Of a stretch of 64,000 nt of DNA, positions 1 to 64,000 are shown piece after piece. Positions within the stretch are counted from its first letter, which is position 1. Each line of letters opens with the position of its first letter. The notes beneath the pieces are model-generated. The model was not told the origin of the DNA. It saw nothing but the letters and a program-made list of their open reading frames with translations, and made no database searches. The stretch spans positions 4,487-68,486 of the forward strand of contig CAZFCJ010000003.1 in the NCBI GenBank assembly GCA_964517315.1, in the 5' to 3' direction. Both the position numbers and the translations under genes were made by a program. Source of the DNA: an uncultured Anaerolineaceae bacterium (lineage in GTDB: Bacteria; Chloroflexota; Anaerolineae; Anaerolineales; E44-bin32).

Positions 1-1218
1 GGCAGGACCGTTCCTTTCTATCAAGAGAAGTTCGCTAAGGCTGACGCCTCGGCCGACGATATCGACTCGCTCGACGACCTCGCTCGGCTGCCGTTCACGA
101 CCAAGGACGATCTGAGGGACCAATACCCTTTCGGTATGTTCGCAGTTCCACTGGAGGAGGTGAAACGCATCCATGCCTCATCGGGCACCACTGGAAAGCC
201 GACCGTGGGAGGCTACACGGAAGCCGATCTGGACCTATGGGCCGAGCTGATGGCCCGCACTCTGCGGGCCTGCGGTGTGACGGCGGACGACCGCATCCAC
301 AACTCCTACGGCTACGGCCTGTTCACCGGAGGGCTCGGCGTGCACATCGGAGCCGAAGAGATGGGCTGCCTGGTCATCCCGATGTCGGGCGGGTTCACGG
401 AACGGCAGATTATGCTGCTGCAGGATTTCGGCGGCACGGTGATCACGTGCACGCCCTCGTACGCCCTGGTCCTTGCCGAAGAAGCGGCCAAAATGGGCGT
501 CGATCTGGCGGAGGCGGCTCAACTCAAGGTGGGTATCTTTGGCGCCGAGCCGTGGAGCGAAGCCATGCGCCCGACGATCGAGGAGAAGCTTGGCCTCGAG
601 GCCTACGACATCTACGGCTTAACGGAGATGATCGGTCCCGGCGTATCCATCGAATGTGAACATCACGACGGATTGCACATCTTCGAGGACCACTTCCTGG
701 CGGAGATCATCGACCCCGCGACGGGCGAACGGCTCCCTCCGGGTGAGACCGGGGAGCTGGTGTTCACGACGCTCACCAAAGAGGCGATGCCGCTGATTCG
801 CTACCGCACCCGGGACCGGACTTCGTTGAACGTGGCGAAGTGCGACTGCGGACGGACGATCGCCCGCATGGCCAAGGTCCTCGGGCGGACCGACGACATG
901 CTGGTCGTGCGCGGCGTGAATGTGTTCCCCCAACTCGTCGAACGGGTGCTGCTGGATTTTGACGAGCTCGCCCCGCACTATCAGGTCGTGGTCGATCGAC
1001 CCAAACATCAGCTCGATACGCTCGAGGTATGGGTCGAGGCCTCGCCGGGCTGGTTCGAATCCGCCGGAAGTGATCGCCTTGACGATCTGACGGGGCGTGT
1101 GGAGGGGTCGCTGCGAGAGAAGATCGGCGTCTCTACCAGGGTCAAGATCGTCGATCCCAAAGATCTAGAGCGCTCGCTGGGGAAGGCCAAACGGGTCGTG
1201 GACAAGCGCGAGCTATAG
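1..1218 (+). CDS. paaK: phenylacetate-CoA ligase family adenylating enzyme (PaaK-like), 5'-truncated by window edge
   Basis: Frame 1 is open from base 1 ([11 protein letters not shown]...[16 protein letters not shown]) into listed ORF 136..1218. Contains AMP-binding motif SSGTTGKPT. Overall PaaK/F390-synthetase-like sequence. Confidence 0.85.
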
Positions 1219-1275
1219 GCTGTATTCTCGGCGAGGGACAGACCAAAGGAAATCGAGTGAGAGGCTGGATGTCCA

Positions 1276-2175
1276 ATGGATACTGAACGACTGCGAGGCT
1301 CGATCGTGCCGCTCGTCACGCCGTTCCGCGACGGCAGTCTCGACGAGCGGGGCCTGGCGGACTTGATCGAGTGGCAGATCGCCAGCGGCAGCCACGGGCT
1401 GTCGGTGACCGGCACGACCGGGGAGCCCAGCGCGCTCACGATGGAGGAGCGCAGACGGGTGATCGAGGTGGCGGTCGAGGCCATCGACGGCAGAGTGCCG
1501 CTCGTGGCCGGCACCGGCTCGAACAACACTGACGAAACGCTCGAGCTGTCCAGGTTCGCCGCCCGCGCCGGGTCCGACGCTTTGCTGGTCGTCGTGCCCT
1601 ATTACAATCGTCCCAGCCAACAGGGCCTTTTCGAACATTTCAAGGCCGTCGCCGACGCGGTGGACCTCCCTGTGATCCTGTACAACATCCCCGGTAGGGC
1701 GGCGGTGAACCTGGAGATCGACACGGTGGCGCGCTTGCGAGACGCGTGTGACAACATCGTCGGCATCAAGGAGGCCAACTACGAATTCGCCCACATCAAC
1801 CGGTTGATGGGCCGCTTGGGCCGGGATTTCCACGTCTACTCCGGGATTGAGCTGCTCTGCTACCCGATTCTGGCCTTGGGTGGTGCCGGCTACGTCTCGA
1901 CAACGGGAAATGTGCTCCCGGGTGAGGTGGCCGGGCTTTACGACTTGACGGCCGAAGGGAAATGGGAGGCGGCGCGGCGGCAGCACTTCCACCTTATGGA
2001 GCTGAACGACGCCATGTTCATTGAGATCAACCCGGTCCCGGCCAAGACCGCGCTGGGAATCATGGGCCGCATATCGGCGGAGGTTCGGCCTCCGCTCGCG
2101 CCGCTGGCCCCGGAAAATGAGGCGCGCTTGCGGGAGGTGCTGGCGCGCTATGGAGTGCTGGAGCCGCAGGCGTGA
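1276..2175 (+). CDS. DapA/dihydrodipicolinate synthase-family class I aldolase/lyase
   Basis: 299 aa. Motifs GTTGE, YNIPGR and the Schiff-base Lys context IVGIKEA. Sits in an aromatic-degradation operon, so it is probably a pathway aldolase rather than lysine-biosynthetic DapA. Confidence 0.8.
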   Translation: MDTERLRGSIVPLVTPFRDGSLDERGLADLIEWQIASGSHGLSVTGTTGEPSALTMEERRRVIEVAVEAIDGRVPLVAGTGSNNTDETLELSRFAARAGSDALLVVVPYYNRPSQQGLFEHFKAVADAVDLPVILYNIPGRAAVNLEIDTVARLRDACDNIVGIKEANYEFAHINRLMGRLGRDFHVYSGIELLCYPILALGGAGYVSTTGNVLPGEVAGLYDLTAEGKWEAARRQHFHLMELNDAMFIEINPVPAKTALGIMGRISAEVRPPLAPLAPENEARLREVLARYGVLEPQA

Positions 2176-3047
2176 CGCCGCAGACGCGGCGGCTGTCGGT
2201 CGAAGGGCGGGAGCTGTGCTACCGGGACTGGCCCGGGGAGAAGGGCCCCCTCCTGTGCCTGCACAGCCTCACCGGCCACAAGGGGGGGTTCGATAGCCTG
2301 GCCAGCAGGCTTTCGCCGGAATATCGACTTTTGGCCCCGGACTTTCGGGGCCGTGGGGACAGTTCGAAGCCCCCTCTGCCATACGGATTCGCGTACCACG
2401 CGCGCGACATTATCGGCTTGACCCAATCGATCGGGGTCCAGGACTTCATCCTGATCGGGCACTCATTCGGCGCCACGACGGGCGTGTACTTGGCCTCCGT
2501 CCGCCCCGATCTCGTGCGCGCTGCCGTTCTGCTGGACGGAGGCGCGGATCCGCATGAAGGCACCACGCGCAGCTTCCAGTCGACCATCGATCGGCTGGAC
2601 AGGACTTATGAGACCTTTGGGGACTACCTCATGGCCGTGAAATCCTCCGGTCTGTACACCCCGTGGACGGACAGCGTTGTGCATTACCTGCGGGCCGGCG
2701 TGAACACCTTGGCCGACGGCAGGGTGCGGCCTAAGGCCGACCGGGAGGCGATCAGCGAGGACCTGCGCGCTCACTTCGACTACTCGATGTGCCTGCACTT
2801 TCCCAACCTGCGTTGTCCGGTGCTGTTCGTCCGTCCGACCGAAGGGCTGCTGGGCGAGAAGGGCCACGTGTACACGCCCGCCGAGGCCGAGAATATCGCC
2901 GCCGAAATCCCGGATTGCCGCAGGCTGGACGTGCAGGGTGTCAACCACTACACGCTGCTCATTCATGACGATCCACCCGTGCTCGGCCCCATCCTGGAGT
3001 TCCTGGAGAAGGTCGAGCGCAAGGACGGCGAGAGGAGGGCGCTGTGA
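2172..3047 (+). CDS. alpha/beta-fold hydrolase
   Basis: 291 aa with nucleophile elbow GHSFG. GTGA start/stop overlap with the upstream gene. Confidence 0.75.
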   Translation: MTPQTRRLSVEGRELCYRDWPGEKGPLLCLHSLTGHKGGFDSLASRLSPEYRLLAPDFRGRGDSSKPPLPYGFAYHARDIIGLTQSIGVQDFILIGHSFGATTGVYLASVRPDLVRAAVLLDGGADPHEGTTRSFQSTIDRLDRTYETFGDYLMAVKSSGLYTPWTDSVVHYLRAGVNTLADGRVRPKADREAISEDLRAHFDYSMCLHFPNLRCPVLFVRPTEGLLGEKGHVYTPAEAENIAAEIPDCRRLDVQGVNHYTLLIHDDPPVLGPILEFLEKVERKDGERRAL

Positions 3048-3796
3048 AGCTGGCGCGTTTTGCGGTGGACGGCCGTGTCCGTGAAGGTCGCTTGACCGGA
3101 GAGGGGATGCTCCTCGCCAGCGACGGTTCGGATTACGCGGTTTCGGAGGTCGTCTGGCTGCCGCCCGCCGTCCCGACGAAGGTGATCGGACTGGCGCTGA
3201 ACTACGCCGAGCACGCGGATGAGCTCGAGATGGAGTCCCCCGAGGAACCGGCACTGTTCTTCAAACCGATCACCTCTCTGGTCGGCCACCAGGCCCCCGT
3301 CGTTTATCCTCAAGGTGTGGAGTACATGCATTACGAAGTGGAACTGGCGGTTGTGATTGGCCAGCGCTGCCGGCACGTTCCGGCGGAGAAGGCCGAGGCG
3401 GTGATCGCCGGATATACGATCGCCAACGACGTGACGGTGCGGGACTTCGTCCGTGATTTTTTCCGGCCCCCGATCCGCGCCAAGGGCTACGATACCTTCG
3501 GGCCGGTGGGTCCGTTCCTTGTCACCCCGGACGAGGTCGAAGACGTCAATGCGCTGGAGCTGCGGGCGTTTTTGGACGGCGAGCTGAAACAGCAGGGGAA
3601 CACAGCGCAGATGCTGCTTTCGATCCCCGAGCAGATCGAGTTCATCTCCATGATCATGACGCTGGAGCCGGGAGATATGATTTGGACCGGGACGCCGCGC
3701 GGGATCAGCCATGTGCATCCTGGAAGCGTTATGCGTCTGGAGATCGATGGAGTGGGGGCACTCGAAAATCCGGTCGTCGCGGAAGGCGAGCGCTGA
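3044..3796 (+). CDS. fumarylacetoacetate hydrolase (FAH) family protein, HpaG-like isomerase/decarboxylase/hydratase
   Basis: 250 aa with the typical FAH N-terminus MKLARF and FAH-domain-like sequence. GTGA overlap with the upstream gene. Lies next to hpaE. Confidence 0.8.
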   Translation: MKLARFAVDGRVREGRLTGEGMLLASDGSDYAVSEVVWLPPAVPTKVIGLALNYAEHADELEMESPEEPALFFKPITSLVGHQAPVVYPQGVEYMHYEVELAVVIGQRCRHVPAEKAEAVIAGYTIANDVTVRDFVRDFFRPPIRAKGYDTFGPVGPFLVTPDEVEDVNALELRAFLDGELKQQGNTAQMLLSIPEQIEFISMIMTLEPGDMIWTGTPRGISHVHPGSVMRLEIDGVGALENPVVAEGER

Positions 3797-3904
3797 GGAA
3801 GGGGTCCATCCGCCGCGCGAGCGATCTTGTTCCATGGGAACTGAAATCGGCGCGCAGATATGAAGAGTCTCTAGGAGGTTGGGAGGGTACACAGGTAAGA
3901 GACC

Positions 3905-5380
3905 ATGATCAAACACTTTATCGACAATGAGTTTGTGGAGGCGGCACAGGGGGAGACCTTCGAGACGCTGAACCCGGCCACGAATGAACCGATCACCGAG
4001 GTGGCCTACGGCACCGAGCAGGACGTGAGGGCGGCGGTGCGCGCCGCCCGGCGGGCCTTCGATGAGGGCCCCTGGCCGCGCATGTCGGCGGAGGAGCGAG
4101 CGGGGTACCTGGACAAGATCGGTCAACTGATCGAGAAGTACGCCGACGATATCGCCGACACCGAGATTGAGGACACGGGCGTTCCGGTGAGCCAAATTAA
4201 GAAGGGGACCATCCCGCGCGCCGCGCGCAACTTCTACTTCTTTGCCGAGGAAGCGACCAAGATCATCGGCGAATCGTTTCCAAAAGACGGCGAGTTCACG
4301 AACTATACGGTGCGCCGGCCGGTCGGCGTGGCCGGGCTCATCACCCCCTGGAACGTGCCGTTCATGCTCGAGACATGGAAGGTGGCGCCCTGCCTCGCTG
4401 CGGGCTGCACGTGCCTCCTCAAGCCGGCTGAATGGGCGCCGCTGACGGCGAATTGGCTGGCCCGCGTCATCCAGGAGGCGGACCTACCGCCCGGCGTGTT
4501 CAACGTCGTTCACGGTTACGGGGAGCCGGCGGGTGCACCCATCGTGCGCGATCCGGGGGTCCAGCTGATCTCGTTCACCGGTGAGACCACGACCGGGCAG
4601 GAGATCATGCGCAACGGCGCCGACACGTTAAAGCGCTTCTCGATGGAGATGGGTGGGAAATCGCCGACGATCGTGTTCTCCGACGCCGATCTGGATCGAG
4701 CGTTGGATGGGGCGATCTGGCAGGTCTATTCGCTCAACGGCGAGCGATGCACGGCCGGCTCGCGCCTGTTGGTTCAGAGGGACATATACGATGACTTCCT
4801 GACCAAGCTGGCGGGCCGCGTGGCCAACATCAAGGTTGGAGAGCCCCGGGATCCGAAGACGGAGATCGGGCCGCTTATCCATCCGGATCATTGGCAGCGG
4901 GTCAAAGGCTATCTGGACGGCGCGATCGAGGAAGGGGCCACCATCGCGGTCGGCGGCGAACGGCCGGAGGGGCTCGACCAGGGGAACTACCTGCAGCCGA
5001 CCCTGGTCACGGATGTAAAAAACGAGATGACAATCTCGCAGGAGGAGGTCTTCGGGCCGGTCCTGGTGGTCATGCCCTTCAGGGATGACCAGGAGGCGAT
5101 CGATATCGCCAACGACGTGAAGTACGGATTGGCGGGTTATGTGTGGACCGGGAGCATGAAACGAGGCCACAAAGTCGCGGAGGCGATTGAGTCCGGACTG
5201 GTGTGGGTGAACTCGCAAAACGTGCGCGACCTGCGTACGCCCTTCGGCGGCAGCAAGTCGAGCGGAATCGGCCGTGAAGGCGGCAAGTACAGCTTCGACT
5301 TCTATACTGAAGTCAAGACGGTTCATGTGGCTCTGGGAGAGCATCCAATTCCGAAATTAGGCGCGGGAGGAGGAAGTTAG
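3905..5380 (+). CDS. hpaE: 5-carboxymethyl-2-hydroxymuconate semialdehyde dehydrogenase (aldehyde dehydrogenase family)
   Basis: 491 aa. ALDH motifs EMGGKSP and catalytic-Cys context NGERCTAGSR. Operon context with hpaB, hpaC and hpaD. Confidence 0.8.
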   Translation: MIKHFIDNEFVEAAQGETFETLNPATNEPITEVAYGTEQDVRAAVRAARRAFDEGPWPRMSAEERAGYLDKIGQLIEKYADDIADTEIEDTGVPVSQIKKGTIPRAARNFYFFAEEATKIIGESFPKDGEFTNYTVRRPVGVAGLITPWNVPFMLETWKVAPCLAAGCTCLLKPAEWAPLTANWLARVIQEADLPPGVFNVVHGYGEPAGAPIVRDPGVQLISFTGETTTGQEIMRNGADTLKRFSMEMGGKSPTIVFSDADLDRALDGAIWQVYSLNGERCTAGSRLLVQRDIYDDFLTKLAGRVANIKVGEPRDPKTEIGPLIHPDHWQRVKGYLDGAIEEGATIAVGGERPEGLDQGNYLQPTLVTDVKNEMTISQEEVFGPVLVVMPFRDDQEAIDIANDVKYGLAGYVWTGSMKRGHKVAEAIESGLVWVNSQNVRDLRTPFGGSKSSGIGREGGKYSFDFYTEVKTVHVALGEHPIPKLGAGGGS

Positions 5381-5382
5381 CG

Positions 5383-6864
5383 ATGGGCGCGAGAAAAGGC
5401 CAAGATTACATCAACCGGCTCCAGGAGGAACCGCCGGAGATCTGGTACAAGGGCGAGAAGGTGGAGGACGTAACCGAGCACCCCGGCTTCCGCAATGGAG
5501 TGCGCAGCATCGCGGAGCTCTACGATGTCCAGTGGGAAGACCCCGATAAGATGCTCTTCGAATCGCCGACCTCGGGTGAGAAGGTCGGCCGTTCCTTCAT
5601 GATCCCGCGAACCCGCGAGGACCTTGAGAGCGTCGGGAGGATGATGAAGGCCTGGGGCAACCACCACCACGGCTTTTTGGGCCGGGCCCCAGACTATCTC
5701 AACCGGGCCATCACCGGATACGCGGGCGGAGCGGAGTTTCTGGAAGTTCAGGATCCGCGCTTCCCGGAGAACATGCGCCGCTACCATGAGTACATTCGTG
5801 AAAACGACCTGTGCCTTACCCACACCCTGATCACGCCGCAGGCGAATCGATCCAAGGAGACCCATGAGCAGGCAGATCCATATCTGGCGGCGAGGATCAA
5901 GGATGAGCGCGACGACGGCATCGTCATCCGGGGCGCCCGCATGCTCGCGACGCTGCCCATGGCGGACGAAATCATGGTCTTTCCGTCCACGGTGCTGAAG
6001 AGCACCGAGGAGGACGCACCTTACGCGTTCGGCCTGGCCGTACCGAGCAGCGCCCCGGGGCTGCGCTTTATCTGTCGCGAGAGCTTGGACTACGGTCGGT
6101 CTCACTATGACCATCCGCTCGGTTCGCGCTTTGAGGAGATGGACGCCGTGGTGGTGTTCGACGATGTCTTCGTGCCTTGGGAGCGGATCTTCCTTTATCA
6201 GGACGTGGAAGTGTGCAACCAGGCTTATCATCGCACCGGAGCGCTGGTGAATATGGCGCACCAGGTCGTGGTCAAGAACGTGGCCAAGACTGAGTACCTT
6301 ATGGGCCTTTCCGCGCTCATGGCTCGCACGATCGGCATCGAAGTGTTCCAGCACATCCAGGAGAAGATGGCCAAGATTTGGGTGACCCTGGAGGCGCTGA
6401 GGGCGTTCTGGCGCACCTCCGAGGTCGACGCGCAGCTGGACGAGTACGGCGTGATGCGGCCCGCTTGGGACCCGCTCGACGCGGCGCGCAATTTCTACCC
6501 TCACCTGTACGGCGAGCTGATCGAATACATCCGCCAGATGGGGGCCAGCGGTCTGGTGGCGGCGCCCACCAAAGCAGACGTAGAAGGCCCGCTGCAAGAG
6601 GACATCGAGAAGTACTATCAGGCCGCCCGGGCCGACGCTTATGAACGGATCCCGATCTTCCGCCTGGCTTGGGATACCTCCATGTCGGCCTTTGCCAACC
6701 GTCAGGAATTGTATGAACGGTACTTCTTCGGCGACCCGGTTCGAATGGCCGGGGCGCTGGTCAAGAACCACCACGATCAGATCGATGAGTACATGGAGCG
6801 AGTGCGGGATTTCTTGGAGCGGTCCAGAGAGGAAGCGGAACAAGCCGCGGCGGACGTGGCATGA
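5383..6864 (+). CDS. hpaB: 4-hydroxyphenylacetate 3-monooxygenase, oxygenase component
   Basis: 493 aa. Strong resemblance across its length to Thermus-type HpaB as I recall it (PPEIWYKGEKVEDVT, VFPST, ELYERYFFGDPVRM). Confidence 0.9.
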   Translation: MGARKGQDYINRLQEEPPEIWYKGEKVEDVTEHPGFRNGVRSIAELYDVQWEDPDKMLFESPTSGEKVGRSFMIPRTREDLESVGRMMKAWGNHHHGFLGRAPDYLNRAITGYAGGAEFLEVQDPRFPENMRRYHEYIRENDLCLTHTLITPQANRSKETHEQADPYLAARIKDERDDGIVIRGARMLATLPMADEIMVFPSTVLKSTEEDAPYAFGLAVPSSAPGLRFICRESLDYGRSHYDHPLGSRFEEMDAVVVFDDVFVPWERIFLYQDVEVCNQAYHRTGALVNMAHQVVVKNVAKTEYLMGLSALMARTIGIEVFQHIQEKMAKIWVTLEALRAFWRTSEVDAQLDEYGVMRPAWDPLDAARNFYPHLYGELIEYIRQMGASGLVAAPTKADVEGPLQEDIEKYYQAARADAYERIPIFRLAWDTSMSAFANRQELYERYFFGDPVRMAGALVKNHHDQIDEYMERVRDFLERSREEAEQAAADVA

Positions 6865-7427
6865 GCGGCACGATCACAGCCCGAGATTTCCGCAGCACGA
6901 TGGCGCTGTTTGCCACAGGGGTGACGGTTCTCAGCGTTCAGACCGAGGACGGCGTGCATGGAATGACCGCCAACGCGGTGACGTCGGTTTCTCTCGACCC
7001 GCTGCTTGTCTTGGTCTGCATCGACAAACGCTCGCGCATGGCCGAGGAGATCAAGCAGGCCGAGGGCTTCGGGCTTAACATCCTGCGCCAAGAGCAGAGA
7101 GCGCTCTCCGATTACTTCGCGGGCAGTTGGGAGGCCGAAACCCCTCCTGCGTTCCGCTTCGTGCCGGGCGAGGCCGGCCCGCGGCTGGAGGGTTGTCTGG
7201 CCTCCATCAATTGCGAGCTCGAGAAAACTTTCGAAGGCGGCGATCACTGGGTTGTGCTGGGGCGAGTGGTTGATCTTCACCGTGGCATCGAGCCGCTTCG
7301 ACCGCTGCTCTTCTACGGTGGACGGTACATGCAGATTCGCACCGAGGACCCCGAGCCGGCTCCCGACCTGGGCTGGGTCGACCGGCCGGTCCTCGTCTAC
7401 TATGATCCCTGGCGTTCGGACACCTGA
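6861..7427 (+). CDS. hpaC: flavin reductase (HpaC-like, FMN-binding split-barrel)
   Basis: 188 aa with flavin-reductase domain sequence (FATGVTVLS...GMTANAVTSVSLDPLLVLVCI). ATGA overlap with hpaB. Confidence 0.85.
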   Translation: MSGTITARDFRSTMALFATGVTVLSVQTEDGVHGMTANAVTSVSLDPLLVLVCIDKRSRMAEEIKQAEGFGLNILRQEQRALSDYFAGSWEAETPPAFRFVPGEAGPRLEGCLASINCELEKTFEGGDHWVVLGRVVDLHRGIEPLRPLLFYGGRYMQIRTEDPEPAPDLGWVDRPVLVYYDPWRSDT

Positions 7428-7523
7428 CTGCGCGCCCAGGACGGACCTCGGCGGGCCGCCACGTTGAACGCTGGCTTGCAATGGCGATAATACATCGGGA
7501 GTGCAGCGGAGGTCGGGAGTGCG

Positions 7524-8510
7524 ATGCAGTTCGACATTCTTAGATCTGGACACCTTGAGTTTCGCTCCACGGACCTCGATCAGGCGCGACATTTCTACGT
7601 CGAGGTCCTTGGCTTTGTGGAAATCGACCGCGACGAGGAGCGGCTGTACCTGGGGGGTCTGGAGGAGCGCGAGCACCATAGCCTGGTGCTTCGTCGGGCC
7701 GAAAGTCCTGGTGTCGGTCATATGGCGTTTCGGGTGGCGAGCGAGGAGGACCTCGAGGCGCTCGCTGACCTGTACCGGTCCCGCGATCTACCCACACGCT
7801 GGATCGAACCCGGAGAGGAGCTCGGTCAGGGGCGCGCGCTGCGCGTTCAGGACCGGACCGAGCTGCCGCTGGAGTTCTACCACAGCATGGAGAGACGCGA
7901 GAGCCTGCTGCAGGAATTCGAAAAACATCGCGGCGCCCACGTGATGCGGCTGGATCACTTCAACTGTCAGGTGCCGCTTGTGCAGGACGCGTATGATTGG
8001 TTCACCGACGAGCTGGGTTTCCACCCCACCGAGCTTACGGTCACCGACGACGAACCGCCCCACCTTTGGGCCGCGTGGCTGCGCCGCAAGCAGAACGTTC
8101 ATGATATCGCCGTAATGAACGGGATTGGCCCCCGCGTGCACCACGGCGGCTTCTGGGTCACCGATCAGATCTCGGTCCTGCGGGCTTGCGACGTCCTGGC
8201 CGCAACCGGGTACGCCGAGCACATCGAGCGCGGTCCGGGTCGTCATGGGCTGAGCAACGCTTTTTTTGTCTATCTGCGCGATCCGGATGGGAACCGCATC
8301 GAGCTCTACACGAGCGACTACATGATCACCGACCCCGATCATGAGCCCATCCAATGGAGCATCAACGACCCCCGTCGGGCGACGTTCTGGGGCCACAAGC
8401 CTCCCACGAGCTGGTTCGAGGAAGCTTCGCTCGTCGAGCATATCGAGAGCGGCGAGCTTCTGCCGACTTCGGAGCCCCCCATCCAGGATCGACCCGAGTT
8501 CGTGACTTGA
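7524..8510 (+). CDS. hpaD: 3,4-dihydroxyphenylacetate (homoprotocatechuate) 2,3-dioxygenase, type I extradiol/VOC family
   Basis: 328 aa two-module glyoxalase/extradiol dioxygenase-like sequence in the hpa cluster. Confidence 0.8.
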   Translation: MQFDILRSGHLEFRSTDLDQARHFYVEVLGFVEIDRDEERLYLGGLEEREHHSLVLRRAESPGVGHMAFRVASEEDLEALADLYRSRDLPTRWIEPGEELGQGRALRVQDRTELPLEFYHSMERRESLLQEFEKHRGAHVMRLDHFNCQVPLVQDAYDWFTDELGFHPTELTVTDDEPPHLWAAWLRRKQNVHDIAVMNGIGPRVHHGGFWVTDQISVLRACDVLAATGYAEHIERGPGRHGLSNAFFVYLRDPDGNRIELYTSDYMITDPDHEPIQWSINDPRRATFWGHKPPTSWFEEASLVEHIESGELLPTSEPPIQDRPEFVT

Positions 8511-8592
8511 CGGACTCCCCGCGGCCGCTCCGGCTTAAGCCCGAACCGCTCCCGGGACGCCGTTCTGGAGCAGGCCAGATCAAAGGAGGATC

Positions 8593-9081
8593 GTGGATGC
8601 ACCCTCAGTCCCGGAAGGATCTTGTATGACCCCATCGAGGAGTCAAGCTGCACAAGTCTCCAAGTCCGTGGCCGAGCATTTCACCGCCAACGATCGTTTC
8701 GCACGGCTGATCGGGATCGAGCTCGAGGAGGTGACCCCCGGGCGAAGCAGGGCGGCGATGACCCTGACGAACGATATGGTCAACGGCCTGGGTTATCCGC
8801 ACGGCGCGGCGATGTTCGCGCTGGCTGACGTAGCCTTCGCCGCGGCCGGGAACTCCCATGGGGAGGCCTCGGTGGCGCTCAGCATGGACGTGCATTATCT
8901 GCGGCCGCCGAAGATCGGCGGACGGCTGCAGGCGGTGGCGGAGGAGGTGCGCCGCGGCCGCACCACCGGCCTGTACCGCATTCGGGTCTCGCAGGAGGGT
9001 AAGGCCATCGCCGAACTGCACGGCATGGTCTATGTGAAGGGCGACCGATTCCTGGAGGGAGATGACACTGGGGAGCGCTGA
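8593..9081 (+). CDS. PaaI-type hotdog-fold acyl-CoA thioesterase
   Basis: 162 aa with PaaI/hotdog-like core (GYPHGAAMFALADVAFAAA). RBS AAGGAGG lies just upstream of GTG 8593, and ATG 8626 is an alternative start. Confidence 0.75.
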   Translation: MDAPSVPEGSCMTPSRSQAAQVSKSVAEHFTANDRFARLIGIELEEVTPGRSRAAMTLTNDMVNGLGYPHGAAMFALADVAFAAAGNSHGEASVALSMDVHYLRPPKIGGRLQAVAEEVRRGRTTGLYRIRVSQEGKAIAELHGMVYVKGDRFLEGDDTGER

Positions 9082-9234
9082 GACCTTTTCTACCTGCACC
9101 TCGGTAATGGTGGCCGGGAATGGGTGGTCGCCGGTCGAGGACGCCGCGGCAAAGAGACCCTAACATCGGGCTCCCACCACCGGCCGGTGGGCGTTTGATC
9201 GGCGCGCAGCGCTCCGCGCACTTCAATGTGCCCG

Positions 9235-9262
9235 GTAGGGGCACGACATGTCGTGCCCCTAC
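9235..9262. repeat. REP-like perfect 28-bp palindrome GTAGGGGCACGACATGTCGTGCCCCTAC
   Basis: Self-complementarity verified by eye. Intergenic. Confidence 0.85.
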
Positions 9263-9461
9263 GGAGGAGCGCTTGAGCGATCGGCCCACGGGTTCGCTGA
9301 GGATTGTCACCGGGAATGGACCTCGACCATCGGTTCGATTACCCGCGCGGAGGGCCAGAACACTGCCCAAGCTGGTTCAGGACCGGTCGCCGGAGCTGCA
9401 CAAACTTCCCCCAGAGCGACCTTCCCGGTCAGCCCAGGGCCTTTCAATCGCTTGGACGGGA

Positions 9462-9489
9462 ACAGGGGCGCATCGCGATGAGCCCCTAC
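9462..9489. repeat. REP-like imperfect palindrome ACAGGGGCGCATCGCGATGAGCCCCTAC
   Basis: Same GGGGC...GCCCCTAC arms. The core GCGCATCGCGATG is shared with 19169..19196. Confidence 0.75.
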
Positions 9490-9552
9490 GGTGGACCAAT
9501 CGACCTCGACCGATACTAGTTATCCTTTGGCCCGTCGGTTGCCTGAGACCGT

Positions 9553-9582
9553 GTAGGGGCGACCGGCCCGTCGCCGCTGGGG
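9553..9582. repeat. REP-like element GTAGGGGCGACCGGCCCGTCGCCGCTGGGG
   Basis: Shares the GTAGGGGCG head and has an internal GGCGAC/GTCGCC stem. Confidence 0.65.
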
Positions 9583-9676
9583 CGGTGCAACGTTCCTTCG
9601 TGACCGCATTTCGCCTCGGTGCAAATGGGTGCCGGGAGGTCGGATTGGCCGGAAAAAGTAGAAGAGGAGGTATTCA

Positions 9677-11101
9677 ATGCAGGATTACAGGCTCTTCATC
9701 GGCGGGAAATGGGTCGACGGTGGAGATCAATTGGAGGTCAAAAACAAGTACAGTCAGGAGACGCTGGGGGTGATCCCGCAGGCGAGCCGGGACGACGTGG
9801 AGGCCGCGGTCGGAGCGGCGGAAAAGACCGCACCGACCATGGCGCGCATGCCGGCGCATCAGCGGGCGGCGATCCTCAGCCGCACCGCCCAGCTGCTGAG
9901 CGAGCGTTACGAGGACTTCGCCCGCACCATCGCCGCTGAAGCCGGAAAAGCGCTCAAATTCTCGCGCGGTGAAGTCGATCGCGGTATCAGCACCTTCACC
10001 ATCGCGGCCGAAGAGGCCAAGCGCATCCACGGCGAAACCGTTCCTATGGACGCCGTGCCTTCAGGTGAAGGTTACTTCGGCTTCTACGTTCGGCGCCCGC
10101 TTGGGGTGGTGGCCGCGATATCTCCGTTCAACTTCCCGCTGAACCTGGTGGCTCACAAGGTCGCGCCGGCTCTGGCCTCGGGCAACACCGTGGTGCTCAA
10201 GCCCGCCAGCGCGACCCCGCTGACGGCTGTCTTGCTGTGCCAGGTTCTGGAGGAGGCCGGCGCCCCTCCCGGCGCCGTCAACCTGGTGGTCGGGCCGGGG
10301 AAGACCGTCGGGGAATGGCTGGTCACCGACCCCCGCGTGGCCAAGATCACCTTCACCGGAAGTCCCCCCGTCGGGGAGCGGATCACCAATATCGCCGGCA
10401 TCAAGAAAGTGACCCTCGAGCTGGGCAACACCTCGCCCGTTGTGATCGGCCCCGAGGCGGACCTCGATCGTGTGGCCGAGCGCTGCGCGGTGGGCGCCTA
10501 CTACAATTCCGGGCAGGTGTGCATCTCCGTCCAGCGTATCTACGGCGAGCGGCCGATATACGAGCCGTTTACGGAGAAATTCGTGGCCGCCAGCGAGAAC
10601 ATGGTGGTGGGTGATCCGCTCGACGAGCGGGTTGATGTGGGACCCATGATCGACGTCACAGAGGCCGAACGCATTGAGGGTTGGGTGCAGGAAGCCCAAA
10701 GCGCCGGCGCCAGTGTGCAGACGGGGGGAAGGCGCGAAGGGGCCGTCTATCGCCCGACCGTGCTCACGAACGTCTCGTCAGATATGAGGGTGGTGTCCGA
10801 TGAGGCCTTTGCTCCCGTGGCCTCCGTGATCGAGAGCGACGACTTCGAAACCGCACTGCGGCAGGCCAATGACACGGAATACGGGCTTCAGGTGGGCGTG
10901 TTCACCAACGACGTCAACCGCGTGCTCAAGGCCGTGCGCGAGCTCAACTTCGGCGGCGTGATCATCAATGAAACCCCGGTCTTCCGCGCCGACCACATGC
11001 CCTATGGCGGCAACCGCAAGAGCGGACTCGGCCGGGAAGGGCTCAAGTACGCCATCGAAGAGATGACCAACATCCAGATGGTGGTGATCCGTGAGGAATG
11101 A
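9677..11101 (+). CDS. NAD(P)-dependent aldehyde dehydrogenase (candidate succinate-semialdehyde dehydrogenase of the HPA pathway)
   Basis: 474 aa. Motifs LELGNTSP and NSGQVCISVQR. RBS GAGGAGG upstream. Confidence 0.8.
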   Translation: MQDYRLFIGGKWVDGGDQLEVKNKYSQETLGVIPQASRDDVEAAVGAAEKTAPTMARMPAHQRAAILSRTAQLLSERYEDFARTIAAEAGKALKFSRGEVDRGISTFTIAAEEAKRIHGETVPMDAVPSGEGYFGFYVRRPLGVVAAISPFNFPLNLVAHKVAPALASGNTVVLKPASATPLTAVLLCQVLEEAGAPPGAVNLVVGPGKTVGEWLVTDPRVAKITFTGSPPVGERITNIAGIKKVTLELGNTSPVVIGPEADLDRVAERCAVGAYYNSGQVCISVQRIYGERPIYEPFTEKFVAASENMVVGDPLDERVDVGPMIDVTEAERIEGWVQEAQSAGASVQTGGRREGAVYRPTVLTNVSSDMRVVSDEAFAPVASVIESDDFETALRQANDTEYGLQVGVFTNDVNRVLKAVRELNFGGVIINETPVFRADHMPYGGNRKSGLGREGLKYAIEEMTNIQMVVIREE

Positions 11102-11297
11102 GCGACCGGGTCGAGAGACCGACCTTCGAAGCAGGGAGATTGGAGACTGGCGACTTGAGACTCGGAGCTGTGATTCGTTATCCTTGATCTCGGGGGGGAA
11201 CCACGAAGAACTCGAAGGGCACGAAGAGGGATCCAAAGATTCACAAAGCGGGGGGTAGAGACTCTGAAATTCTCGTGTCTGAGTGTTATTTCTTTTG

Positions 11298-11325
11298 GTA
11301 ACTAGTAACTAGTAACCAGTAACTG
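11298..11325. repeat. 4 x 7-bp tandem repeat GTAACTA GTAACTA GTAACCA GTAACTG
   Basis: Read directly from the sequence. Lies inside a low-GC convergent intergenic island. Confidence 0.85.
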
Positions 11326-11410
11326 CTAGCTGGTTGCCTGGAGACTGAGGGCTGATACCTGAATCCTCAAGCCAGAAACCAGAAGCCAATGGCCAAAGCC
11401 CTTTAGCTCA

Positions 11411-11438
11411 GCGCTCGGGGCTCAGTGCTCAGAGCTGT
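11411..11438 (-). repeat. 28-nt dispersed 3'-end repeat (ACAGCTCTGAGCACTGAGCNCCGAGCGC), copy 1
   Basis: 27/28 identical to the reverse complement of 18999..19026. Overlaps the tsaD stop codon. Confidence 0.8.
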
Positions 11439-12484
11439 TTACTGGCCAGCGGCCAGGTCGGGAGCGCGTCGATGTCCAGCGCGTCGCGCTGGCCGGCGAG
11501 GAAGCGGCGGTGCCCGACGGCGCCGATCATGGCTGCGTTGTCGGTGCAAAGCTCGATCGGCGGCACGCGGACCGGGACCTGGGCGCGCTCCCGGAACGCG
11601 GAGCGGAGGGGCCGGTTCGCGGCCACCCCGCCGGCGACGAGCACGGTTTGGGCGTTGAACTCCTCGACGGCGTCAAGGGTCTTGTCCACGAGCACATCGA
11701 CCACCGCTCGCTGGAACGAGGCCGCCATGTCGGCCAGCGGTAAGCCGGGCGCCGGGGCCTCCACACCGGCTTCGAGCTCCGGCTGCTTCTCGCGCACCTC
11801 CCGCAGCACCGCCGTTTTCAGTCCGCTGAACGAGAAATCCCAGGTTCCTTGCAGGCGGGCGCGCGGAAAATCGAACGCCTCTGGATCGCCGTTTTGGGCC
11901 GTGGATTGGATGGCCGGTCCGCCGGGGTAGCCGAGGCCGAGCAGTCGAGCGACTTTGTCGAAAGCCTCCCCCGCTGCGTCGTCAAGCGTGCCGCCAAGAC
12001 GCTGGTACGTGAGGTGATCCTTCATCAGGACCAGCTCGGTGTGGCCGCCGGAAACGATCAAGGCCACCATCGGGAAGGCCGGCTCCTGTTGCTCTTCAAC
12101 CAGCCAGATCGAGTAGACATGCCCCTCCAGATGGTTGACGCCGATCAGAGGCAGGTTGTGGGCGAGCGCCAGCCCCTTGGCCATGTTGAGACCGACGACC
12201 AGGGATCCGGCCAGTCCGGGGCCGCGGGTCACCGCCACGGCATCGATCGACTCCAGCTCCACGTGCGCCCGATCGAGCACCTCCTCGACGACCGGGTAGA
12301 TCGTCTCAATATGCACCCTGGACGCCATCTCCGGGAACACACCGCCGTATTTTGCGTGCAGCTCCGCCTGCGAGGCCACGGCCGAGCTGGCGATGTGCCG
12401 GCCGTCTTCGATGACCGCGGCCGCGGTTTCGTCGCAAGAAGTCTCGATGCCAAGAATTCGGGTCTGCTCGGATGGCTCCATCAA
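11429..12484 (-). CDS. tsaD: tRNA N6-adenosine threonylcarbamoyltransferase
   Basis: 351 aa with GIETSCDETAAAV and HLEGH motifs. Kae1/TsaD family. Confidence 0.92.
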   Translation of the reverse strand: MMEPSEQTRILGIETSCDETAAAVIEDGRHIASSAVASQAELHAKYGGVFPEMASRVHIETIYPVVEEVLDRAHVELESIDAVAVTRGPGLAGSLVVGLNMAKGLALAHNLPLIGVNHLEGHVYSIWLVEEQQEPAFPMVALIVSGGHTELVLMKDHLTYQRLGGTLDDAAGEAFDKVARLLGLGYPGGPAIQSTAQNGDPEAFDFPRARLQGTWDFSFSGLKTAVLREVREKQPELEAGVEAPAPGLPLADMAASFQRAVVDVLVDKTLDAVEEFNAQTVLVAGGVAANRPLRSAFRERAQVPVRVPPIELCTDNAAMIGAVGHRRFLAGQRDALDIDALPTWPLASKQL

Positions 12485-12509
12485 ACCCCTCTCCGCGCGA
12501 GGGCCGGTC

Positions 12510-13751
12510 TCAATCGCCGTCCAGCGCGATGATCAGATCGTGCGGGTATTCGGCGAGCCGTTCGACGCTCCCGTCGCTGCGCACATAAACGGTGTCTTCC
12601 AGCCGCACCGCCATGTCCCCGTCAGGGTAATACAGGCCGGGTTCGAAGGTAAAGACCATGCCTGGCCGGAGGGTCGTCTCGTCGGGGCTCGGATGATGGC
12701 GGAAGCTCGGCGGCTCATGAATCGCCAGCCCAATTCCGTGGGCCAGGCCGTGAATATAGCCGGAATCGCTCTCCGGGGCGCTGCGCACCGTCGAATGGCC
12801 GAGCGCCTCGAACTGACGACAGGCTTCGTTCTGCAGCTCGCGAGTCGAGGCGCCGGCCTCGAGCAGCGGAAACACCGCCTCGTAGACGTGCTGTACATCG
12901 GCGTGGAGCGCCTGGACCTCTTCCGAGGCTTCGCCCAGGACCCAAGTCCGAGTGAAATCGAAGAAGTACCCTCCGCCCAGTTCACGCGGGTAAATGTCGA
13001 AGATGATCGTTGTCCCCGGCGTGATCTCATCTTCGTCTCGGCCGACGCTGTGGCCGATGGCCCCATCTCGACCCTGGGCGAAGATGGGCCCGAACGGGGA
13101 CTCGGCCCGGCGTTCGGCGAGCAGAAGGTGGATGCGGTTCTTGACGGCGCCCACGGTAAGCGGACTCCCAGCTTGGTCCAACAACCGATCGCCTTCCAGG
13201 CGGAGGTCTCCGAGCTGTGAACGGATCGCATCGACAACTTCCACGGTGACCTGACCCATGCGGCGGATGCGCTCGATCTCCTCAGAGTCCTTGGTCATAC
13301 GCGCCCGACCCAGCACACCCCGACTGCCGTAGTCCGGAATCCATTCAACGTCCGGCAGCAGCTCCTTGAACCGCTCGAGCGTACCCAGCAACTCGCCCGC
13401 CTCAATGTGCCCGTAGACGGCCACCCGTCCGGCGAGCCCCAGCTTTTCAAAGTGCTCGGCCAATTGCAGCGCATAGGCCCAGTGACGATCCCCCTCGGTC
13501 TGCTCCAGGAGCTCATGGAGGCGGCCCTGATCGAGCAGCACGCTGCGCAGCCCGGTGGCCCTCGCCTCTTCCCGCTCCAGCATATGGTGCAGCAGGATGG
13601 GCGGCTGGCCGGCTTTCTTAATCAGGTTGACGCCCTCGAGATGGGCCCGGCCGACGAAGTAATCCAGCGGGGGGTTGCCTCCAGCGGAACCTGTAATCCA
13701 AAGCGCGTCCAGCCCGGCCTCGGACATGAAGCGGTCGATGTCAGTTTTCAT
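12510..13751 (-). CDS. M24 family Xaa-Pro aminopeptidase/dipeptidase
   Basis: 413 aa with pita-bread metal-site motif HGLAHGIGLAIHEPP. Confidence 0.85.
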   Translation of the reverse strand: MKTDIDRFMSEAGLDALWITGSAGGNPPLDYFVGRAHLEGVNLIKKAGQPPILLHHMLEREEARATGLRSVLLDQGRLHELLEQTEGDRHWAYALQLAEHFEKLGLAGRVAVYGHIEAGELLGTLERFKELLPDVEWIPDYGSRGVLGRARMTKDSEEIERIRRMGQVTVEVVDAIRSQLGDLRLEGDRLLDQAGSPLTVGAVKNRIHLLLAERRAESPFGPIFAQGRDGAIGHSVGRDEDEITPGTTIIFDIYPRELGGGYFFDFTRTWVLGEASEEVQALHADVQHVYEAVFPLLEAGASTRELQNEACRQFEALGHSTVRSAPESDSGYIHGLAHGIGLAIHEPPSFRHHPSPDETTLRPGMVFTFEPGLYYPDGDMAVRLEDTVYVRSDGSVERLAEYPHDLIIALDGD

Positions 13752-15102
13752 CGCTGTTCTCGATCATCGAGCGCAAGATCTCGAGCAATTCCGGCTCCTG
13801 CTCGGGCAGCACGGTCCGGGGGTCGAGCAGCACCTGATCGTCTTCAATGCGGGCGACCACAGGGGGGTCGAAGGCCCGCAGAAGGTGCACGAATCCCTCG
13901 GCATCGGCGGCCGCATGGGCCCACAACCATGTGGGCAGGCTTTCTCCTGGAAGACTGCCGCCGCCCACGGTCGATTGTCCCTCCAGAACGGTACCCGCGC
14001 CAAGCTCGTCAACCCAACCCTGCACCCGGCCCTTCAGGGTTTCCGGTTCGGCGCTGATCATGCGCCAGATCGGGATTTCGTCCGCGGCCTCGCCCTTGAG
14101 GTAGTGCAGCAAGGTCGCGCTCAAAGCCGCCAGGCACAGTTTGTCCGGTCGGACGGCTCGCGCCAGCGGATGGCGGCGCAGGCGCTCGACGACCTCCGCA
14201 TGGCCGCAGACCAACCCCGCCTGGGGTCCCCCCAGCAGCTTGTCGCCCGAAAAAGTGACCACCGAGGCGCCCTGTTGGAGTGATTCTTGCACCATGGGTT
14301 CATGGGCCAGGCCGTAATCTGCGGTGTCGAGGAAGGTGCCTGAGCCCAGGTCGTCGATCAGGGGAACGCCGGCCCGCCCGGCGAGGTCGCCAAGTTCGGC
14401 CAAGGAGGGCTCGGTGGTGAAGCCGATAAGCTGAAAATTGGAGTGGTGGGCCCGCAGAATGACGCCGGTGTCGCCGCTGAGGGCCGATTCGTAGTCGTGC
14501 AAATGGGTGCGGTTGGTCGTCCCAACTTCCACCAGATGGGCGCCCGATTGCGCGAGCACCTCGGGGATGCGAAAGCCGCCTCCGATCTCAATGAGCTGGG
14601 TGCGCGAAATCAAAGCGTCCTTACCCTCGGCGAGCGCGGTGAGGGCCAGCAGCACGGCGGCCGCGTTGTTGTTGACCACCAGGGCGGCTTGCGCGGCCGT
14701 GATGCGCGTCAGGAGGGATTCGACGTGCTGATCGCGATGACCCCGACCGCCCTGCTCGAGGTCGAACTCCAGGTTGCTGTACTGACCAGCGACCGCCCGC
14801 ATGGCCTGCATGGCAGCACGACTGAGGGGAGCGCGTCCCAGGTTGGTGTGAAGAACCACTCCGCTGGCGTTGATGACCGGCCTCAGATTTGGCCGCGTCC
14901 AACGCTGGAGCGTACGGAGCGCGGAGGTGATCAGGCCGTGATCCGAAGGAGACGGGTCGCCGCGGCGGATGCGGCCCCTGGCGCGTTCGAGCTGATGGCG
15001 CAAGGCCTGGGTTGTCAACGACCTGCCGTAGCGCTGGAGCAGCGGGCCGCTGTCCTCGGAGCGCAGAAGCTGATCGACCGAGGGGAGGTCGCGCAGGCTC
15101 AT
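13741..15102 (-). CDS. selA: L-seryl-tRNA(Sec) selenium transferase
   Basis: PLP-Lys motif FSGDKLLGGPQAG and N-terminal LPSVDQLL. I chose ATG 15102 (MSLRDLPSV), which forms an ATGA overlap with the upstream membrane gene. The listed ORF extends to 15147. Confidence 0.88.
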   Translation of the reverse strand: MSLRDLPSVDQLLRSEDSGPLLQRYGRSLTTQALRHQLERARGRIRRGDPSPSDHGLITSALRTLQRWTRPNLRPVINASGVVLHTNLGRAPLSRAAMQAMRAVAGQYSNLEFDLEQGGRGHRDQHVESLLTRITAAQAALVVNNNAAAVLLALTALAEGKDALISRTQLIEIGGGFRIPEVLAQSGAHLVEVGTTNRTHLHDYESALSGDTGVILRAHHSNFQLIGFTTEPSLAELGDLAGRAGVPLIDDLGSGTFLDTADYGLAHEPMVQESLQQGASVVTFSGDKLLGGPQAGLVCGHAEVVERLRRHPLARAVRPDKLCLAALSATLLHYLKGEAADEIPIWRMISAEPETLKGRVQGWVDELGAGTVLEGQSTVGGGSLPGESLPTWLWAHAAADAEGFVHLLRAFDPPVVARIEDDQVLLDPRTVLPEQEPELLEILRSMIENSDEN

Positions 15103-15497
15103 ATTCCAGCACGGGGGGCGCCGGGATCGACGCGCCTTAGCAGCCACTCCAACGCCGCCAGCACGCCTGCCAGCAGCAGTCCGAGCGGCAGGGTCAGCGC
15201 CCGATTGACCTGCAGCCAGGCGCAGAGGCCCGCGTACAGGCCGACGAGCAGGGCCTCACGCAGCAGCACCGAGCTGGCAACCGCGCCACGCTCCGAGAAC
15301 CGTCGATTGAGAAGCCAAAGGAAGGGCAGAGAGGTGCCTGTGATCGCAAGAGTCCATAAGAAGAAGAAGAGCCAGCGGGGGCCGACGGTGGGTCTGGTGC
15401 CGATGATCACCAGCAGCAGTCCTACCCAGCCGATGCCGGCCATGACGAGCGCGGACACCATCAAACTTCCGTATGGAGACGATGACTGATTGGGCAT
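15099..15497 (-). CDS. small integral membrane protein (about 4 TM), function unknown
   Basis: 132 aa, hydrophobic segments. Translationally coupled (ATGA) to selA. Confidence 0.55.
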   Translation of the reverse strand: MPNQSSSPYGSLMVSALVMAGIGWVGLLLVIIGTRPTVGPRWLFFFLWTLAITGTSLPFLWLLNRRFSERGAVASSVLLREALLVGLYAGLCAWLQVNRALTLPLGLLLAGVLAALEWLLRRVDPGAPRAGI

Positions 15498-15613
15498 TAA
15501 GAGCGGCTCTCCAGGATGTGGTCAGCATTATAGTCCACCCTTGGGGCCGCAACGCCGAGAAGAAGGGTGGGACCCCGGCAGCGCCGGCGGGGTATAATCC
15601 GCCGCTGGACCCC

Positions 15614-17515
15614 ATGTCGTTACTTAAGGCCGCTGACCTCCATAAAGCTTACGGCGCTCACGACGTTCTGCAAGGCGTGTCGCTAGACCTGCCCCAGCAG
15701 GCGCGGATTGCACTAGTCGGGCCGAACGGAATCGGCAAGAGCACCTTGCTGCGCATCCTGGCCGGGAACGAAGGCCCGGATGACGGTCAGGTTCAGCGCG
15801 CCAAGCGCGCCACCATCGGCTATCTTCCGCAAGAATTGAGGCAGGGCGAGGATCGGGCAAGGCTCGAGCGCAGCCTGTGGGATGCGACCCTGGATGCGTT
15901 CGAGGACCTGCGCCAAATCGAACAGGAGCTGAATGACCTCGAGAGCGCCATGGCTGACCCGAGACGGGCGGCCGAGGCGATGGCCGAGTACGGCCCGCTG
16001 CAGGAGGAGTTCGAGCGAGCCGGTGGGTACACGTACGCCGCGGAAACTAAGCGCGTACTGCGCGGGCTGGGCTTCTCCGAGCCGCAGTTCTCTCAGTCGC
16101 TGGCCACCCTTTCAGGCGGTGAGCGGACGCGCGCGCTCCTGGCGCGGCTGCTGCTGGAGGATCCGGAATTGTTGATCCTCGACGAGCCGACAAATCATCT
16201 GGACATCGCGGCCCTGGAATGGCTGGAAGCATGGTTGGACGGTTGGCCGGGCGCCGCTCTGATCGTCTCTCATGACCGCTACTTCCTGGATCGAACCGTG
16301 GGCACCGTTTGGGAGCTCACCGAGAACGGCCTCGAGACCTATCGGGGAAACTACTCGGCGTACGCCGAACAGCGGCGGATGCGGCGGGAGCGGCAAGCCG
16401 ACCTTTACGGGAGGCAGCAGGAGCACGTCGCCAGGGAACGCGAATTCATCCGGCGCAACATCGCTGGCCAGAACACCCGGCAGGCTCAGGGCCGACGCAA
16501 GAGGCTGGAACGGTTCCTGGAGCAAGATGCCATGTCCGCCCCCTCCGAAGAGCGTGAGGTATCCATCCAGCTCGACACCGAGCGGCGCAGCGGGGATATC
16601 GTGCTGCGGGCCCGGGGATTGAGCGTCGGAAGAGGGGGCGATACGTTTTTCACGGTGCCCGACTTGATCGTCCGCCGCGGGGAGCGCGTCGCCGTCGTCG
16701 GGCCCAACGGTGTGGGCAAGACCACGCTGCTCAAGACGCTGACCGGTGCGCTGCCGGCGATGGATGGAGACGTACAGCTGGGCGCCAACGTGCAGATCGG
16801 CTACTTTGCCCAAGCTCATGGGGGATTGCAATCCGACCACAGCGTGCTGGAATCGATGCTGGAGGCGGACGAGGACATGAAGATTTCAGCCGCCCGCTCC
16901 TGGCTGGCGCGGTTCCTGTTCCGAGGTGAAGATGTGGAGAAGTCGGTCGCCGGGCTTTCGGGCGGCGAACGGGGACGCCTGGCGTTGGCCCGGCTTTCGC
17001 GGCAGGGGGCCAACCTGCTGCTATTGGATGAGCCCACCACTCACCTGGATCACGCCTCCCAAGAAGCCCTGCAGCAGGCGCTCTCCGAGTTCCCCGGCAC
17101 GATCGTGTTCATCTCCCACGATCGGTATCTGATCGACGCCCTCGCTACGCAGATCTGGGGGGTCAGGCCGAACAACGAAGAGATGCAGGTGGTCATCGGA
17201 AGCTATGAGGCCTATCGGGCTGCTCAGCCGCAGATCGAAGAGATGTCTCAGCCCGCGGATGCCGAACCAAAGCCCGATCGTCGACCCCCGAAGCGAGAGG
17301 AGGGCTCGACGATTCCTCAACGGCTGGAGGTGATTGAAAATCGAGTGGAGGAGCTTGAAAACTCGCTCGAGAAGTTGGCCTGGGAAATCGAGCGATCTGG
17401 ATCCGATTTGGAGCGCGTAAGGGCCCTGGGTGAGCAGTACGCAGGGTTGGAAAGCGAGCTCCAAGATCTTCTGGCCGAGTGGGAGCGTCTCTCTGAACTC
17501 GGGGAAGGTGCGTGA
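15614..17515 (+). CDS. ABC-F family ATPase (tandem ATP-binding cassettes, no TM domain)
   Basis: Two Walker A motifs (GPNGIGKST, GPNGVGKTT) and two signatures (LSGGERTR, LSGGERGR), with a coiled-coil C-terminus. Start set at ATG 15614 (MSLLKAADL); the listed ORF starts at 15473. Confidence 0.88.
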   Translation: MSLLKAADLHKAYGAHDVLQGVSLDLPQQARIALVGPNGIGKSTLLRILAGNEGPDDGQVQRAKRATIGYLPQELRQGEDRARLERSLWDATLDAFEDLRQIEQELNDLESAMADPRRAAEAMAEYGPLQEEFERAGGYTYAAETKRVLRGLGFSEPQFSQSLATLSGGERTRALLARLLLEDPELLILDEPTNHLDIAALEWLEAWLDGWPGAALIVSHDRYFLDRTVGTVWELTENGLETYRGNYSAYAEQRRMRRERQADLYGRQQEHVAREREFIRRNIAGQNTRQAQGRRKRLERFLEQDAMSAPSEEREVSIQLDTERRSGDIVLRARGLSVGRGGDTFFTVPDLIVRRGERVAVVGPNGVGKTTLLKTLTGALPAMDGDVQLGANVQIGYFAQAHGGLQSDHSVLESMLEADEDMKISAARSWLARFLFRGEDVEKSVAGLSGGERGRLALARLSRQGANLLLLDEPTTHLDHASQEALQQALSEFPGTIVFISHDRYLIDALATQIWGVRPNNEEMQVVIGSYEAYRAAQPQIEEMSQPADAEPKPDRRPPKREEGSTIPQRLEVIENRVEELENSLEKLAWEIERSGSDLERVRALGEQYAGLESELQDLLAEWERLSELGEGA

Positions 17516-17530
17516 TATAATCCGCGCCGC

Positions 17531-18964
17531 TTGGTTGGGAGGGAACATAGAGCGTTGTCACGCCGCGAACGTGAAATGAAGGACGGATCGAGCCGCAGAT
17601 TGACCGATCGCCTGGTCTGGATCCTGGGTGCCGCGGTGGTTGTTGGCACCCTGGTCTCGGCGGGGTTGATCTTCTCGGCGGCCCGAGGCTTGGCCGCCTC
17701 CTGGACGGAGGGCGGTCTTCCGTCGTTCAGTGGAGTCGGCCGTCCATCCTCCGAAGGAACTCCCCTCCCCGGGGTCACGCCAACCGTGGCGCCTCTGGAT
17801 GAAGCAAAGCCGTGGGACGGCAGCGAGCGCGTCACGATTTTGCTGATGGGGCTTGACTATCGGTCCTGGGAAGAGAATGACGGACCCCCACGCACGGACT
17901 CGATGATGCTGGTGACGATCGATCCGGTGGCCCGCACCGCAGGAATGCTTTCCATCCCCCGCGACCTGTGGGTCGAGATCCCGGGTTTCGAGCACAACCG
18001 CATCAACACCGCCTACTTCCTCGGCGAGAGCTATAACCTCCCCGGGGGCGGGCCGGGGCTGGCGATGAAAACGGTGGAGAACTTCCTTGGGGTTCCGATT
18101 GACTATTATGCGGTGATCTACTTCCACGTTTTCGAGGATATGGTCGACGAGATCGGCGGCATCGACGTCTTGGTCAAAGAGGACATTAAGGTCTCCCCGA
18201 TCGGGCGGACAAGTGTGGTGCTCACGGCGAAGGCGCACCATCTGGACGGAGCGCACGCCCTAGCCTACGCGCGGGCGCGCAAGTCTGGGGGCGGGGATTT
18301 CGACCGGGCGCAAAGGCAGCAGCAGGTGGCCATGGCCATTCGCGACCGGATCCTTGGGGTGAATATGGTCCCGACTTTGATTCGCAGGGCGCCGGCACTG
18401 TACGAGCATATGCGCACCGGATTGCGCACGAATTTGACCTTCGATCAGATATTCCGACTTGGACTTCTTGCGCTTGAGATTCCCGAAGAGAACATCAAAA
18501 AGGGCATCATCGGCCCGCCGGAGATGGTCGAATTCGAGACTCTTCCCAGCGGCGCCGAGGTGCTGCGTCCGCTGCCGGATCGTATCCGCATGCTCAGGGA
18601 CGAGATCTTCACCGAGGCAGGGGCGATCGGCCCCTCGGTTTCAGTCGAAGAGCCGGTGGAGGCCGCCGATCTGGAGGATGCCCGGATTTCCGTGCTCAAC
18701 GGCTCAGGCATCGAGGGGGTAGCGACCGCCACCTCCGAGTATCTGCAGTCGCGCGGTCTGAACGTGGTCGAGGTGGCCAACGCGAACCGGCTCGACTACG
18801 CCAAGACGATCGTGATCGACTACACGGGCAACCCGTACACCACCCGCTTCCTGCACGAACTGATGGGCCTGTCGGAAAGCCAGATCCTCAGCCAGCCCTC
18901 GCCGGACAGCGAGATCGACGTCGAGGTGATCTTGGGCGCCGATTGGACGGGGCCGCCGGGGTAG
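17531..18964 (+). CDS. LytR-CpsA-Psr (LCP) family cell-envelope phosphotransferase
   Basis: 477 aa with an N-terminal TM segment, LCP core (DSMMLVTIDP...LSIPRD) and a LytR_C-like C-terminus. Start is ambiguous (alternative ATG 17576). Confidence 0.85.
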   Translation: MVGREHRALSRREREMKDGSSRRLTDRLVWILGAAVVVGTLVSAGLIFSAARGLAASWTEGGLPSFSGVGRPSSEGTPLPGVTPTVAPLDEAKPWDGSERVTILLMGLDYRSWEENDGPPRTDSMMLVTIDPVARTAGMLSIPRDLWVEIPGFEHNRINTAYFLGESYNLPGGGPGLAMKTVENFLGVPIDYYAVIYFHVFEDMVDEIGGIDVLVKEDIKVSPIGRTSVVLTAKAHHLDGAHALAYARARKSGGGDFDRAQRQQQVAMAIRDRILGVNMVPTLIRRAPALYEHMRTGLRTNLTFDQIFRLGLLALEIPEENIKKGIIGPPEMVEFETLPSGAEVLRPLPDRIRMLRDEIFTEAGAIGPSVSVEEPVEAADLEDARISVLNGSGIEGVATATSEYLQSRGLNVVEVANANRLDYAKTIVIDYTGNPYTTRFLHELMGLSESQILSQPSPDSEIDVEVILGADWTGPPG

Positions 18965-18998
18965 AAGCTCTCACAACCACCAGGCCGACCTTCGTTAT

Positions 18999-19026
18999 AC
19001 AGCTCTGAGCACTGAGCGCCGAGCGC
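18999..19026 (+). repeat. 28-nt dispersed 3'-end repeat, copy 2
   Basis: ACAGCTCTGAGCACTGAGCGCCGAGCGC, 35 nt after the LCP gene stop. It has the same orientation relative to its upstream gene as copy 1. Confidence 0.8.
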
Positions 19027-19122
19027 GTTGAGATAGAAGGCTCCTGTGGAATGTACGGAGGTCGGGGTCCCACGGCCGATCGTCCCCCCACGGACTGGCC
19101 CTCCCCACATCCCTGCACGTTC

Positions 19123-19150
19123 GTAGGGGCGCCCCGCCGGTGCCCCTAAG
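19123..19150. repeat. REP-like element GTAGGGGCGCCCCGCCGGTGCCCCTAAG
   Basis: Same head and tail arms as the 9.2-9.6 kb copies. Confidence 0.7.
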
Positions 19151-19168
19151 GTGGAATTTCCTTGCCGC

Positions 19169-19196
19169 GTAGGGGCGCATCGCGATGCGTCCTGAC
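19169..19196. repeat. REP-like element GTAGGGGCGCATCGCGATGCGTCCTGAC
   Basis: Same head, and the core is identical to 9469..9480. Confidence 0.7.
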
Positions 19197-19293
19197 AGCG
19201 GGCCATTGGCTCTTAAGGGCCGAGGGTCTTCCTTGGAGGATCGGAAAGCCCTCTTGCCCCCCATGGATGTCCTTGGGTCGTAAGAAAACGCGT

Positions 19294-19818
19294 CTACAGC
19301 GGCGCATAGATCAAGCTGGCCGTCACTCCGAAGATCAAGCCAAGAAGTGCCCCCGCAAGCACATCCGACAGGTAGTGGACCCCCATCACGACCCGGGCCA
19401 TCAGCACCAAGGGCGCCCAGACGAGAGTGGCGGTCTGGAGCCAGGCTGGTCCCCAGGCCGCGATGAGTACGGCGAGCAGGACGGCCCGAGCTGCGTGTCC
19501 GGAGGGGAAAGAGTGCGGGTCCGTTCGGCGGTAGATCGAGCCCCACGTGCCCTCGGGCCGTCGGCGTCGGATGGCGAACTTGAGGCCCATGACCACCGCC
19601 GCCGTCACGAGGACAGCGATGGCGAGGGCCAGCGACCAGTTGCGCCATGGACCGCTCGAGCGCCAGGCGACGATCGCCAGTCCGATGAGCCAAAACCAGG
19701 AATCTGCGGAGTGGGCCAGCAGCGCCGCGATCCAGCGCAGGGGGCTCGGTCGTTCGGCGATGGAAAGGCGGGCCGTCCAGCGGCGGTCGAGGCGGAGCAC
19801 ACGCCCCAGAAGGTTCAT
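19294..19818 (-). CDS. PAP2 superfamily membrane phosphatase
   Basis: 174 aa with PAP2 motifs SFPSGHAARA and GVHYLSDVLAG. Confidence 0.85.
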   Translation of the reverse strand: MNLLGRVLRLDRRWTARLSIAERPSPLRWIAALLAHSADSWFWLIGLAIVAWRSSGPWRNWSLALAIAVLVTAAVVMGLKFAIRRRRPEGTWGSIYRRTDPHSFPSGHAARAVLLAVLIAAWGPAWLQTATLVWAPLVLMARVVMGVHYLSDVLAGALLGLIFGVTASLIYAPL

Positions 19819-20612
19819 GGGGGCTGACCCTGCGCCAGGTCGCGTCGGATGAGCTCAAGCTGCCCGGGCTTGTCGACGTCCATCGCGACTTCGGCCCACG
19901 GAGAAAGGTGCACCCGTCCGCGGAGATTCAAGCGCGCCGCAATGCGCTGAAGCGTCTGGTCGAGCGTGAGCCGCCTGAGGAGCAGGAGCAGCAAGGTGTC
20001 GAAGCCTACGACCGCGGCCTGTCGCAGCGGGCTCTTGCGGGCCCCGATGAGCCGGTCCCAGAGGTCGAGATCCACGTCCATGTGGACGTGGATAAGATGG
20101 ATATCCCCGCCGCAGATTTCGACGTTCCGAAGTTTTACATATGTGCGACTGGAGTCCGGGAAGCGGCGTTCCATCACAGTGCGCTTTACGGCCACGAAAT
20201 CCAGATCGACCTGTGGCCCGGTGGCCTGGCGCACGCGCCAATCGACGATTTCCGGCGTGAGCGTGGGGAGGTCGGCTGAGGCGAAGAGCACGTACTCGCG
20301 GTCTGAGCCGATTCGCCGGGCCCATTCCAGGCCGGCCAGCGAGTTCTGCAGCAACCCCCCGTGCTCCTCGAGGAAGGTGAGCGGTTTCGTCGCCCGCAGG
20401 CCGTCCTGTTCGGAAAGGCCGAGGATGGCGATGCGCTCTACGCTCTCCGCTCCGTCCAGCGCATCCAGCACCCACTGGACCATCGGCTTTCCGCCCACGT
20501 CGATCAAGGCTTTCGGACCGCCCCGGCTCAGCGTGTAGAGCGGATCGTCCTCGGGGGGCACTTTTCCTGCCGCGACGAACGCGTTCACACGGGGGAGCGG
20601 CGAGGATTTCAT
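19815..20612 (-). CDS. MobA-like nucleotidyltransferase family protein
   Basis: N-terminus NAFVAAGK...ALIDVGGKPMVQWVLDAL. Start set at ATG 20612 (MKSSPLP), which forms an ATGA overlap with the upstream ATL gene. The listed ORF extends to 20789. Confidence 0.7.
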   Translation of the reverse strand: MKSSPLPRVNAFVAAGKVPPEDDPLYTLSRGGPKALIDVGGKPMVQWVLDALDGAESVERIAILGLSEQDGLRATKPLTFLEEHGGLLQNSLAGLEWARRIGSDREYVLFASADLPTLTPEIVDWRVRQATGPQVDLDFVAVKRTVMERRFPDSSRTYVKLRNVEICGGDIHLIHVHMDVDLDLWDRLIGARKSPLRQAAVVGFDTLLLLLLRRLTLDQTLQRIAARLNLRGRVHLSPWAEVAMDVDKPGQLELIRRDLAQGQPP

Positions 20613-21004
20613 GATCGCAGCGACTCCGGAAGGTCGTCGCTGGACGGCTTCCAGCGAGCGGCGTCCAAGTCCACCCTCTCCGGCTGAAGGAACGGGGTCG
20701 CTTCGCCTTTCAGGAGCGCCAGCTGCGCGCGATGCGTTCCCGAGGGGCGGAAACTGGTACGGCCCTCTGCGTTCACGACCCTGTGCCATGGGAGGTCCTC
20801 CGGGCAGCGGGAGAGGGCGTAGCCCACCCAGCGGGCGCGAATCCGCCGGTAGGCCAAGGGGTCGATTCCCGGCGGGGCCGGAATCAATTCCGCGATGTCC
20901 CCGTAGGTCATGACCTTGCCAGGGGGAATGAGTCGGACGATCGCATAGACGGTTCTTTCGAACTGTGAACGATCCGCTGTCGATCGGGAATCGCCTGACA
21001 TCAC
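20609..21004 (-). CDS. alkyltransferase-like (ATL) protein: MGMT DNA-binding domain with Trp replacing the acceptor Cys
   Basis: 131 aa. Has motif PWHRVVNAEG instead of PCHRV. Confidence 0.8.
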   Translation of the reverse strand: MMSGDSRSTADRSQFERTVYAIVRLIPPGKVMTYGDIAELIPAPPGIDPLAYRRIRARWVGYALSRCPEDLPWHRVVNAEGRTSFRPSGTHRAQLALLKGEATPFLQPERVDLDAARWKPSSDDLPESLRS

Positions 21005-21033
21005 AAACCTCGTCCGGAAAGCGAGAAGATAGA

Positions 21034-21933
21034 CTATTTCAGGCGCGTGAGCCGCGGTCGCAAGCCGGCGCGGTCGATCATATCCTGCAACTCGTCTCGG
21101 TTGAGCGGCCGGCCCTTTCCGGCCAAGGCCACGAGCGCGGCTTCCATCATGTTCGTACCAAACGAACGGCCGTCGATGATCGGCGTCGTGGTGAGCAGAT
21201 AGGCGACCCCGGCGGAACGGAACAGTTCTACGTCATCGGGGGTCGTCGTGTTGGTGACGACGATCTTACCCGGAAGAGAGTCCGGCATGTGGCGCTTCAC
21301 ATAATGACAGTCTCCGGCGATCACATTCGCCCATCGATAGTAGCGTGTCCACTTCGGCGCGCGTTGGTCCTGCGCCGCTCCGGTGGGATAGAGCCAGGTG
21401 AACGGCAGCCGGGAGACGAACGGGACGACGAGGGCAGCCAGGCGGCGGATGGATCGCCTGGATCGCAGGGGAATGGGCAGGCCGAGTGCAAACATCAAAT
21501 CGCCGAACACGCACTCGTAGCCGGCCTCGGCAAATGAGCTTGCCATCCCCCAGCGGTCTGCGCCGCTGGTGATCAGGGCGCGGCGTGGCGACACCGGCTC
21601 GGGGAGCGTTCGATCGAGTTCCAGGGCCACCCGAGCCTCGAGCGTGTTCTTGAGCCCGGATCCGTCGACAACCGGTGTTTCCTTGATATGGCGGATCATG
21701 GGTTGGACGGAGTGCAGCGGATACCAGCGGTGGTCGATCTGCAAGCCGAGATCGGCTCCGCCCACGCCGAAGGCGTTCACCCGCCCATCGAGCGCGCCAA
21801 ACAGCTCAGCGGCGCGCTCGATGTCACCATCGGTCCCGATTCGCTCGACGGCAACGGTTTCGCCCATCAGCTCGAACTGGACGGACTTATCCCGCCTCGA
21901 CGAGCCCAGGCTGATGCTGACGGCCCGCTTCAT
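21034..21933 (-). CDS. conserved hypothetical protein (family sometimes auto-annotated as quinate 5-dehydrogenase-like)
   Basis: 299 aa with good coding character and no motif I can assign with confidence. Confidence 0.45.
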   Translation of the reverse strand: MKRAVSISLGSSRRDKSVQFELMGETVAVERIGTDGDIERAAELFGALDGRVNAFGVGGADLGLQIDHRWYPLHSVQPMIRHIKETPVVDGSGLKNTLEARVALELDRTLPEPVSPRRALITSGADRWGMASSFAEAGYECVFGDLMFALGLPIPLRSRRSIRRLAALVVPFVSRLPFTWLYPTGAAQDQRAPKWTRYYRWANVIAGDCHYVKRHMPDSLPGKIVVTNTTTPDDVELFRSAGVAYLLTTTPIIDGRSFGTNMMEAALVALAGKGRPLNRDELQDMIDRAGLRPRLTRLK

Positions 21934-22008
21934 CTAGAGCTCCTTGACCGGTCGAACATGTGGCTCTGGCGACCTGTTCCAAAACGCGAGTGGGCTCGAT
22001 CAACCCAT

Positions 22009-22842
22009 TCACGTGCCCCAGTCGCGCGGGTAGAGGAAGTCGTGTCCCACCGAGCGCGGGCTGATCTTGGCGATCGGGGGCATGACGCGCTTGAAGTGGT
22101 TGCGGCGCACCATGGCGATCACTTCTTCCACGAACGTTTTGTCGAAACCGGCCTCAACGCAGGCCTCCGGCGTGTAGCGTTCGTCGACCCACAGATGCAG
22201 AAACCGATCGGCTTGCTCGTAGGTGAAACCGAGTTCGCCTTCGTCAGTCTGGCCGATCCACAGGTCCGCCGAGGGCGGTTTGGTAACGATTTCGTCGGGT
22301 ACGCCCATGGCGCGAGCGAGCTGCCGGATCTGCGTCTTGTACAGGTCCCCGTTGGGGTTGATGGCGCAGGCCGAATCGCCGTACAGCGTTGTGTAGCCGA
22401 GCAAAATCTCGGTCTTGTTTCCGGTGCCGATGACCAACGCGTCGAACGCAGCCGATTGATCGTAGAGCACGATCATCCGCGCCCGTGCCATCACGTTCCC
22501 CATGCGCACCTGGTCCATCTCCGGAAATCGTTCGAACAGTGGCTCGACCAAGTCGGTGATCTCTACGTCCACCTGTTGAACGCCGAGCCGATCGATGACC
22601 GCTCCCGCGTGCTCCATCGAATCGGGGGAAGAGGTACGGTACGGCATGCGGACGGCCAGCACGTTCTCCGCCCCGAGGGCGGCCGCACTGAGATAGCAGG
22701 CCAGTGAAGAATCCACGCCCCCCGACAGGCCGACGACCGCGCGCTGGAAGCCGTGCCGGCCGAGCTCGTCCTGAATGAAGTCGGTCAGGATGGTCTGGGC
22801 CAAATCCGGGTTGATTTTCAAACGTTCGTCAATCCACTGCAT
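22009..22842 (-). CDS. nadE: NAD+ synthetase (synthetase/PP-loop domain only)
   Basis: 277 aa with PP-loop SGGVDSS. NadE-like throughout. Confidence 0.9.
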   Translation of the reverse strand: MQWIDERLKINPDLAQTILTDFIQDELGRHGFQRAVVGLSGGVDSSLACYLSAAALGAENVLAVRMPYRTSSPDSMEHAGAVIDRLGVQQVDVEITDLVEPLFERFPEMDQVRMGNVMARARMIVLYDQSAAFDALVIGTGNKTEILLGYTTLYGDSACAINPNGDLYKTQIRQLARAMGVPDEIVTKPPSADLWIGQTDEGELGFTYEQADRFLHLWVDERYTPEACVEAGFDKTFVEEVIAMVRRNHFKRVMPPIAKISPRSVGHDFLYPRDWGT

Positions 22843-22898
22843 CGGACTTCTCTCACCACGACAGAATCGGGCCGAGGGCTAACTGCGGCCGCTCGACA

Positions 22899-23753
22899 TC
22901 ATCTCGAGTCAAGGATACGCTGCATTTCGCGTTGGACAAGCTGGGTTCTCTCATCGCGCAGCAATGGAAGGCGGTTCCGAGTGCGGCGAATCTGGGCCAG
23001 GTCGATTTCCGCCAACGTCAGCGCTTCTTCATGATAGGGGCCCTGGGCGACGGCGTCACCTTCGGGATCGAACACCGTGGCTCGGCCTCCGAACTTCAAT
23101 CCGTCCTCAAACCCGACGCGGTTGGTGTGGGCGATGTACGTCGTAAGCAGACTGGCGTAGGATCGATTGACCCGCTCAACCCACTCCACGGAGCTCAGAA
23201 CGTCGGATTCGCCCAGACCGCGCGAGGGGGAGGCGGAGATGAAGAACAGCAACTCCGCGCCGTCCAGCCACAGCAAATAAGGCGGCGAAACATGCCAGAA
23301 GTCCTCGCAGATCAGGAGGCCGACTCTGCCAAAGCGCGTGTCGAAGGCCCGCACCCGGTCGCCCCAGGCGAAGAAACGGCTCTCCTGAAACAGGCCGTAG
23401 GTCGGCAGGTACACTTTTCGATGCACGTGGACGGCCTCACCCTGGGAGAGGTAGGCCGCCGAAATGTAGTATTGGCCCCGCTCGCCCGCCTCAGCGAAGC
23501 CGACGATGATGTCTATATCTCCACTGGCTTCGCAGAGCGGACCGAAGGTGGGATCTTCAGGCGTCGGACGACGGGCGACCTGCGAGACCAGATCTTTCAA
23601 GCTGTAGCCGGTGAGGGAGAGCTCAGGGAAGATGACCAGGTCCGCTCCCCGGTCTTTGGCGCGGGCGATGGTATCAAGGTGAACTTCGAGGTTGGCGGAA
23701 ACGTCCCCGAGTCGAGTGTTCATTTGGACCAGGCCGAGGGTCAGCTTGCGCAT
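22899..23753 (-). CDS. carbon-nitrogen hydrolase (nitrilase superfamily), probable glutaminase partner of NadE
   Basis: 284 aa with catalytic-triad contexts FPELSLTGY and LLICEDFWH. Lies immediately upstream of nadE. Confidence 0.8.
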   Translation of the reverse strand: MRKLTLGLVQMNTRLGDVSANLEVHLDTIARAKDRGADLVIFPELSLTGYSLKDLVSQVARRPTPEDPTFGPLCEASGDIDIIVGFAEAGERGQYYISAAYLSQGEAVHVHRKVYLPTYGLFQESRFFAWGDRVRAFDTRFGRVGLLICEDFWHVSPPYLLWLDGAELLFFISASPSRGLGESDVLSSVEWVERVNRSYASLLTTYIAHTNRVGFEDGLKFGGRATVFDPEGDAVAQGPYHEEALTLAEIDLAQIRRTRNRLPLLRDERTQLVQREMQRILDSR

Positions 23754-23763
23754 AGGGCCCCCG

Positions 23764-24471
23764 TTAGCCGGCGCGGCGGCTTAGCAGCAGCCCGGCCACC
23801 CCGACCAGGACGACGACCACCGCTCCCAATCCGTCGCCGCGCAAGCCGGCGACCTGTGGCACGGGATCGGCCCGGACCAGGCTCAGCAGCAGCGCCACCG
23901 CGCCGTGGTAGATAAGGCCCGCGGCGAAAATCGTTCCCGGTCGCTTGGCCCTCCGTTGGAGCCAGAGAAGCCCCACCAGGCCGGCGAGAGAGGCTATGGC
24001 CCCGGCCGATTGGGTCGGCCAGCGTGGGAGGCTGATTCCCGCCAGGTCCCGCGTGGGCGGCACCCAGGTGGGCGGCTCGAGGCGCACACCATATGCGCAA
24101 CCCTCGGGCAGACACCCCAGCCACCCCGCGAAGATCAGCAGCGTTGAGGGCAAGATCAGACGATCGGCCAGGTGCCAGAAATTCCCTTCCGTCAGAACGC
24201 AGTACAATCCCAGCCCTGCGATCGCGCCGGCGGCGGCCCCGAATCCGCTCAAGCCGCCCTGCCAGAACCATAGACTCTGGGCCGGGTGCGCGGCGTAGTA
24301 ATCGAAGTGATATGACACGAAGACGGCGCGGCTGGCCACCAGCCCGCCGGCCAGAGAGGCGAGCCCGGCGTCGAGAGGTCCGGCTCGAGGTCCGTGCGCA
24401 GGGCGCATGAGGCCGAGCCAGGTCAGCGCGGCGAGTACTGCCAGTGCGAAGAGAATGACGAAGAGCGGCAT
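23764..24471 (-). CDS. divergent prolipoprotein diacylglyceryl transferase (Lgt)-family membrane protein
   Basis: Lgt-like blocks FWQGGLSGFGAAAG, LGCLPEGCAYG and RWPTQ. Start set at MPLFVILF (24471). Confidence 0.6.
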   Translation of the reverse strand: MPLFVILFALAVLAALTWLGLMRPAHGPRAGPLDAGLASLAGGLVASRAVFVSYHFDYYAAHPAQSLWFWQGGLSGFGAAAGAIAGLGLYCVLTEGNFWHLADRLILPSTLLIFAGWLGCLPEGCAYGVRLEPPTWVPPTRDLAGISLPRWPTQSAGAIASLAGLVGLLWLQRRAKRPGTIFAAGLIYHGAVALLLSLVRADPVPQVAGLRGDGLGAVVVVLVGVAGLLLSRRAG

Positions 24472-24586
24472 TGGCGATCGGCACCATGGGTCCCGGTTAT
24501 GATACCACCGGCAAGCGGGCGGGCCCTTGGAGGGGCCCACTCACGATGAAGTGAAGCGCCAGCGGCGCAGCGGTCTTGCGGGGATC

Positions 24587-25048
24587 ATGAGCGATCACAT
24601 CGACTCGGTGCGGATCAAGAAAGCGAGGGTCTGGGACTTGGTGATGTTGCAGCGGCTCTCGAAACGCTGCTTCGGCCGCGACGCCTGGTCCTGGGTGGAC
24701 ATGCTGGCCGCGCTGGTCACGCCCGGCGCGGTGCGTCTCAAGGCTCTGAGGGACGGGCGCCTCATCGGGTACGTGATCGCCGACCAGCGGGACAGGGGAG
24801 TGGGGTGGATTGCTTCGATCGCGGTGGCGCCGGGCGCCCGACGGAAAGGGATAGGATCTCTGCTGCTCAAGGCCGCTGAGGGTGAATTGAACACAACCCG
24901 AATCCGGTTGGCCCTGCGCCCTTCCAACCGGGCCGCGCTGAACCTCTATCAACGGCACGGCTATGAGACCGTAATCCACTGGCCCCGTTACTACAACGAC
25001 GGCGAGGACGCGTTGGTCATGGAGAAACCATCGCACGGCGACCTTTAG
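24587..25048 (+). CDS. GNAT N-acetyltransferase (RimI-like)
   Basis: GNAT motif A RRKGIGSLLL. Start set at ATG 24587. Confidence 0.75.
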   Translation: MSDHIDSVRIKKARVWDLVMLQRLSKRCFGRDAWSWVDMLAALVTPGAVRLKALRDGRLIGYVIADQRDRGVGWIASIAVAPGARRKGIGSLLLKAAEGELNTTRIRLALRPSNRAALNLYQRHGYETVIHWPRYYNDGEDALVMEKPSHGDL

Positions 25049-25146
25049 CTGTCGGCTTGGGTTTGGTACAATCGACGCTCGCAAAGGGGCGTGAAGACCC
25101 TCTGCCCCGAAGCGCCTGAGGCGCTTGTATCATTTAGAAAGGGCTT

Positions 25147-25773
25147 GTGAAACCCATGAAAGTATTGTTGCTCAAAGATGTCTACAAGCTCGGCCGTGCC
25201 GGCGAGGTCAAGAACGTCGCAGACGGCTACGGCCGCAATTACCTTGTGCCGCAGGGGCTGGCCGTGCTGGCCACGGAGGGCGCCCTGCGCCAGGCCGAGA
25301 AGATCCGCGAGGTCGCTGAGGATGAGCGGCAACGACTGAATCAGGAGCTCAGTGAAGTCGCCGAGACGCTGGAGGATCTGACTCTTTCCTTTGCCATGAA
25401 GGCGGGCGAGACCGACAAACTGTACGGCTCGGTGACCACGATGATGATCGCCGACGCGATCAAAGACGAGACGGGCATCGAGGTCGACAAACGCGACGTG
25501 GACAGCGAGCCGATCAAAGCGCTCGGCGTGCACAGCGCGGCGGTCAGATTGACGATCGATTTGGTGCCCGAGATCACGATCCTGGTCCACCGGGAGGGCG
25601 AACCCCCTGCAACGGCTTTCGAGATCGCGGCGGAGGAAACGGCCGAGGAAATCACCGAGTCGTTCGCAGAGCTGAAAGAGGAGCTGGAAGAAGAAGCCGT
25701 CGCACCGGACGCGCAGCTTGAGGAAGGGGAGCCGGAGGAGCTCGAGCCCGAAGAGCTCGAAGAAGGGGCCTAG
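25147..25773 (+). CDS. rplI: 50S ribosomal protein L9 with about 55-aa acidic C-terminal extension
   Basis: N-terminus MKVLLLKDVYKLGRAGEVKNVADGYGRNYLVPQGLA. Glu-rich tail EELEEEAV...EELEPEELEEGA. Confidence 0.9.
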   Translation: MKPMKVLLLKDVYKLGRAGEVKNVADGYGRNYLVPQGLAVLATEGALRQAEKIREVAEDERQRLNQELSEVAETLEDLTLSFAMKAGETDKLYGSVTTMMIADAIKDETGIEVDKRDVDSEPIKALGVHSAAVRLTIDLVPEITILVHREGEPPATAFEIAAEETAEEITESFAELKEELEEEAVAPDAQLEEGEPEELEPEELEEGA

Positions 25774-25807
25774 CGCGGCACCGCGGAGGTGAGGCCTCCG
25801 CCTTTCG

Positions 25808-26749
25808 ATGGAAGACATCGGCCGTCTGCTGCGTGAAAGCCGTGAAAAGCTCGGCCTGACCCTCGAAGAGGTCGAGAGAACCACCCGCATCCGCAAACGA
25901 CATCTCGAGGCACTGGAAAACGGCGAGATAGGTGAGCTTCCGTCGCCGGTCCAGGCGCGCGGCTTTTTACGCAATTACGCTGACTTCCTGGGCTTGGACG
26001 CCGAAGCGGTATTGCTGCAGTTCGCGGAGGACCTGCAGGCCGGCAGCCGGCGGCGGGCCAAAGGATCCGGCGAGCAAGCCCGAACTCGCAGCGAACCGGT
26101 GCGCGTGCGGTCCCGCCGATTTCCGTGGCTCACCAGCGATCTTTTCGTAGCCATGGCCATCGTCATCGCCGTGTTTGGCGTTTTGATTTGGGGTGGAAGT
26201 CGGGTGCTGGCGGCCATGCGCGAAGAGCGTGAAGTCGGCGGCCAACCCGCCGCGGTAACGCTTTCCACTCCCTCGCCGATACCGACCGGAACTCCAGTGC
26301 CCCAAGTGGAATCCTCCGATGGGGATCCGCCGCCGGCGGCCACGGTGCAGGAAACTGGGGAGGGCACCTTACCTCCCGATCTGCTCGGCGAAGATTTTCC
26401 GGAGGATGTGATCAGCCTCCGGATTCTGGTCGAGAAGCGTGCTTTTGTGGAAGTCACCGTGGACGGAGATGTACAGTTTTCGGGGCGGGTGGCTCCGGGG
26501 GAGATTCTTGAGTACCAGGGAGAGGAGCTGATCCGGCTGGTGACCGGCAACGCGCGCGGACTGCGAATTGTCCTCAACGGTGAGGATCAAGGAGTGCTGG
26601 GCGAGGTGGGCGAGATCACGACGAGGTTGTGGACATTGGAAGGCGAGATTACACCAACGCCGACCGTGACCACGCCCCCGACGGCCACGCCCACGCCAAC
26701 TCGCACTCCGACGCCGAGCCTCACGAGTTCGCCCGCGCCGACTCCTTAG
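25808..26749 (+). CDS. RodZ-like HTH (XRE) membrane protein with DUF4115-like domain and Pro/Thr-rich tail
   Basis: 313 aa with an N-terminal HTH (IGRLLRESREKLGLTLEEVERTTRIRKRHLEALE), one TM segment and a C-terminal beta domain. Confidence 0.75.
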   Translation: MEDIGRLLRESREKLGLTLEEVERTTRIRKRHLEALENGEIGELPSPVQARGFLRNYADFLGLDAEAVLLQFAEDLQAGSRRRAKGSGEQARTRSEPVRVRSRRFPWLTSDLFVAMAIVIAVFGVLIWGGSRVLAAMREEREVGGQPAAVTLSTPSPIPTGTPVPQVESSDGDPPPAATVQETGEGTLPPDLLGEDFPEDVISLRILVEKRAFVEVTVDGDVQFSGRVAPGEILEYQGEELIRLVTGNARGLRIVLNGEDQGVLGEVGEITTRLWTLEGEITPTPTVTTPPTATPTPTRTPTPSLTSSPAPTP

Positions 26750-27081
26750 TCGATATCCTGATCCGGTTCATCCGGCGGCCGCTCGCGCCATTCACCTTCC
26801 ACGACGGATTCCAGCTCCCGCTGATGTTCAGCGACGACGTCCGGCGGGCATAGCTCGACGAACAGGTAGGCGCCCAACCATAGTATCGCCGCGTCGTCCA
26901 GCGGTCCGGGGGCGAGATCGGGCACAAGCAGGTACACGAGCGATCCGATCGGCAGAAGCTTCGGCAGCGGGTGGACGCGACGGTCCTTCAGCAGCCGGAG
27001 GATCAAGCGTACGCGCATCCCGATCTGGTCGAACAGCCCACCGTTCGAGGGCACAATCGGATTGGACGGGTCGTCAGTCAT
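26746..27081 (-). CDS. DUF1232 (YkvA)-like small membrane protein
   Basis: 111 aa. Motif LVYLLVPDLAPGPLDDAAILW resembles the DUF1232 signature. Confidence 0.5.
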   Translation of the reverse strand: MTDDPSNPIVPSNGGLFDQIGMRVRLILRLLKDRRVHPLPKLLPIGSLVYLLVPDLAPGPLDDAAILWLGAYLFVELCPPDVVAEHQRELESVVEGEWRERPPDEPDQDID

Positions 27082-27233
27082 GTTGGCTCCTTGGGTGCAG
27101 CCGGATTATACCGAGTCAAGTACGACGAATTTAACAAAAGAAGCCGGTGGAAATGGGGGGGTTGTGCTAGAATTGCGCCAGACGGAAGACGCCCTGTTGG
27201 CCCCGGCTGGCAGGGCTGAACAATGTCCCGGGT

Positions 27234-28271
27234 GTGATGGTTTCCCAAATTCATCCTGAGAAGGTAACGGTTCGAGATAAGCTCAATCGGCCCCTGCGCG
27301 ATCTGCGCATCTCCGTGACGGATCGCTGTAATTTCCGCTGCGTTTACTGCATGCCGAAAGAAGTGTTCGGTCCCGGCTACCAGTTTCTGGGCCAGGACGA
27401 ACTCCTGAGTTTCGATGAGATCGAGCGCTTGACCGGTCTGTTCGCCCAACGGGGGGTCAGGAAAGTTCGCGTGACGGGCGGCGAGCCGCTGCTGCGGGTG
27501 GGGATTGAAAGGCTGGTGGAGCGGCTGGCCGGGATCCGGGGGATCGAGGACCTGACCATGACGACGAACGGATCCTTGTTGGCCAGGAAAGCCCAAGATT
27601 TGGCCAGCGCGGGGTTGAACCGGATTACGGTCAGTATGGACGCGCTGCATGACGACGTGTTCGAGGCGATGAATGAGGTCGACTTTCCGGTCGCCCCGGT
27701 GCTGGAGGGAATTGAAGCGGCCGCACAGGCCGGGCTGCGACCCGTCAAGGTGAACATGGTGGTAAAGCGCGGCGTGAACGACCGTGAGATCCTGCCCATG
27801 GTGCGGCACTTCCGCGGGACGGGCCATATCCTGCGCCTGATCGAGTATATGGACGTGGGAACGACCAACGGTTGGCGCATGCAGGACGTCGTACCGGCGG
27901 CCGAAATGCGCGACCGGATCGACGCCGCGTATCCGATTGAACCCCTCAAGGACAGCTACTATGGGGAGGTCGCCAACCGCTACCGCTTCCGCGATGGAGG
28001 AGGGGAGATCGGCATCATCGCCTCGGTCACCCAGCCGTTCTGCGGCGACTGCACGCGGCTGAGACTATCGGCGGATGGCCGGGCCTACACTTGCCTTTTC
28101 GCGGTGGAGGGCCACGATTTGCGCTCACCCCTGCGGAATGGCGCGAACGACGATGAACTCATGTCACGAATCCATCAGCTTTGGCAGCGACGGACGGACC
28201 GTTACTCGGAGGAACGCTCAGAGGAGACCATCGATCAGCCCAAGGTAGAGATGCACTTCATCGGCGGCTGA
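27234..28271 (+). CDS. moaA: GTP 3',8-cyclase (molybdenum cofactor biosynthesis protein A)
   Basis: 345 aa with radical-SAM CNFRCVYC and the C-terminal MoaA cluster motif CGDCTRLRLSADG. Confidence 0.92.
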   Translation: MMVSQIHPEKVTVRDKLNRPLRDLRISVTDRCNFRCVYCMPKEVFGPGYQFLGQDELLSFDEIERLTGLFAQRGVRKVRVTGGEPLLRVGIERLVERLAGIRGIEDLTMTTNGSLLARKAQDLASAGLNRITVSMDALHDDVFEAMNEVDFPVAPVLEGIEAAAQAGLRPVKVNMVVKRGVNDREILPMVRHFRGTGHILRLIEYMDVGTTNGWRMQDVVPAAEMRDRIDAAYPIEPLKDSYYGEVANRYRFRDGGGEIGIIASVTQPFCGDCTRLRLSADGRAYTCLFAVEGHDLRSPLRNGANDDELMSRIHQLWQRRTDRYSEERSEETIDQPKVEMHFIGG

Positions 28272-28289
28272 TCCCACCCCGGAATTTCC

Positions 28290-29057
28290 ATGGCACCGAC
28301 CGATAAGCCGTCTGAATCGACTGTTTCACAGTGGGCCATCACCGACGGGCGTCCTGTGGAGGCGGTGATTTTCGATTTGGATGGGACCCTGCGGCACAGC
28401 GAGCCGCGGAGTATGGATCTGTTCCACGACCTGGCGCAGCGACATGGGCTGAGCTTGGACGAACAGATCCGGCGAATGGCGGTACGTTGGAACCACGCTT
28501 ACTGGGCGGATTCCGAAGAGCGGGAGGCCGACGCTGAGGCCGCTGAGGACCGGGAAGCGTTTTGGTTGAACTACGCCCGGCGCCACTTGATTGCCTTGGG
28601 AGCGCGGCGCGCTCAGGCCGAAAAGTTGGCGCCGAAACTGCATCGCCTCATGGTCGAAAATTACGACCCGGTCGATGTTGTGCCGCAGGATGTGGTCCCG
28701 ACGCTCAAAGCGCTCAGCGCGCAGGGCTACCGGCTGGCGCTGGTTTCGAATCGCAGCGATCCACTGGAGGAGACGGTGACCGAGCTGTCATTGGACGGCC
28801 GCTTCGAGCTCACGCTGGCAGCGGGAGAGGTCGGCTGGTGGAAACCGGATCCCCGGCTGCTGCAGCACGCGGCCGAGGAGATCGGTGTGGAGCCTGGCTG
28901 CGCGGTCTACGTCGGCGACAACCCGTACGCCGATGTGCGCGGGGCGCGCAACGCCGGCATGCATCCAGTGCTGGTCGATCCTGAGCGCTTGTTCCCCGAA
29001 ATCCAGTGTCATAAGATCGAAACCATCGGTGAGCTGCCGACGCTTCTGGGGATCTGA
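28290..29057 (+). CDS. HAD superfamily hydrolase
   Basis: 255 aa with motif I FDLDGTL and motif IV GDNPYADV. Confidence 0.8.
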   Translation: MAPTDKPSESTVSQWAITDGRPVEAVIFDLDGTLRHSEPRSMDLFHDLAQRHGLSLDEQIRRMAVRWNHAYWADSEEREADAEAAEDREAFWLNYARRHLIALGARRAQAEKLAPKLHRLMVENYDPVDVVPQDVVPTLKALSAQGYRLALVSNRSDPLEETVTELSLDGRFELTLAAGEVGWWKPDPRLLQHAAEEIGVEPGCAVYVGDNPYADVRGARNAGMHPVLVDPERLFPEIQCHKIETIGELPTLLGI

Positions 29058-29235
29058 CGCCGACCATAACCTGTGTCGGCTGACGGCCGAACACTGCGGA
29101 GATCGTTGGGCGTGTCCCGGCTGCACTCCTTCGTCGGACGCCGTCGCATGGGCAGCGGCGCGCTGCAGGCGGGCCGGACGTTTTCCGCAGGCGAGGCGGA
29201 AGAGCTTCCGTCAGGGGATCGTAGGCTGTTCGTTA

Positions 29236-29264
29236 TTGACGGATGCAGGGCCCGAGCCTATACT
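29236..29264 (+). promoter_or_regulatory. sigma70-type promoter candidate (TTGACG-17 nt-TATACT)
   Basis: The -35 hexamer is at 29236-29241 and the -10 hexamer at 29259-29264, with an exact 17-nt spacer, read directly from the sequence. Confidence 0.6.
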
Positions 29265-29337
29265 TAATCAACGCTCAAACGGGAGGCCAATCTGACGTGA
29301 GGGTTCCCAGCATTCAAACTGAGGTTCGCCGAACCAA

Positions 29338-29374
29338 GGCACCGGGCTGAATTCGCCCGCGTGCCTTTTTGTTT
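29338..29374 (+). terminator. intrinsic terminator/attenuator hairpin in the leader of the SWIM gene
   Basis: GGCACCGGGC...GCCCGCGTGCC stem followed by TTTTTGTTT. It lies about 20 nt before RBS AAAGGAGAG and ATG 29395. Confidence 0.6.
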
Positions 29375-29394
29375 CGGCGCTGAAAGGAGAGCGA

Positions 29395-29640
29395 ATGGAC
29401 TACGGGATGATCGGGAAGATCGAGAAGGCAAAGCGCTACGCCGAGGAGCGGGACCGAATTCGATTTGAGTCTTTCCGGGCCAAATTCGACGGTGAGAACA
29501 ACCCTCACACCGTTGAATTTGCGGACGGCGAATGGTCCTGCGATTGCGATTTCTTCCTCACGCGAGGTGTGTGCAGTCACACCATGGCGCTTGAACGCGT
29601 GCTCGAATCCATGATCCCGGTTCCGGCGGAGACCGCTTAG
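29395..29640 (+). CDS. small SWIM zinc-finger protein
   Basis: 81 aa with a CxCx(n)CxH pattern (WSCDCDFFLTRGVCSHTMAL). Strong RBS. Confidence 0.7.
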   Translation: MDYGMIGKIEKAKRYAEERDRIRFESFRAKFDGENNPHTVEFADGEWSCDCDFFLTRGVCSHTMALERVLESMIPVPAETA

Positions 29641-29709
29641 GCGAAGGTGGAAAACATCTGATGTAACCCTCTCCGCTCTTGATCGGGCCACCGTAGTGAG
29701 CGCCGCCCC

Positions 29710-30843
29710 TTGAGGCGGCGCTCGATGTTCGTTGGTCAGCAATTGCGGTTGCAACAGTTCAGCGTGGTAGAATGTCCGGCGCGGCGGGGTGAGGAGAGCC
29801 CCGCTTTCTTGCTGTATGGAGGTTCTTTGAAGCGCTGGCAGTTTTGGCTCGGCATCTTGATCAGCGCCGCGTTTCTCTGGCTCGCGCTGCGAGGATTGCA
29901 GCTTGACGAGGTGTGGGAGGCGCTGCAGGGGGCCAACTACATCTGGCTGATCCCCGGCGTGGGGGCCTACATGTTGGCCGTCGTGGCCCGTGCCTGGCGC
30001 TGGCACTACCTGCTGAGGCCGCTCAAAAGCGTGCCCACCCGCTCGATGTTTCCGATCGTCGCCATTGGTTATATGGGCAACAATGTCTACCCGGCCCGCG
30101 CCGGCGAGCTTCTGCGCGCGTACGTCCTGCGCAGGCGTGAAAGCGTCCCCGTCTCGGCCTCGCTGGCGACGATCATCGTCGAGCGCGCGTTCGACGGCAT
30201 GGTGATGCTGGGCTTCGTGTTCCTCAACCTGCCGGAGCTGGCCGAAGTCACCGCCGACTCGCGCTTCGCCGGCAGCATTCAGACGTTGGCCCTGTGGGGC
30301 GTGGGCGCCTTTTCGACGTTCGTCGTGTTGTTCTTGCTGATGGCGGTGTTCCCCGAGCCCACGCTTCGAATCACCGCCTGGTTGCTGGAGCGGCTGACCC
30401 CGGCCAGCATTCGCGAACGGGCTCTGCCCCTGGCCGAGCGTTTCGTCGGCGGCCTAGAATCACTGCGCTCTCCGGCCGATGTGGGGATGGTGCTGGTCAC
30501 CTCTATCGTCATTTGGCTGCTGGAGACCGGGAAATATTGGTTCGTCATGCACGCCTTCCCCTTCACGGTCAGTTTCTTCGCGCTGATGCTGATGAACGGC
30601 GTGGTCAACCTGGCCACGACGATCCCCTCCGCACCCGGTTATGTGGGCACGTTCGACGCGCCGGGCATCGCCGTTCTCGAAGCGTACGGGGTTCCAGGTG
30701 GCCTCGCCGCTGGCTACACGCTCGTGCTGCACGCTGCGCTGTGGCTGCCCATCACGCTGCTGGGCGCCTACTTCATGGCCCGCGAGAGCTTGAGCTGGAG
30801 GCGGGTGCAGGCTGAGATGGCTCAGGAGAGCGTCACCACGTGA
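29710..30843 (+). CDS. UPF0104 / lysylphosphatidylglycerol-synthase-TM-like (flippase-like) membrane protein
   Basis: Multi-TM protein with the typical N-terminal region (FLWLALRGLQLDEVWEAL...ARAWRWHYLL). The true start is probably downstream of 29710. Confidence 0.7.
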   Translation: MRRRSMFVGQQLRLQQFSVVECPARRGEESPAFLLYGGSLKRWQFWLGILISAAFLWLALRGLQLDEVWEALQGANYIWLIPGVGAYMLAVVARAWRWHYLLRPLKSVPTRSMFPIVAIGYMGNNVYPARAGELLRAYVLRRRESVPVSASLATIIVERAFDGMVMLGFVFLNLPELAEVTADSRFAGSIQTLALWGVGAFSTFVVLFLLMAVFPEPTLRITAWLLERLTPASIRERALPLAERFVGGLESLRSPADVGMVLVTSIVIWLLETGKYWFVMHAFPFTVSFFALMLMNGVVNLATTIPSAPGYVGTFDAPGIAVLEAYGVPGGLAAGYTLVLHAALWLPITLLGAYFMARESLSWRRVQAEMAQESVTT

Positions 30844-32132
30844 AGGTGGTCGTGGTGGGCGCGGGAGTGGGGGGTCTGGCCGCCGCTTACGACCTGGCGG
30901 GGGCGGGGCACGAAGTGGTGATCTGCGAAGCGTCCGACCACGTCGGTGGATTGGCCTCGGGCTTCAAGCTGCCCCGTTGGGACTGGTCGCTGGAGCGATA
31001 CTATCATCACTGGTTCGCCTCCGACGACCACATACTCGGCTTGATCGAAGAGCTCGGCTGGAGCGACCGGCTTCTCCTCCCGCGACCGGTGACCGCCGTC
31101 TACCACAATGGTGATTTCTACGCCCTGGATTCGCCCCTCAACGTCCTCCGCTTTCCGGGCTTCAACCCGCTGGATGTGGTCCGCTTCGGTCTGGTGACGG
31201 CGTTCCTCAAGTTCACGCCCTGGTGGAGACCGCTGGAGAGCCACACTGCCGACGCATGGATGCGGCGGTATTACGGAGAGAAGATCTACCGCACGCTGTG
31301 GAAGCCGTTGCTGGAAGGGAAGTTTGGCCCCTACTATGGTGAGGTCACAATGGCCTGGTTCTGGGCCCGGGTCAAGGCCCGGACGACCCGCTTGGGCACG
31401 TTCGAGGGCGGATTCCAGGCGTTCGTCGAGGAGTTCGCCGAGGTGGTCAAGACGCGAGGCGCCCAGCTGCGGTTGCGCTCGCCTGTGGAGTCGATCCGGT
31501 CACGTGACGACGACCGCCTGGAGGTGCAATACGACTCGGGGACGATCGAGGCCGATCACGTGCTCGTCACAACCTCGCCAGCGCTGCTGGCCAAAATGGC
31601 GCCGGAGCTCCCCGCCAGTTATCTGGACAAGCTGCTGTCGCTCAAGTCGATGGGCGCCGTGGTCCTGACTCTCGCGCTGCGCGAGCGCCTCTCCAAGAAG
31701 GGGATCTACTGGCACAACCTGCCCAAGGAGGCCGGCTTCCCCTTTTTGGCGCTGGTTGAACACACGAATTTCCTGTCTCCCGCGTGCTTTGGCGGCGACC
31801 ATATCGTTTACTGCGGCGACTACTTGGTTCCTGAGCATGAGTACTTTCGGATGTCGCAGGAAGAGCTGCTCGATCGCTTCCTGCCCGCGCTCTCCCGCTT
31901 CAATCCGGAGTTCGACCGCAGTTGGGTGAAGGATGTCTGGCTTCATCGAACGCCGTACGCCCAGCCGGTCCCTCCAGTCAACCATTCGGAGAACATCCCC
32001 GCGCTGAACACGCCGATTCCCGGCTTGTGGCTGGCGAGCATGAGCCAGGTGTATCCATGGGACCGTGGGACGAACTTCGCGGTCGAAATCGGGCGGGAGG
32101 CCGCGCAGCGGATCCTGGAGGCTCAGGTCTGA
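30840..32132 (+). CDS. FAD/NAD(P)-dependent oxidoreductase (amine oxidase/phytoene desaturase-like fold)
   Basis: 430 aa with dinucleotide motif VVVVGAGVGGLAAA. GTGA overlap with the UPF0104 gene. Confidence 0.75.
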   Translation: MKVVVVGAGVGGLAAAYDLAGAGHEVVICEASDHVGGLASGFKLPRWDWSLERYYHHWFASDDHILGLIEELGWSDRLLLPRPVTAVYHNGDFYALDSPLNVLRFPGFNPLDVVRFGLVTAFLKFTPWWRPLESHTADAWMRRYYGEKIYRTLWKPLLEGKFGPYYGEVTMAWFWARVKARTTRLGTFEGGFQAFVEEFAEVVKTRGAQLRLRSPVESIRSRDDDRLEVQYDSGTIEADHVLVTTSPALLAKMAPELPASYLDKLLSLKSMGAVVLTLALRERLSKKGIYWHNLPKEAGFPFLALVEHTNFLSPACFGGDHIVYCGDYLVPEHEYFRMSQEELLDRFLPALSRFNPEFDRSWVKDVWLHRTPYAQPVPPVNHSENIPALNTPIPGLWLASMSQVYPWDRGTNFAVEIGREAAQRILEAQV

Positions 32133-32237
32133 CGGTCGTGAGTTGGTCTAAGATCGTGGGGGGTGTTATTATTCTCTCTGCGGGCGCGAGCGCGTCCTGC
32201 ATGGGGAAAAAAGTTTGAGGTCATCGGAGGAGATGCT

Positions 32238-32663
32238 ATGGCGTGTGTGCACAATCTGATCAAAAACTACCGGCCCGAGCTCGAGCTGGAGGAGCCATTG
32301 ACCGCGGAGGAGCTCGTGGAGCACGTCGCCGAGGAGACCGAGCTCGATTCGGAGACGGTGCGCAAGGTGTTTGAAGCCCTGCCGGATGCGCTGCACCATT
32401 ACCTGCTGAGCGCCCGGCCGGTGGAGCTGCCGGGGGTGGGCCGGATCAAGCCGGCTATGGATCTGAATGGCAAGATCCGTGGTGAGCTGGAGACTCACGA
32501 GGCGCTGGTCGAGCGTCTGAGTGAACCTGACGCCTATAGTGCCGGTATTAACCGACGAGAGAACATCGGTGCCGATCTCAGCCGACTGGCGCAGATGTGG
32601 AATTCAAGTCACCCCGACGACCCGGTGAGGGATGTGGACGCATACGCCGTCGTGGGTGCGTAG
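32238..32663 (+). CDS. hypothetical protein with HU/IHF-like N-terminal domain
   Basis: RBS GGAGGAG before ATG 32238. The segment ELVEHVAEETELDSETVRKVFEALPDALHHYL...VELPGVGRI resembles the HU fold. Confidence 0.5.
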   Translation: MACVHNLIKNYRPELELEEPLTAEELVEHVAEETELDSETVRKVFEALPDALHHYLLSARPVELPGVGRIKPAMDLNGKIRGELETHEALVERLSEPDAYSAGINRRENIGADLSRLAQMWNSSHPDDPVRDVDAYAVVGA

Positions 32664-32694
32664 CGCCGGCGAGTCGGCGGACGTTCCGGGGATC

Positions 32695-32731
32695 AAGGGG
32701 AGGTTGATTGAGGGGCCTCCCCTTGTTTATT
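32695..32731 (+). terminator. intrinsic terminator
   Basis: Perfect 9-bp stem AAGGGGAGG/CCTCCCCTT with a 12-nt loop, followed by GTTTATT. Confidence 0.65.
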
Positions 32732-32786
32732 GGGGGTGGCCCACAGATCCCCTCGTGAGTTATCGATGGGAGGGTCTCGAAACATT

Positions 32787-33911
32787 ATGCGAGATCCGCG
32801 CGTAGAGCGATTGGCTCAACTCCTGGTCGATTACAGCGTGGCGGTCCAGCCCGGCGACCGAGTCTTGATCGAATCTGGGACGGCCGCCGAGCCGCTGGTG
32901 CGGGCGCTGTTCGAGCGCATCCTGCAGGCGGGTGGGTACCCGTACCTTATGCTGGGTTTCGGCGGATTGGACACGATGACCGGATTGGACGCGGCGTTCC
33001 TAACGCACGCCTCTGAGGATCAACTCGCTCATCCTCCGACATTCATGCGGCTCGCCTACGAGGAGTTTGAAGGGCGGGTGCGAATTCACTCTTCGGACAA
33101 TGTCAACCGCATGGCCAACGTTCCCCCTGAAGCGGTGAGCCGGCGCCGTGGAGCGCTGCGCTCGCTGTTGGAGACGCAGATGGAGCGCGGTCAGTCGGGC
33201 GAGTTCCGCTGGGTGACCACGCTCTATCCTACGCGCGCCTACGCTCAGGCGGCGGAGATGAGCCTGGAAGAATTCGAGGATTTTGTCTTCCATGCTTGTC
33301 ATGTAGCGCAGGGCGATGATCCCGTCGTCCAATGGAACGCCATCGAGCGAAGGCAGGCGGCGCTGATCGAGGCCGTCCAGGGCCATGAGACCATTCATCT
33401 ACGCGGACCCAACTGTGATCTTCAGCTCGCTGTGGCGGGGCGCACGTTCAAGAACGCGTGTGGGCGCAACAACATGCCGGACGGCGAGATCTATACGGGT
33501 CCCGTCGAAGATTCGGCCCAAGGATGGGTCCGTTTCACTTACCCGGCAATCTATCAGGGCCGGACGGTCACGGGCGCTCGATTGAAGTTCGAGGACGGCC
33601 GCGTCGTGGAGGCCAGCGCGGACCGAGGGGAGGACTTCCTGAATTCCACCTTGGATACCGATTCGGGATCCCGCTACCTCGGCGAGTTCGCCATCGGCAC
33701 CAATCAAAATGTCAATCGATTCACCGGAAACATCCTGTTCGATGAGAAGATCGGGGGCAGCTTCCACCTCGCCCTCGGTGCCGGATATCCGGAAACCGGG
33801 TCGGTCAACAAAAGCGCGGTTCATTGGGACCTGATCTGCGACCTTGAATCGCAGTCGGAGATCCACGTGGACGGCGAACTCCTTTACAAAGACGGCGAAT
33901 TCCTGGCGTAA
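32787..33911 (+). CDS. M29 family aminopeptidase (AmpS/PepS-like)
   Basis: N-terminus MRDPRVERLAQLLVDYSVAVQPGDRVLI and C-terminus HWDLI...; M29-like throughout. Confidence 0.85.
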   Translation: MRDPRVERLAQLLVDYSVAVQPGDRVLIESGTAAEPLVRALFERILQAGGYPYLMLGFGGLDTMTGLDAAFLTHASEDQLAHPPTFMRLAYEEFEGRVRIHSSDNVNRMANVPPEAVSRRRGALRSLLETQMERGQSGEFRWVTTLYPTRAYAQAAEMSLEEFEDFVFHACHVAQGDDPVVQWNAIERRQAALIEAVQGHETIHLRGPNCDLQLAVAGRTFKNACGRNNMPDGEIYTGPVEDSAQGWVRFTYPAIYQGRTVTGARLKFEDGRVVEASADRGEDFLNSTLDTDSGSRYLGEFAIGTNQNVNRFTGNILFDEKIGGSFHLALGAGYPETGSVNKSAVHWDLICDLESQSEIHVDGELLYKDGEFLA

Positions 33912-33938
33912 GCAAGGGGGATGCCAGATCACGAAAGC

Positions 33939-33970
33939 GGCGCGCCACATCAGGTGGCGCGCCTTGTCTC
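33939..33970 (+). terminator. intrinsic terminator candidate
   Basis: Perfect 10-bp stem GGCGCGCCAC/GTGGCGCGCC with loop ATCAG, followed by TTGTCTC (weak U-tract). Confidence 0.55.
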
Positions 33971-34057
33971 GCGGCCTATAATTCCACGAAAACTGAATGG
34001 AGATGGGGATGGTTTCCGTCAAGAGTACGCCTTGCCTGCTCGGTCCGGGCCCCTCGG

Positions 34058-35320
34058 ATGGTGCCCGGTAGCTCGAAGGTGGATGCCGCCGTCGAAGGCC
34101 AGGGGCCGAAGCGGAGGCGCCAGACGCCGGTGACCGTTCCCAAGAGCCTGAAACGGGCTTGGTGGACCAGCAGCTTGCTAGGTGGGGTGGGCCTCGGGCT
34201 GGGCTGGGCGCTGATCGCACGAGCTGTCGTTCCGCCGGCGGGTTGGACTTGGTTTCTGCTGAGCGCCGCGGTCTGGCTCTACCTCTCGACGTTCACTCTC
34301 CGCAGATTGGAGCGCAACCGCCGGGAGGGCGAGGCTCGTATCCTCGGCGAATGGGGGCCGGGCACATGGCTCTCTCTCCTGCGCGCCCTGTTTATCAGCG
34401 CGCTGGCAGGGTTCCTGCTCCAGGGTCGACCTCCGGGATGGCTGGCCTGGCTGCCCATGGCCCTTTACACGGTCAGCGATGTGGCCGATTATTTCGACGG
34501 CTATTTTGCCCGCCGCAGCGGCCGTGTTACGCGGCTGGGGATTGATCTTGACCTCGAGCTCGACGCCCTCGGCCTGTTGGTGGCGGTGTTGCTGGCGGTT
34601 CGCTATGGGACTCTCTCGCCCGTTTTCCTGCCCGTCGGCTTCGCCCGCTACGCGTTTGCTCTGCTGATCGTCCTCCGCCGGCGGCTCGGTCGCCCGGTTT
34701 TCGAATTGCCGACGAGCGGGCTGCGGCGGCCCATCGCCGGCCTGACAATGGGGTTTGTCAGCGCTACACTGTGGCCGATCGTCGATAGTCCTGAGGCGAA
34801 TTTAGCCGCGGTGGTGTTCCTGCTGCCATTCGGCTTGAGCTTTCTTCGGGACGGGCTCGTCGTGGCGGGGGCCGTCGATCCACACAGTGCAACCTATCGG
34901 AGTGTGCGAGAAACACTGCGCGCGGGCCTGTTTGATGTTCTTCCGCTCCTGCTGCGCCCGGTCTTGGCGGCCGCCGTCGTATTGGAGATTCAGCGTCTGA
35001 TCGGGCATCAGGACGTTGCGGTTCAGGGGCTCATGTCTTGGGGTCTCAACCATCCTGAGACCGTCCTCATGGCGTTCGCGCTGCTGGAGGCGATAGGAGC
35101 ATTGGCCCTGCTCTTGGGTTGGGCCGGACGCCTGGCGGCGTTCGCGCTCGTGTTCCCGATCGGGCTGACCATCACCGCGTCTGCGCTGGATCCGCTGAGG
35201 GGCGTGCTGTTGGCGGTGAATTTGATCTTGCTCCTGACCGGAACCGGCCGGCTGTCCCTGTGGCACCCCGAAGCCGAATGGTTCGGGCGTCCGGCCGGTC
35301 AGAAACGCGCCCCAAATTGA
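34058..35320 (+). CDS. CDP-alcohol phosphatidyltransferase family protein with extra C-terminal multi-TM domain
   Basis: Exact signature DG-x2-AR-x8-G-x3-D-x3-D (DGYFARRSGRVTRLGIDLDLELD). 420 aa, about twice the usual length. Confidence 0.85.
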   Translation: MVPGSSKVDAAVEGQGPKRRRQTPVTVPKSLKRAWWTSSLLGGVGLGLGWALIARAVVPPAGWTWFLLSAAVWLYLSTFTLRRLERNRREGEARILGEWGPGTWLSLLRALFISALAGFLLQGRPPGWLAWLPMALYTVSDVADYFDGYFARRSGRVTRLGIDLDLELDALGLLVAVLLAVRYGTLSPVFLPVGFARYAFALLIVLRRRLGRPVFELPTSGLRRPIAGLTMGFVSATLWPIVDSPEANLAAVVFLLPFGLSFLRDGLVVAGAVDPHSATYRSVRETLRAGLFDVLPLLLRPVLAAAVVLEIQRLIGHQDVAVQGLMSWGLNHPETVLMAFALLEAIGALALLLGWAGRLAAFALVFPIGLTITASALDPLRGVLLAVNLILLLTGTGRLSLWHPEAEWFGRPAGQKRAPN

Positions 35321-35343
35321 TCCCCCGTGCTCAAGGGACCGAT

Positions 35344-35685
35344 CTAGGATTCGTCCTGGGGCAACGAGCTCCCCGATCTCTCTGGCGTGGGGCCAAGCAG
35401 AACCCAAATCAAACGGACGACGAGCCAGGAGACCAACATATAGACAAACATGCCGATGAACGCCGGAAGGTCGAGGACCATGTCTCCGCTCGAAGGAGTG
35501 GCCGTCAGATTCAGGAACGGCCACAGCAGCCGATCAGTCAGGCCGTAGACAAAGCTCGCAAAGGCGTTGTTAGGATTTGCGGCGATGAGCTTGAGCAGGA
35601 CGCGCAGGCCGATCAGGGCTTCAATCGCGGCGAACGCCAGATAGATCAGGCGAGTCCATCGAAGCAAGATGTCATGGGTCCTCAT
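35344..35685 (-). CDS. YggT family membrane protein
   Basis: 113 aa, YGGT-like, with RBS AAGGAGG upstream. Confidence 0.65.
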   Translation of the reverse strand: MRTHDILLRWTRLIYLAFAAIEALIGLRVLLKLIAANPNNAFASFVYGLTDRLLWPFLNLTATPSSGDMVLDLPAFIGMFVYMLVSWLVVRLIWVLLGPTPERSGSSLPQDES

Positions 35686-35815
35686 CTTTCAGTCGCCTCC
35701 TTCAGCCGGAAGGTTGGGGCGCGGAATTTGCGTCGGTTCGCGTTTGGCCAGTTTGTTTCACGATCGGGACTTCAGATGCGAATCTAGCAGCGCGGTCAGA
35801 TTCGACGGCTGCCGA

Positions 35816-36742
35816 TCAAGCGACAGATGGGTAAGCAGCACCTCTTTGTCCGCATATATCGAGCTGATGAGTGAGTAGGGCCAGGTTGCCCTCAGCGAGC
35901 TGCCTCCGTCGCTGCTCGAGCCAGGCGCGGAAGGCATCCCGGTCCAGACCGGGATGCCCCGCTAGCGCGTTCTCGACGGTATCCAGCATGAATTGCAGGG
36001 TTGTCAGCTCGTCCCGTGAATAGGCGCCGGCAGTCGGGAAAATGACCCAATCCGATGCGCCGGCTGCCGCCACTCGGCAACCTTTTTGGAGCAGCAGCGA
36101 GAGCAGCCGCCGGCCGGTTCGGCTGTGGCCCGAAGGATGACCTGAAGCGGTCGTCCTGCGGTCCATGGTCTTGTGGTACAAGCCTTCAATCCTGCGGTCC
36201 AGGTCGGGATTCAGCGTCGGCAGAAAGCGGGTCACGCCGTCGAAGTTGATCGTGAACCAGAACCAGCCCTGCGGTGGGATCAAACGCAGCAGACTTGGCA
36301 GCGTCGATTCCAGATCCACAAGGTCCAACAGCGCGTGGGCCAGGACCAGGTCCCAGTCAGACGATAGTGGCCTGAGCCCATCTTCAGTGACATCTCCATG
36401 GACCCAGCGAACCTGCAGACCCCCGTTGATATCGAGCTCGAGTCCGTTGTCGAGCGGGTGGGTCGGAACACTCTGTTCGGCGGCCCACGCGTGGAGCCGC
36501 CGATCGGCCTGGCGGAGCAGGTCGCCGTCCCGGTCCACCGCAGCGTACCGTCCGCCCCTCAGGACGCCCGCCTCGAGCAAGCGTTCGATCATCGTTCCGA
36601 TCCCCGCGCCGACCTCGACGATCCGGAGGGGGCGGGCGGGAAGTCGGTTCCAAAGCGACGTCCAAACGTGTCGATTCAAGGCCCGGTCGTCGATCGATCG
36701 CTTGGCCGCCAGATACTCCGGGTAATCGATTCGGGCGTTCAC
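35816..36742 (-). CDS. class I SAM-dependent methyltransferase (last gene of the ribA-PTPS-GT operon)
   Basis: SAM motif I RIVEVGAGIGTMIERL. The listed ORF runs to 36943 but would overlap the upstream 4-TM gene by 143 nt, so I inferred a GTG start at 36742. The start is uncertain. Confidence 0.7.
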   Translation of the reverse strand: MNARIDYPEYLAAKRSIDDRALNRHVWTSLWNRLPARPLRIVEVGAGIGTMIERLLEAGVLRGGRYAAVDRDGDLLRQADRRLHAWAAEQSVPTHPLDNGLELDINGGLQVRWVHGDVTEDGLRPLSSDWDLVLAHALLDLVDLESTLPSLLRLIPPQGWFWFTINFDGVTRFLPTLNPDLDRRIEGLYHKTMDRRTTASGHPSGHSRTGRRLLSLLLQKGCRVAAAGASDWVIFPTAGAYSRDELTTLQFMLDTVENALAGHPGLDRDAFRAWLEQRRRQLAEGNLALLTHQLDICGQRGAAYPSVA

Positions 36743-36800
36743 GCCGATCGCCTTCTCTACTGCCGCCTCAGACGGTAGGGATGCGTGAGGCGGCGTGGCC

Positions 36801-37172
36801 TCAGTGAGTTCGCTCCTCCATGGTTTCCGGCCCGGCCCGCATGTACTGCCACAAAGCCACGACAAGGATGACTTCATCCAATTTGGTGCCGTAGCCCACC
36901 AGATCGCGTGACCCCACCACAACCCAGGCCAGGATGGTGACAACCGTGTAGCCGATGAAGGCGTAGTAGAAGAGCTGCCGCCGCTCGGCGACGATCCCTG
37001 GATTCCAGAGGAACAAGACCAGCAGGCCCAGATAGCCCAGCCCGTTGAGGGTGAACATTAAATCTGGACTGCCGGTGTCGCGTATGGATGGGATGTTCAG
37101 GGCGATGAGATGTACCGCGGCGGTAGTCAGCGTGGTGATCACGATCACGGCGCGAAGTGTTGTTCTGCTCAT
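36801..37172 (-). CDS. 4-TM membrane protein, paralog A (function unknown)
   Basis: RBS GGAGGAG before ATG 37172 (MSRTTLRAV). About 55% identical by eye to the adjacent paralog, with shared blocks HLxxLNIP, TGSPD, FTLNGLGYLGLL and KLDExxLxVALW. Confidence 0.7.
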   Translation of the reverse strand: MSRTTLRAVIVITTLTTAAVHLIALNIPSIRDTGSPDLMFTLNGLGYLGLLVLFLWNPGIVAERRQLFYYAFIGYTVVTILAWVVVGSRDLVGYGTKLDEVILVVALWQYMRAGPETMEERTH

Positions 37173-37369
37173 GGTCCTCTCCTCCACAAGGAGCGTATCC
37201 AATCAGTTTTGTGATGGTCTGACTGTCGAGCGGGTAAGTCGGCCGGTGCCTCCTTCCTTTCCCAGGCCCGTATGGGCTCGGGCTTCCCATCGGGTGAATG
37301 TGCCAGGCGTGTGATCGACGACCAACGGCGCTTCGCACTCGACGGTGGAAACACGGGTCTGCCGGCCCC

Positions 37370-37753
37370 TCATGCCGGGGTCGATTGCGGTTCCTGGCGC
37401 ATATGCAGCCACAGGGCGACGATCAGGACGAGTTCATCGAGTTTGGTCAAATAGCCGAGCGGATCTACCTCCGTTCCACCGAAGCCTGTCCCGCCCAGGA
37501 TAAAGAACGCGACGATCGTGATCCCGGCAAAGGACATGAAGAGGTAATGGAAAAGGTCCCACTGCTCGGCCACGAAGCGCTGTTGAGTGAAGAACAGGGC
37601 CAGCAACCCAAGATAGCCGAGGCCGTTGAGTGTGAAGAGAATGTCCGGGCTGCCGGTTTCGCGCACGAAGGGGATGTTGAGGACGACGAGATGCACCCCG
37701 GCTGCGAACAAGCCGGTGACAAGGATTACGCCGCGGAGTGTCGAGCGGTTCAT
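37370..37753 (-). CDS. 4-TM membrane protein, paralog B (function unknown)
   Basis: 127 aa. ATGA overlap with the GT4 stop. Paralog of 36801..37172. Confidence 0.7.
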   Translation of the reverse strand: MNRSTLRGVILVTGLFAAGVHLVVLNIPFVRETGSPDILFTLNGLGYLGLLALFFTQQRFVAEQWDLFHYLFMSFAGITIVAFFILGGTGFGGTEVDPLGYLTKLDELVLIVALWLHMRQEPQSTPA

Positions 37754-38898
37754 AAAGTCCTCCTAGGATTGTTCGCTTCTTGTGTCTCTGCTGTTCCAAT
37801 TGGATCCTCGGAGCGGCCGCGGTGCCTCTGCATCAAGCTCCCCAAAAATTCCATGACCGTCTCTCCCGTGTCCTCCCAGGTGGGATGAGAAAGGTAGCGG
37901 GCCCGGGCGGCTTCGGCAAGTGGGACGAGCCGCTGGGACCGTTGAAGCAGGGGCCGCAAAATCCGCGCCAGGGTCTCGGGGGACTCGGGCGGCACAAGAT
38001 AGCCATTGCGTCCGTCTTCGACGAGCTCTTGGGCCCCGCCTCTGGCCGAGGCCACGACCGGGAGGCCGAATCCCATCGCTTCCAAGTACACCATCCCGAA
38101 CCCCTCAAGCTGCGAAGGCACCACGAGCAGATGGGCCTTGCGATAGCGCTGCCGCAGGGCCGCACGGGGCAGCTGCCCGTGAAACCGCACGCGCTCCTTA
38201 TCTCCGCCCCGTAGAGACAGCCGCCTCATTTTGCGGGCGTATTCAGGATCCAGATCCTCCCGCCCAACCACGTGCAGTCGCCAATTCTCGTCCCCTAAGT
38301 GCAGCAAGGCATGCAAAAGCGTGTGCAGGCCCTTGCGCGGGGTCAGTCCACCGACGAACAGCAGTTGGACCGGGTGTCCGGCATCCGGCGTGAGCTGGGC
38401 CTCGGACTCCGGGATGTTCTCACCGCGCCCCGGGTACGCGACCACGCCGGGAGCGGACGGCCCGATGAGGGCTCGGACGCTGTCTCGGGTGTGACGGGAG
38501 TTGAAGATGAAGCCGTCCAGGGTCCGCAGATAGGCGCTTTCCATCCACCGGTACAAAGCAGCCAAAGGGGAAGGGTGATCTTCCAGGCTGCGCAGATGAT
38601 GCACGATGGCCACCCTGGGCGGGCGGTCCGGCGGCAGCGCCCAACGATTGAGCCCCACCAAAGCCGGGTGACACAATTCATCCTGCAGCACGATGTCGGC
38701 CTCCAGCGCACGAAATCGATTGTGCCAATACCGGTCGAAATTTTGGGCAAGCTGCAAACCGTATCGTCGCCATGGGAGACTGACGACCTGCAGCGTCCAT
38801 CCGGCGTTTTGCAGTTCTTGCATGAGGCATCTGTCGTAAATGAATCCGCCCGTGGTCTCCGACAGATCGCCGCACAGGACCAGAGCGAGGCGGTTCAA
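37750..38898 (-). CDS. GT4-family (GT-B) glycosyltransferase
   Basis: Motif EGFGMVYLEAMGFGLPVVAS. Inferred TTG start at 38898 forms a TTGA overlap with the PTPS-like stop. The listed ORF extends to 39018. Confidence 0.8.
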   Translation of the reverse strand: MNRLALVLCGDLSETTGGFIYDRCLMQELQNAGWTLQVVSLPWRRYGLQLAQNFDRYWHNRFRALEADIVLQDELCHPALVGLNRWALPPDRPPRVAIVHHLRSLEDHPSPLAALYRWMESAYLRTLDGFIFNSRHTRDSVRALIGPSAPGVVAYPGRGENIPESEAQLTPDAGHPVQLLFVGGLTPRKGLHTLLHALLHLGDENWRLHVVGREDLDPEYARKMRRLSLRGGDKERVRFHGQLPRAALRQRYRKAHLLVVPSQLEGFGMVYLEAMGFGLPVVASARGGAQELVEDGRNGYLVPPESPETLARILRPLLQRSQRLVPLAEAARARYLSHPTWEDTGETVMEFLGSLMQRHRGRSEDPIGTAETQEANNPRRTL

Positions 38899-39302
38899 AG
38901 TTCCAGTGTAAAAGAAGCCCAGGCCTGATCGTCTTCCCAGAGTCGGACTTCGATCCAATCTACTTGAGGTTCGTCGATCTGGCCGGCCAACCCGCGGGCG
39001 AAAACTGTGGCGAACCACTCCAGGCTCGGGTTGCGGTCGGCGAAGGGCTGGAGTTCGTTGAGGGTTTGGTCGCGGTACCTCTCGATTTCCTGATCGAGGC
39101 GCCGCTCCACGTCGACCAGATCCAGCAGGTACTCATGCTCGTTCAGCTGGGCCGAGCCAAAACGGGCTTCGATCCGGTAGTGGTGGCTGTGCAGTTCATT
39201 TTCGGGCCCCCAATCGCCTCCCACGAGGTAGTGCTGGGCGACGAATTCCCGCCGTAAACATAGCTGGTACATGCCGCCGTGACCTCCCGTGTTCTGGCTC
39301 AC
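38895..39302 (-). CDS. 6-pyruvoyl-tetrahydropterin synthase/QueD-family (COG0720 T-fold) protein, non-canonical active site
   Basis: FVAQH...ENELHSHHY aligns with QueD FEAAH...CGRLHGH. The His triad is retained, but Glu sits at the catalytic-Cys position. Start is either GTG 39302 (GTGA overlap) or ATG 39272 (MYQLCLRREF). Confidence 0.75.
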   Translation of the reverse strand: MSQNTGGHGGMYQLCLRREFVAQHYLVGGDWGPENELHSHHYRIEARFGSAQLNEHEYLLDLVDVERRLDQEIERYRDQTLNELQPFADRNPSLEWFATVFARGLAGQIDEPQVDWIEVRLWEDDQAWASFTLEL

Positions 39303-40330
39303 CGCGCTTGACCATACGTGATCACGATTTGCACCGTGTCCTCCGGCCGGTCCAACAAGTCGTAGGCTTCTTCCGCCCTTTCAATCGGCAGCTCGTGGGT
39401 GATCAAGCGGGAAGGCCGGAGTCGGCGGGCAGCCAAGACTGCGGTCCGGAGGCGGCGGGATGCGGACCAGCGCCCGCGGTGTTTGGGATCTAGTCTTGAG
39501 ACTTGACTGCTGATGACCTTAAGTCCGGAGCGATGGAAACGCTGACCGAGCCGGAGGTGGACGGGATCCTCACCGTACCACGCGCCGACCACGACCCGCC
39601 CACTGTATCCAGTGGTCGCCAGAGCCAGGTCCAACGCGGCCGGTGCACCGGAAATCTCGAAGCTCAGATCCGCATCTGCCGGTTCGGGACTGGCGAGCAG
39701 CTCGCGGAGCTCCTCGCCCGCTTCCTTACGGCCCGGGTCGAGGCACTCGTCCGCGCCCCATTCCAGTGAGGCCCGGCGGCGGTTCGCTGCGGGATCCAGC
39801 GTGATGAGCCTCGCCAGCGGCAATTCTGCCAGAAGCGCGGTCGTCAGCAGGCCGACCACACCCTGCCCGTGGACGACGACCTTTTCGCCCACGAGGGGCG
39901 CGCCGTCCAGCATGAAGTTGACCGCCGTTTCCAGGTTAGCCATGAACACGGCGTCCTGCGGGGGCAGATCGTCCGGCAACGGAACGACGTCGTTGGGGTG
40001 GCAGATGAAGTGGCTCTCATGGGGACGAAATGCGAAAACACGGCGGCCGAGCCATGCCTGATCGGTGTGGGGCCCGGCCGCCTTGACCACGCCGACTGCA
40101 CTGTAACCGTACTTGAGCGGATACTCCAAACGTCCGTTTAACGCCGGCAAGCTGAAATCGACTTCGCTTCCCTCGGGGACCTGACCTTTGAAGAACAGCC
40201 GCTCCGTGCCGGCGCTCACCGCGGTGAGTTGGGTTCGGACAAGGATCTCGCCATGGCCCGGTTCAGGAACGGGGCCCTCGCGCACCTCGACCTGACCCGG
40301 CTCGCGTATCCACAGCGCCCGGTGTATCAT
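39299..40330 (-). CDS. MDR-superfamily zinc-type alcohol dehydrogenase-like oxidoreductase
   Basis: GroES-like N-terminal domain plus Rossmann motif VVVHGQGVVGLL. Start ATG 40330 forms an ATGA overlap with the RibD-like stop. Confidence 0.8.
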   Translation of the reverse strand: MIHRALWIREPGQVEVREGPVPEPGHGEILVRTQLTAVSAGTERLFFKGQVPEGSEVDFSLPALNGRLEYPLKYGYSAVGVVKAAGPHTDQAWLGRRVFAFRPHESHFICHPNDVVPLPDDLPPQDAVFMANLETAVNFMLDGAPLVGEKVVVHGQGVVGLLTTALLAELPLARLITLDPAANRRRASLEWGADECLDPGRKEAGEELRELLASPEPADADLSFEISGAPAALDLALATTGYSGRVVVGAWYGEDPVHLRLGQRFHRSGLKVISSQVSRLDPKHRGRWSASRRLRTAVLAARRLRPSRLITHELPIERAEEAYDLLDRPEDTVQIVITYGQAR

Positions 40331-41070
40331 CGTTGGTCCACGCTCGGCCGAGCCCAGAGGACCATATCGTCGCCGGCGGGCGCCCACCGGGGTTTTGTCA
40401 GTTCCGGGAAGCCTCTCGATTCGGGCCCAGCATCGTACGGCCGAACGCCGTTCATCATGCGCGGAGCGAGTGTGATGACGACCAAATCGACGAGGTCGGA
40501 CTGGAGGAAGCTGTGGATGATCCTCGCGCCTCCCTCCACCATCAACCGATCAACGCCGCGCTCGCGCAGCGCGCGGGCCAGTGCCGCCAGATCCAGTCTC
40601 TCAACATTGTTCTGAGGAATGTGCATGATCTCGACGCCCAGGGACTGCAGTTGGCTCTTGCGTTCCGGGTCGACGTCGGGGGCGCAGGCGATCCATGGCT
40701 TGAGGTCGCCAGTCACCAGCGTGCAATCCGGCGGCGTGCGAAGCCTGGAGTCGACGATAATGGCTTGTGGGTCCGAACCCTCCGAGCCGCGGGCCGTGAG
40801 TTGGGGGTCGTCCGCCAGGACGGTTCCAATGCCGACGAGAATCCCGTCATGCAGTGTACGAAGCTTATGTGTCATGGTCAATGAAGCGTCGCCGCTTAGG
40901 GTCGTCTTGACGCCCGGCTTGACAGAGATGCTGCCGTCGAGAGCCTGCGCGAACGTCAAGGTGAGGTGAGGCCGATCTGAATGCGGGAGCGCCTCGCTCA
41001 AGTGTGAGTAAAGCGCGCTAAGTGCGTCGTCCATTCGAAGGGCGCCGCGACTGCGCGTGTCCATCCCCAT
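40327..41070 (-). CDS. RibD C-terminal-domain reductase only (diamino/amino-ribosylaminopyrimidine 5'-phosphate reductase-like); no deaminase domain
   Basis: LTLTFAQALDGSI...LRTLHDGILVGIGTVLADDPQLT...RLMVEGGARIIHSFL matches the RibD_C/RIB7 pattern. Start is 41070 or 41034, and both overlap the ribA 3' end. Confidence 0.8.
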   Translation of the reverse strand: MGMDTRSRGALRMDDALSALYSHLSEALPHSDRPHLTLTFAQALDGSISVKPGVKTTLSGDASLTMTHKLRTLHDGILVGIGTVLADDPQLTARGSEGSDPQAIIVDSRLRTPPDCTLVTGDLKPWIACAPDVDPERKSQLQSLGVEIMHIPQNNVERLDLAALARALRERGVDRLMVEGGARIIHSFLQSDLVDLVVITLAPRMMNGVRPYDAGPESRGFPELTKPRWAPAGDDMVLWARPSVDQR

Positions 41071-41674
41071 CCGGAGTCAGGTCGAGCAGATGATTCAAGC
41101 GGACCGACTTGGCCCGCAGGTAGGAAGCGTTCTCGTCGGTGACCGGGGCCTCGAGTGGCACTCGGGCAGCAACGTGGATGCCGGCCTGATTCAGTTGGTC
41201 AATCTTATCCGGATTGTTGGTCAGCAGCCGCACGCTGAAGACATGCAAATCGCGGAGGATCGCAGCCGCGGTACTGTAGTCGCGCGCATCCGGCGCGTGG
41301 CCGAGCATCAGGTTGGCATCCACTGTATCGTAGCCTTCGTCCTGCAGGTTGTAGGCGCGAAGCTTATCCAGTAAGCCGATGCCTCGGCCTTCTTGGCGCA
41401 TATAGAGTACGACCCCCCGGCCCTCCTCCGCGATCTCGGCCAGTGAGCGCTTCAGCTGGACTCCACAGTCGCAGCGGGTTGAGCCCATCACGTCGCCCGT
41501 GAAGCACTCCGAGTGAATTCGCACGAGAACGGGATCCTCGGCGGTGAGGTCTCCCATCAGCATGGCCAGGTGCTGTTTATCGTCGCTGTCACTCTCGTAG
41601 AGACAAAGTCTGAATTCGCCCCTGCTGGTGGGGATGCGGGCCGAGGAGCGTATGCGGACTGCGGGGTCGGTCAT
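41018..41674 (-). CDS. ribA: GTP cyclohydrolase II (monofunctional, no RibB domain)
   Basis: Zinc-site HSECFTGD...RCDCG, RQEGRGIGL, and LRAYNLQD (Tyr equivalent to E. coli Y105 retained). Start set at ATG 41674 (MTDPAVRIR). Confidence 0.88.
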   Translation of the reverse strand: MTDPAVRIRSSARIPTSRGEFRLCLYESDSDDKQHLAMLMGDLTAEDPVLVRIHSECFTGDVMGSTRCDCGVQLKRSLAEIAEEGRGVVLYMRQEGRGIGLLDKLRAYNLQDEGYDTVDANLMLGHAPDARDYSTAAAILRDLHVFSVRLLTNNPDKIDQLNQAGIHVAARVPLEAPVTDENASYLRAKSVRLNHLLDLTPDGDGHAQSRRPSNGRRT

Positions 41675-41912
41675 GGCAGGTTCTGTCCTTGCGGTGTCGG
41701 GCGCACATTGCCGTCTCTCAAACGGCCGACCACGGTTTGTGCGCACATGAACTGCTGGATTGCCCTGGCGGGGACGTAGGCGTGGCCCTCCTCGTTATTT
41801 CTTACGGGCGAAAAGCGCATATTGGATTGAACCCATTCTACCGGATGTCCATGAGATGCGAATCCGCGGGAAGGGATGAACGCGATAACATTAGGCCGTT
41901 GCAGGTCGTGAA

Positions 41913-43676
41913 GTGAGCTCGGGAGCCCTACAGTTGCGCGAACCCAAGCAAGTTGCCCACAGCCAGGCAGTGCGCGATTATCGGCGCGCACGTCAGAAAG
42001 CGGCCTTGCAGATCATATTCGATCGGCTCCGCGGACGGCCCACAGAGCTGCTTTCTTATGAGCAGGTTCAAGACAAGCTGCGGGCTCGTCCATCGTCGTC
42101 GAAGAAGCTGCGCGAAATCCCCCTGAATTCCATTGTTGGCAGCGTAGGCCGTTACGGCGATTTCACCCGCTCGTTCCTGCCCCGCGATGCGAGCGATGAG
42201 CAGCGATGGGCGCGTGTCAAAGCTATGGCTGAGGACCTGCAGGGGCTGCCTCCGATCGACGTGTACAAGATCGGCGAAGCCTATTTCGTGAGCGACGGTC
42301 ACCACCGCGTTTCCGTCGCCCGAGAGTTCGGAGCGGCGACGATTGAAGCCTATGTGACGGAGGTCAGCGCCCGGGTGGCCGTCACAGCCGAGGACGAAGC
42401 CCGCGATGTCATTCTCAAGGGGGAGTACACACACTTCCTGCAGCGGACCGAGCTGGACAAGCTGCGGCCGGAGGCCGAGATCCGGCTCACAGAGCCCGGA
42501 AAGTATGAAGCGCTGCTGGAGCACATCGACGTGCACCGGTACTTCATGGGCATCGAGCGGTCTCAGGAGGTCCCCTACGGGCAAGCAGTCGTTCACTGGT
42601 ACGACAGCGTCTATCTGCCGGTCGTCCATTCGATCCGCCAACAAGGCATCTTAAGGGATTTCCCAGGACGCACCGAGGCGGATTTGTATCTGTGGGTCAT
42701 GGAACATCGTGAACAACTGCGCGAGAGTTTGGGTTGGGAGGTGACCGCCGACCAGGCTGCCGAGAGCCTGGCATTCCGCCATGGCCGAACGTCGAGCCGT
42801 GTGGTCGGCCGTGTGGGTGAGCGCATCCGAGAGGCGATCGTCCCCGAGGAGCTGGACGGCGGGCCACCCGCCGGCGACTGGCGACGGCAGGTCGTATCTC
42901 GGCGCACCGACGATCGGCTGTTCAGGGACATCCTGGTTCCGGTCAGTGGGGACGACGCGGGCTGGCAGGCGGTGGAGCAGGCCATAACCATCGCCCGGCG
43001 AGAGGGTGGCCGGATGCTCGGATTGCACGTGCTGGTCGGCGATGCCGAGGAGGAGCTGCAGCGCAGCAGACGGATGCGCGAGAGATTCCAATCCCGGTGT
43101 GAAGAGAGCGAAATCCCCGGCCAAATGATCGCTGAGTTCGGTGAGATTTCAGTGGTGATCGCCGAGCGGGCGCGCTGGACGGACCTGGTGGTCCTGAGCT
43201 TGCAGCACCCGCCGGGCGAAAGTCCCTCCGCCAGGCTGAGTTCGGGCCTTAGCAAACTCATCCGCCGCTGCCCGCGGCCGCTCCTTATCGTCCCCAATGA
43301 GGCGACCGAGCTGGCCCACCCACTGCTCGCCTACGACGGCAGTCCAAAGGCCCGGGAAGCGCTTTTCGTGGCGGCGTACGCGGCCTCGGCCTGGGGCCTG
43401 CCGCTCACCGTTCTCAGCGTGCAGGAGGACGATGGGGGTGGCGAGGCAGCGCTGCGCGAAGCACAAGGATATCTCGACGAACGAGGTGTGGAAGCCGAGT
43501 TCGTGCTGGGCGAAGGCGAGCTCGTAAGAGCTCTCCTGGAATTGGCGGAAGCGAAGGCGTGCGATCTGCTTCTCTTGGGGGGCTATGGAGCCAATCCGGT
43601 GTTGGAAGCGGTTTTGGGGAGCAGCGTCGACCAGGTGCTGCGCCGCTCAACGCTGCCGCTGCTGATCTGCCGTTGA
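41913..43676 (+). CDS. multidomain protein: ParB/sulfiredoxin-like N-terminal domain + helical middle region + two universal stress protein (USP) domains
   Basis: The YFVSDGHHRVSVAREFG motif (ParB-like DGHHR), then two USP-like modules (ILVPVSGDD..., LLAYDGSPKAREAL...). The start is uncertain (GTG 41913). Confidence 0.65.
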   Translation: MSSGALQLREPKQVAHSQAVRDYRRARQKAALQIIFDRLRGRPTELLSYEQVQDKLRARPSSSKKLREIPLNSIVGSVGRYGDFTRSFLPRDASDEQRWARVKAMAEDLQGLPPIDVYKIGEAYFVSDGHHRVSVAREFGAATIEAYVTEVSARVAVTAEDEARDVILKGEYTHFLQRTELDKLRPEAEIRLTEPGKYEALLEHIDVHRYFMGIERSQEVPYGQAVVHWYDSVYLPVVHSIRQQGILRDFPGRTEADLYLWVMEHREQLRESLGWEVTADQAAESLAFRHGRTSSRVVGRVGERIREAIVPEELDGGPPAGDWRRQVVSRRTDDRLFRDILVPVSGDDAGWQAVEQAITIARREGGRMLGLHVLVGDAEEELQRSRRMRERFQSRCEESEIPGQMIAEFGEISVVIAERARWTDLVVLSLQHPPGESPSARLSSGLSKLIRRCPRPLLIVPNEATELAHPLLAYDGSPKAREALFVAAYAASAWGLPLTVLSVQEDDGGGEAALREAQGYLDERGVEAEFVLGEGELVRALLELAEAKACDLLLLGGYGANPVLEAVLGSSVDQVLRRSTLPLLICR

Positions 43677-43768
43677 CCCGCGATGGAGTAGAATGAACCG
43701 CTCAGGTCCCTGCTCATCGTACGGGGCATCGTAGGCGGCCATAGCAGAAGAGAGGTCAGAGAACAGGC

Positions 43769-44761
43769 GTGAGTCTACTCGAGGTCCAAGAACTTTCCCG
43801 CAGCTACGATGGCGTTCAGGCGGTTAAGGGGGTCAGCTTCTCCGTGGAGGAGGGTGAAATTTTCGGCTTCCTGGGGCCAAACGGGGCAGGGAAGACCACC
43901 ACGATGCACATGCTCTCCACCCTGCTGCGTCCGTCGAGCGGTGGAGGGACGGTGGCGGGGCATGATGTGGTCCAAGACCCTCACGGGGTTCGGCGCACCA
44001 TCGGCGTCGTATTCCAGGAACCCAGCCTTGACGAGCAGCTGACCGGCCGCGAGAACCTGCGCTTTCACGCCATGCTGTACAACGTCGCTCGGGACACCTT
44101 CGACGACAGGGTTGAAGAACTGCTCAGCCTGGTGGAACTGAGCGACCGGGCGGACGACAAAGTGGAGACCTACTCGGGCGGGATGAAGCGCCGCCTCGAG
44201 ATGGTGCGGGGGCTCCTGCACCAGCCCAAACTCCTGTTTTTGGACGAACCGACCTTAGGGCTGGATCCGCAAACGCGCCGGCACATCTGGTCCTACCTGC
44301 ACGAACTGCGCGGGCGGGAAAACGTCACCATCTTCATGACGACTCATTACATGGACGAGGCGGAGAATTGTGACCGGATCGCGATCATCGATCGGGGAGA
44401 ATTGGTGGCATTGGACTCGCCGGCCGCGCTGAAGTCGATCGTCGGCGGCGATGTGATCACCGCCTGGACCAGCGACAACGAGGGCGCGCTGCGGCGGCTG
44501 AACCGGGAGAACGAATTGTCGGGTCGGCTGGGGCCGAGTGGTGAGCTCGTGCTCGAGGTCGCGGAGGGGGAGCGTTTCATCCCCGCCATGATGTCCGAGT
44601 TGAGCAACGGAGGAAGCCCGATCCGCGTCGAAAGCGTGAGCCTACGCAGGCCGACCCTGGAGGACGTTTTCATCAAGATCACCGGTCGTTCAATCCGGCC
44701 GCAAAGGGCCGAGGGCGCAGCCAGTCTCCCGATGCGCATCCGGGCGCGCAGAAGGCGTTAG
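43769..44761 (+). CDS. ABC transporter ATP-binding protein (ABC-2/DrrA-like exporter)
   Basis: Walker A GPNGAGKTT, signature YSGGMKRR, Walker B LLFLDEP. Confidence 0.88.
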   Translation: MSLLEVQELSRSYDGVQAVKGVSFSVEEGEIFGFLGPNGAGKTTTMHMLSTLLRPSSGGGTVAGHDVVQDPHGVRRTIGVVFQEPSLDEQLTGRENLRFHAMLYNVARDTFDDRVEELLSLVELSDRADDKVETYSGGMKRRLEMVRGLLHQPKLLFLDEPTLGLDPQTRRHIWSYLHELRGRENVTIFMTTHYMDEAENCDRIAIIDRGELVALDSPAALKSIVGGDVITAWTSDNEGALRRLNRENELSGRLGPSGELVLEVAEGERFIPAMMSELSNGGSPIRVESVSLRRPTLEDVFIKITGRSIRPQRAEGAASLPMRIRARRRR

Positions 44762-44767
44762 CCACCG

Positions 44768-45568
44768 ATGACTGCTTCCCTTCAGGCCGCTCTGCGCGGC
44801 GCGTTCACGATCTGGCTTCGCGATCTGATCCGGTTTTCGCGCGACCGATCGCGGCTCGCCTCCTCACTCGGACAACCGCTCCTGTTCCTGCTGCTCTTCG
44901 GCGGCGGCTTCTCGGCCGTGGTCTCGGAGCTGGGCGCCGGAGAGCTCGATTACACTCAATTCTTGTTCCCGGGGATTCTGGCGATGACCGTGCTCTTTAC
45001 CGCGGTGTTTTCGGCGGTCTCCGTCGTCTGGGACAGGGAATTTGGCTTCTTGAAGGAAGTGATGGTGGCGCCGGTTTCCCGCATCGCCGTCGCGGTGGGC
45101 AAAGTGGCGGGCGGCTCGACGGTGGCCCTACTGCAAGGGCTGATCATCATGGCCCTGGGGCCCGTCCTCGGAATTGGATTCTCGTTCGGGCAAGTTGTGC
45201 TGATATTTGGCATCCTGCTCCTGCTGGCGGTGATGATGACTTCCTTTGGCTTGTTGCTGGCGTCCCGACAGCAATCCATGGAAGGTTTTCATATGATGAT
45301 GAACTTCGTGCTGCTGCCCATGTTCTTCCTGTCGGGGGCGTTCTTTCCGCTGCGCGGGGTTCCGGCCTGGATGTACCTGTTGGCGACGGCCGATCCGGTG
45401 ACATACGGCGTCGACCCGTTGCGGCAGATCGTCCTTCGGGGTGAGATCAGCCAGGCAGCCCTGCAAACCATTGCCCTTCATCCCGTGGGCGTGAACGCCG
45501 TTCTGATGCTCGTCTTCGCGCTCGCTTTCTTGTTGCCCGGCGTCTGGCTCTTCAGCAGGCCGGAATAG
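44768..45568 (+). CDS. ABC-2 type transporter permease
   Basis: 266 aa, 6 predicted TM segments, adjacent to the DrrA-like ATPase. Confidence 0.8.
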   Translation: MTASLQAALRGAFTIWLRDLIRFSRDRSRLASSLGQPLLFLLLFGGGFSAVVSELGAGELDYTQFLFPGILAMTVLFTAVFSAVSVVWDREFGFLKEVMVAPVSRIAVAVGKVAGGSTVALLQGLIIMALGPVLGIGFSFGQVVLIFGILLLLAVMMTSFGLLLASRQQSMEGFHMMMNFVLLPMFFLSGAFFPLRGVPAWMYLLATADPVTYGVDPLRQIVLRGEISQAALQTIALHPVGVNAVLMLVFALAFLLPGVWLFSRPE

Positions 45569-45645
45569 CGACGTGACGCGAGCCGCTGTGGGGCGCGTCG
45601 TCTAGGGCGACTGTGCCGGCGCGTCGGGCCCGGTCTGTGTGCCAG

Positions 45646-45675
45646 ATCACAGCCTAATCTCCGCTACGGTATACT
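45646..45675 (+). promoter_or_regulatory. promoter candidate (ATCACA-18 nt-TATACT) heading a ~300-nt leader
   Basis: Hexamers read directly from the sequence. The -35 is a 4/6 match. Confidence 0.35.
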
Positions 45676-45978
45676 CTTAGCAATGGACTGTCGCGTCCCC
45701 AATAAGGGATCCGAAGTCTGTTTCGACCTGCTCTTCAGCCGGTGGGAATTGCGGCGCACCCGATTGTTCGGCAAATGGAGAATCTGCACGGGACTGCCCG
45801 GATAACGGGGCTCGAATCGATCAAGTTGGCCGTAGTTGCTCGTGGATTCGAGTGGCTCGCTGTGGCGGATTGACCCGCGGCCCCTGCCTACCGGCCGACG
45901 GAGCGGAGCCGACGTTCCGGTTGAAGCTGGATTGATCACTCCTGATCTCGCCCGCAGCGAAGGAGGTAACCACAGCAT

Positions 45979-47541
45979 ATGAGACGCCGAGGCGGCAAAG
46001 GCTCGTTCACTCTGGTACTTGTGCTGTTCATCGGCCTGAGTCTGTCCCTATCGGCTTGTGGGGGCGCCGACGGGACGGCGACCGAACCGCCCGCTGAAAC
46101 TGAGCCGACCTCGCTGGTGGTGGCGTTCGAGCAGATCGTTCAAACCGACCCGGCAGAGATTTCGTCCGATTCCGAGGTCGCCGTGGCCAACGCGATATAC
46201 GATTATCTGGTCGACGTCGACGCGGCCAATCAAATTGAGCCGCGCCTGGCGCGGGATTGGTCGATCAGCGACGACGGTCTGACGTACACGTTCGAACTGG
46301 TGGAGAACGCTGTGTTCCACGACGGAACTCCGCTTACCGCCGCCGACGTGGTCTGGACGTTCAACCGGCTGCGCGATCCGGACTCTGGCTATCCGACGGT
46401 CGACCTGTATTCCAACATCGCCTCGGTGGAGGCGACAGGTGAATACGAGGTCACTTTCACACTGGAGAACACCAACCCGTTCTTCCTGTTCGACCTCAGC
46501 GACAACCACGCGCTGATCGTCAAGGATGGGACCGAGGATGCCTCTGCGGTCGAGGCCGAGGAGTTCAACGGCACGGGTCCCTTCAGGGTGGAATCCTACG
46601 ATCCCGAAGCTCGCATTGAAATGGTTGCCAACGAGGATTATTGGGCCGAGGATCTTCCGCGAGTGGACCGGCTCGAGATCATCTTCTTCGGCGACCGAAC
46701 GGCCGCGGTGGACGCGCTACGAGCCGGCCAGGTGGACGTGGTCATGTCGCTGCCGACGCCGCTGTACCAGGAGCTGGAAGGGGTGGACGGGATCGAGCGG
46801 GCGATGGTGTCCACCAACTCCTTCCCGGTCGTCCGACTGCGCGCCGATCAGCCGCCCGGAGATGACCCTCGCGTCATGCAGGCGATGCGGCACGCGATCG
46901 ATCGCCAGGCGGTCTTTGAGCTCGTCCAGCAGGACATGGGCGCCCTGGGCCGCGATACACCGATTGGCCCACTGTACTCGGAGTTCTACACCGAGGAGAT
47001 TTCACTTCCTGAACATGATGTACAAAGAGCCCGTGACCTTCTGGCCGACGCCGGCTACGGCGACGGGCTCGACCTCACACTTCGATTGCCCGAGGCCCAG
47101 AACTTCCCCGATCTGGCGGTCGTTCTGCAGGAGCAGCTCGGCGAGGCGGGCTTCAACATCGAAGTCTCGGTGGAACCGGAAGGCGTCTACTACGGAGAGG
47201 GAGGCTGGCTGGAGGCCCCGTTTGGCATCACGGGCTGGGGCTCGCGGCCGTACCCACAGTTCTATCTGGATGTGATGCTCGTGTGCGGTGCCAAGTGGAA
47301 CGAATCGCATTTCTGCGATGAGGAGTTCGATCGCCTGGCGCGCATCGCGGGCACCACGACGGACAAGCAGGAGCAGATTGAGGTCTACCATGAGATTCAG
47401 CGCATTCTGATTGAGCGCGGCCCGATCATCGTTCCGTTCTTCTTCCCCCAGCTTGGTGCCCATGCCAATGCCCTGGAATACTTTGAGATGAAGGCTTTCC
47501 CCGGACGGACCGATTTCCGACCGGTGTCCGTCAACCGCTAG
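45979..47541 (+). CDS. ABC transporter substrate-binding lipoprotein, family 5 (peptide/nickel, DppA/NikA-like)
   Basis: 520 aa with lipobox LSLSACGG and an SBP_bac_5-like sequence. RBS GAAGGAGG. Confidence 0.85.
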   Translation: MRRRGGKGSFTLVLVLFIGLSLSLSACGGADGTATEPPAETEPTSLVVAFEQIVQTDPAEISSDSEVAVANAIYDYLVDVDAANQIEPRLARDWSISDDGLTYTFELVENAVFHDGTPLTAADVVWTFNRLRDPDSGYPTVDLYSNIASVEATGEYEVTFTLENTNPFFLFDLSDNHALIVKDGTEDASAVEAEEFNGTGPFRVESYDPEARIEMVANEDYWAEDLPRVDRLEIIFFGDRTAAVDALRAGQVDVVMSLPTPLYQELEGVDGIERAMVSTNSFPVVRLRADQPPGDDPRVMQAMRHAIDRQAVFELVQQDMGALGRDTPIGPLYSEFYTEEISLPEHDVQRARDLLADAGYGDGLDLTLRLPEAQNFPDLAVVLQEQLGEAGFNIEVSVEPEGVYYGEGGWLEAPFGITGWGSRPYPQFYLDVMLVCGAKWNESHFCDEEFDRLARIAGTTTDKQEQIEVYHEIQRILIERGPIIVPFFFPQLGAHANALEYFEMKAFPGRTDFRPVSVNR

Positions 47542-47553
47542 CATCGGACGGTC

Positions 47554-48441
47554 GTGAGTTCGACCCAGGCCACCGCGAGGTCCGGGAGCGCAGCCCCTAC
47601 CGTAGGGTTGCGGTCACTGGACATCCTGGCCTCCCTGTTCCGCAGGCCCGCCTCGGCGGTGGGCACGACCATCATTCTAGTCTTCCTGCTGTCCGCCATC
47701 TTCGGCCCCTGGCTGGCACCCTACGGCGCCAACCAGCAGATTGTGGAGGATATAAGGCAGCCGCCCGGCCCAGATCACTGGTTTGGCACCGACAACCTCG
47801 GTCGCGATGTGTTCAGCCGAGTGCTGCTGGGAGCGGGTGACATCCTCGCCTTGGCCGGCCTGGGCACGGTCCTGGCAGTGCTGATCGGGACCTCGTTTGG
47901 CCTGATCAGCGGCTACCTCGGTGGCGCATTCGATGAAGTCACCATGCGCCTGTTCGACGGCCTGCTGGCCATGCCGGCGCTGCTGCTCTCGCTCCTGCTC
48001 CTCGGAACCCTGGGCCCCTCCCGCAACAGCGTGCTGATCGTGATCGTGGTCGTGTATACGCCGATCGTGGCCCGTGTCGTCCGCAGCGTCGTGCTCTCGG
48101 TAAAGAACAAGGCTTTCGTGGAGGCTGCCCGGGTGCAGGGCGCTCCATTGCCCCGGCTGTTGCTGCGTGAGATTCTTCCCTCTACGCTGCCCGCACTGAC
48201 CGTGGAGGCTTCTTTGCGCTTTTCATACGCCATCTTTTTGGTCGCCTCGCTCGGGTTTCTGGGGGTCGGGGTCCAGCCGCCGAGCCCGGATTGGGGTCTG
48301 ATGGTCAAAGAGGCCCGCCAATTTGTAAGCCAAATACCCTGGGCGATGTACTTCCCGGCCGGGGCGATCGCGGTCGTGGTGGTGGGCGCGAACTTGCTTG
48401 CCGACGGGCTCAAACGTGCGCTGCAGCGGGTGGAGGGGTGA
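47554..48441 (+). CDS. ABC transporter permease (DppC/NikC-like)
   Basis: 295 aa, BPD_transp_1-like. Confidence 0.82.
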   Translation: MSSTQATARSGSAAPTVGLRSLDILASLFRRPASAVGTTIILVFLLSAIFGPWLAPYGANQQIVEDIRQPPGPDHWFGTDNLGRDVFSRVLLGAGDILALAGLGTVLAVLIGTSFGLISGYLGGAFDEVTMRLFDGLLAMPALLLSLLLLGTLGPSRNSVLIVIVVVYTPIVARVVRSVVLSVKNKAFVEAARVQGAPLPRLLLREILPSTLPALTVEASLRFSYAIFLVASLGFLGVGVQPPSPDWGLMVKEARQFVSQIPWAMYFPAGAIAVVVVGANLLADGLKRALQRVEG

Positions 48442-48445
48442 GGCG

Positions 48446-50530
48446 ATGAATGAGCATGAAGCTCCCCTCCTGGAGATCGAGGACCTGACCGTCGCCTACC
48501 GCGTCGAGGGCCGTGTGGGCGAGGCCGTGCGCAATGTGTCCTTGTCGATTGAGCGAGGCGAAACATATGGGCTCGTCGGCGAGAGCGGCAGCGGCAAGAC
48601 GACGCTGGCGCTCGCGGTAATGGGCTACCTGCCGGAGGGCGCGCAGGTCTTGAGCGGGCACATACGACTGCGCGGGGAGGATCTGCTCCCCCTATCGCGG
48701 CGGGAGATGCGCCGCTTTTGGGGTGAGGAGCTGGCCCTTGTCCCACAGGACCCATCGGGCACGCTGAACCCCTCGCTGATGATCGGAGAGCAGCTTTCGG
48801 AGATTCTGCGCCACCATCACGAACTCACCGGTGAGAAGGCGAGGCGGCGATCGCTCGAGCTGCTGGACAAAGTCCGCATCGCCGACGCCGAGCGGGTCGC
48901 TTCGAGTTACCCCCATCAGATCAGCGGCGGGATGAAGCAGCGTGTGCTGATCGCGATGGCGCTGAGCACCCAGCCCTCCCTGCTCGTGCTGGATGAACCG
49001 ACCACGAGTCTGGACGCCACGACACAGGCAGCGATGCTCGATTTGATCCGCGAGCTGATGCGCGAGCAGGAGGCCGCCGCGCTGTACGTCACGCACAATC
49101 TGGGCGTGGTGGCCCAGATCTGTGACCGAGTCGCGGTGCTTTATGCGGGGGATCTGGTGGAGGATGGACCGACCGGGGATCTGTACTCCCGGCCTTTGTT
49201 CCCCTACACACAGGGACTGCTTGGCAGCGTGCCACGCTTGGGCGAGTCGAAGCGACAAGTCCGGCTCCGGCCGATCCAGGGCCGGATCCCCGCACTGGGG
49301 GAGCAGCCGACAGGATGCGTGTTCCGACCGCGCTGTCCGGTGGCGATCGAAGTCTGTGAGACCTATCCGCCGCTGTATGAGCCGGAGCCAAGGCGCCGCT
49401 CGCGCTGCCATCGCTGGGAGGAGATCGACCGCGGTGAGATCAGCGCCCACCAGCCCGCCCCCGATATGCCGGCGACAGTGGGGGAGTCCGCTGGTGAAAA
49501 GGTGCTGGAAACCCAGGATGTCCGGGTGCATTTCCATCAGGATCGCAGCCTGCTGGAGACCCTGGCGGGGCGCCAGCGGTCGCCGATCAAGGCGGTGGAT
49601 GGGGTCAGTCTGAGTCTGTCGGAAGGACAAACACTCGGGCTGGTCGGCGAGAGCGGCAGCGGCAAATCGAGCCTGGCACGGGCGATCCTGGGCCTGGTGC
49701 CACGGACGGCGGGGGGCATGCAGCTGTTCGGCATGCCGCTCGCGGCCAGACTCTCCGATCGGGACCTCGAAACGTTGCGCGAACTGCAGATCGTATTTCA
49801 GAACCCTCAGGAGGCCTTGAACCCCTACATGACGGTGGGCGAAGCCCTGGCCTACCCACTGGAGCATCTGCGCGGCCTGCCAGGGCACGAGGCGACAGAA
49901 GAGGTCGGCCGGTTGCTGGAGGCCGTCAACCTCACACCGGATTACGCCCGCCGGCTCCCGAGGCAGCTCAGCGGGGGAGAAAAGCAGCGCGTCGCCGTGG
50001 CGCGGGCATTCGCCGCCAATCCTGCTCTGTTCGTCGCCGATGAGCCGGTCACTTCGCTCGACGTGTCGGTCCAGGCTTCGCTGCTGAATTTGCTGAATCA
50101 ACTGCAGGCGGAAGTCGGAAGCTCGTACCTGGTGATCTCGCACGATCTGGCCGTGGTGGGATACCTGGCGGATGTGGTGGCCGTGATCTACCTCGGCCGG
50201 CTGATGGAGGTCGGCGATGCACAGGCGCTGTTCGAGCCCCCGTACCATCCTTATACAGAGGCGCTGCTTTCGGCGATCCCGCTGATCGATCCTGAAGCGC
50301 GCCAGGAGCACATTCGCCTGGAGGGGGAGGTTCCCAGCCCGGTGGATGTCCCCAGCGGCTGTCCATTTCATACGCGATGCCCGCGGTTCCTCGGCGATAT
50401 CTGCGTCGAGGAGGAACCCCCCTGGCGTGAGACCAGCGAGGGACTACGCTACTATTGTCACATTCCGGTCGAGGAGCTTGAAGAGGCTCAGAATCGGGCC
50501 TTCAGGTTTTCACAGGAGCGGCGGCAGTGA
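48446..50530 (+). CDS. fused DppD-DppF-type ABC ATPase (two cassettes)
   Basis: Walker A GESGSGKTT and GESGSGKSS, signatures ISGGMKQR and LSGGEKQR, and two oligopeptide-C-terminal Cys motifs. Start set at ATG 48446. Confidence 0.88.
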   Translation: MNEHEAPLLEIEDLTVAYRVEGRVGEAVRNVSLSIERGETYGLVGESGSGKTTLALAVMGYLPEGAQVLSGHIRLRGEDLLPLSRREMRRFWGEELALVPQDPSGTLNPSLMIGEQLSEILRHHHELTGEKARRRSLELLDKVRIADAERVASSYPHQISGGMKQRVLIAMALSTQPSLLVLDEPTTSLDATTQAAMLDLIRELMREQEAAALYVTHNLGVVAQICDRVAVLYAGDLVEDGPTGDLYSRPLFPYTQGLLGSVPRLGESKRQVRLRPIQGRIPALGEQPTGCVFRPRCPVAIEVCETYPPLYEPEPRRRSRCHRWEEIDRGEISAHQPAPDMPATVGESAGEKVLETQDVRVHFHQDRSLLETLAGRQRSPIKAVDGVSLSLSEGQTLGLVGESGSGKSSLARAILGLVPRTAGGMQLFGMPLAARLSDRDLETLRELQIVFQNPQEALNPYMTVGEALAYPLEHLRGLPGHEATEEVGRLLEAVNLTPDYARRLPRQLSGGEKQRVAVARAFAANPALFVADEPVTSLDVSVQASLLNLLNQLQAEVGSSYLVISHDLAVVGYLADVVAVIYLGRLMEVGDAQALFEPPYHPYTEALLSAIPLIDPEARQEHIRLEGEVPSPVDVPSGCPFHTRCPRFLGDICVEEEPPWRETSEGLRYYCHIPVEELEEAQNRAFRFSQERRQ

Positions 50531-51471
50531 TAAGGTACTTGCTGCGCAGGCTGGGCTTCTTGGTGCTCACCTTGCTTCTCACCTCGGTGATCGTGTTCAC
50601 GGTGACCCAGCTCCTGCCCGGTGATATGGCGCGCGTGATCCTCGGCCGGGAGGCGGGTGAGGCGGCGCTGGAGGCCCTGCGTGAAGAGCTCGGCCTGAAC
50701 CGACCGCTTCCCATCCAATATGTCAGCTGGTTGACCGATTTTGTGCGCGGCGACTGGGGGCATTCTTACAGCACCGGGGCGCAAATATTTCCCGTGGTCA
50801 TGGAGCGACTCCGCAATTCGCTGATGCTGGCCGCGGTCATACTGACCGTTTCCATACCGCTGGCGGTAGGATTGGGTGTGGTCGCCGGGCTCAATGAAGA
50901 CAGACCGATTGACGCCGTAATCAGCGTCGGCTCGCTCTCCGTCGTAGGTCTTCCAGAATTCGTCACGGGGTTGGTTCTGATCCAGATCTTCGCCTTCGAC
51001 CTTGGCTGGTTTCCGGCCAGCTCATCGATAGAGGTGGACACCGCCTTCCTCGACGCGCTGCCGCTTCTGGTGCTGCCGGCGGCGACGGCGACCTTGGTGC
51101 TCTTGGCCTACATCGCCCGGCTCACACGCGCTGGCGTGATCGAAGAGCTGCGGAAGCCCTACGTTCGGACGGCGGTGTTGAAGGGTCTTTCCCAGCGGAC
51201 CGTCACGATGAAGCACGTGCTGCGCAACGCGCTCCTGCCCACCATCACGGTGATCGCCATCAGCTTCGGCTGGATGATCAGCGGGCTGATCGTGATTGAG
51301 AACGTGTTCAATTATCCGGGGTTGGGCCGCCTGATGGTCTTCGCCATCGATCGCCGCGATCTGCCGATGCTGCAGGCGGTGACGATGGTGACCGTGATAG
51401 GATTCGCAGGGGCGAATTTGCTCGCCGATATGCTGTACGGCTACTTGGATCCGAGGATTCGCTACGAATGA
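50527..51471 (+). CDS. ABC transporter permease (DppB/NikB-like)
   Basis: 314 aa with the typical N-terminus MIRYLLRRLGFLVLTLL. GTGA overlap with the ATPase. Confidence 0.85.
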   Translation: MIRYLLRRLGFLVLTLLLTSVIVFTVTQLLPGDMARVILGREAGEAALEALREELGLNRPLPIQYVSWLTDFVRGDWGHSYSTGAQIFPVVMERLRNSLMLAAVILTVSIPLAVGLGVVAGLNEDRPIDAVISVGSLSVVGLPEFVTGLVLIQIFAFDLGWFPASSSIEVDTAFLDALPLLVLPAATATLVLLAYIARLTRAGVIEELRKPYVRTAVLKGLSQRTVTMKHVLRNALLPTITVIAISFGWMISGLIVIENVFNYPGLGRLMVFAIDRRDLPMLQAVTMVTVIGFAGANLLADMLYGYLDPRIRYE

Positions 51472-52187
51472 ACGCCAGGAACCAGGGCGGATCGAAGGCT
51501 ACTCCTCCTGCGCGAGGGGACGAACCGGAAGCGATGGCGCTGGCTGATTACCGGCGACGGGTTTTTGAACTCTACGCGGCCGTCCGGTCGACCGCGCAGG
51601 ATGACCCCGAGGCGGCTTGGCGACGGTTTCGAAAGGCGCGAGACCGGCTGTTCGGGCAACATCCCCAGTCGGCGCTCATTCCCGAGCAGCGCGAACGCTT
51701 CAGCGGGTTGGATTACTTCGAATACGACCCCGGGCTGCGCCTTCTGGCGCCGTTGGAAGCCGATCCAAACCCTGAGACCCTCGAAGTTACGCTGGACCAA
51801 GATGGCCTGACCCGGCTGCGGAGAGTCGGTTGGGCCCCGTTCGATGTCCGGGGACAGCGCGTTCGACTCGGCGTATATTGGCTGGAGGGCTATGGCGGGG
51901 GTCTGTTCTTGCCTTTTCGGGACCGCTCGAACGGGGAAGCGACCTACACTGGCGGCCGCTACCTGTTGGACACGATCAAAGGCGCCGATCTGGGAAGCGA
52001 CCGGGGCCGCCTAATCTTGGACTTCAACTTCGCCTACAATCCATCATGTGCGTACAATCCACGCTGGCACTGCCCGCTCGCGCCGCCGGAGAACTGGATG
52101 GAGGTCCCCATACGGGCCGGTGAGAAGGCCTTTCCGGACGCGCTCGTTGAAGGGCTGGATGAGCGCTCGATTCCTTCGGTTGGCTAG
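51468..52187 (+). CDS. DUF1684 domain protein
   Basis: 239 aa with C-terminal signature FNFAYNPSCAYNPRWHCPLAPPEN. ATGA overlap with the permease gene. Confidence 0.8.
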   Translation: MNARNQGGSKATPPARGDEPEAMALADYRRRVFELYAAVRSTAQDDPEAAWRRFRKARDRLFGQHPQSALIPEQRERFSGLDYFEYDPGLRLLAPLEADPNPETLEVTLDQDGLTRLRRVGWAPFDVRGQRVRLGVYWLEGYGGGLFLPFRDRSNGEATYTGGRYLLDTIKGADLGSDRGRLILDFNFAYNPSCAYNPRWHCPLAPPENWMEVPIRAGEKAFPDALVEGLDERSIPSVG

Positions 52188-52360
52188 TCCCTGGTTCTCT
52201 TTCAACTTGGTTTCGATCGATAATGCACATCGGCGGTATCTCGCGAGCGGGGGCTGCCGCGCCCCCGCGCACCCCCGGCCGGGAGTGGGAGCCTGGCCTC
52301 CCTTTGAGGGGCGCAGGAACCTCTCGATGAGAATCCCATCGGGTTCGGGTAGACCGAGAA

Positions 52361-53764
52361 CTAGTCCTCAAAGCTGTTGAATAGATTGTTGAGCGACTCC
52401 AGCAGGGTTGGGTGGGCGAACACCCCATCGCGCAGCGCCGTGTACGGCAGCCCGCCCATCATGGCGATCTGAATCGCACCCATGATCTCACCGCCCTCGA
52501 TGCCGAGGATGGCGCAGCCTATGATTTCGTCGGACTCGCGATCCACGACGGCCTTCATCAGACCGCGGGTCTCATCCACCTCGATCGCTCGTGCGACGTG
52601 GGCCATGGGCATCTTCGCCACCCGGTAGGAGCGACCCTGCTCCTCGGCCTGTCGCTCGGTCAGTCCTACGCGTCCGAGTTGAGGGTCGGTGAAGATGGTG
52701 TAGGGAACCAATCGGTCCGAAGTCGAGCGTCGCTTGCCCTCCAGAAGGCGGTCGGCCAGAATGCGGTAGTCGTCATAGGAGATGTGGGTGAACGCCGGAC
52801 CTCCTTTGACATCACCCATGGCGTACACGCCCTCGGCGGTCGTTCTCAGTTCGTCGTCGGCACGGATGTGGCCGCCCTCGTCCCGCTCGACGCCCCCATT
52901 TTCCGGCCGCAGGGCGTCGGTGTTGGGAATCCGGCCGGTCGCTACCAGCAGGTGGCTCCCGCTCAACTGTCGATCGCCCTCCGGTGTGGAGACGGTCAGC
53001 TCCACTCCACCCTCCGGGCTCAACTCGGCCTGCTTGGCCTCCGAGTGCAACATCACTTCAACACCGTCCTGTTCGAGGATTTCGGTGAGCGCCTCCGCCA
53101 CATCCGGATCTTCTCTCTTCAGGATCTGGCTCCCGCGCTGGATGATCGTCACCTGGGATCCAAAGCGGCGGAACATCTGGCCGAACTCCGTGCCGACGTA
53201 GCCGCCGCCCAGGACCAAGAGATGTTCGGGCAGCGCCTCCAGTTCCATGATCGTCGTGTGATCCAGAGTCTCCACGTCCTGCAGCCCTGCCACCCGGGGG
53301 TATCGGGCTCGGGCGCCGGTGTTGATTACGATTGTCTCCGCCCTGAGCACGCGCTGGCCTCCGTCGTTCAGGTCCACGGTCAGCTCACGCGGGCCGGAGA
53401 AGCGGGCCTCACCCATGATCAGATCGATGTAGTCCGCCTCCTCAAGGCTGCGGCGGTCGCTCCCTCGGAAGCTCTTTACGACCTCCCTCTTGCGCTGGCG
53501 GACCTCGGCCAGGCTCACCTCTACGTGGCCCGTGTAAACTCCATAGTCTGCGGCTCGTCGGGCGAGGTGGGCGACGCGGGCGGAGGCGATCATCGTTTTG
53601 GTCGGGGTGCAGCCGTCGTTGATGCACGTTCCACCCACGAGGCGGCGCTCGATGATCGCCGTTTCGCGGCTGGCTTCCCCTAGGCGGTGAGCGAGCGGCA
53701 TTCCTGACTGCCCGGTCCCAACGATGATGACGTCGTATGTATCGACAGAGGACATCGTTCGCAT
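52361..53764 (-). CDS. FAD-dependent pyridine nucleotide-disulfide oxidoreductase (mercuric reductase/dihydrolipoamide dehydrogenase-like, no NmerA)
   Basis: YDVIIVGTGQSG, redox-active GGTCINDGCTPTK, and a C-terminal dimerisation domain. Start set at ATG 53764. Confidence 0.8.
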   Translation of the reverse strand: MRTMSSVDTYDVIIVGTGQSGMPLAHRLGEASRETAIIERRLVGGTCINDGCTPTKTMIASARVAHLARRAADYGVYTGHVEVSLAEVRQRKREVVKSFRGSDRRSLEEADYIDLIMGEARFSGPRELTVDLNDGGQRVLRAETIVINTGARARYPRVAGLQDVETLDHTTIMELEALPEHLLVLGGGYVGTEFGQMFRRFGSQVTIIQRGSQILKREDPDVAEALTEILEQDGVEVMLHSEAKQAELSPEGGVELTVSTPEGDRQLSGSHLLVATGRIPNTDALRPENGGVERDEGGHIRADDELRTTAEGVYAMGDVKGGPAFTHISYDDYRILADRLLEGKRRSTSDRLVPYTIFTDPQLGRVGLTERQAEEQGRSYRVAKMPMAHVARAIEVDETRGLMKAVVDRESDEIIGCAILGIEGGEIMGAIQIAMMGGLPYTALRDGVFAHPTLLESLNNLFNSFED

Positions 53765-54080
53765 ACACTCTTCCTGGACTGGAGGCCCATCTCTGAAGGG
53801 AGTGGCCACCTGAGCGTCGCCTTCCGTCGCGGCATCCCATGGGCTGTATGATGAGAGTCGCCGTCAGAGAGCGGCGGAGAAGTGCGATCGGGGCCGTCCA
53901 CGGTCCGCTCGATCGTGCCAGTATTCTACCGCCGCGGGCAGCGGCGGATGGGACGGCAGCGCCCTGGGCCGCCAAGGGCCGATTCGGCCCCGTCAGCCCG
54001 GATCGACTGAGCGAGAGCGTGCTGTCTTCGAACCCCGCATAAAATGGAGGAGTGCGCCGGAGGGTGAACTTCGACCTGGC

Positions 54081-54380
54081 TTAGTCGCCGTCGGTGACCC
54101 GAACGCCGTGCCAGAAGGCGATGTAGTCCTTGATCTTCTCTGCGGCGGGGGAAGGATCTGGATAGGTCCAGGCCGCGTTTGGGTTGCGATCGTCGTTGGC
54201 GACGACGTCATAATAGCTCGCCCGGCCCTTCCAAGGACAAGTCGAGTGGTGATCGCTCTCCTGTAATGCCTCCCAATTGACCGCTCCGGGTGGGAAATAA
54301 TGGTTGCCTTCAACGACCATCGTATTGTCGCTGCGGGCCAGCACCTCGCCATTCCATCGGGCTGTGACCATAGCGTTCAT
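54081..54380 (-). CDS. DUF427 domain protein
   Basis: 99 aa with CPWKGRASYYD, typical of DUF427. Confidence 0.75.
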   Translation of the reverse strand: MNAMVTARWNGEVLARSDNTMVVEGNHYFPPGAVNWEALQESDHHSTCPWKGRASYYDVVANDDRNPNAAWTYPDPSPAAEKIKDYIAFWHGVRVTDGD

Positions 54381-54635
54381 CCTTTGGGCTGCTCATGACG
54401 ATCCCTGTAGCTAGTGTAAGAGGTTAGCCTGTGCCGACTCTAGGGTATGTGGCGCGGCCTACAGGGGTCCACGGATGGAGTGTCTCCTCGATCCGACGGC
54501 ACACCGCGCCCTGGCCCTGGGCTGACCCCCGTGGCCGGCGGCGCTACATACTAGCGATCGAGTAGGTCCCTCGTGGACGCGGTGATGTGAAGGCACTTAC
54601 CCTTAAGGAACGCGACACTGGTTAGAATAGGCTCA

Positions 54636-55205
54636 ATGATGAAAACGGTGAGGGATCGGACGCGCTGGTTCAGTCTCATGGCGGCGGTCGCGGTGCTCGG
54701 AGCGCTGTGGATTTGGATCAGCGCCGTGCCCGCTGCGGCCACGACGGGGGGACGGACGCCAGCTCCACGCCAGGGATTCGCCGCGCCAGCATTGCGCGCC
54801 GAAACCTTGGCCGGCGAGGCGGTTGAGCTTTCACAGTTGAGAGGTCAGGTCGTGGTGATCAATTTTTGGGCCTCGTGGTGCCCGCCGTGCCGAGCCGAAA
54901 TGCCCGCACTCGAGCGGACCTACCAGGCCGAAAAATCGCGCGGTCTGGAGATCCTCGCGGTCAACACCACGTACCAGGATCAGTTGGCCTCGGCGGAGGC
55001 GTTCGTCCGCGAGTATGGGCTGAGCTTTCCCATTCTCCTGGATCGAACGGGTGAGGTCGCCAACCGCTACCAGATGCGGGCGCTGCCCACGACGTTCTTC
55101 GTGGACAAGGATGGCGTCATCCGGAAAGTGATTATCGGTGGCCCGATGAACGAGACCACACTGCGCTCCACGGTTGAGACTTTGCTGGCCGAGGGGTCCG
55201 GCTGA
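54636..55205 (+). CDS. TlpA/ResA-like membrane-anchored thiol-disulfide oxidoreductase
   Basis: Signal/TM segment followed by the thioredoxin motif FWASWCPPC. Confidence 0.85.
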   Translation: MMKTVRDRTRWFSLMAAVAVLGALWIWISAVPAAATTGGRTPAPRQGFAAPALRAETLAGEAVELSQLRGQVVVINFWASWCPPCRAEMPALERTYQAEKSRGLEILAVNTTYQDQLASAEAFVREYGLSFPILLDRTGEVANRYQMRALPTTFFVDKDGVIRKVIIGGPMNETTLRSTVETLLAEGSG

Positions 55206-55966
55206 TGCTGCCGGTGCTCCAGCTGGGCCCGCTGGCCATTCAGCTTCCGGGCCTGGTGCTCCTGGCCGGCGTGTGGATCGCCAGCACGGTGACTGAGCGC
55301 TGGGCGAGGCGCTTTCACGTATCGGCTACCGTGATGGCAAACATGATTTTCTACGGTCTCATCGCCGGTCTGATCGGCGCCCGCCTGGGTTACGTGCTGC
55401 GGTTCCTGTCCTTATACCTCGAGAACCCTTTGGGCGTGCTTTCCCTCAATCCCAGCACGCTATCCCTGCCGGATGGGTTGCTGGTCGGAATCGTCGTGGC
55501 GTTCGTGTACGGTCAGCGAAGGGGGCTTCCGCTGTGGAGCACACTGGACGCGCTGGCGCCCGGTTTGGCGGTTTTCGCCATCTCGCTGGGGGTCGCACAT
55601 CTAACCAGCGGGGACGCGTTTGGGCGCCCCACCGATCTCCCGTGGGCGATCGACCTCTGGGGAGAGCCGCGGCATCCGACCCAGGTCTACGAGATCCTGC
55701 TGGCGGCGGGCATTCTCTACGCCGTATGGCGTCTCGGAGAGTCCAGACCGTTCCCGGGGGCCTTGTTTCTCACTTGGGCGGGCCTGCAGTCTGCGGCGAG
55801 GTTGGTGCTTGGAGGTTTGCGCGGCGACAGCGTGATCGTCTTCGGCGTGCTGCGCCAGGGACAGGTGGTGGCGATTATCGTGCTGCTGGTGACGATGCTG
55901 CTGCTGCATCTGCGGGCTCGAGGCTCACTGAACCTCGAGTCGGATGCGGCTCGTGAGCCCGGCTAA
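55205..55966 (+). CDS. lgt: prolipoprotein diacylglyceryl transferase
   Basis: 253 aa with the RHPTQVYE motif and Lgt-like TM pattern. TGATG junction with tlpA. Confidence 0.8.
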   Translation: MLPVLQLGPLAIQLPGLVLLAGVWIASTVTERWARRFHVSATVMANMIFYGLIAGLIGARLGYVLRFLSLYLENPLGVLSLNPSTLSLPDGLLVGIVVAFVYGQRRGLPLWSTLDALAPGLAVFAISLGVAHLTSGDAFGRPTDLPWAIDLWGEPRHPTQVYEILLAAGILYAVWRLGESRPFPGALFLTWAGLQSAARLVLGGLRGDSVIVFGVLRQGQVVAIIVLLVTMLLLHLRARGSLNLESDAAREPG

Positions 55967-56553
55967 GGAGCGTTCGGCTCGGGAGCCCTGAATCGATTGC
56001 GATCGACGAACTGGGCCGCGGAGGCGCGGTTGAATTCCTCCATCTCCAAGATGTGGCCCCAACTGGTCATAACAACCGGGACGTCGATGGACGATCTGGG
56101 GAAGCCGATCACTTTGAAGTTGTCGTAGTCGTTCATCACATCGCGGATCTGGTCGGTGAGCCGATCGCAATCCGAGACGCCTGGAGCCTCGCAGTTGTAC
56201 CAGAAGATGACGTAACCGTGTTCAAGGCTGTGAACGAGGAAGCCCTCAGGGTGCTCCCCGAGTTCCTGCTCGTCGGCCTCAGTGTAAAAGCCGGCCGGGA
56301 GATTGCGCGGGTAGTGCTGCCCGGACGTCGGAGGGTCGGTATTGTAAGGTCCCGGGTCTGTCCCTTCCGGCACGTGCACAGTCGAAGCCATGACCGGCAC
56401 GGCTTCTCCCGATTGGGGCCGCACGTTGGCCCAGACGAAGTAACCGATGATGCCAACCACGACCACGGCGATGCCCCCCCATATCAGGTAGTTTCGTAAC
56501 CGCTGCTTACGTTGCCGTTCGCGGATCCGTCTCCGTCGCGATTTACGGGCCAT
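55963..56553 (-). CDS. DUF3105 domain protein (N-terminal TM anchor)
   Basis: 196 aa with SGQHY...HSLEHGYVIFWYN, typical of DUF3105. Confidence 0.75.
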   Translation of the reverse strand: MARKSRRRRIRERQRKQRLRNYLIWGGIAVVVVGIIGYFVWANVRPQSGEAVPVMASTVHVPEGTDPGPYNTDPPTSGQHYPRNLPAGFYTEADEQELGEHPEGFLVHSLEHGYVIFWYNCEAPGVSDCDRLTDQIRDVMNDYDNFKVIGFPRSSIDVPVVMTSWGHILEMEEFNRASAAQFVDRNRFRAPEPNAP

Positions 56554-56695
56554 GATACCTCCTGCTGGTCCACGTACTCGGACAATGATACTTGATCGAT
56601 CCCTGGCTCCAAGGCGGCCGTCTTACGCGCTGGGGCTCGCAAGTCACTTCAGTCGCCGCCACTGTGGAGATGCCGGAGGCCGGATAGGTTGGGAG

Positions 56696-57238
56696 TCAGG
56701 GGGTGGTTTCCGCCCGCCGCGGCACGCGGAATCCCCAGCCCTGGAGCAGCAGGCCGGCGATGAGCGCGCTCAAGAACAGGACGATGTTCCATGGCGCGGC
56801 GAGCTCGAGCGCCTGCACGATCAGCGCGGAGCCGAAGATCGAGCTGAGAACGATCAGCGCCCAATCAAAAAGCAGTGAGAGCAGAAGCGCGCCGAGAAGC
56901 GCGGCCACGAGGTAAACCACCCAGCGCCAGGACAAAGATCCAAGGCCGGCAAACTCCAGAAACGCGTTCGCCAGGAACGCGCCGGCAATCGCTCCGGCCA
57001 GAATGATGCCGAACCGTTGAACGAGCACCGCGAAGCCGGCCCCCAGCAATCCGGCGATCAGGGCCAACGCGATGTGCATCCAGTTCGGGGCTTGGTCGAG
57101 AAAGGTCTCGGCGCCTCGCAAGCCGATCAGAAAGCCGACCGCCGCAACGAACAGCCAGTACAGGCGCCTTCCCATGGCGATCAGCGCAGCTCCGACGGCC
57201 AGCCGCAGGGCCAGGGTCAGGGAAGCCATGATCCGCAT
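56696..57238 (-). CDS. multi-TM membrane protein (DUF4203-like)
   Basis: About 180 aa from MRIMASL, with 5-6 Gly/Ala-rich TM segments. Confidence 0.5.
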   Translation of the reverse strand: MRIMASLTLALRLAVGAALIAMGRRLYWLFVAAVGFLIGLRGAETFLDQAPNWMHIALALIAGLLGAGFAVLVQRFGIILAGAIAGAFLANAFLEFAGLGSLSWRWVVYLVAALLGALLLSLLFDWALIVLSSIFGSALIVQALELAAPWNIVLFLSALIAGLLLQGWGFRVPRRAETTP

Positions 57239-57263
57239 CGAAATTCGGTGCGAGATCGCAGGA

Positions 57264-57737
57264 TCACGAGCCCTTAACCCTGGGGTTGGGCAGGAATGGA
57301 GATCTGACGTCCTGCGGAATGGACCGGACGGCAAGGGTCAAGCGAGACACGGCGATCAGCTGCTTGGCCTCGTCTCTAATTTGGATCTCCCAGACCTGAG
57401 TGGTACGGCCCAGATGAAATGGGCGGGCGGTCCCGTACACCCAGCCCTCGTCCACCGGCCGCATATGATTGACGTTGATCTCCACGCCGACCACGAAACG
57501 GTGTTCCGCGTCGATGGCGAAATTTCCGGCGACGCTTCCGAGGGTCTCGGCGAAGGCGGCGGAGGAGCCACCGTGGAGTTTGCCCCACGGCTGACAGGTT
57601 CGCTCGTCGACCGGCATGCGCCCGGTCATGTAATCGCTGCCGATCTCAATGAACTCAATACCCAGATGACCGGACAACGACCCCTGCGATGAACGGTTGA
57701 GCTGCTCCAGATCTGGCTGGGTCTGCCAAATTCCCAT
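57264..57737 (-). CDS. PaaI/YdiI-type hotdog thioesterase
   Basis: 157 aa with LHGGSSAAFAETLGS in a hotdog core. Confidence 0.78.
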   Translation of the reverse strand: MGIWQTQPDLEQLNRSSQGSLSGHLGIEFIEIGSDYMTGRMPVDERTCQPWGKLHGGSSAAFAETLGSVAGNFAIDAEHRFVVGVEINVNHMRPVDEGWVYGTARPFHLGRTTQVWEIQIRDEAKQLIAVSRLTLAVRSIPQDVRSPFLPNPRVKGS

Positions 57738-57831
57738 CTTTGCCGCCTCTTCCCGTGCGTTGGGCCAAATTCAGCGAGTGCGCCGTGTGCGGTGGTGTGC
57801 GATTCTACCTCGCCCGTGGTCCGCTGCAGGA

Positions 57832-58776
57832 TCAGGATGATTGCCTCGGGGCCGGCCATGATCCGGGCGACTCGAGCGGCAGCGGCGGGCCCTCGTCGGT
57901 TCGCATTCCGCACTCTTCGCGCTCAAATTCGACTTCAAACGTAGTGTGCTCGAGGGACATGTCCCGGGTCAGATCGCGAATGTCGCACTTGATGTCTATC
58001 AATTCGTCGGCGCGCGTATCGTCGTCGACGACGATGTGCGCGGTCAGGACGTGGCGCCGCCCATCCAACGACCACACGTGGATGTGATGGATGGACAAAA
58101 CCCTGGGGATCTTTCGTAAGGCGGCCTCAAACTCCTCCAGCTGGACCTCCTCGGGGACGGCCTGAAGGAACAGGGACACCGTGCGGCGTAAGTTCCGCAC
58201 CACGTTGGCCAGAACGTAAGCCGTGATCAGCACGGACAATATCGGATCCAGGATGTAGAAGGGTCGGAACAGGAGCACCAGACCAACGATCATCACCGCG
58301 ATCCAGCCCAACACGTCCTCGAGCAGGTGCCACGCGATCACCCTGGCGTTCAGTGTGCGCTCCCCGCGCAGTCGCAATATGGCCGCGCCGTTGGCCGCGA
58401 TGCCCACCAGTGCGAAAAGGGCCATGCCGGCGGCGTGGGTCGGTTCGGGTTCGAGGAGACGGGGGATCGCCTCGGCGAGCACGAAGATGGACCCGACGAT
58501 CAACACCACGGTCGAGAGCAGCGCGCCGAGGAGCGAAAAACGGCGGTATCCGTAGGAAAAACGTCGGTCCCCCGCGCGGCCCGCGTAGCGCTCCAGCATC
58601 CATGACAGCCCCAGCGACAGGCTGTCGCCGAGATCGTGCACCGCGTCCGACAGGATGGCCACGCTGTTGGTGAGCAATCCGACCGCGATCTCAAGAACCG
58701 TGAAGGCCAGGTTGAGACCGAACGCCGTGCTCAGCCCGCTGGTCGTTCCGTTCGAGGGTCTGTGACTATGCTTCAT
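57832..58776 (-). CDS. cation diffusion facilitator (CDF) transporter (CzcD/ZitB-like)
   Basis: HxxxD motifs SDAVHDLGD and HLLEDVLG plus a cytoplasmic CTD. Start set at ATG 58776 (MKHSHR). The listed ORF extends to 59193. Confidence 0.85.
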   Translation of the reverse strand: MKHSHRPSNGTTSGLSTAFGLNLAFTVLEIAVGLLTNSVAILSDAVHDLGDSLSLGLSWMLERYAGRAGDRRFSYGYRRFSLLGALLSTVVLIVGSIFVLAEAIPRLLEPEPTHAAGMALFALVGIAANGAAILRLRGERTLNARVIAWHLLEDVLGWIAVMIVGLVLLFRPFYILDPILSVLITAYVLANVVRNLRRTVSLFLQAVPEEVQLEEFEAALRKIPRVLSIHHIHVWSLDGRRHVLTAHIVVDDDTRADELIDIKCDIRDLTRDMSLEHTTFEVEFEREECGMRTDEGPPLPLESPGSWPAPRQSS

Positions 58777-58890
58777 AATGTCATTGTACTTAAGAGGACG
58801 CGACCCGTTAACATGAGCTGGGTCCGGACGAGGACCACGTGCAAGGGCGGTTGAGACCCGCCCGAGCCTAGACAGAAAGGCGCTGCGTCT

Positions 58891-59148
58891 ATGACGGCCC
58901 TGTTGGGACTGGGATTGGTCGGAGCGACGATCCTTGCCAGCGCGGTCTGTATGCTGTACGTCTTGTGGATGCTCGACCGCGAGAAGGGGCGGCTTCACGC
59001 TCTTTTGGGACTTTTCCTGCCGCCCTATGCGTATTTCTGGGCCATGTGGAACGCTCGCCGACTCGGTCTCGCGCCGATCGTGTCCCTGTGGACGCTCTTT
59101 GGGGCGACCTCTGTGGTCCTTGCTTTCCTGCTGGAGCTCAACCGCTAG
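58891..59148 (+). CDS. small membrane protein (3 TM), unknown function
   Basis: 85 aa, hydrophobic. The coding call is tentative. Confidence 0.4.
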   Translation: MTALLGLGLVGATILASAVCMLYVLWMLDREKGRLHALLGLFLPPYAYFWAMWNARRLGLAPIVSLWTLFGATSVVLAFLLELNR

Positions 59149-59391
59149 TCGACCTCGCGACCGCCCATTCAGCGGCCGGAGAAATGCGGACACAGGGCGA
59201 GCAATTCACTTCGTCGCGCGCCGGTTGGAACGTCCTCTTTGGCGCGGGTGCTCACCTGGCCGGTGGACCCCCATCACGGTTCCCGGCGAGTTCAATTGGG
59301 GCCGAACGGCGGCGGGGGCTTGGAGAATCTCTGACGACGGGCGCGACGTCCTGAGGATACCGATCTGTTTCTCGGCCGTCAGGAATGAACC

Positions 59392-59431
59392 AAAAGCCGG
59401 CCTCCGGGTGTTGTATCGGAGGCCGGCTTTT
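59392..59431. terminator. bidirectional intrinsic terminator
   Basis: AAAA-GCCGGCCTCCG-(10-nt loop)-CGGAGGCCGGC-TTTT, a perfect 11-bp stem between the convergent genes. Confidence 0.8.
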
Positions 59432-59451
59432 GCACCGTCGAAGGGGGGTCG

Positions 59452-60789
59452 TCAGGCGCGCCGGCGCCTCCTGGTGTCCTGTAGGTTCATGTCCCCGGCA
59501 CCGAAGATGTGGGGGCCGAGATCGTAGCCGGCCTGCTCGAGGCGCTGGCCGAACATCGGCCGGATCCCGGTCGGTTTGAGCTCGCCCAGCACGTTCATCT
59601 CCTCGTCCATCCCGGTCTCCTCGAAGCGGAAGATCTCGCTCATGACGACCGTGTCGCCCTCCATCCCGAGCACCTCGGTGATGGAGGTGACCTTCCGGCT
59701 GCCGTCCCGCAAGCGGGATTGCTGGACGATCACGTCGACCGCTGAGGCGATCTGTTCGCGCACGACTTTGAGCGGAAACTCGAGCCCGGCCATCAGGACC
59801 AGGGTTTCCAGCCTCGAGATGGCGTCGCGCGGCGAGTTGGCGTGAATCGTGGTTAGGGATCCATCGTGCCCGGTGTTCATCGCCTGGAGCATGTCCAGCG
59901 CTTCGCCGCTGCGCACCTCACCGACGATGATGCGGTCGGGGCGCATGCGCAGCGAGTTCTTCACCAGATGGCGAATCGGGACCTCTCCCTGGCCATCGAC
60001 GTTGGGCGGCTTCTTTTCGAGCCGCACCAGGTGGTCGTGGTGCAGTTGGAGTTCGGCGGCGTCCTCGATGGTGACGATGCGTTCACCCTCGGGGATGCGC
60101 TCGGAAAGGATGTTGAGCAAGGTGGTCTTGCCCGAGCCCGTTCCGCCGGAGACGATGATGTTCAGTCGCGCCACCACACAGGCCTCGAGGAACTCGGCCA
60201 TGTTCTCGGTCAGTGAGCCGAGCTTAATGAGGTCTTCAACGTGCAGCCGGTCCTTGGCGAACTTGCGGATTGTGACCGACGGCCCGTCGATGGCGACCGG
60301 CGGGATCACCGCGTTGACCCTCGATCCGTCGGGAAGGCGCGCGTCGACGGTGGGGTTGTCGGCGTCGATGCGGCGGCCCAGCGGTAAGATGATCCGGTCG
60401 ATGAGACGCAGAATCGCGGCGTCGTCCGGAAAGCGGATAGGCGCCTTTTCGATCCGCCCGCCCCGTTCGGCGAAGACATTGGACGGTCCGTTCACCATGA
60501 TCTCGCTGACTTCCGGATCGTCCAGCAGGGGCTGGATTTCGCCGAACCCAAGCACGTCTTGCAGGGCGCTCTTGACGAGCTGCTCGCGCAGATCTTCCGA
60601 GATCGAAAGGCCAGTCCGGTCGATCGCCTCCCGCAGCAGGCGGTTGGCGATCTCCTCCGTGTTGCCAGAATGAGGCTCCGCTTCCAAACCGCGCGTGGCC
60701 TGCTCCACCAGCCACCCTCTGAGCTTGACGAGGGTCTTCTCGTCGACGGTGCTTTCGGCTTGTTCTTCGATGCGTGGCTCAGTCGCCAT
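59452..60789 (-). CDS. CpaF/TadA-type (type II/IV secretion family) hexameric ATPase
   Basis: Walker A SGGTGSGKTTLLN, GEVRSGEA, and T2SSE-like sequence throughout. Start set at ATG 60789. Confidence 0.85.
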   Translation of the reverse strand: MATEPRIEEQAESTVDEKTLVKLRGWLVEQATRGLEAEPHSGNTEEIANRLLREAIDRTGLSISEDLREQLVKSALQDVLGFGEIQPLLDDPEVSEIMVNGPSNVFAERGGRIEKAPIRFPDDAAILRLIDRIILPLGRRIDADNPTVDARLPDGSRVNAVIPPVAIDGPSVTIRKFAKDRLHVEDLIKLGSLTENMAEFLEACVVARLNIIVSGGTGSGKTTLLNILSERIPEGERIVTIEDAAELQLHHDHLVRLEKKPPNVDGQGEVPIRHLVKNSLRMRPDRIIVGEVRSGEALDMLQAMNTGHDGSLTTIHANSPRDAISRLETLVLMAGLEFPLKVVREQIASAVDVIVQQSRLRDGSRKVTSITEVLGMEGDTVVMSEIFRFEETGMDEEMNVLGELKPTGIRPMFGQRLEQAGYDLGPHIFGAGDMNLQDTRRRRRA

Positions 60790-61102
60790 TTTGCTCGCTG
60801 CCCCTGATCTCCTCGTGGGGTACCACCCAACTGATCTGCTCCCGGTTGAGGGCCAGGAATTCCGTTTGTAGGACCTGACCGTTTTCATCAATGCGCGCGT
60901 CGGTCAGCGCCAGAAACGGGGGGCCTTCGTTGATTTCATCGAGCAGCCTCCGTTCTGGGTGCACGTAAATCTGGCCCTCAACCTTCCCGCTTCGGGTGCG
61001 GATGAGGACAGAAACGGGCTCCTTGGAGACGACCTCCGTGAAGTACTTCCCCCGCGGTCCGTAACGCATCCTGTCCTCGCTTGTACCTCGGCTCATGTTC
61101 AC
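60779..61102 (-). CDS. small (~107 aa) soluble protein of unknown function, translationally coupled to the cpaF-like gene
   Basis: RBS GGAGG lies 7 nt before GTG 61102. 11-nt overlap with the ATPase start. Predicted beta-rich, with no motif I recognise. Confidence 0.55.
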   Translation of the reverse strand: MNMSRGTSEDRMRYGPRGKYFTEVVSKEPVSVLIRTRSGKVEGQIYVHPERRLLDEINEGPPFLALTDARIDENGQVLQTEFLALNREQISWVVPHEEIRGSEQNGD

Positions 61103-61416
61103 GTTTCCACCTCCCCGGTGGATTTTCAATGTCGGCGCCACTACCCGGCCAGGCCACTCCGCGTAAGGCACGCAAAAATCCTTCACACTCGATAAGGTGG
61201 CGGGCCGGCAAATCCCGTTGCGCGGACGGTGGCCCCCCGGCTCTACATGACTGCCTTGCGGCGGTTGTGATCGTTCGGAGCGCCGTCCTGATTCGGGCTG
61301 AATTTGGGTCCGGGCGAAGAACTCCGGCTACCCTAAAAATTCTAGGCCAGGACGGGGCATCTCGACCTTACGAAGTCCTGACAATCGACAGCGGCTGGGG
61401 GCGTGGGGGAGGCCGC

Positions 61417-62658
61417 TCACGAGCAATTGGCTTCGGCGTCAGCGGTGCGTTGGATGAGCGAAAGATAGAAATCGAGGGTGCGGCGGGCGACGGTCTCCCA
61501 CGTGAAGTGGGACTTTACGCGTGCCCGCCCCGCCGCGCCCATCCGTCGCGCTCGAGCGGGATCCTCGAGCAGCGCGTTGATGCGGTCACCCAGCTCGTGG
61601 GCGAAAGCCTGAGGATCGCCCGGAGCGGCGTCCTGAGGTCCGGTCGAGGTCAGCGGTACCAGGTGGCCGGTTTCGCCGTCCAATACGACCTCCGGGATGC
61701 CGCCCACGGCGGAGGCGACCACGGGCGTGCCGCAGGCCATGGCTTCCAGATTGATCAGGCCGAAGGGTTCATAGACCGACGGGCAAACGAACACGGCGGC
61801 GTGGCTGTACAAATGCACCAGCTCCTCCCGGGGCAGCATGGCCTCGATCCAGATCACGTCGCGGGAGACCTTAAGCGCCCGTACTCGCTTTCCGATTTCG
61901 GCGGCCAAATCGCGGGTATCGGCCGCACCGGCGCATAGCACGATTTGCACCTTGTTCGGGAGGTCGGGGACCGCGGCCAGCAGATGCCTCAAACCCTTCT
62001 GGCGCGAAATTCTTCCCACGAAAAGGACGAACGGCCGCCGCGGGTCGATCCCGTGTTTGCGGAGCACGGCGGGGTTCTGTGTCGGCCGGTACACCTGAGG
62101 GTCGATGCCGTTGTGGATGACTTGGATCTTGTCGGGTGAAACCCCGTACAGGCGCGCGACGTCCTCCTTCATCGCCTTCGAGACCGCGACAACGCCGTCG
62201 GCCTGTGCGTAGGCCGTGCGCTCGATCCATTGGGTCACCCTGTAGGCCCGACCCAGTTGCCCGGCCTTCCACGGGCGCTGCGCCTCGAGCGAGTGGGTCG
62301 TCAGCACCAGCGGGGCCCCGGTGAGCTGCTGCAGCAGGCACCCCGCCAGGTGCGTGTACCAGGTGTGACCGTGGATGATGTCCGGCGCGGCCGCCAATCC
62401 GGTCATCCTCACATTGCGGGCGAGGGCGTCCAGGAGTTTGCGGTGCCGTGCGTATTGGACCGTGAGATCGTCGTCGGCCTGTACGCCCCTCACCTGCAGG
62501 TTTCCCCGGCGCTCATCTTGCGCGCCAAAAGCCAGAACCTCGATGCGATGCGCCCCATCGTCGAGCTGTGCCAGGCTGCGGCTCAGGTGCTCGATGTGGA
62601 CCCCGGCCCCTCCGTACACATGGGGCGGGTATTCGTTGGTGAGCATGAGAACGATCAT
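61417..62658 (-). CDS. GT4 glycosyltransferase, Corynebacterium-type glycogen synthase-like
   Basis: 413 aa with N-terminus [25 protein letters not shown] and motif [20 protein letters not shown]. Confidence 0.75.
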
Positions 62659-62792
62659 CCGTTCGCCTCCCCGGTCGCGTCAGGCCGGCCCGGGAGCGTA
62701 CTGGGCGAGGCCCGAAGACGCGCCGGGAATCATACCTTGACCGATCCCAGTCCCCAAATGGGAGCCGGCGCCGGTGAGGACTTCGGCCGCAC

Positions 62793-62821
62793 TTGACAGC
62801 CGCCGGGCTGAGTCATATACT
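62793..62821 (+). promoter_or_regulatory. near-consensus sigma70 promoter (TTGACA-17 nt-TATACT)
   Basis: The -35 hexamer is at 62793-62798 and the -10 hexamer at 62816-62821, read directly from the sequence. Confidence 0.7.
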
Positions 62822-62831
62822 GGCTTAGTAG

Positions 62832-62845
62832 TTAGGATCCCCTAA
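62832..62845. promoter_or_regulatory. inverted repeat TTAGG-N4-CCTAA, candidate DtxR/MntR-family operator
   Basis: Perfect 5-bp arms lying 10 nt downstream of the -10 hexamer. The arms match the outer half-sites of the DtxR/IdeR box. Confidence 0.4.
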
Positions 62846-62861
62846 ATCAGAGTTTATAGTG

Positions 62862-63578
62862 ATGAAACTTCTGTCCGCGGCGGTCGAAGATTACCTGAAG
62901 GCGATTTATGAGCTGGAGCTCGCCAGCGGGGAGGAGCGCGTCGGCACCTCGGACTTGGCCGACAAGTTGGACGTCTCCAACGCCTCGGTGACGGGAATGC
63001 TCAGGAAGCTGTCGCAGATGGAGCCGCGCCTGGCGGACTATCAACGCTATCGAGGCGTGCGTCTGACCGAAGCAGGCCGAAAAATAGCGCTCGAAGTCGT
63101 GCGCCACCACAGGCTGATCGAAGCCTACCTGATCCAGGCCTTGGGCTACTCGTGGGACGAAGTCCACGCCGAGGCCGAGGAGCTCGAGCACGTCATTTCG
63201 GAGGAGTTGGAGGACCGAATCGCGGCCTATCTGGGTCACCCTTCTTTCGATCCGCACGGGGATCCGATTCCGGACCGCGAGGGGAATTTGGAAGAAACGG
63301 GCGAGATCCAGCTGACGGACCTCGAGACCGGCGAGCGCGCTACGATTACCCGGGTTTCGGATAACCCCAAGCTGTTGCGCTATCTGGACGAACTGGATTT
63401 TGGGCTGCGGACCGACGTGGAGGTTGTGGAGAGAGGCCCCTTCGGCGGTCCCCTTCACGTGCGCGCCGCGGAAGAGGACAAGGTCCACGCGCTCAGCCGT
63501 CAGGTCACGGACCAGGTGTTCGTTTCAACGGCGAAGTCAACAAGCAGGAGGACCACAGAAGATGTCGGATCAACCTGA
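62862..63578 (+). CDS. DtxR/MntR family metal-dependent transcriptional regulator with C-terminal FeoA/SH3-like domain
   Basis: N-terminus MKLLSAAVEDYLKAIYEL, a wHTH, the metal-site region, and a C-terminal SH3-like domain. Confidence 0.88.
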   Translation: MKLLSAAVEDYLKAIYELELASGEERVGTSDLADKLDVSNASVTGMLRKLSQMEPRLADYQRYRGVRLTEAGRKIALEVVRHHRLIEAYLIQALGYSWDEVHAEAEELEHVISEELEDRIAAYLGHPSFDPHGDPIPDREGNLEETGEIQLTDLETGERATITRVSDNPKLLRYLDELDFGLRTDVEVVERGPFGGPLHVRAAEEDKVHALSRQVTDQVFVSTAKSTSRRTTEDVGST

Positions 63579-64000
63579 GCCCGAACGGCGGCTCAATCGC
63601 AGGGACTTTCTCAAAGCCGGATTGTTCACCGGCGCGGTCGCCGGCGGGACATTTGCCGTCGCCCAGGCCCACAATGCGACGCACCCCGGGCACGCTCACG
63701 ATCACCTACAGGGGGGAGGGCACGAGCATGAAGAGCGCCACGCTGGTGGTTTGGGGACCGTCGGCAGTGTGGACAGCCAGGCGAACGGCTTCGACCCGCA
63801 CGAGATGCTGTATGACTGGGATTACGGCGAAGTGAGCACGCTGCCCAATGGCCAAACCCTGAGAGAATATCGCATCGTGGCGGTCGACAAAGAGATTGAG
63901 ATCGCGCCTGGGATCGTGTTCCCAGCCTGGGCCTATGAGGGGCGTGTGCCGGGACCGTCGCTGCGCTGCGTAGAGGGGGATCGGATCCGCATCGAGTTCT
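63562..64000 (+). CDS. multicopper oxidase, Tat-signal, 3'-truncated by window edge
   Basis: ATG 63562 lies in frame 1, which stays open to the window end. Contains the twin-arginine motif RRDFLK, a His-rich stretch HNATHPGHAHDHLQGGGHEHEERH, and a cupredoxin domain 1-like region (REYRIVAVDKEIEIAPG...WAYEGRVPGP). 17-nt overlap with the regulator gene. Confidence 0.75.
   Translation, partial: MSDQPEPERRLNRRDFLKAGLFTGAVAGGTFAVAQAHNATHPGHAHDHLQGGGHEHEERHAGGLGTVGSVDSQANGFDPHEMLYDWDYGEVSTLPNGQTLREYRIVAVDKEIEIAPGIVFPAWAYEGRVPGPSLRCVEGDRIRIEF

Follow-up and report, generated by a model that had tools for sequence, protein, structure and literature searches.

Organization of the locus

Do the ribA and ribD_C genes of an uncultured Anaerolineaceae bacterium serve riboflavin synthesis, or do they feed a pathway of their own? 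The question is raised by a stretch of 64,000 nucleotides (the window), in which the original prediction described eight minus-strand genes from position 41674 to 35816. The ORF listing and a direct reading of the minus strand confirm that all eight are present, and they form a genuine operon. The locus appears to divert the first riboflavin-type GTP intermediates into an unidentified sugar-bearing, methylated compound. Pfam searches agree with all predicted gene assignments, that of the methyltransferase by a weak match only. The features of the locus are:

41675..41912, no strand: intergenic region upstream of ribA, with one promoter-like site (41862-41835, minus strand) in a promoter scan
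41018..41674, minus: stand-alone, RibA-type GTP cyclohydrolase II without RibB domain (PF00925, GTP_cyclohydro2, 3e-67)
40327..41070, minus: RibD C-terminal pyrimidine reductase domain only (PF01872, RibD_C, 3e-40), start ATG 41070 or 41034
39299..40330, minus: BchC-like MDR oxidoreductase (ADH_zinc_N, 6e-11) lacking the catalytic zinc ligands
38895..39272, minus: PTPS/QueD-fold (T-fold) protein of the SCO6650 (PTPS-IV) lineage (PF01242, PTPS, 8e-23)
37750..38898, minus: retaining-type GT4 glycosyltransferase (PF00534, Glycos_transf_1, 3e-36; PF13692, 6e-34), TTG start
37370..37753, minus: DUF7475 four-helix membrane protein, paralog B (PF24287, 1e-8, passing the cut-off)
36801..37172, minus: DUF7475 four-helix membrane protein, paralog A (PF24287, 8e-10), GGAGG-like sequence upstream
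35816..36742, minus: class I SAM-dependent methyltransferase of an uncharacterised family (weak Methyltransf_12/25/23/11 matches)
34058..35320, plus: divergent CDP-alcohol phosphatidyltransferase with extra C-terminal membrane helices (PF01066, 1e-11, passing the cut-off)

The ribA gene starts at ATG 41674 (alternative GTG 41746) and its stop codon (TAG, 41020-41018) lies inside the RibD_C ORF, as had been claimed, resulting in an overlap of 53 nt with ATG 41070 or 17 nt with ATG 41034. Every overlap reported for the downstream genes was found on the minus strand, namely ATGA at 40330-40327 (RibD_C stop, MDR start), GTGA at 39302-39299 (MDR stop, GTG of the T-fold ORF), TTGA at 38898-38895 (T-fold stop, GT4 start) and ATGA at 37753-37750 (GT4 stop, first DUF7475 start). 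Stop/start overlaps are thus continuous from ribA to the first DUF7475 gene. The near gap-free layout that had been described holds for this part, but it is followed by a gap of 197 nt between both DUF7475 genes (37369-37173) and one of about 58 nt upstream of the methyltransferase gene, which likely starts at GTG 36742 (308 aa, matching the homologue lengths) rather than further upstream. The GTGA sequence exists but may not be a functional junction, since ATG 39272, which follows a GGAGG sequence, is a likelier start for the T-fold gene than GTG 39302; the resulting product of 125 aa has the same length as database entry P0001. The TTG start inferred for the GT4 gene is supported, as conservation across the family begins exactly at that residue.

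Riboflavin synthesis and conservation of the gene order

The ribA and ribD_C genes could be housekeeping genes for early riboflavin (or F420-precursor) synthesis, with unrelated genes downstream. The window cyclohydrolase indeed passes the curated RibA cut-offs (TIGR00505, 257 bits, cut-off 206; NF001591, 258 bits, cut-off 148) and keeps all catalytic residues that were checked; the C-x10-C-x-C zinc motif and the Tyr of KLRAYNLQ, a motif shared with 13 related bacterial loci, are both present. A second ribA/ribD_C copy cannot be demonstrated from the window without the whole genome, and a review citing unpublished work attributes PTPS-IV to F420 synthesis (PMC5041015). However, the deaminase, RibB, RibH and RibE, which had been noted as missing, were found neither among the roughly 53 of 59 candidate window ORFs scanned nor as conserved neighbours. 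No FMN riboswitch was detected in the window or in seven related loci, and an Rfam search of the sequence upstream of ribA gave nothing at the gathering threshold or at E ≤ 1. The stop/start overlaps described above also connect ribA with the genes downstream, as far as the first DUF7475 gene.

The original prediction would have been refuted if the MDR, T-fold, GT4 and methyltransferase neighbours were not co-conserved with ribA and ribD_C. They are co-conserved across phyla, so this refutation fails. Some 20 independent loci repeat the order RibA-RibD_C-MDR-T-fold-GT4-(DUF7475)-methyltransferase; they belong to Anaerolineales, other Chloroflexota, Desulfobacterota and Salinibacter/Salinivenus, and the arrangement is far beyond chance. 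In four loci (L013, L014, L022 and L039), RibA and RibD_C are fused into one protein. The haloarchaeal version of the cluster has a GTP cyclohydrolase III (3e-85; NCBIfam 361 bits, cut-off 306) adjoining the MDR, T-fold and methyltransferase genes, and also comprises a CDP-alcohol transferase, GT4 and DUF7475. In S. coelicolor, the cluster-linked cyclohydrolase is one of three paralogues, and its function is described as new and as having no relation to flavin synthesis (PMC13151069). We therefore consider housekeeping genes beside unrelated neighbours a very improbable explanation, the least credible of those weighed here, and a dedicated pathway, not riboflavin synthesis, is the best model for the cluster.

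The RibD_C protein contains no deaminase domain. It scores just under the cut-off of TIGR00227 (149.8 versus 150.15 bits), and reaches 128 bits with the archaeal reductase model TIGR01508 versus 89.6 bits with the bacterial RibD model. RibD_C is absent from the Streptomyces and haloarchaeal clusters, so that a ribityl intermediate is inferred for these and not demonstrated. The invariant core of the cluster is MDR-T-fold-GT4, to which the minimal archaeal loci are reduced, without dedicated cyclohydrolase or reductase. The archaeal riboflavin route already yields a non-deaminated ribityl intermediate, and the minimal loci would fit a supply from this route.

Relation to the Streptomyces cluster and the T-fold protein

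The link to SCO6650 and SCO6655 of Streptomyces that had been suggested is correct. The Streptomyces locus encodes a CDP-alcohol transferase, MDR, SCO6650, GT4, a methyltransferase, LPG_synthase_TM, a creatininase and GTP cyclohydrolase II, and shares the MDR, T-fold protein, GT4 and cyclohydrolase with the window. BLAST relates its MDR (E 1e-49), GT4 (E 5e-23) and CDP-alcohol transferase (E 1e-13) to the cluster families, and its cyclohydrolase is 52% identical to the cluster family. The Tyr contrast described originally is real: the Streptomyces enzyme, encoded next to the creatininase, is a Met variant (KLRAMALQ), whereas the window protein keeps the Tyr.

For the window T-fold protein, SCO6650 (3d7j) is the sole sequence match in the PDB as well as the best fold match of the AF2 model (pLDDT 96), with a TM-score of 0.92 versus 0.82 for E. 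coli QueD. An ordinary QueD, which would have undermined the original prediction, is rejected: the protein scores 31.9 bits against the QueD equivalog cut-off of 89.25 and has Glu in place of the catalytic Cys. The family (motif AQH...GPENELHSH) otherwise conserves three His metal ligands and the pterin-anchoring Glu. Unlike the window protein, SCO6650 lacks the third His and was reportedly described as zinc-free by the depositors of its structure; therefore, metal chemistry may not be family-wide.

The MDR is present in 35 of the 44 loci. Its best NCBIfam match, over the full length, is BchC (78 bits, under the cut-off), its PDB matches are sorbitol and threonine dehydrogenases over residues 117-326 only, and the family motifs SxGTE and YGY replace CGxD and GHE. 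The T-fold gene is followed by GT4 in 32 loci. Homologues of the methyltransferase occur in 26 other loci and share motifs including ExGxGxG, FDGxT and SDW; the four Pfam matches (E 1e-5 to 2e-3) all fall under their cut-offs and no NCBIfam model matches.

This core could also make a soluble pterin glycoside, by a route that corresponds to the biopterin-glucoside, tepidopterin or cyanopterin pathways but does not depend on GTP cyclohydrolase I. The MDR would then resemble sepiapterin reductase, the T-fold protein PTPS, and GT4 would be a pteridine glycosyltransferase, a combination that parallels the succession of reductase, PTPS and glycosyltransferase established in cyanobacteria and Chlorobium. 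Under this reading, the CDP-alcohol transferase would either have no connection to the pathway or add a small phospho-alcohol. The retained pterin-anchoring Glu and metal ligands agree with this, as do the several loci without a CDP-alcohol transferase nearby. The top PDB matches of GT4 are sucrose-phosphate synthase, MshA and UDP-glucose:tetrahydrobiopterin glucosyltransferase (5zer/5ze7, among the five best), but these are confined to the generic donor-binding domain. Moreover, the cluster is linked to GTP cyclohydrolase II or III, not I, and membrane genes accompany it far above chance (CDP-alcohol transferase in 16 loci, DUF7475 in 11, flippase-like genes in 8). A soluble pterin glycoside thus remains possible but unlikely.

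Membrane-linked genes

Membrane association of the product, mentioned before only as a possibility, becomes the main lead through the CDP-alcohol phosphatidyltransferase, its flippase-like partner and the archaeal clusters, all previously missed. The product is probably attached to a membrane lipid. The CDP-alcohol phosphatidyltransferase gene, located beyond the region originally described, is oriented convergently to the operon. Its catalytic motif DYFDGYFARRSGRVTRLGIDLDLELD is intact, and the protein matches no curated equivalog (pgsA, 31.6 bits, cut-off 109). Orthologues adjoin the cluster in 14 other loci and in the Streptomyces locus L040; overall, 16 of the 44 loci have the gene within 10 kb, across all phyla concerned and in three different arrangements. 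A flippase-like LPG_synthase_TM gene is its frequent neighbour, PgpA adjoins the cluster in one locus (L032), and three Desulfobacterales loci contain an inserted membrane methyltransferase of the ICMT/PEMT type. Both DUF7475 paralogs share 53% identity, and paralog B has homologues in ten other loci, including haloarchaeal ones. Salinibacter, Salinivenus, Desulfomonilaceae-type and minimal archaeal loci have no CDP-alcohol transferase within 10 kb, so that attachment to a lipid may be optional or its genes may lie at another site. Soluble phosphodiesters such as di-myo-inositol phosphate are also made by CDP-alcohol transferases.

The lipid head group could alternatively be aminopentanetetrol (APT), provided that the T-fold metallo-enzyme frees 5-phospho-ribitylamine from the ribitylaminopyrimidine, and that the amine is joined to lipid by the CDP-alcohol transferase and then N-methylated. 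Ribitylamine is, by inference, chemically aminopentanetetrol, and the APT polarity (N on C1, P on C5) matches 5-phospho-ribitylamine. Besides a CDP-alcohol transferase and a flippase-like protein, the cluster includes one or two methyltransferases, and the site formed by His3 and Glu is similar to a hydrolytic metal centre. Mono-, di- and tri-N-methylated APT lipids occur in Methanomicrobiales, Aquificae and Thermodesulfobacterium, without biosynthetic genes being reported in these studies (PMC6423904, PMC4318418, PMC5572230, PMC11346949). However, none of 38 genome loci came from known APT-producing taxa in a pattern-limited scan. To our knowledge, APT lipids have not been reported in Streptomyces, Salinibacter or Halorubrum either. 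Such a route would be costly, as each molecule of a bulk lipid would consume one GTP and the pyrimidine would be thrown away, and no obvious role is left for the MDR and GT4. The PEMT-family gene is nearer to ICMT/LmtA O-methyltransferases than to amine methyltransferases. We regard an APT head group as doubtful in the extreme, if somewhat less so than the housekeeping explanation.

Proposed pathway

We return to the preferred reading, a dedicated pathway to a GTP-derived, glycosylated and methylated head group that is phosphodiester-linked to lipid, for which we see about an even chance; the final compound is unidentified. The originally proposed diversion of a GTP-derived riboflavin-type intermediate is hereby supported and extended. 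Judging from homology and the catalytic residues present, GTP cyclohydrolase II would convert GTP to 2,5-diamino-6-ribosylamino-4(3H)-pyrimidinone 5'-phosphate, which the reductase-only RibD_C is predicted to reduce to the ribityl form without deamination, given homology, the gene fusions and the missing deaminase. By inference alone, the zinc-less BchC-like MDR may oxidize a secondary alcohol on the ribityl chain, and the His3-metal/Glu T-fold enzyme may bind the retained 2-amino-4-oxopyrimidine face and convert the oxidized chain, most plausibly through ring closure to a 6-substituted dihydropterin. GT4 would add a sugar and the methyltransferase a methyl group, their acceptors being inferred and only the enzyme classes established. 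The conserved neighbourhood further suggests that the cluster-specific CDP-alcohol phosphatidyltransferase forms a phosphodiester link to CDP-diacylglycerol, or to CDP-archaeol in archaea, and that the flippase-like and DUF7475 membrane proteins handle the lipid-linked product.

No biochemical data underlie the steps past the cyclohydrolase, which counts against the lipid head-group model, and we know of no unusual GTP-derived lipid reported from Streptomyces, Salinibacter or Halorubrum. The locus is best explained as the Chloroflexota-type version of a widespread cross-domain cluster, of which Streptomyces SCO6650-SCO6655 is the known, still uncharacterised example.

Layout of the cluster and flanking genes

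The eight co-directional minus-strand genes that had been predicted between 41674 and 35816 were recovered from the ORF list and by reading the minus strand. The ribA stop (TAG, 41020-41018) lies within the following ORF, which starts at ATG 41070 or 41034, and the overlaps proposed at four later junctions (ATGA 40330-40327, GTGA 39302-39299, TTGA 38898-38895 and ATGA 37753-37750) are all present in the minus-strand sequence. The GTGA had been read as the start of the gene for the T-fold protein (the PTPS/QueD-fold product of the cluster); the overlap itself stands, but the start is more probably ATG 39272, behind a GGAGG. This start gives a 125-aa product for which an identical database entry exists, and an exact look-up of the protein returned no gene record. 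The near-absence of intergenic space did not hold, as there are two real gaps, one of 197 nt between the DUF7475 paralogs and one of about 58 nt before the SAM methyltransferase (MT) gene, the likely start of which is GTG 36742. A promoter-like site was located upstream of ribA, at 41862-41835. The original prediction overlooked a gene for a CDP-alcohol phosphatidyltransferase (CDP-alcohol transferase), which is convergent with the operon.

Genes of the cluster and the convergent transferase gene (window coordinates)
41674-35816, minus strand, eight genes in the following order:
RibA, stand-alone GTP cyclohydrolase II without RibB domain (TIGR00505 257.3 bits, cut-off 205.85; NF001591 258 bits, cut-off 148)
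RibD_C, reductase (PF01872 138.5 bits, cut-off 24.1; residues 34-237 of 247)
MDR, BchC-like dehydrogenase with an ADH_zinc_N domain; BchC is the best full-length profile
T-fold protein, PTPS superfamily membership met (PF01242 81.1 bits, cut-off 22.4)
GT4, glycosyltransferase (PF00534 125 bits; EX7E motif EGFGMVYLEAMGFG conserved in the family)
DUF7475 B and DUF7475 A, two paralogous membrane proteins, 53% identical to each other
MT, class I methyltransferase (weak match)
34058-35320, plus strand, CDP-alcohol phosphatidyltransferase (PF01066 45.9 bits, cut-off 22)

Divergent from the ribA promoter region, at 41913-43676 (+), lies a gene for a 587-aa protein that has two universal-stress-protein domains and matches DUF4032 weakly. 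The protein may act as a regulator or a stress-linked partner; its gene did not recur as a neighbour in the compared loci. A YGGT-family membrane gene between the MT and CDP-alcohol transferase genes (35344-35685, -) is probably not part of the system, because it occurs in the window alone among 44 loci. At 136-11101 (+), the window holds an aromatic-acid degradation block comprising an AMP-binding ligase, a DHDPS-like protein, an alpha/beta hydrolase, an FAA hydrolase, two aldehyde dehydrogenases, an HpaB-type 4-hydroxyphenylacetate 3-hydroxylase with a flavin reductase, a glyoxalase-fold dioxygenase and a thioesterase. A selenocysteine synthase gene, selA, is present at 13741-15147 (-; 9e-129), and the source organism therefore probably uses selenoproteins. 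The GTP-consuming MoaA (radical SAM and Mob_synth_C domains) is encoded at 27234-29057 (+) together with a subsequent HAD-family phosphatase, the CDP-alcohol transferase gene being about 5 kb and ribA about 12 kb away. In other organisms, HAD phosphatases dephosphorylate the ribityl intermediate of riboflavin.

Conservation across bacteria and archaea

A pattern-limited scan for the cluster, with one genome per species, yielded 38 loci from Anaerolineales, other Chloroflexota, Desulfobacterales, Desulfomonilaceae, Desulfobaccia, Salinibacter, Salinivenus and Halobacteria (Halorubrum, Halorhabdus, Halosegnis). Using tblastn and ORF clustering, the order RibA-RibD_C-MDR-T-fold-GT4-(DUF7475)-MT was found in about 20 bacterial loci. 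A lack of co-conservation between ribA/ribD_C and their neighbours, which would have refuted the original prediction, was thus not observed. Across 44 loci, the T-fold gene is the most frequent (41), followed by MDR (35), GT4 (32), MT (27), RibD_C (20) and RibA (17). ORF clustering revealed no other widely shared family and nothing like RibB, RibH or RibE.

The haloarchaeal gene order is DUF7475, GT4, a GFO/IDH/MocA-aldo-keto-reductase fusion, CDP-alcohol transferase, GTP cyclohydrolase III, MDR, T-fold and MT. Three archaeal metagenomic loci contain MDR-T-fold-GT4 alone; small genes beside these minimal loci were considered as DUF7475 and rejected.

Individual loci show further variation. The locus of a Halobacteriales MAG (L034) combines T-fold-GT4-MT with a homologue of the creatininase family (ArfB-like formamide hydrolase), which parallels the creatininase gene of the Streptomyces cluster. 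In Salinibacter (L013, 12449-13645) and Salinivenus (L022, 11529-12626), a phage-type integrase directly follows the cluster, which suggests that the cluster resides on a mobile island in these genera; such a location would be in keeping with the patchy way in which it is shared with co-habiting haloarchaea. In two Desulfobacterota MAGs, the MDR gene (L018, 8957-9980) and the RibD_C gene (L020, 8310-8943) are each split into two adjacent ORFs, which represent either frameshift sequencing errors or decaying copies. Two GT4 paralogues flank the T-fold gene in an Anaerolineae locus (L001, 2586-5219), a GT4-T-fold-GT4 arrangement that may point to a product variant carrying two sugars.

The T-fold protein and its kinship to SCO6650

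An AF2 model of the T-fold protein, built on a 49-sequence alignment, had a pLDDT of 96.1 and the secondary structure E-E-H-H-E-E. In alignments of 41 locus-derived homologues and of 49 database homologues, H14, E24, H28, H30 and E113 are invariant or near-invariant. E113 is the invariant substrate-anchoring Glu near the C-terminus. The three His, kept in at least 90% of the 49 family members, are the counterparts of the QueD/PTPS metal ligands, and the position of the QueD catalytic Cys is occupied by Glu within the family motif F-V-A-Q-H-(Y/F)-L-x-G-G-D-W-G-P-E-N-E-L-H-S-H. A search of 1.84 billion representative proteins returned 187 clusters at E < 1e-10, and the H...E...H-x-H pattern is retained by most of the 150 clusters listed out of these 187.

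The original prediction would also have failed if this protein were an ordinary QueD or a FolB-bypass enzyme, and the equivalog score and motifs exclude both. QueD/PTPS-I was rejected based on a TIGR03367 score of 31.9 bits (cut-off 89.25) and the Glu at the Cys position (PENELHSH); true QueD-type sequences, found in two of the compared loci (L014 and L037), carry KCxxLHGH. PTPS-III, the FolB-bypass type defined by the motif ExxHGH (PMC5041015), was rejected because E-N-E-L-H-S-H has Glu at -4 and -2, not at -3. For PTPS-IV, the neighbourhood criterion was taken from AGeNNT, which reports GTP cyclohydrolase II in the PTPS-IV neighbourhood (PMC5445326). The test on nearest relative (SCO6650) and GTP cyclohydrolase II (PF00925) neighbour was met, but the strict signature (FGPAQ and zinc-ligand loss) was not: SCO6650 and other Streptomyces T-fold proteins read FGPAQ...HGA at the aligned positions and have lost the third His, whereas the window protein has WGPEN and retains H14, H28 and H30. 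Judged from its sequence, WGPEN and the three retained His place it in a sister lineage of PTPS-IV that keeps the three-His-plus-Glu site, not in strict PTPS-IV.

The sole PDB sequence match of the protein is S. coelicolor SCO6650 (3d7j; E 9.5e-6), which is also the best fold match (TM 0.92, rmsd 1.7 Å); E. coli QueD (TM 0.82) and the animal and Plasmodium PTPS enzymes rank behind it. The Streptomyces neighbourhood, studied in a homologue 98% identical to SCO6650, contains a divergent CDP-alcohol transferase gene, MDR, SCO6650, GT4, MT (its start overlapping the GT4 stop), LPG_synthase_TM, creatininase and GTP cyclohydrolase II. BLAST matched its MDR (E 1e-49), CDP-alcohol transferase (E 1e-13) and cyclohydrolase (52% identity) to the cluster families and its GT4 to that of the window (E 5e-23). 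The MT and LPG_synthase_TM gave no BLAST match to the cluster families and were assigned by Pfam only, the MT weakly (Pfam E values: LPG_synthase_TM 5e-32, creatininase 4e-67). The originally suspected kinship with SCO6650/SCO6655 is thus borne out by the PDB match of the T-fold protein, its structure and four BLAST-matched neighbour families, and we therefore conclude that the window locus is the same system as the SCO6650-SCO6655 cluster.

Both share CDP-alcohol transferase, a zinc-less MDR, T-fold, GT4, MT and cyclohydrolase II, with MDR-T-fold-GT4 in common order. Compared with the Streptomyces cluster, the window has the canonical Tyr in its cyclohydrolase, lacks creatininase, additionally encodes the RibD_C reductase and two DUF7475 proteins, and has no adjacent flippase-like gene. 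The SCO6650-SCO6655 cluster combines a PTPS-IV T-fold protein with a FAPy-forming GTP cyclohydrolase II paralogue, the product being unknown; it has stood as an orphan since 2006-2008, the chemistry of the paralogue being altered and the T-fold protein having a crystal structure but neither substrate nor product. According to a recent review, the function of the third RibA paralogue of S. coelicolor has nothing to do with flavin synthesis (PMC13151069). The cluster type is already known, as an orphan; in the literature we found no product assignment, link to CDP-alcohol transferase or DUF7475, or archaeal version.

GTP entry and the riboflavin question

A motif search located the zinc Cys triad C-x10-C-x-C and KLRAYNLQ in the cyclohydrolase of the window and of 13 related loci, so that 14/14 motif-matched cluster-linked bacterial cyclohydrolases retain both. 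The Tyr in RibA steers the enzyme to formate release and hence to the diaminopyrimidine product instead of FAPy. As originally stated, this Tyr is kept in the window and replaced in the Streptomyces paralogue, which reads KLRAMALQ. The RibD_C protein is borderline by TIGR00227 (149.8 bits, cut-off 150.15) and fits the archaeal reductase model (128 bits) better than the bacterial RibD model (89.6 bits; eubact_ribD cut-off 156). A bifunctional RibD was rejected because there is no N-terminal cytidine-deaminase-like domain, PF01872 is the sole match and eubact_ribD stays below its cut-off. RibA and RibD_C form one fused protein in four loci (L013, L014, L022 and L039), and RibD_C occurs without RibA in five Desulfobacterota loci.

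Three entry routes occur among the loci: canonical GTP cyclohydrolase II, the Met-variant of this enzyme with an adjacent creatininase-family gene, and archaeal GTP cyclohydrolase III. From established enzymology, each of the three leads to 2,5-diamino-6-ribosylamino-4(3H)-pyrimidinone 5'-phosphate. Chloroflexota, Desulfobacterota and Salinibacter-type loci carry a dedicated RibD_C, and archaeal and Streptomyces loci lack it. In housekeeping riboflavin pathways, bacteria deaminate first and archaea reduce first. Outside Streptomyces, this distribution and the missing deaminase suggest that the entry metabolite is the non-deaminated ribityl intermediate, which remains an inference; the Streptomyces locus, without RibD_C, does not fit the pattern.

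A riboflavin operon was rejected because neither a riboswitch nor other rib genes were found: Rfam searches returned no riboswitch in the window at the gathering threshold, upstream of ribA at E ≤ 1, or in 7 related loci, and Pfam scans of about 53 of the 59 candidate window ORFs returned no RibB, RibH, RibE or deaminase. The closest riboflavin pathway is that of archaea and fungi, where the reductase acts before deamination. Its first two enzymes (GTP cyclohydrolase II/III, then the Rib7/ArfC reductase) are homologous to those of the window, and its intermediate is the one predicted for the cluster, 2,5-diamino-6-ribitylamino-4(3H)-pyrimidinone 5'-phosphate. Unlike that pathway, the window shows no deaminase, RibB, RibH or RibE among the ORFs scanned and no FMN riboswitch, and it couples the two enzymes to MDR, T-fold, GT4 and MT. 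In favour of a housekeeping supply of riboflavin or F420, a review places PTPS-IV in F420 synthesis on the basis of unpublished work (PMC5041015); the co-conservation of ribA/ribD_C with their neighbours argues against it, and we give this explanation almost no credence. A dedicated, non-riboflavin pathway starting from GTP is, in our judgement, likely.

Oxidoreductase, glycosyltransferase and methyltransferase

The catalytic zinc ligands (Cys in CGxD, His-Glu in GHE) are absent from the MDR, where the family consensus reads SxGTE and YGY, and the ADH_N score (17.5 bits) is below its cut-off of 23.5. PDB matches to sorbitol and threonine dehydrogenases span the nucleotide-binding half only. 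BchC is a secondary-alcohol dehydrogenase; identity with BchC proper was rejected (TIGR01202 78.4 bits, cut-off 291), and the MDR is BchC-like in architecture only. For the MT, a single-sequence AlphaFold model (pLDDT 42) was unusable.

The core formed by MDR, T-fold and GT4 is invariant, and tetrahydrobiopterin glucosyltransferase (BGluT) is among the top PDB matches of GT4, as would be expected if the product were a soluble pterin glycoside. The match covers only the generic donor domain, so a pterin acceptor cannot be inferred from it, and we consider such a product unlikely. Tetrahydrobiopterin-glycoside pathways use GTP cyclohydrolase I, PTPS, sepiapterin reductase and a BGluT-type GT4. 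The cluster resembles them in joining a T-fold enzyme, a side-chain oxidoreductase and a GT4 of about 355-380 aa, but differs in its entry by GTP cyclohydrolase II/III instead of I, a T-fold protein without the catalytic Cys, an MDR instead of an SDR oxidoreductase, and the attached membrane and phosphotransfer genes.

The CDP-alcohol transferase and membrane-linked genes

The CDP-alcohol transferase of the window has an intact D-x2-D-G-x2-A-R-x(n)-G-x3-D-x3-D motif. In 14 other loci an orthologue is encoded within 10 kb of the cluster, and three arrangements occur: upstream on the same strand, downstream and convergent, or inside the archaeal cluster. Identity as PgsA, PIPS or Cls was rejected (pgsA 31.6 bits, cut-off 109; ClsA 25.4 bits, cut-off 240), and none of the curated PgsA, PIPS, Pss or Cls equivalogs is matched; the Streptomyces orthologue scores 24 bits with the archaetidylinositol phosphate synthase model (cut-off 180).

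Other membrane-linked genes recur near the cluster. A 'flippase-like' LPG_synthase_TM protein adjoins the CDP-alcohol transferase in seven Anaerolineales/other Chloroflexota loci, an ICMT/PEMT-type membrane methyltransferase is encoded between MDR and the T-fold gene in three Desulfobacterales loci, and PgpA adjoins MDR in one locus (L032). At the same insertion position as this methyltransferase, two Anaerolineales loci (L003, 9014-9958; L004, 9056-9922) have an extra class I methyltransferase (CMAS/Methyltransf_31-like). The window has its own LPG_synthase_TM gene (29710-30843; 3e-54; TIGR00374), which was not counted as part of the cluster because its relationship to the cluster-linked flippase-like family is weak (24% identity, E 2.5e-8) and three unrelated genes separate it from the cluster. 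It shares a 4-nt overlap with a PRK07233-type FAD amine-oxidase/HpnE-like gene (471 bits, over the cut-off), and the pair (29710-32132, +) is 2 kb away from the CDP-alcohol transferase gene.

The pairing of a CDP-alcohol transferase with a GT4, and the flippase-like LPG_synthase_TM in 8 loci of the cluster, resemble actinobacterial PI/PIM synthesis (PgsA1 and the GT4 PimA) with an MprF-type flippase. By analogy only, the cluster may follow the same logic, with a polyol head group built and glycosylated on a phospholipid. It differs in that the transferase fits no curated PgsA/PIPS/Pss equivalog and the alcohol would derive from GTP, not inositol phosphate.

Aminopentanetetrol (APT) lipids, which are phospholipids of archaea and bacteria, were considered as well. 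We take the polarity of the APT head group to match that of ribitylamine (N on C1, phosphate on C5). With this skeleton, the ribitylamine and the methyltransferases would fit, by inference, an APT head group as product (PMC6423904), and the papers found on these lipids give no biosynthetic genes for them (PMC6423904, PMC4318418, PMC5572230, PMC11346949). The additional MDR and GT4 would nevertheless have no role, and the pattern-limited scan found no APT producer taxon among its 38 loci (the archaeal loci L041-L043 were not assigned to a taxon); this explanation is highly improbable. We know of no cultured cluster-bearing taxon that makes APT.

Proposed pathway and significance

Our preferred reading is a five-step, lipid-linked pathway from GTP. 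By homology, GTP cyclohydrolase II would first form the ribosyl-diaminopyrimidine phosphate, which RibD_C would reduce to the ribityl form without deamination, as homology, the gene fusion and the missing deaminase suggest. In an inferred third step, the BchC-like MDR may oxidise a secondary alcohol of the ribityl chain, and the T-fold enzyme may bind the retained 2-amino-4-oxopyrimidine face and process the oxidised chain. Oxidation at C2' would yield an Amadori-type ketone that could close onto the 5-amino group to give a 6-substituted 7,8-dihydropterin, the net chemistry corresponding to what GTP cyclohydrolase I does in the second half of its reaction. GT4 would then glycosylate and MT methylate the compound; the enzyme classes are established, the acceptors inferred. 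Finally, as the gene neighbourhood implies, the CDP-alcohol transferase would link the product to a lipid by a phosphodiester, with the flippase-like and DUF7475 proteins acting in the membrane. We give this reading as a whole about an even chance of being correct.

More tentatively, and with clear doubt, the product could be a new class of membrane lipid: a diacylglycerol or archaeol phospholipid with a glycosylated, methylated pterin- or diaminopyrimidine-polyol head group made from GTP. Such a lipid would be shared by Actinobacteria, Chloroflexota, Desulfobacterota, Rhodothermota and Halobacteria, a dedicated MprF-like flippase would move it to the outer leaflet, and it would in effect be a lipid-anchored pterin-type cofactor or pigment.

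The window reveals a conserved bacterial and archaeal cluster, not a Streptomyces curiosity, in which all versions converge by three enzymatic routes on one non-deaminated diaminopyrimidine intermediate and which is linked to the machinery for phospholipid head groups. A GTP-derived lipid head group or a lipid-anchored pterin, should either prove to be the product, would open a new branch of both pterin/flavin and membrane-lipid biochemistry, and thousands of genes mis-annotated as '6-carboxytetrahydropterin synthase' would be explained.

Follow-up and report, generated by a model that had tools for sequence, protein, structure and literature searches.

A PTPS-like gene in an operon

The window, that is, the whole 64,000-nucleotide stretch of DNA analysed here, comes from an uncultured Anaerolineaceae bacterium. 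An open reading frame on its minus strand, at positions 38895-39302, is real and holds the stretch quoted in the initial annotation, where it was read as coding for a PTPS/QueD-family protein. This assignment was confirmed with the Pfam model PF01242 (PTPS/QueD), which matches the protein with an E-value of 8.3e-23 and 81.1 bits (cut-off 22.4). The true start is probably later than first given, at the ATG at 39272, because the close homologues are all about 125 aa long and begin with M-Y, and because a Shine-Dalgarno sequence (GGGAGG) lies 10 nt 5′ of this codon. Translation from this ATG gives a PTPS-like T-fold protein of 125 aa that opens with MYQL (38895-39272, minus strand). We refer to it as PTPSx and count its residues from this ATG; the key residues are His14, Glu24, His28, His30 and Glu113.

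The AF2 model of PTPSx has a pLDDT of 95.2. Its top structural match is SCO6650 (PDB 3D7J, Foldseek TM 0.91), and it also matches QueD and PTPS structures, QueD with a TM of about 0.8. Both the score against the family model and the T-fold of the predicted structure place PTPSx in COG0720/PF01242, and it is the single PF01242 gene of the window's genome. When a PTPSx sequence profile was compared with individual family members, SCO6650 was matched at an E-value of 4.7e-16, P. horikoshii PH0634 at 1e-6 (the second-best PDB sequence match), mammalian PTPS-II (PDB 1B66) at 9.3e-4 and the Plasmodium PTPS enzymes at 0.4-3.5. Matches in the ESM Atlas carry generic PTPS names only. No fused form of PTPSx was present among the longer proteins searched, which is weak evidence.

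Directly upstream of PTPSx and on the same strand lies a gene for an MDR-family (zinc-ADH-like) dehydrogenase (39299-40330, PF00107, 42.8 bits), whose stop codon overlaps the GTG at 39299-39302 that had been taken as the PTPSx start. Its best NCBIfam matches are of the BchC, Tdh and IolM types, each under the cut-off. It is preceded by a pyrimidine reductase of the RibD C-terminal type without a deaminase domain (RibD_C; 40327-41070, minus strand, PF01872, 138.5 bits), for which the scores with TIGR00227 (149.8 bits, cut-off 150.15) and TIGR01508 (128 bits, cut-off 186.45) are both below threshold. Next comes a stand-alone GTP cyclohydrolase II (GCH II; 41018-41674, minus strand, PF00925, 225.7 bits) that keeps Cys54, Cys65, Cys67 and Tyr105 of E. 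coli RibA. The earlier statement that the partner in this operon is GCH II and not GCH I is thus correct.

On the other side of PTPSx, the likely TTG start of a GT4 glycosyltransferase gene (37750-38898, minus strand, PF00534, 125 bits) overlaps the PTPSx stop codon in the sequence TTGA. Two small DUF7475 membrane proteins follow on the minus strand, copy 1 at 37370-37753 (PF24287, 35.9 bits) and copy 2 at 36801-37202 (39.4 bits). They are 52% identical, and the copy 1 type was found again in related Anaerolineales loci. A class I SAM methyltransferase with weak Pfam methyltransferase matches and an uncertain start lies at 35816-36943 (minus strand). Convergent with the PTPSx operon, a plus-strand gene (34058-35320) encodes a CDP-alcohol phosphatidyltransferase with a DoxX-like C-terminal membrane domain (PF01066, 45.9 bits; PF07681, 22.7 bits). 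A flippase-like membrane protein of the LPG_synthase_TM type (29710-30843, plus strand, PF03706, 184.9 bits) is encoded about 5 kb away; its association with the PTPSx cluster at this locus is possible.

Active-site residues of PTPSx

In an alignment with E. coli QueD, as well as in a profile alignment, His14 (in AQH), His28 and His30 (in HSH) of PTPSx correspond to His16, His31 and His33. The initial annotation had described these three zinc-ligand histidines as retained and the position of the catalytic Cys27 as occupied by Glu, and both descriptions hold. Glu24 is found at -4 from the first His of H-x-H, which is the spacing of Cys27 in the C-x3-H-G-H motif of QueD; a one-residue gap in the MAFFT alignment makes the exact column of Glu24 in this loop ambiguous, but not the spacing. 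Residues 22-25 form a short helix directly before the HxH strand in the AF2 model. For QueD, the metal ligands, a catalytic Cys27 that a short helix puts near the metal, and a first catalytic triad that includes His71 have been described (PMC9894224). The tunnel fold, the three metal histidines, the ring-anchoring Glu and the short helix before the HxH strand are common to PTPSx and QueD (PTPS-I; E. coli QueD, PDB 4NTK). However, where QueD carries Cys27 and the triad partners Asp70-His71, PTPSx has Glu24 and, according to the alignment, Arg67-Asp68.

The loop motif of PTPSx reads E-N-E-L-H-S-H, with Glu at -4 and -2 from H-x-H and an invariant Asn at -3. Among 238 PTPSx homologues, His14 is kept in 234, Glu24 in 224, His28 in 224 and His30 in 227, and each of these residues and Glu113 is found in 211-234 sequences. 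As judged from these sequences, the conservation of His14, Glu24, His28 and His30 is strong and not due to chance. Glu113 is common to QueD and PTPS-IV and aligns with the conserved ring-anchoring Glu of QueD; PTPSx is therefore predicted to have both the three-His metal site and the ring-anchoring Glu that characterize COG0720. No conserved Cys was found in the homologue alignment of the PTPSx family, in agreement with the earlier description of PTPSx as a Cys-less member of COG0720.

PTPSx is a sister of PTPS-IV

Judged by sequence, PTPSx is a member of a large, uncharacterised clade of COG0720 that is sister to PTPS-IV (SCO6650). In a tree from a quick search over 127 columns, which drew on only a few PTPS-IV sequences and on no reference for PTPS-III or PTPS-VI, the support values were 99 for the PTPS-IV clade, 92 for the PTPSx clade and 95 for the two joined, apart from PTPS-I/II. 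PTPSx itself lies outside the PTPS-IV clade. It had been suggested that the protein might belong to one of the functionally unassigned clades of COG0720, and its grouping with PTPS-IV bears this out. The PTPSx clade may or may not be PTPS-V, for which Phillips et al. 2012 reportedly define a signature motif. The function of PTPS-V is unclear (PMC5041015).

By profile, fold and tree position, the nearest relative of PTPSx is SCO6650 of Streptomyces coelicolor, which is said to lack zinc and the catalytic triad and to show no PTPS activity. The literature that we reached contains no assigned function for PTPS-IV, the SCO6650 structure included. The two clades differ at defined positions. The PTPS-IV signature is FGPAQ (PMC5445326), in place of which PTPSx reads W-G-P-E-N, and the A-Q is present in all 73 PTPS-IV sequences. 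Consequently, the region reads F-G-P-A-Q..H-G-A in PTPS-IV and W-G-P-E-N..H-S-H in PTPSx. At the positions of Glu24 and His30, 73 of 73 PTPS-IV sequences carry Ala, leaving the three-His site incomplete, whereas it is intact in PTPSx. Since both residues are Ala in every one of these sequences, Glu24 and His30 behave as one functional unit. Other fixed switches between PTPSx and PTPS-IV are Glu35/Asp, Asn72/Asp, Pro82/Thr and Ser83/Thr, and PTPS-IV has the invariant residues Ser114, His115 and Arg40 of its own. His14, Gly22, His28, Tyr32, Asp51, Asn81, Glu85 and Glu113 are invariant in both.

A conserved gene cluster around PTPSx and PTPS-IV

Using the proteins of the window as queries, we compared 20 PTPSx loci with 24 PTPS-IV loci, the gene context of the latter being drawn from a metagenome scan. 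Homologues of the MDR dehydrogenase were found in 19 of the PTPSx loci, of the methyltransferase in 18, of GT4 in 14, of the CDP-alcohol transferase in 12, of RibD_C in 12, of GCH II in 10 and of GCH III in 5. The PTPS-IV loci resemble them, with counts of 24 for the dehydrogenase, GT4 and the methyltransferase, 21 for RibD_C, 16 for the CDP-alcohol transferase and 10 for GCH II. The arrangement recurs as well: the dehydrogenase gene adjoins the PTPS-like gene in 19/20 and 24/24 loci, GT4 follows it in 14/20 and 24/24, and the CDP-alcohol transferase lies within 8 kb in 12/20 and 16/24. A neighbourhood of PF00925 and PF01872 has been independently reported for PTPS-IV (PMC5445326), and at the PTPSx locus both genes stand directly upstream in the operon. 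PTPSx and PTPS-IV are placed alike within one and the same conserved cluster.

The CDP-alcohol transferase gene lies upstream on the same strand in L005, L007, L012, L015 and L008 and in the five haloarchaeal loci; of all these, it was confirmed with Pfam only in L005. A member of the LPG_synthase_TM family is located between this gene and GCH II in L005 and L012 and in the PTPS-IV locus L137. Each of the five haloarchaeal loci has a GCH III homologue within 8 kb of the dehydrogenase, PTPSx and methyltransferase genes, and in one of them (L026) GCH III (PF05165, 284 bits) directly abuts the dehydrogenase gene. GCH II of bacteria and GCH III of haloarchaea represent a non-orthologous swap. A literature search found no paper on this cluster or on pterin lipids.

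GCH II accompanies PTPSx without a riboflavin pathway

The window's genome is metagenome-assembled and 88.9% complete, and the gene absences given here rest on metagenome-assembled genomes. Its only PF00925 match is the GCH II of the operon, and neither RibH nor RibB gave a match. Six further Anaerolineae carriers of PTPSx, among them one complete chromosome, also have one GCH II each and no RibH, and a full RibD was not found in five Anaerolineae carriers. In a larger Anaerolineae sample, GCH II was present in 38 of 40 PTPSx carriers compared to 2 of 20 non-carriers. RibH (lumazine synthase) occurred in 2/40 carriers and 1/20 non-carriers. Because so few carriers have lumazine synthase, the pathway of the PTPSx cluster is not riboflavin synthesis, and in the Anaerolineae carriers the GCH II/RibD_C pair does not feed a riboflavin pathway.

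Proposed pathway and alternative explanations

The best overall explanation, to which we assign a probability of roughly 0.55, is that PTPSx acts in a pathway to a GTP-derived, sugar-bearing, methylated and possibly membrane-linked compound. Given the GCH II or GCH III in the cluster, this pathway appears to start from ring-opened GTP. We infer the following steps from sequence, with the lipid link drawn from the gene neighbourhood alone. GCH II, or GCH III in haloarchaea, would open GTP to give 2,5-diamino-6-ribosylamino-4(3H)-pyrimidinone 5′-phosphate, which the RibD_C reductase would convert to the ribitylamino form; since this enzyme has no deaminase domain, the 2-amino group should be kept. 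A ketone may then arise when the MDR dehydrogenase oxidises one of the secondary hydroxyls in the side chain. In the tunnel fold of PTPSx, Glu113 would hold the ring, either the 2-amino-4-oxo-pyrimidine itself or that of a pterin derived from it, and a metal on His14, His28 and His30 would bind the side-chain oxygens. Glu24, in place of the Cys of QueD and PTPS, might serve as general base or as fourth metal ligand. The substrate could be enolised or rearranged in this reaction, and phosphate could be eliminated and/or a ring closed. By analogy, mammalian PTPS-II (PDB 1B66), which shares the fold and the zinc histidines with PTPSx, offers a template for this chemistry in its metal-bound side-chain oxygens and base-driven rearrangement. 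The product would be glycosylated by GT4 and methylated, and a membrane lipid or some other alcohol would probably be joined to it as a phosphodiester by the CDP-alcohol phosphatidyltransferase.

Some observations run against this proposal. It is not clearly economical for RibD_C to reduce the side chain only for the dehydrogenase to re-oxidise it; alternatively, the dehydrogenase may come after PTPSx in the order of reactions and work as a reductase. PTPS-IV stands in the same cluster without Glu24 and His30, so that either the shared step needs neither residue or PTPSx and PTPS-IV catalyse different steps. In the window, the genes for the CDP-alcohol transferase and the flippase-like protein lie outside the PTPSx operon.

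A more specific version of the proposal is offered tentatively, as we consider it rather less likely to be right than wrong. The cluster could produce membrane lipids or envelope molecules of a new class, with a head group derived from GTP: a glycosylated and methylated 2-amino-4-oxo-pyrimidine or pterin polyol, which the CDP-alcohol phosphatidyltransferase would attach via a phosphodiester. The skeleton of this head group would be built by PTPSx as a metal-dependent enzyme, by a route through GCH II or GCH III that is independent of the riboflavin and folate pathways. It is a speculation that in haloarchaea the product is one of the phosphodiester-linked pterins of halobacteria (halopterin).

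Alternatively, PTPSx could belong to a classical pterin route and act like PTPS-II on 7,8-dihydroneopterin triphosphate from the GCH I of the genome, with the MDR dehydrogenase as a substitute for sepiapterin reductase and GT4 as a pteridine glycosyltransferase. The product would be a methylated pterin glycoside as in cyanobacteria and Chlorobium. In favour of this route, the genome encodes FolE, PTPSx retains its three metal histidines as well as the pterin-anchoring Glu113, and known pteridine-glycoside pathways likewise combine a PTPS with a reductase and a glycosyltransferase. However, the cluster draws on GCH II in its bacterial form and on GCH III in its haloarchaeal form, and no GCH I was noticed in the loci examined, for which it was never a query. 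Furthermore, Anaerolineae keep GCH II almost only together with PTPSx although their riboflavin pathway is missing, and the loop of PTPSx has no Cys and hence no C-x5-H-G-H, nor does the protein have the Asp-His pair of the triad. This route therefore seems unlikely.

It is also improbable that PTPSx supplies or processes the pyrimidine from which riboflavin or F420 is made, a role it could fill, for instance, as the archaeal-type pyrimidine deaminase that is otherwise missing. PTPS-IV has been said to be involved in F420 synthesis, in a remark that cites unpublished work (PMC5041015). The reductase of the cluster is deaminase-less, PTPSx stands beside arfA in haloarchaea, and the window's genome has a CofE-like gene, all of which would fit such a role. 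On the other hand, the Anaerolineae carriers have no RibH, the window's genome also has no RibB, and a CofH-like F0 synthase was not found, so that a precursor of riboflavin or F420 would have no consumer. CofE-like genes are common in Anaerolineae whether PTPSx is present (36/40) or not (13/20) and are absent from the Salinibacter and Desulfobacterota carriers; together with the missing CofH, we saw no specific link to F420. A role of this kind also fails to explain why GT4, the methyltransferase and the CDP-alcohol transferase are conserved.

PTPSx might also be non-catalytic, a binding or scaffold subunit that holds an intermediate for the dehydrogenase or glycosyltransferase, as could be suggested by the PTPS-IV proteins, which stand in the same cluster without Glu24 and His30, and by the zinc and PTPS activity reportedly missing in SCO6650. 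We regard this as very unlikely: the three-His site and Glu24 are nearly invariant over a very wide taxonomic range, a pattern expected of a catalytic site, and the invariant polar residues Ser114, His115 and Arg40 of PTPS-IV suggest an active site that is remodelled and not dead.

There is hardly any chance that PTPSx is QueD, the 6-carboxy-tetrahydropterin synthase of queuosine and archaeosine synthesis, even though NCBI and JGI name its homologues ‘6-carboxytetrahydropterin synthase’ and no other PF01242 gene exists in the genome. TIGR03367 gives PTPSx 31.9 bits at a cut-off of 89.25, and both the C-x3-H-G-H motif and the Asp-His pair are missing. There are no queuosine genes in its context or genome, as judged by a search for QueC (PF06508), which was not found in the window's genome and four other Anaerolineae carriers, including a complete chromosome. 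Carriers of other phyla have a separate paralogue in addition to PTPSx, with C-x3-H-G-H in Desulfobacterota and haloarchaea, C-x5-H-G-H in a Salinivenus carrier and Asp instead of Cys in Salinibacter.

The PTPS-III (Plasmodium-type) lead of the initial annotation, that is, side-chain cleavage to 6-hydroxymethyl-dihydropterin as a FolB bypass in folate synthesis, has to be given up as practically untenable. PTPS-III (Plasmodium and the archaeal PH0634 type) is likewise a Cys-less part of COG0720 with a carboxylate by the HxH motif, putatively catalytic in PTPSx, and PH0634 (E-x2-H-G-H) ranks high among the PDB sequences. In PTPS-III, the signature Glu stands at -3 (E-x2-H-G-H; PMC5041015), one residue nearer to the motif than Glu24, and the Glu of PH0634 aligns with the invariant Asn of PTPSx. 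In addition, FolE and FolB (118 bits) are adjacent in the window's genome on contig C76, the gene context of PTPSx is unrelated to folate, and the Plasmodium enzymes match poorly. PTPSx is not QueD, PTPS-II or PTPS-III: it lacks the motifs of all three, its genome encodes both FolE and FolB, and the search for QueC gave nothing.

Implications

COG0720 is a textbook case of routinely misannotated subfamilies, and the QueD name on relatives of PTPSx in public records is almost certainly wrong here. According to the genome comparisons, many riboflavin-auxotrophic Anaerolineae keep GCH II only where they have PTPSx, which points to another fate of a riboflavin-type intermediate, one shared widely among microbes of sediment, hypersaline environments and soil. 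With its intact metal site and its place in the same cluster, PTPSx is probably a better form than PTPS-IV for finding the substrate and the chemistry. Cultured carriers, namely Salinibacter, Halorubrum saccharovorum and Halorhabdus, make the question directly testable.

A minor observation concerns the GCH II copies. SCO6655 is presumably a GCH II in which Tyr105 is replaced (FAPy type), and such a replacement was expected in the copies linked to PTPS-IV. All six of the six copies examined keep Tyr.

Subfamily assignment

The open reading frame at 38895-39302 on the minus strand, which contains the stretch quoted in the initial annotation, matches the PTPS family of Pfam (PF01242, E 8.3e-23). 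Every close homologue has about 125 aa and an M-Y start, and the ATG at 39272 is preceded, at a distance of 10 nt, by a GGGAGG ribosome-binding site; the gene was therefore taken as 38895-39272, and residue numbers count from this ATG. We refer to its Glu-for-Cys clade as PTPSx. An AlphaFold2 model built with 20 homologues as input was very confident (pLDDT 95.2). Foldseek placed SCO6650 of Streptomyces coelicolor, a PTPS-IV protein (PDB 3D7J), first with a TM score of 0.91 and QueD second (about 0.8). SCO6650 was also the sole match in a single-sequence search of the PDB. With the family profile, it was found at E 4.7e-16, PH0634 at 1e-6, QueD and rat PTPS at about 1e-3 and Plasmodium PTPS at 0.4-3.5. 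The score with the NCBIfam QueD model was 31.9 bits (cut-off 89.25).

The COG0720 signatures C-x3-H-G-H (PTPS-I), C-x5-H-G-H (PTPS-II), E-x2-H-G-H (PTPS-III) and FGPAQ (PTPS-IV) have been described (PMC5041015, PMC5445326). None of them fits the W-G-P-E-N-E-L-H-S-H of PTPSx. The initial annotation had proposed a PTPS-III lead, which proved wrong: where PTPS-III carries the Glu of its signature, PTPSx has an invariant Asn. In an 89-sequence tree with E. coli QueD and the PTPS-I/II paralogues of carrier genomes as outgroup, the PTPS-IV clade (support 99) is sister to a PTPSx clade of 75 sequences (92), with a joint support of 95; this tree has just 127 columns and few PTPS-IV rows, and leaves out PTPS-III and PTPS-VI references. 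PTPSx is a distinct, uncharacterised COG0720 variant within a widespread orphan pathway. The function of PTPS-V is described as unclear (PMC5041015), and PTPSx and the clade of that name could be the same.

Active-site residues

The family profile alignment pairs His14 of PTPSx with the N-terminal metal ligand, and His28-x-His30 with the H-G-H found in E. coli QueD and rat PTPS. In QueD, zinc is bound by the two motif histidines and a third, N-terminal histidine, and a short helix brings Cys27 beside the metal (PMC9894224). Glu24 of PTPSx lies four residues before His28, exactly the spacing of Cys27 in C-x3-H-G-H. Since the PTPSx loop is one residue shorter than that of QueD, the Glu24 column is ambiguous in MAFFT, but the spacing stays exact. 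In the AlphaFold2 model, residues 22-25 lie in a short helix that immediately precedes the HxH strand. His71 of QueD is a member of the first catalytic triad (PMC9894224), and Asp70-His71 align with Arg67-Asp68 of PTPSx. Together with Glu at the Cys spacing, this indicates that the whole Cys-Asp-His system of QueD is replaced in PTPSx.

Among 238 homologues, His14 is conserved in 234, Glu24 and His28 in 224 each, His30 in 227 and Glu113 in 211. No Cys is conserved in the family. The three histidines with Glu24 are thus a real, strongly conserved feature and not a chance one, and a PTPS/QueD protein with Glu at the Cys position and retained histidines had been described correctly in the initial annotation.

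The gene cluster and its PTPS-IV counterpart

In the window, a tight minus-strand operon encodes GTP cyclohydrolase (GCH) II, a RibD_C reductase, a zinc-ADH-like (MDR) dehydrogenase, PTPSx, a glycosyltransferase (GT4), two DUF7475 membrane proteins and a methyltransferase. A gene transcribed convergently to it encodes a CDP-alcohol phosphatidyltransferase that carries a DoxX-like domain, and an LPG_synthase_TM gene (29710-30843) lies about 5 kb away, translationally coupled to a flavin amine-oxidase-type oxidoreductase gene (30840-32132, plus strand). A divergent gene (41913-43676, plus strand) encodes a 587-aa protein in which universal-stress-protein domains stand in tandem and DUF4032 matches weakly; a 69%-identical stretch occurs at a similar position in a related locus (L024).

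The same cluster recurs among relatives, found in 38 loci of species-representative genomes from Anaerolineae, Desulfobacterota, Salinibacter/Salinivenus and haloarchaea. All five haloarchaeal loci have a GCH III homologue within 8 kb, and that of Halorubrum L026 (PF05165, 284 bits) is encoded immediately upstream of the genes for dehydrogenase, PTPSx and methyltransferase. Bacterial clusters have GCH II in its place. Exchange of one non-orthologous enzyme for the other suggests that the pathway starts from the ring-opened product of GTP. Compared with E. coli RibA, the operon GCH II retains both Tyr105 and the zinc-binding cysteines. In a Salinibacter MAG, the cluster GCH II and RibD_C are fused (460 aa, L013:5488-6870), and a matching Salinivenus ORF has 477 aa (G010:C3); Salinibacter has a second, RibBA-sized GCH II elsewhere in the genome for riboflavin.

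For PTPS-IV, 80 FGPAQ-type loci were taken from metagenomes. Within 8 kb, 20 PTPSx loci were compared with 24 PTPS-IV loci. Neighbours were the MDR dehydrogenase (19/20 versus 24/24), methyltransferase (18/20 versus 24/24), GT4 (14/20 versus 24/24), CDP-alcohol transferase (12/20 versus 16/24), RibD_C (12/20 versus 21/24), GCH II (10/20 versus 10/24), GCH III (5/20 versus 0/24), LPG_synthase_TM (6/20 versus 8/24) and creatininase (1/20 versus 6/24). PTPSx and PTPS-IV are thus positional counterparts in one pathway. The creatininase-family gene (L092:12409-13266), which accompanies GCH II in PTPS-IV clusters, is in the same family as ArfB, the formamide hydrolase of archaea.

Both clades have His14, His28, Asp51, Asn81, Glu85 and Glu113. 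PTPS-IV, however, has Ala at both the Glu24 and His30 positions in 73 of 73 sequences, and its own invariant Ser114, His115 and Arg40. Glu24 and His30 are retained or lost as a pair, as would be expected if they work together, whether as part of the metal site and its base or in a metal site of three His and one Glu.

Independence of riboflavin, queuosine and the FolB bypass

In the window's genome, which is 88.9% complete, a single PF01242 gene was found, along with adjacent FolE and FolB genes and one GCH II, the operon copy; RibH, RibB and CofH had no match in it. In six further Anaerolineae carriers, of which one is a complete chromosome of 4.5 Mb, GCH II and PF01242 genes are each single-copy, and RibH was not found. 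Neither full RibD nor QueC was found in five carriers. Among 301 Anaerolineae species representatives sampled, 80 match the PTPSx profile at E <=1e-15, about 41 of them with at least 160 bits. GCH II was found in 38 of 40 strong carriers versus 2 of 20 non-carriers, and RibH in 2 of 40 versus 1 of 20; relatives are not independent samples in these counts, while the carriers span many families. Anaerolineae keep GCH II for the PTPSx pathway and not for riboflavin, and the cluster is independent of riboflavin, queuosine and the FolB bypass.

RibH was found in just 3 of these 60 high-completeness species representatives, and riboflavin auxotrophy is apparently the norm among Anaerolineae. PTPS-IV was reported, on unpublished work, to be involved in F420 synthesis (PMC5041015); no specific F420 link of PTPSx was seen in the genome comparisons. 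The window's genome encodes a CofE-like gamma-glutamyl ligase for F420 (about 255 bits; contig C11:28877-29542, L050), as do 49 of the 60 sampled Anaerolineae. A check of seven genomes gave no CofH-like F0 synthase. In Anaerolineae with this ligase, either a deazaflavin precursor is salvaged or the ligase has another use.

Proposed pathway

While family, fold, conserved residues and gene cluster are established by the results above, the following steps are inferred. GCH II or III with RibD_C would yield 2,5-diamino-6-ribitylamino-pyrimidinone 5'-phosphate. Without a RibD deaminase, the intermediate should keep its 2-amino group, which would suit binding by the tunnel-fold Glu113. A side-chain hydroxyl might then be oxidised by the MDR dehydrogenase, whose best family matches, all below cut-off, are BchC, Tdh and IolM, which oxidise secondary alcohols. 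Next, PTPSx would use its putative metal and Glu24 to enolise or rearrange the compound as PTPS does, and phosphate would be lost and/or a ring closed. GT4 and methyltransferase would decorate the product. Finally, the neighbouring gene for the CDP-alcohol transferase, accompanied in some loci by that of a flippase-like protein, suggests a phosphodiester link to a lipid or other alcohol. The scheme is weakest in its unusual sequence of a reduction followed by an oxidation, in the putative role of Glu24 and in the lack of Glu24 and His30 in PTPS-IV. No description of the cluster product was found in the literature; cultured carriers make the function of PTPSx testable.

In one PTPS-IV locus, GT4 and methyltransferase are fused (643 aa, L137:8396-10327), which supports both acting on the same molecule. 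A 375-aa protein (P0250) has three tandem PTPS-IV-type domains; among its close relatives (P0271-P0283), one is labelled as coming from the haptophyte alga Chrysochromulina tobinii, and PTPS-IV may occur in eukaryotic algae too. A QueD-type paralogue of Halorubrum (L076, G012:C23:363965-364333) carries one in-frame TGA within its PF01242 match.
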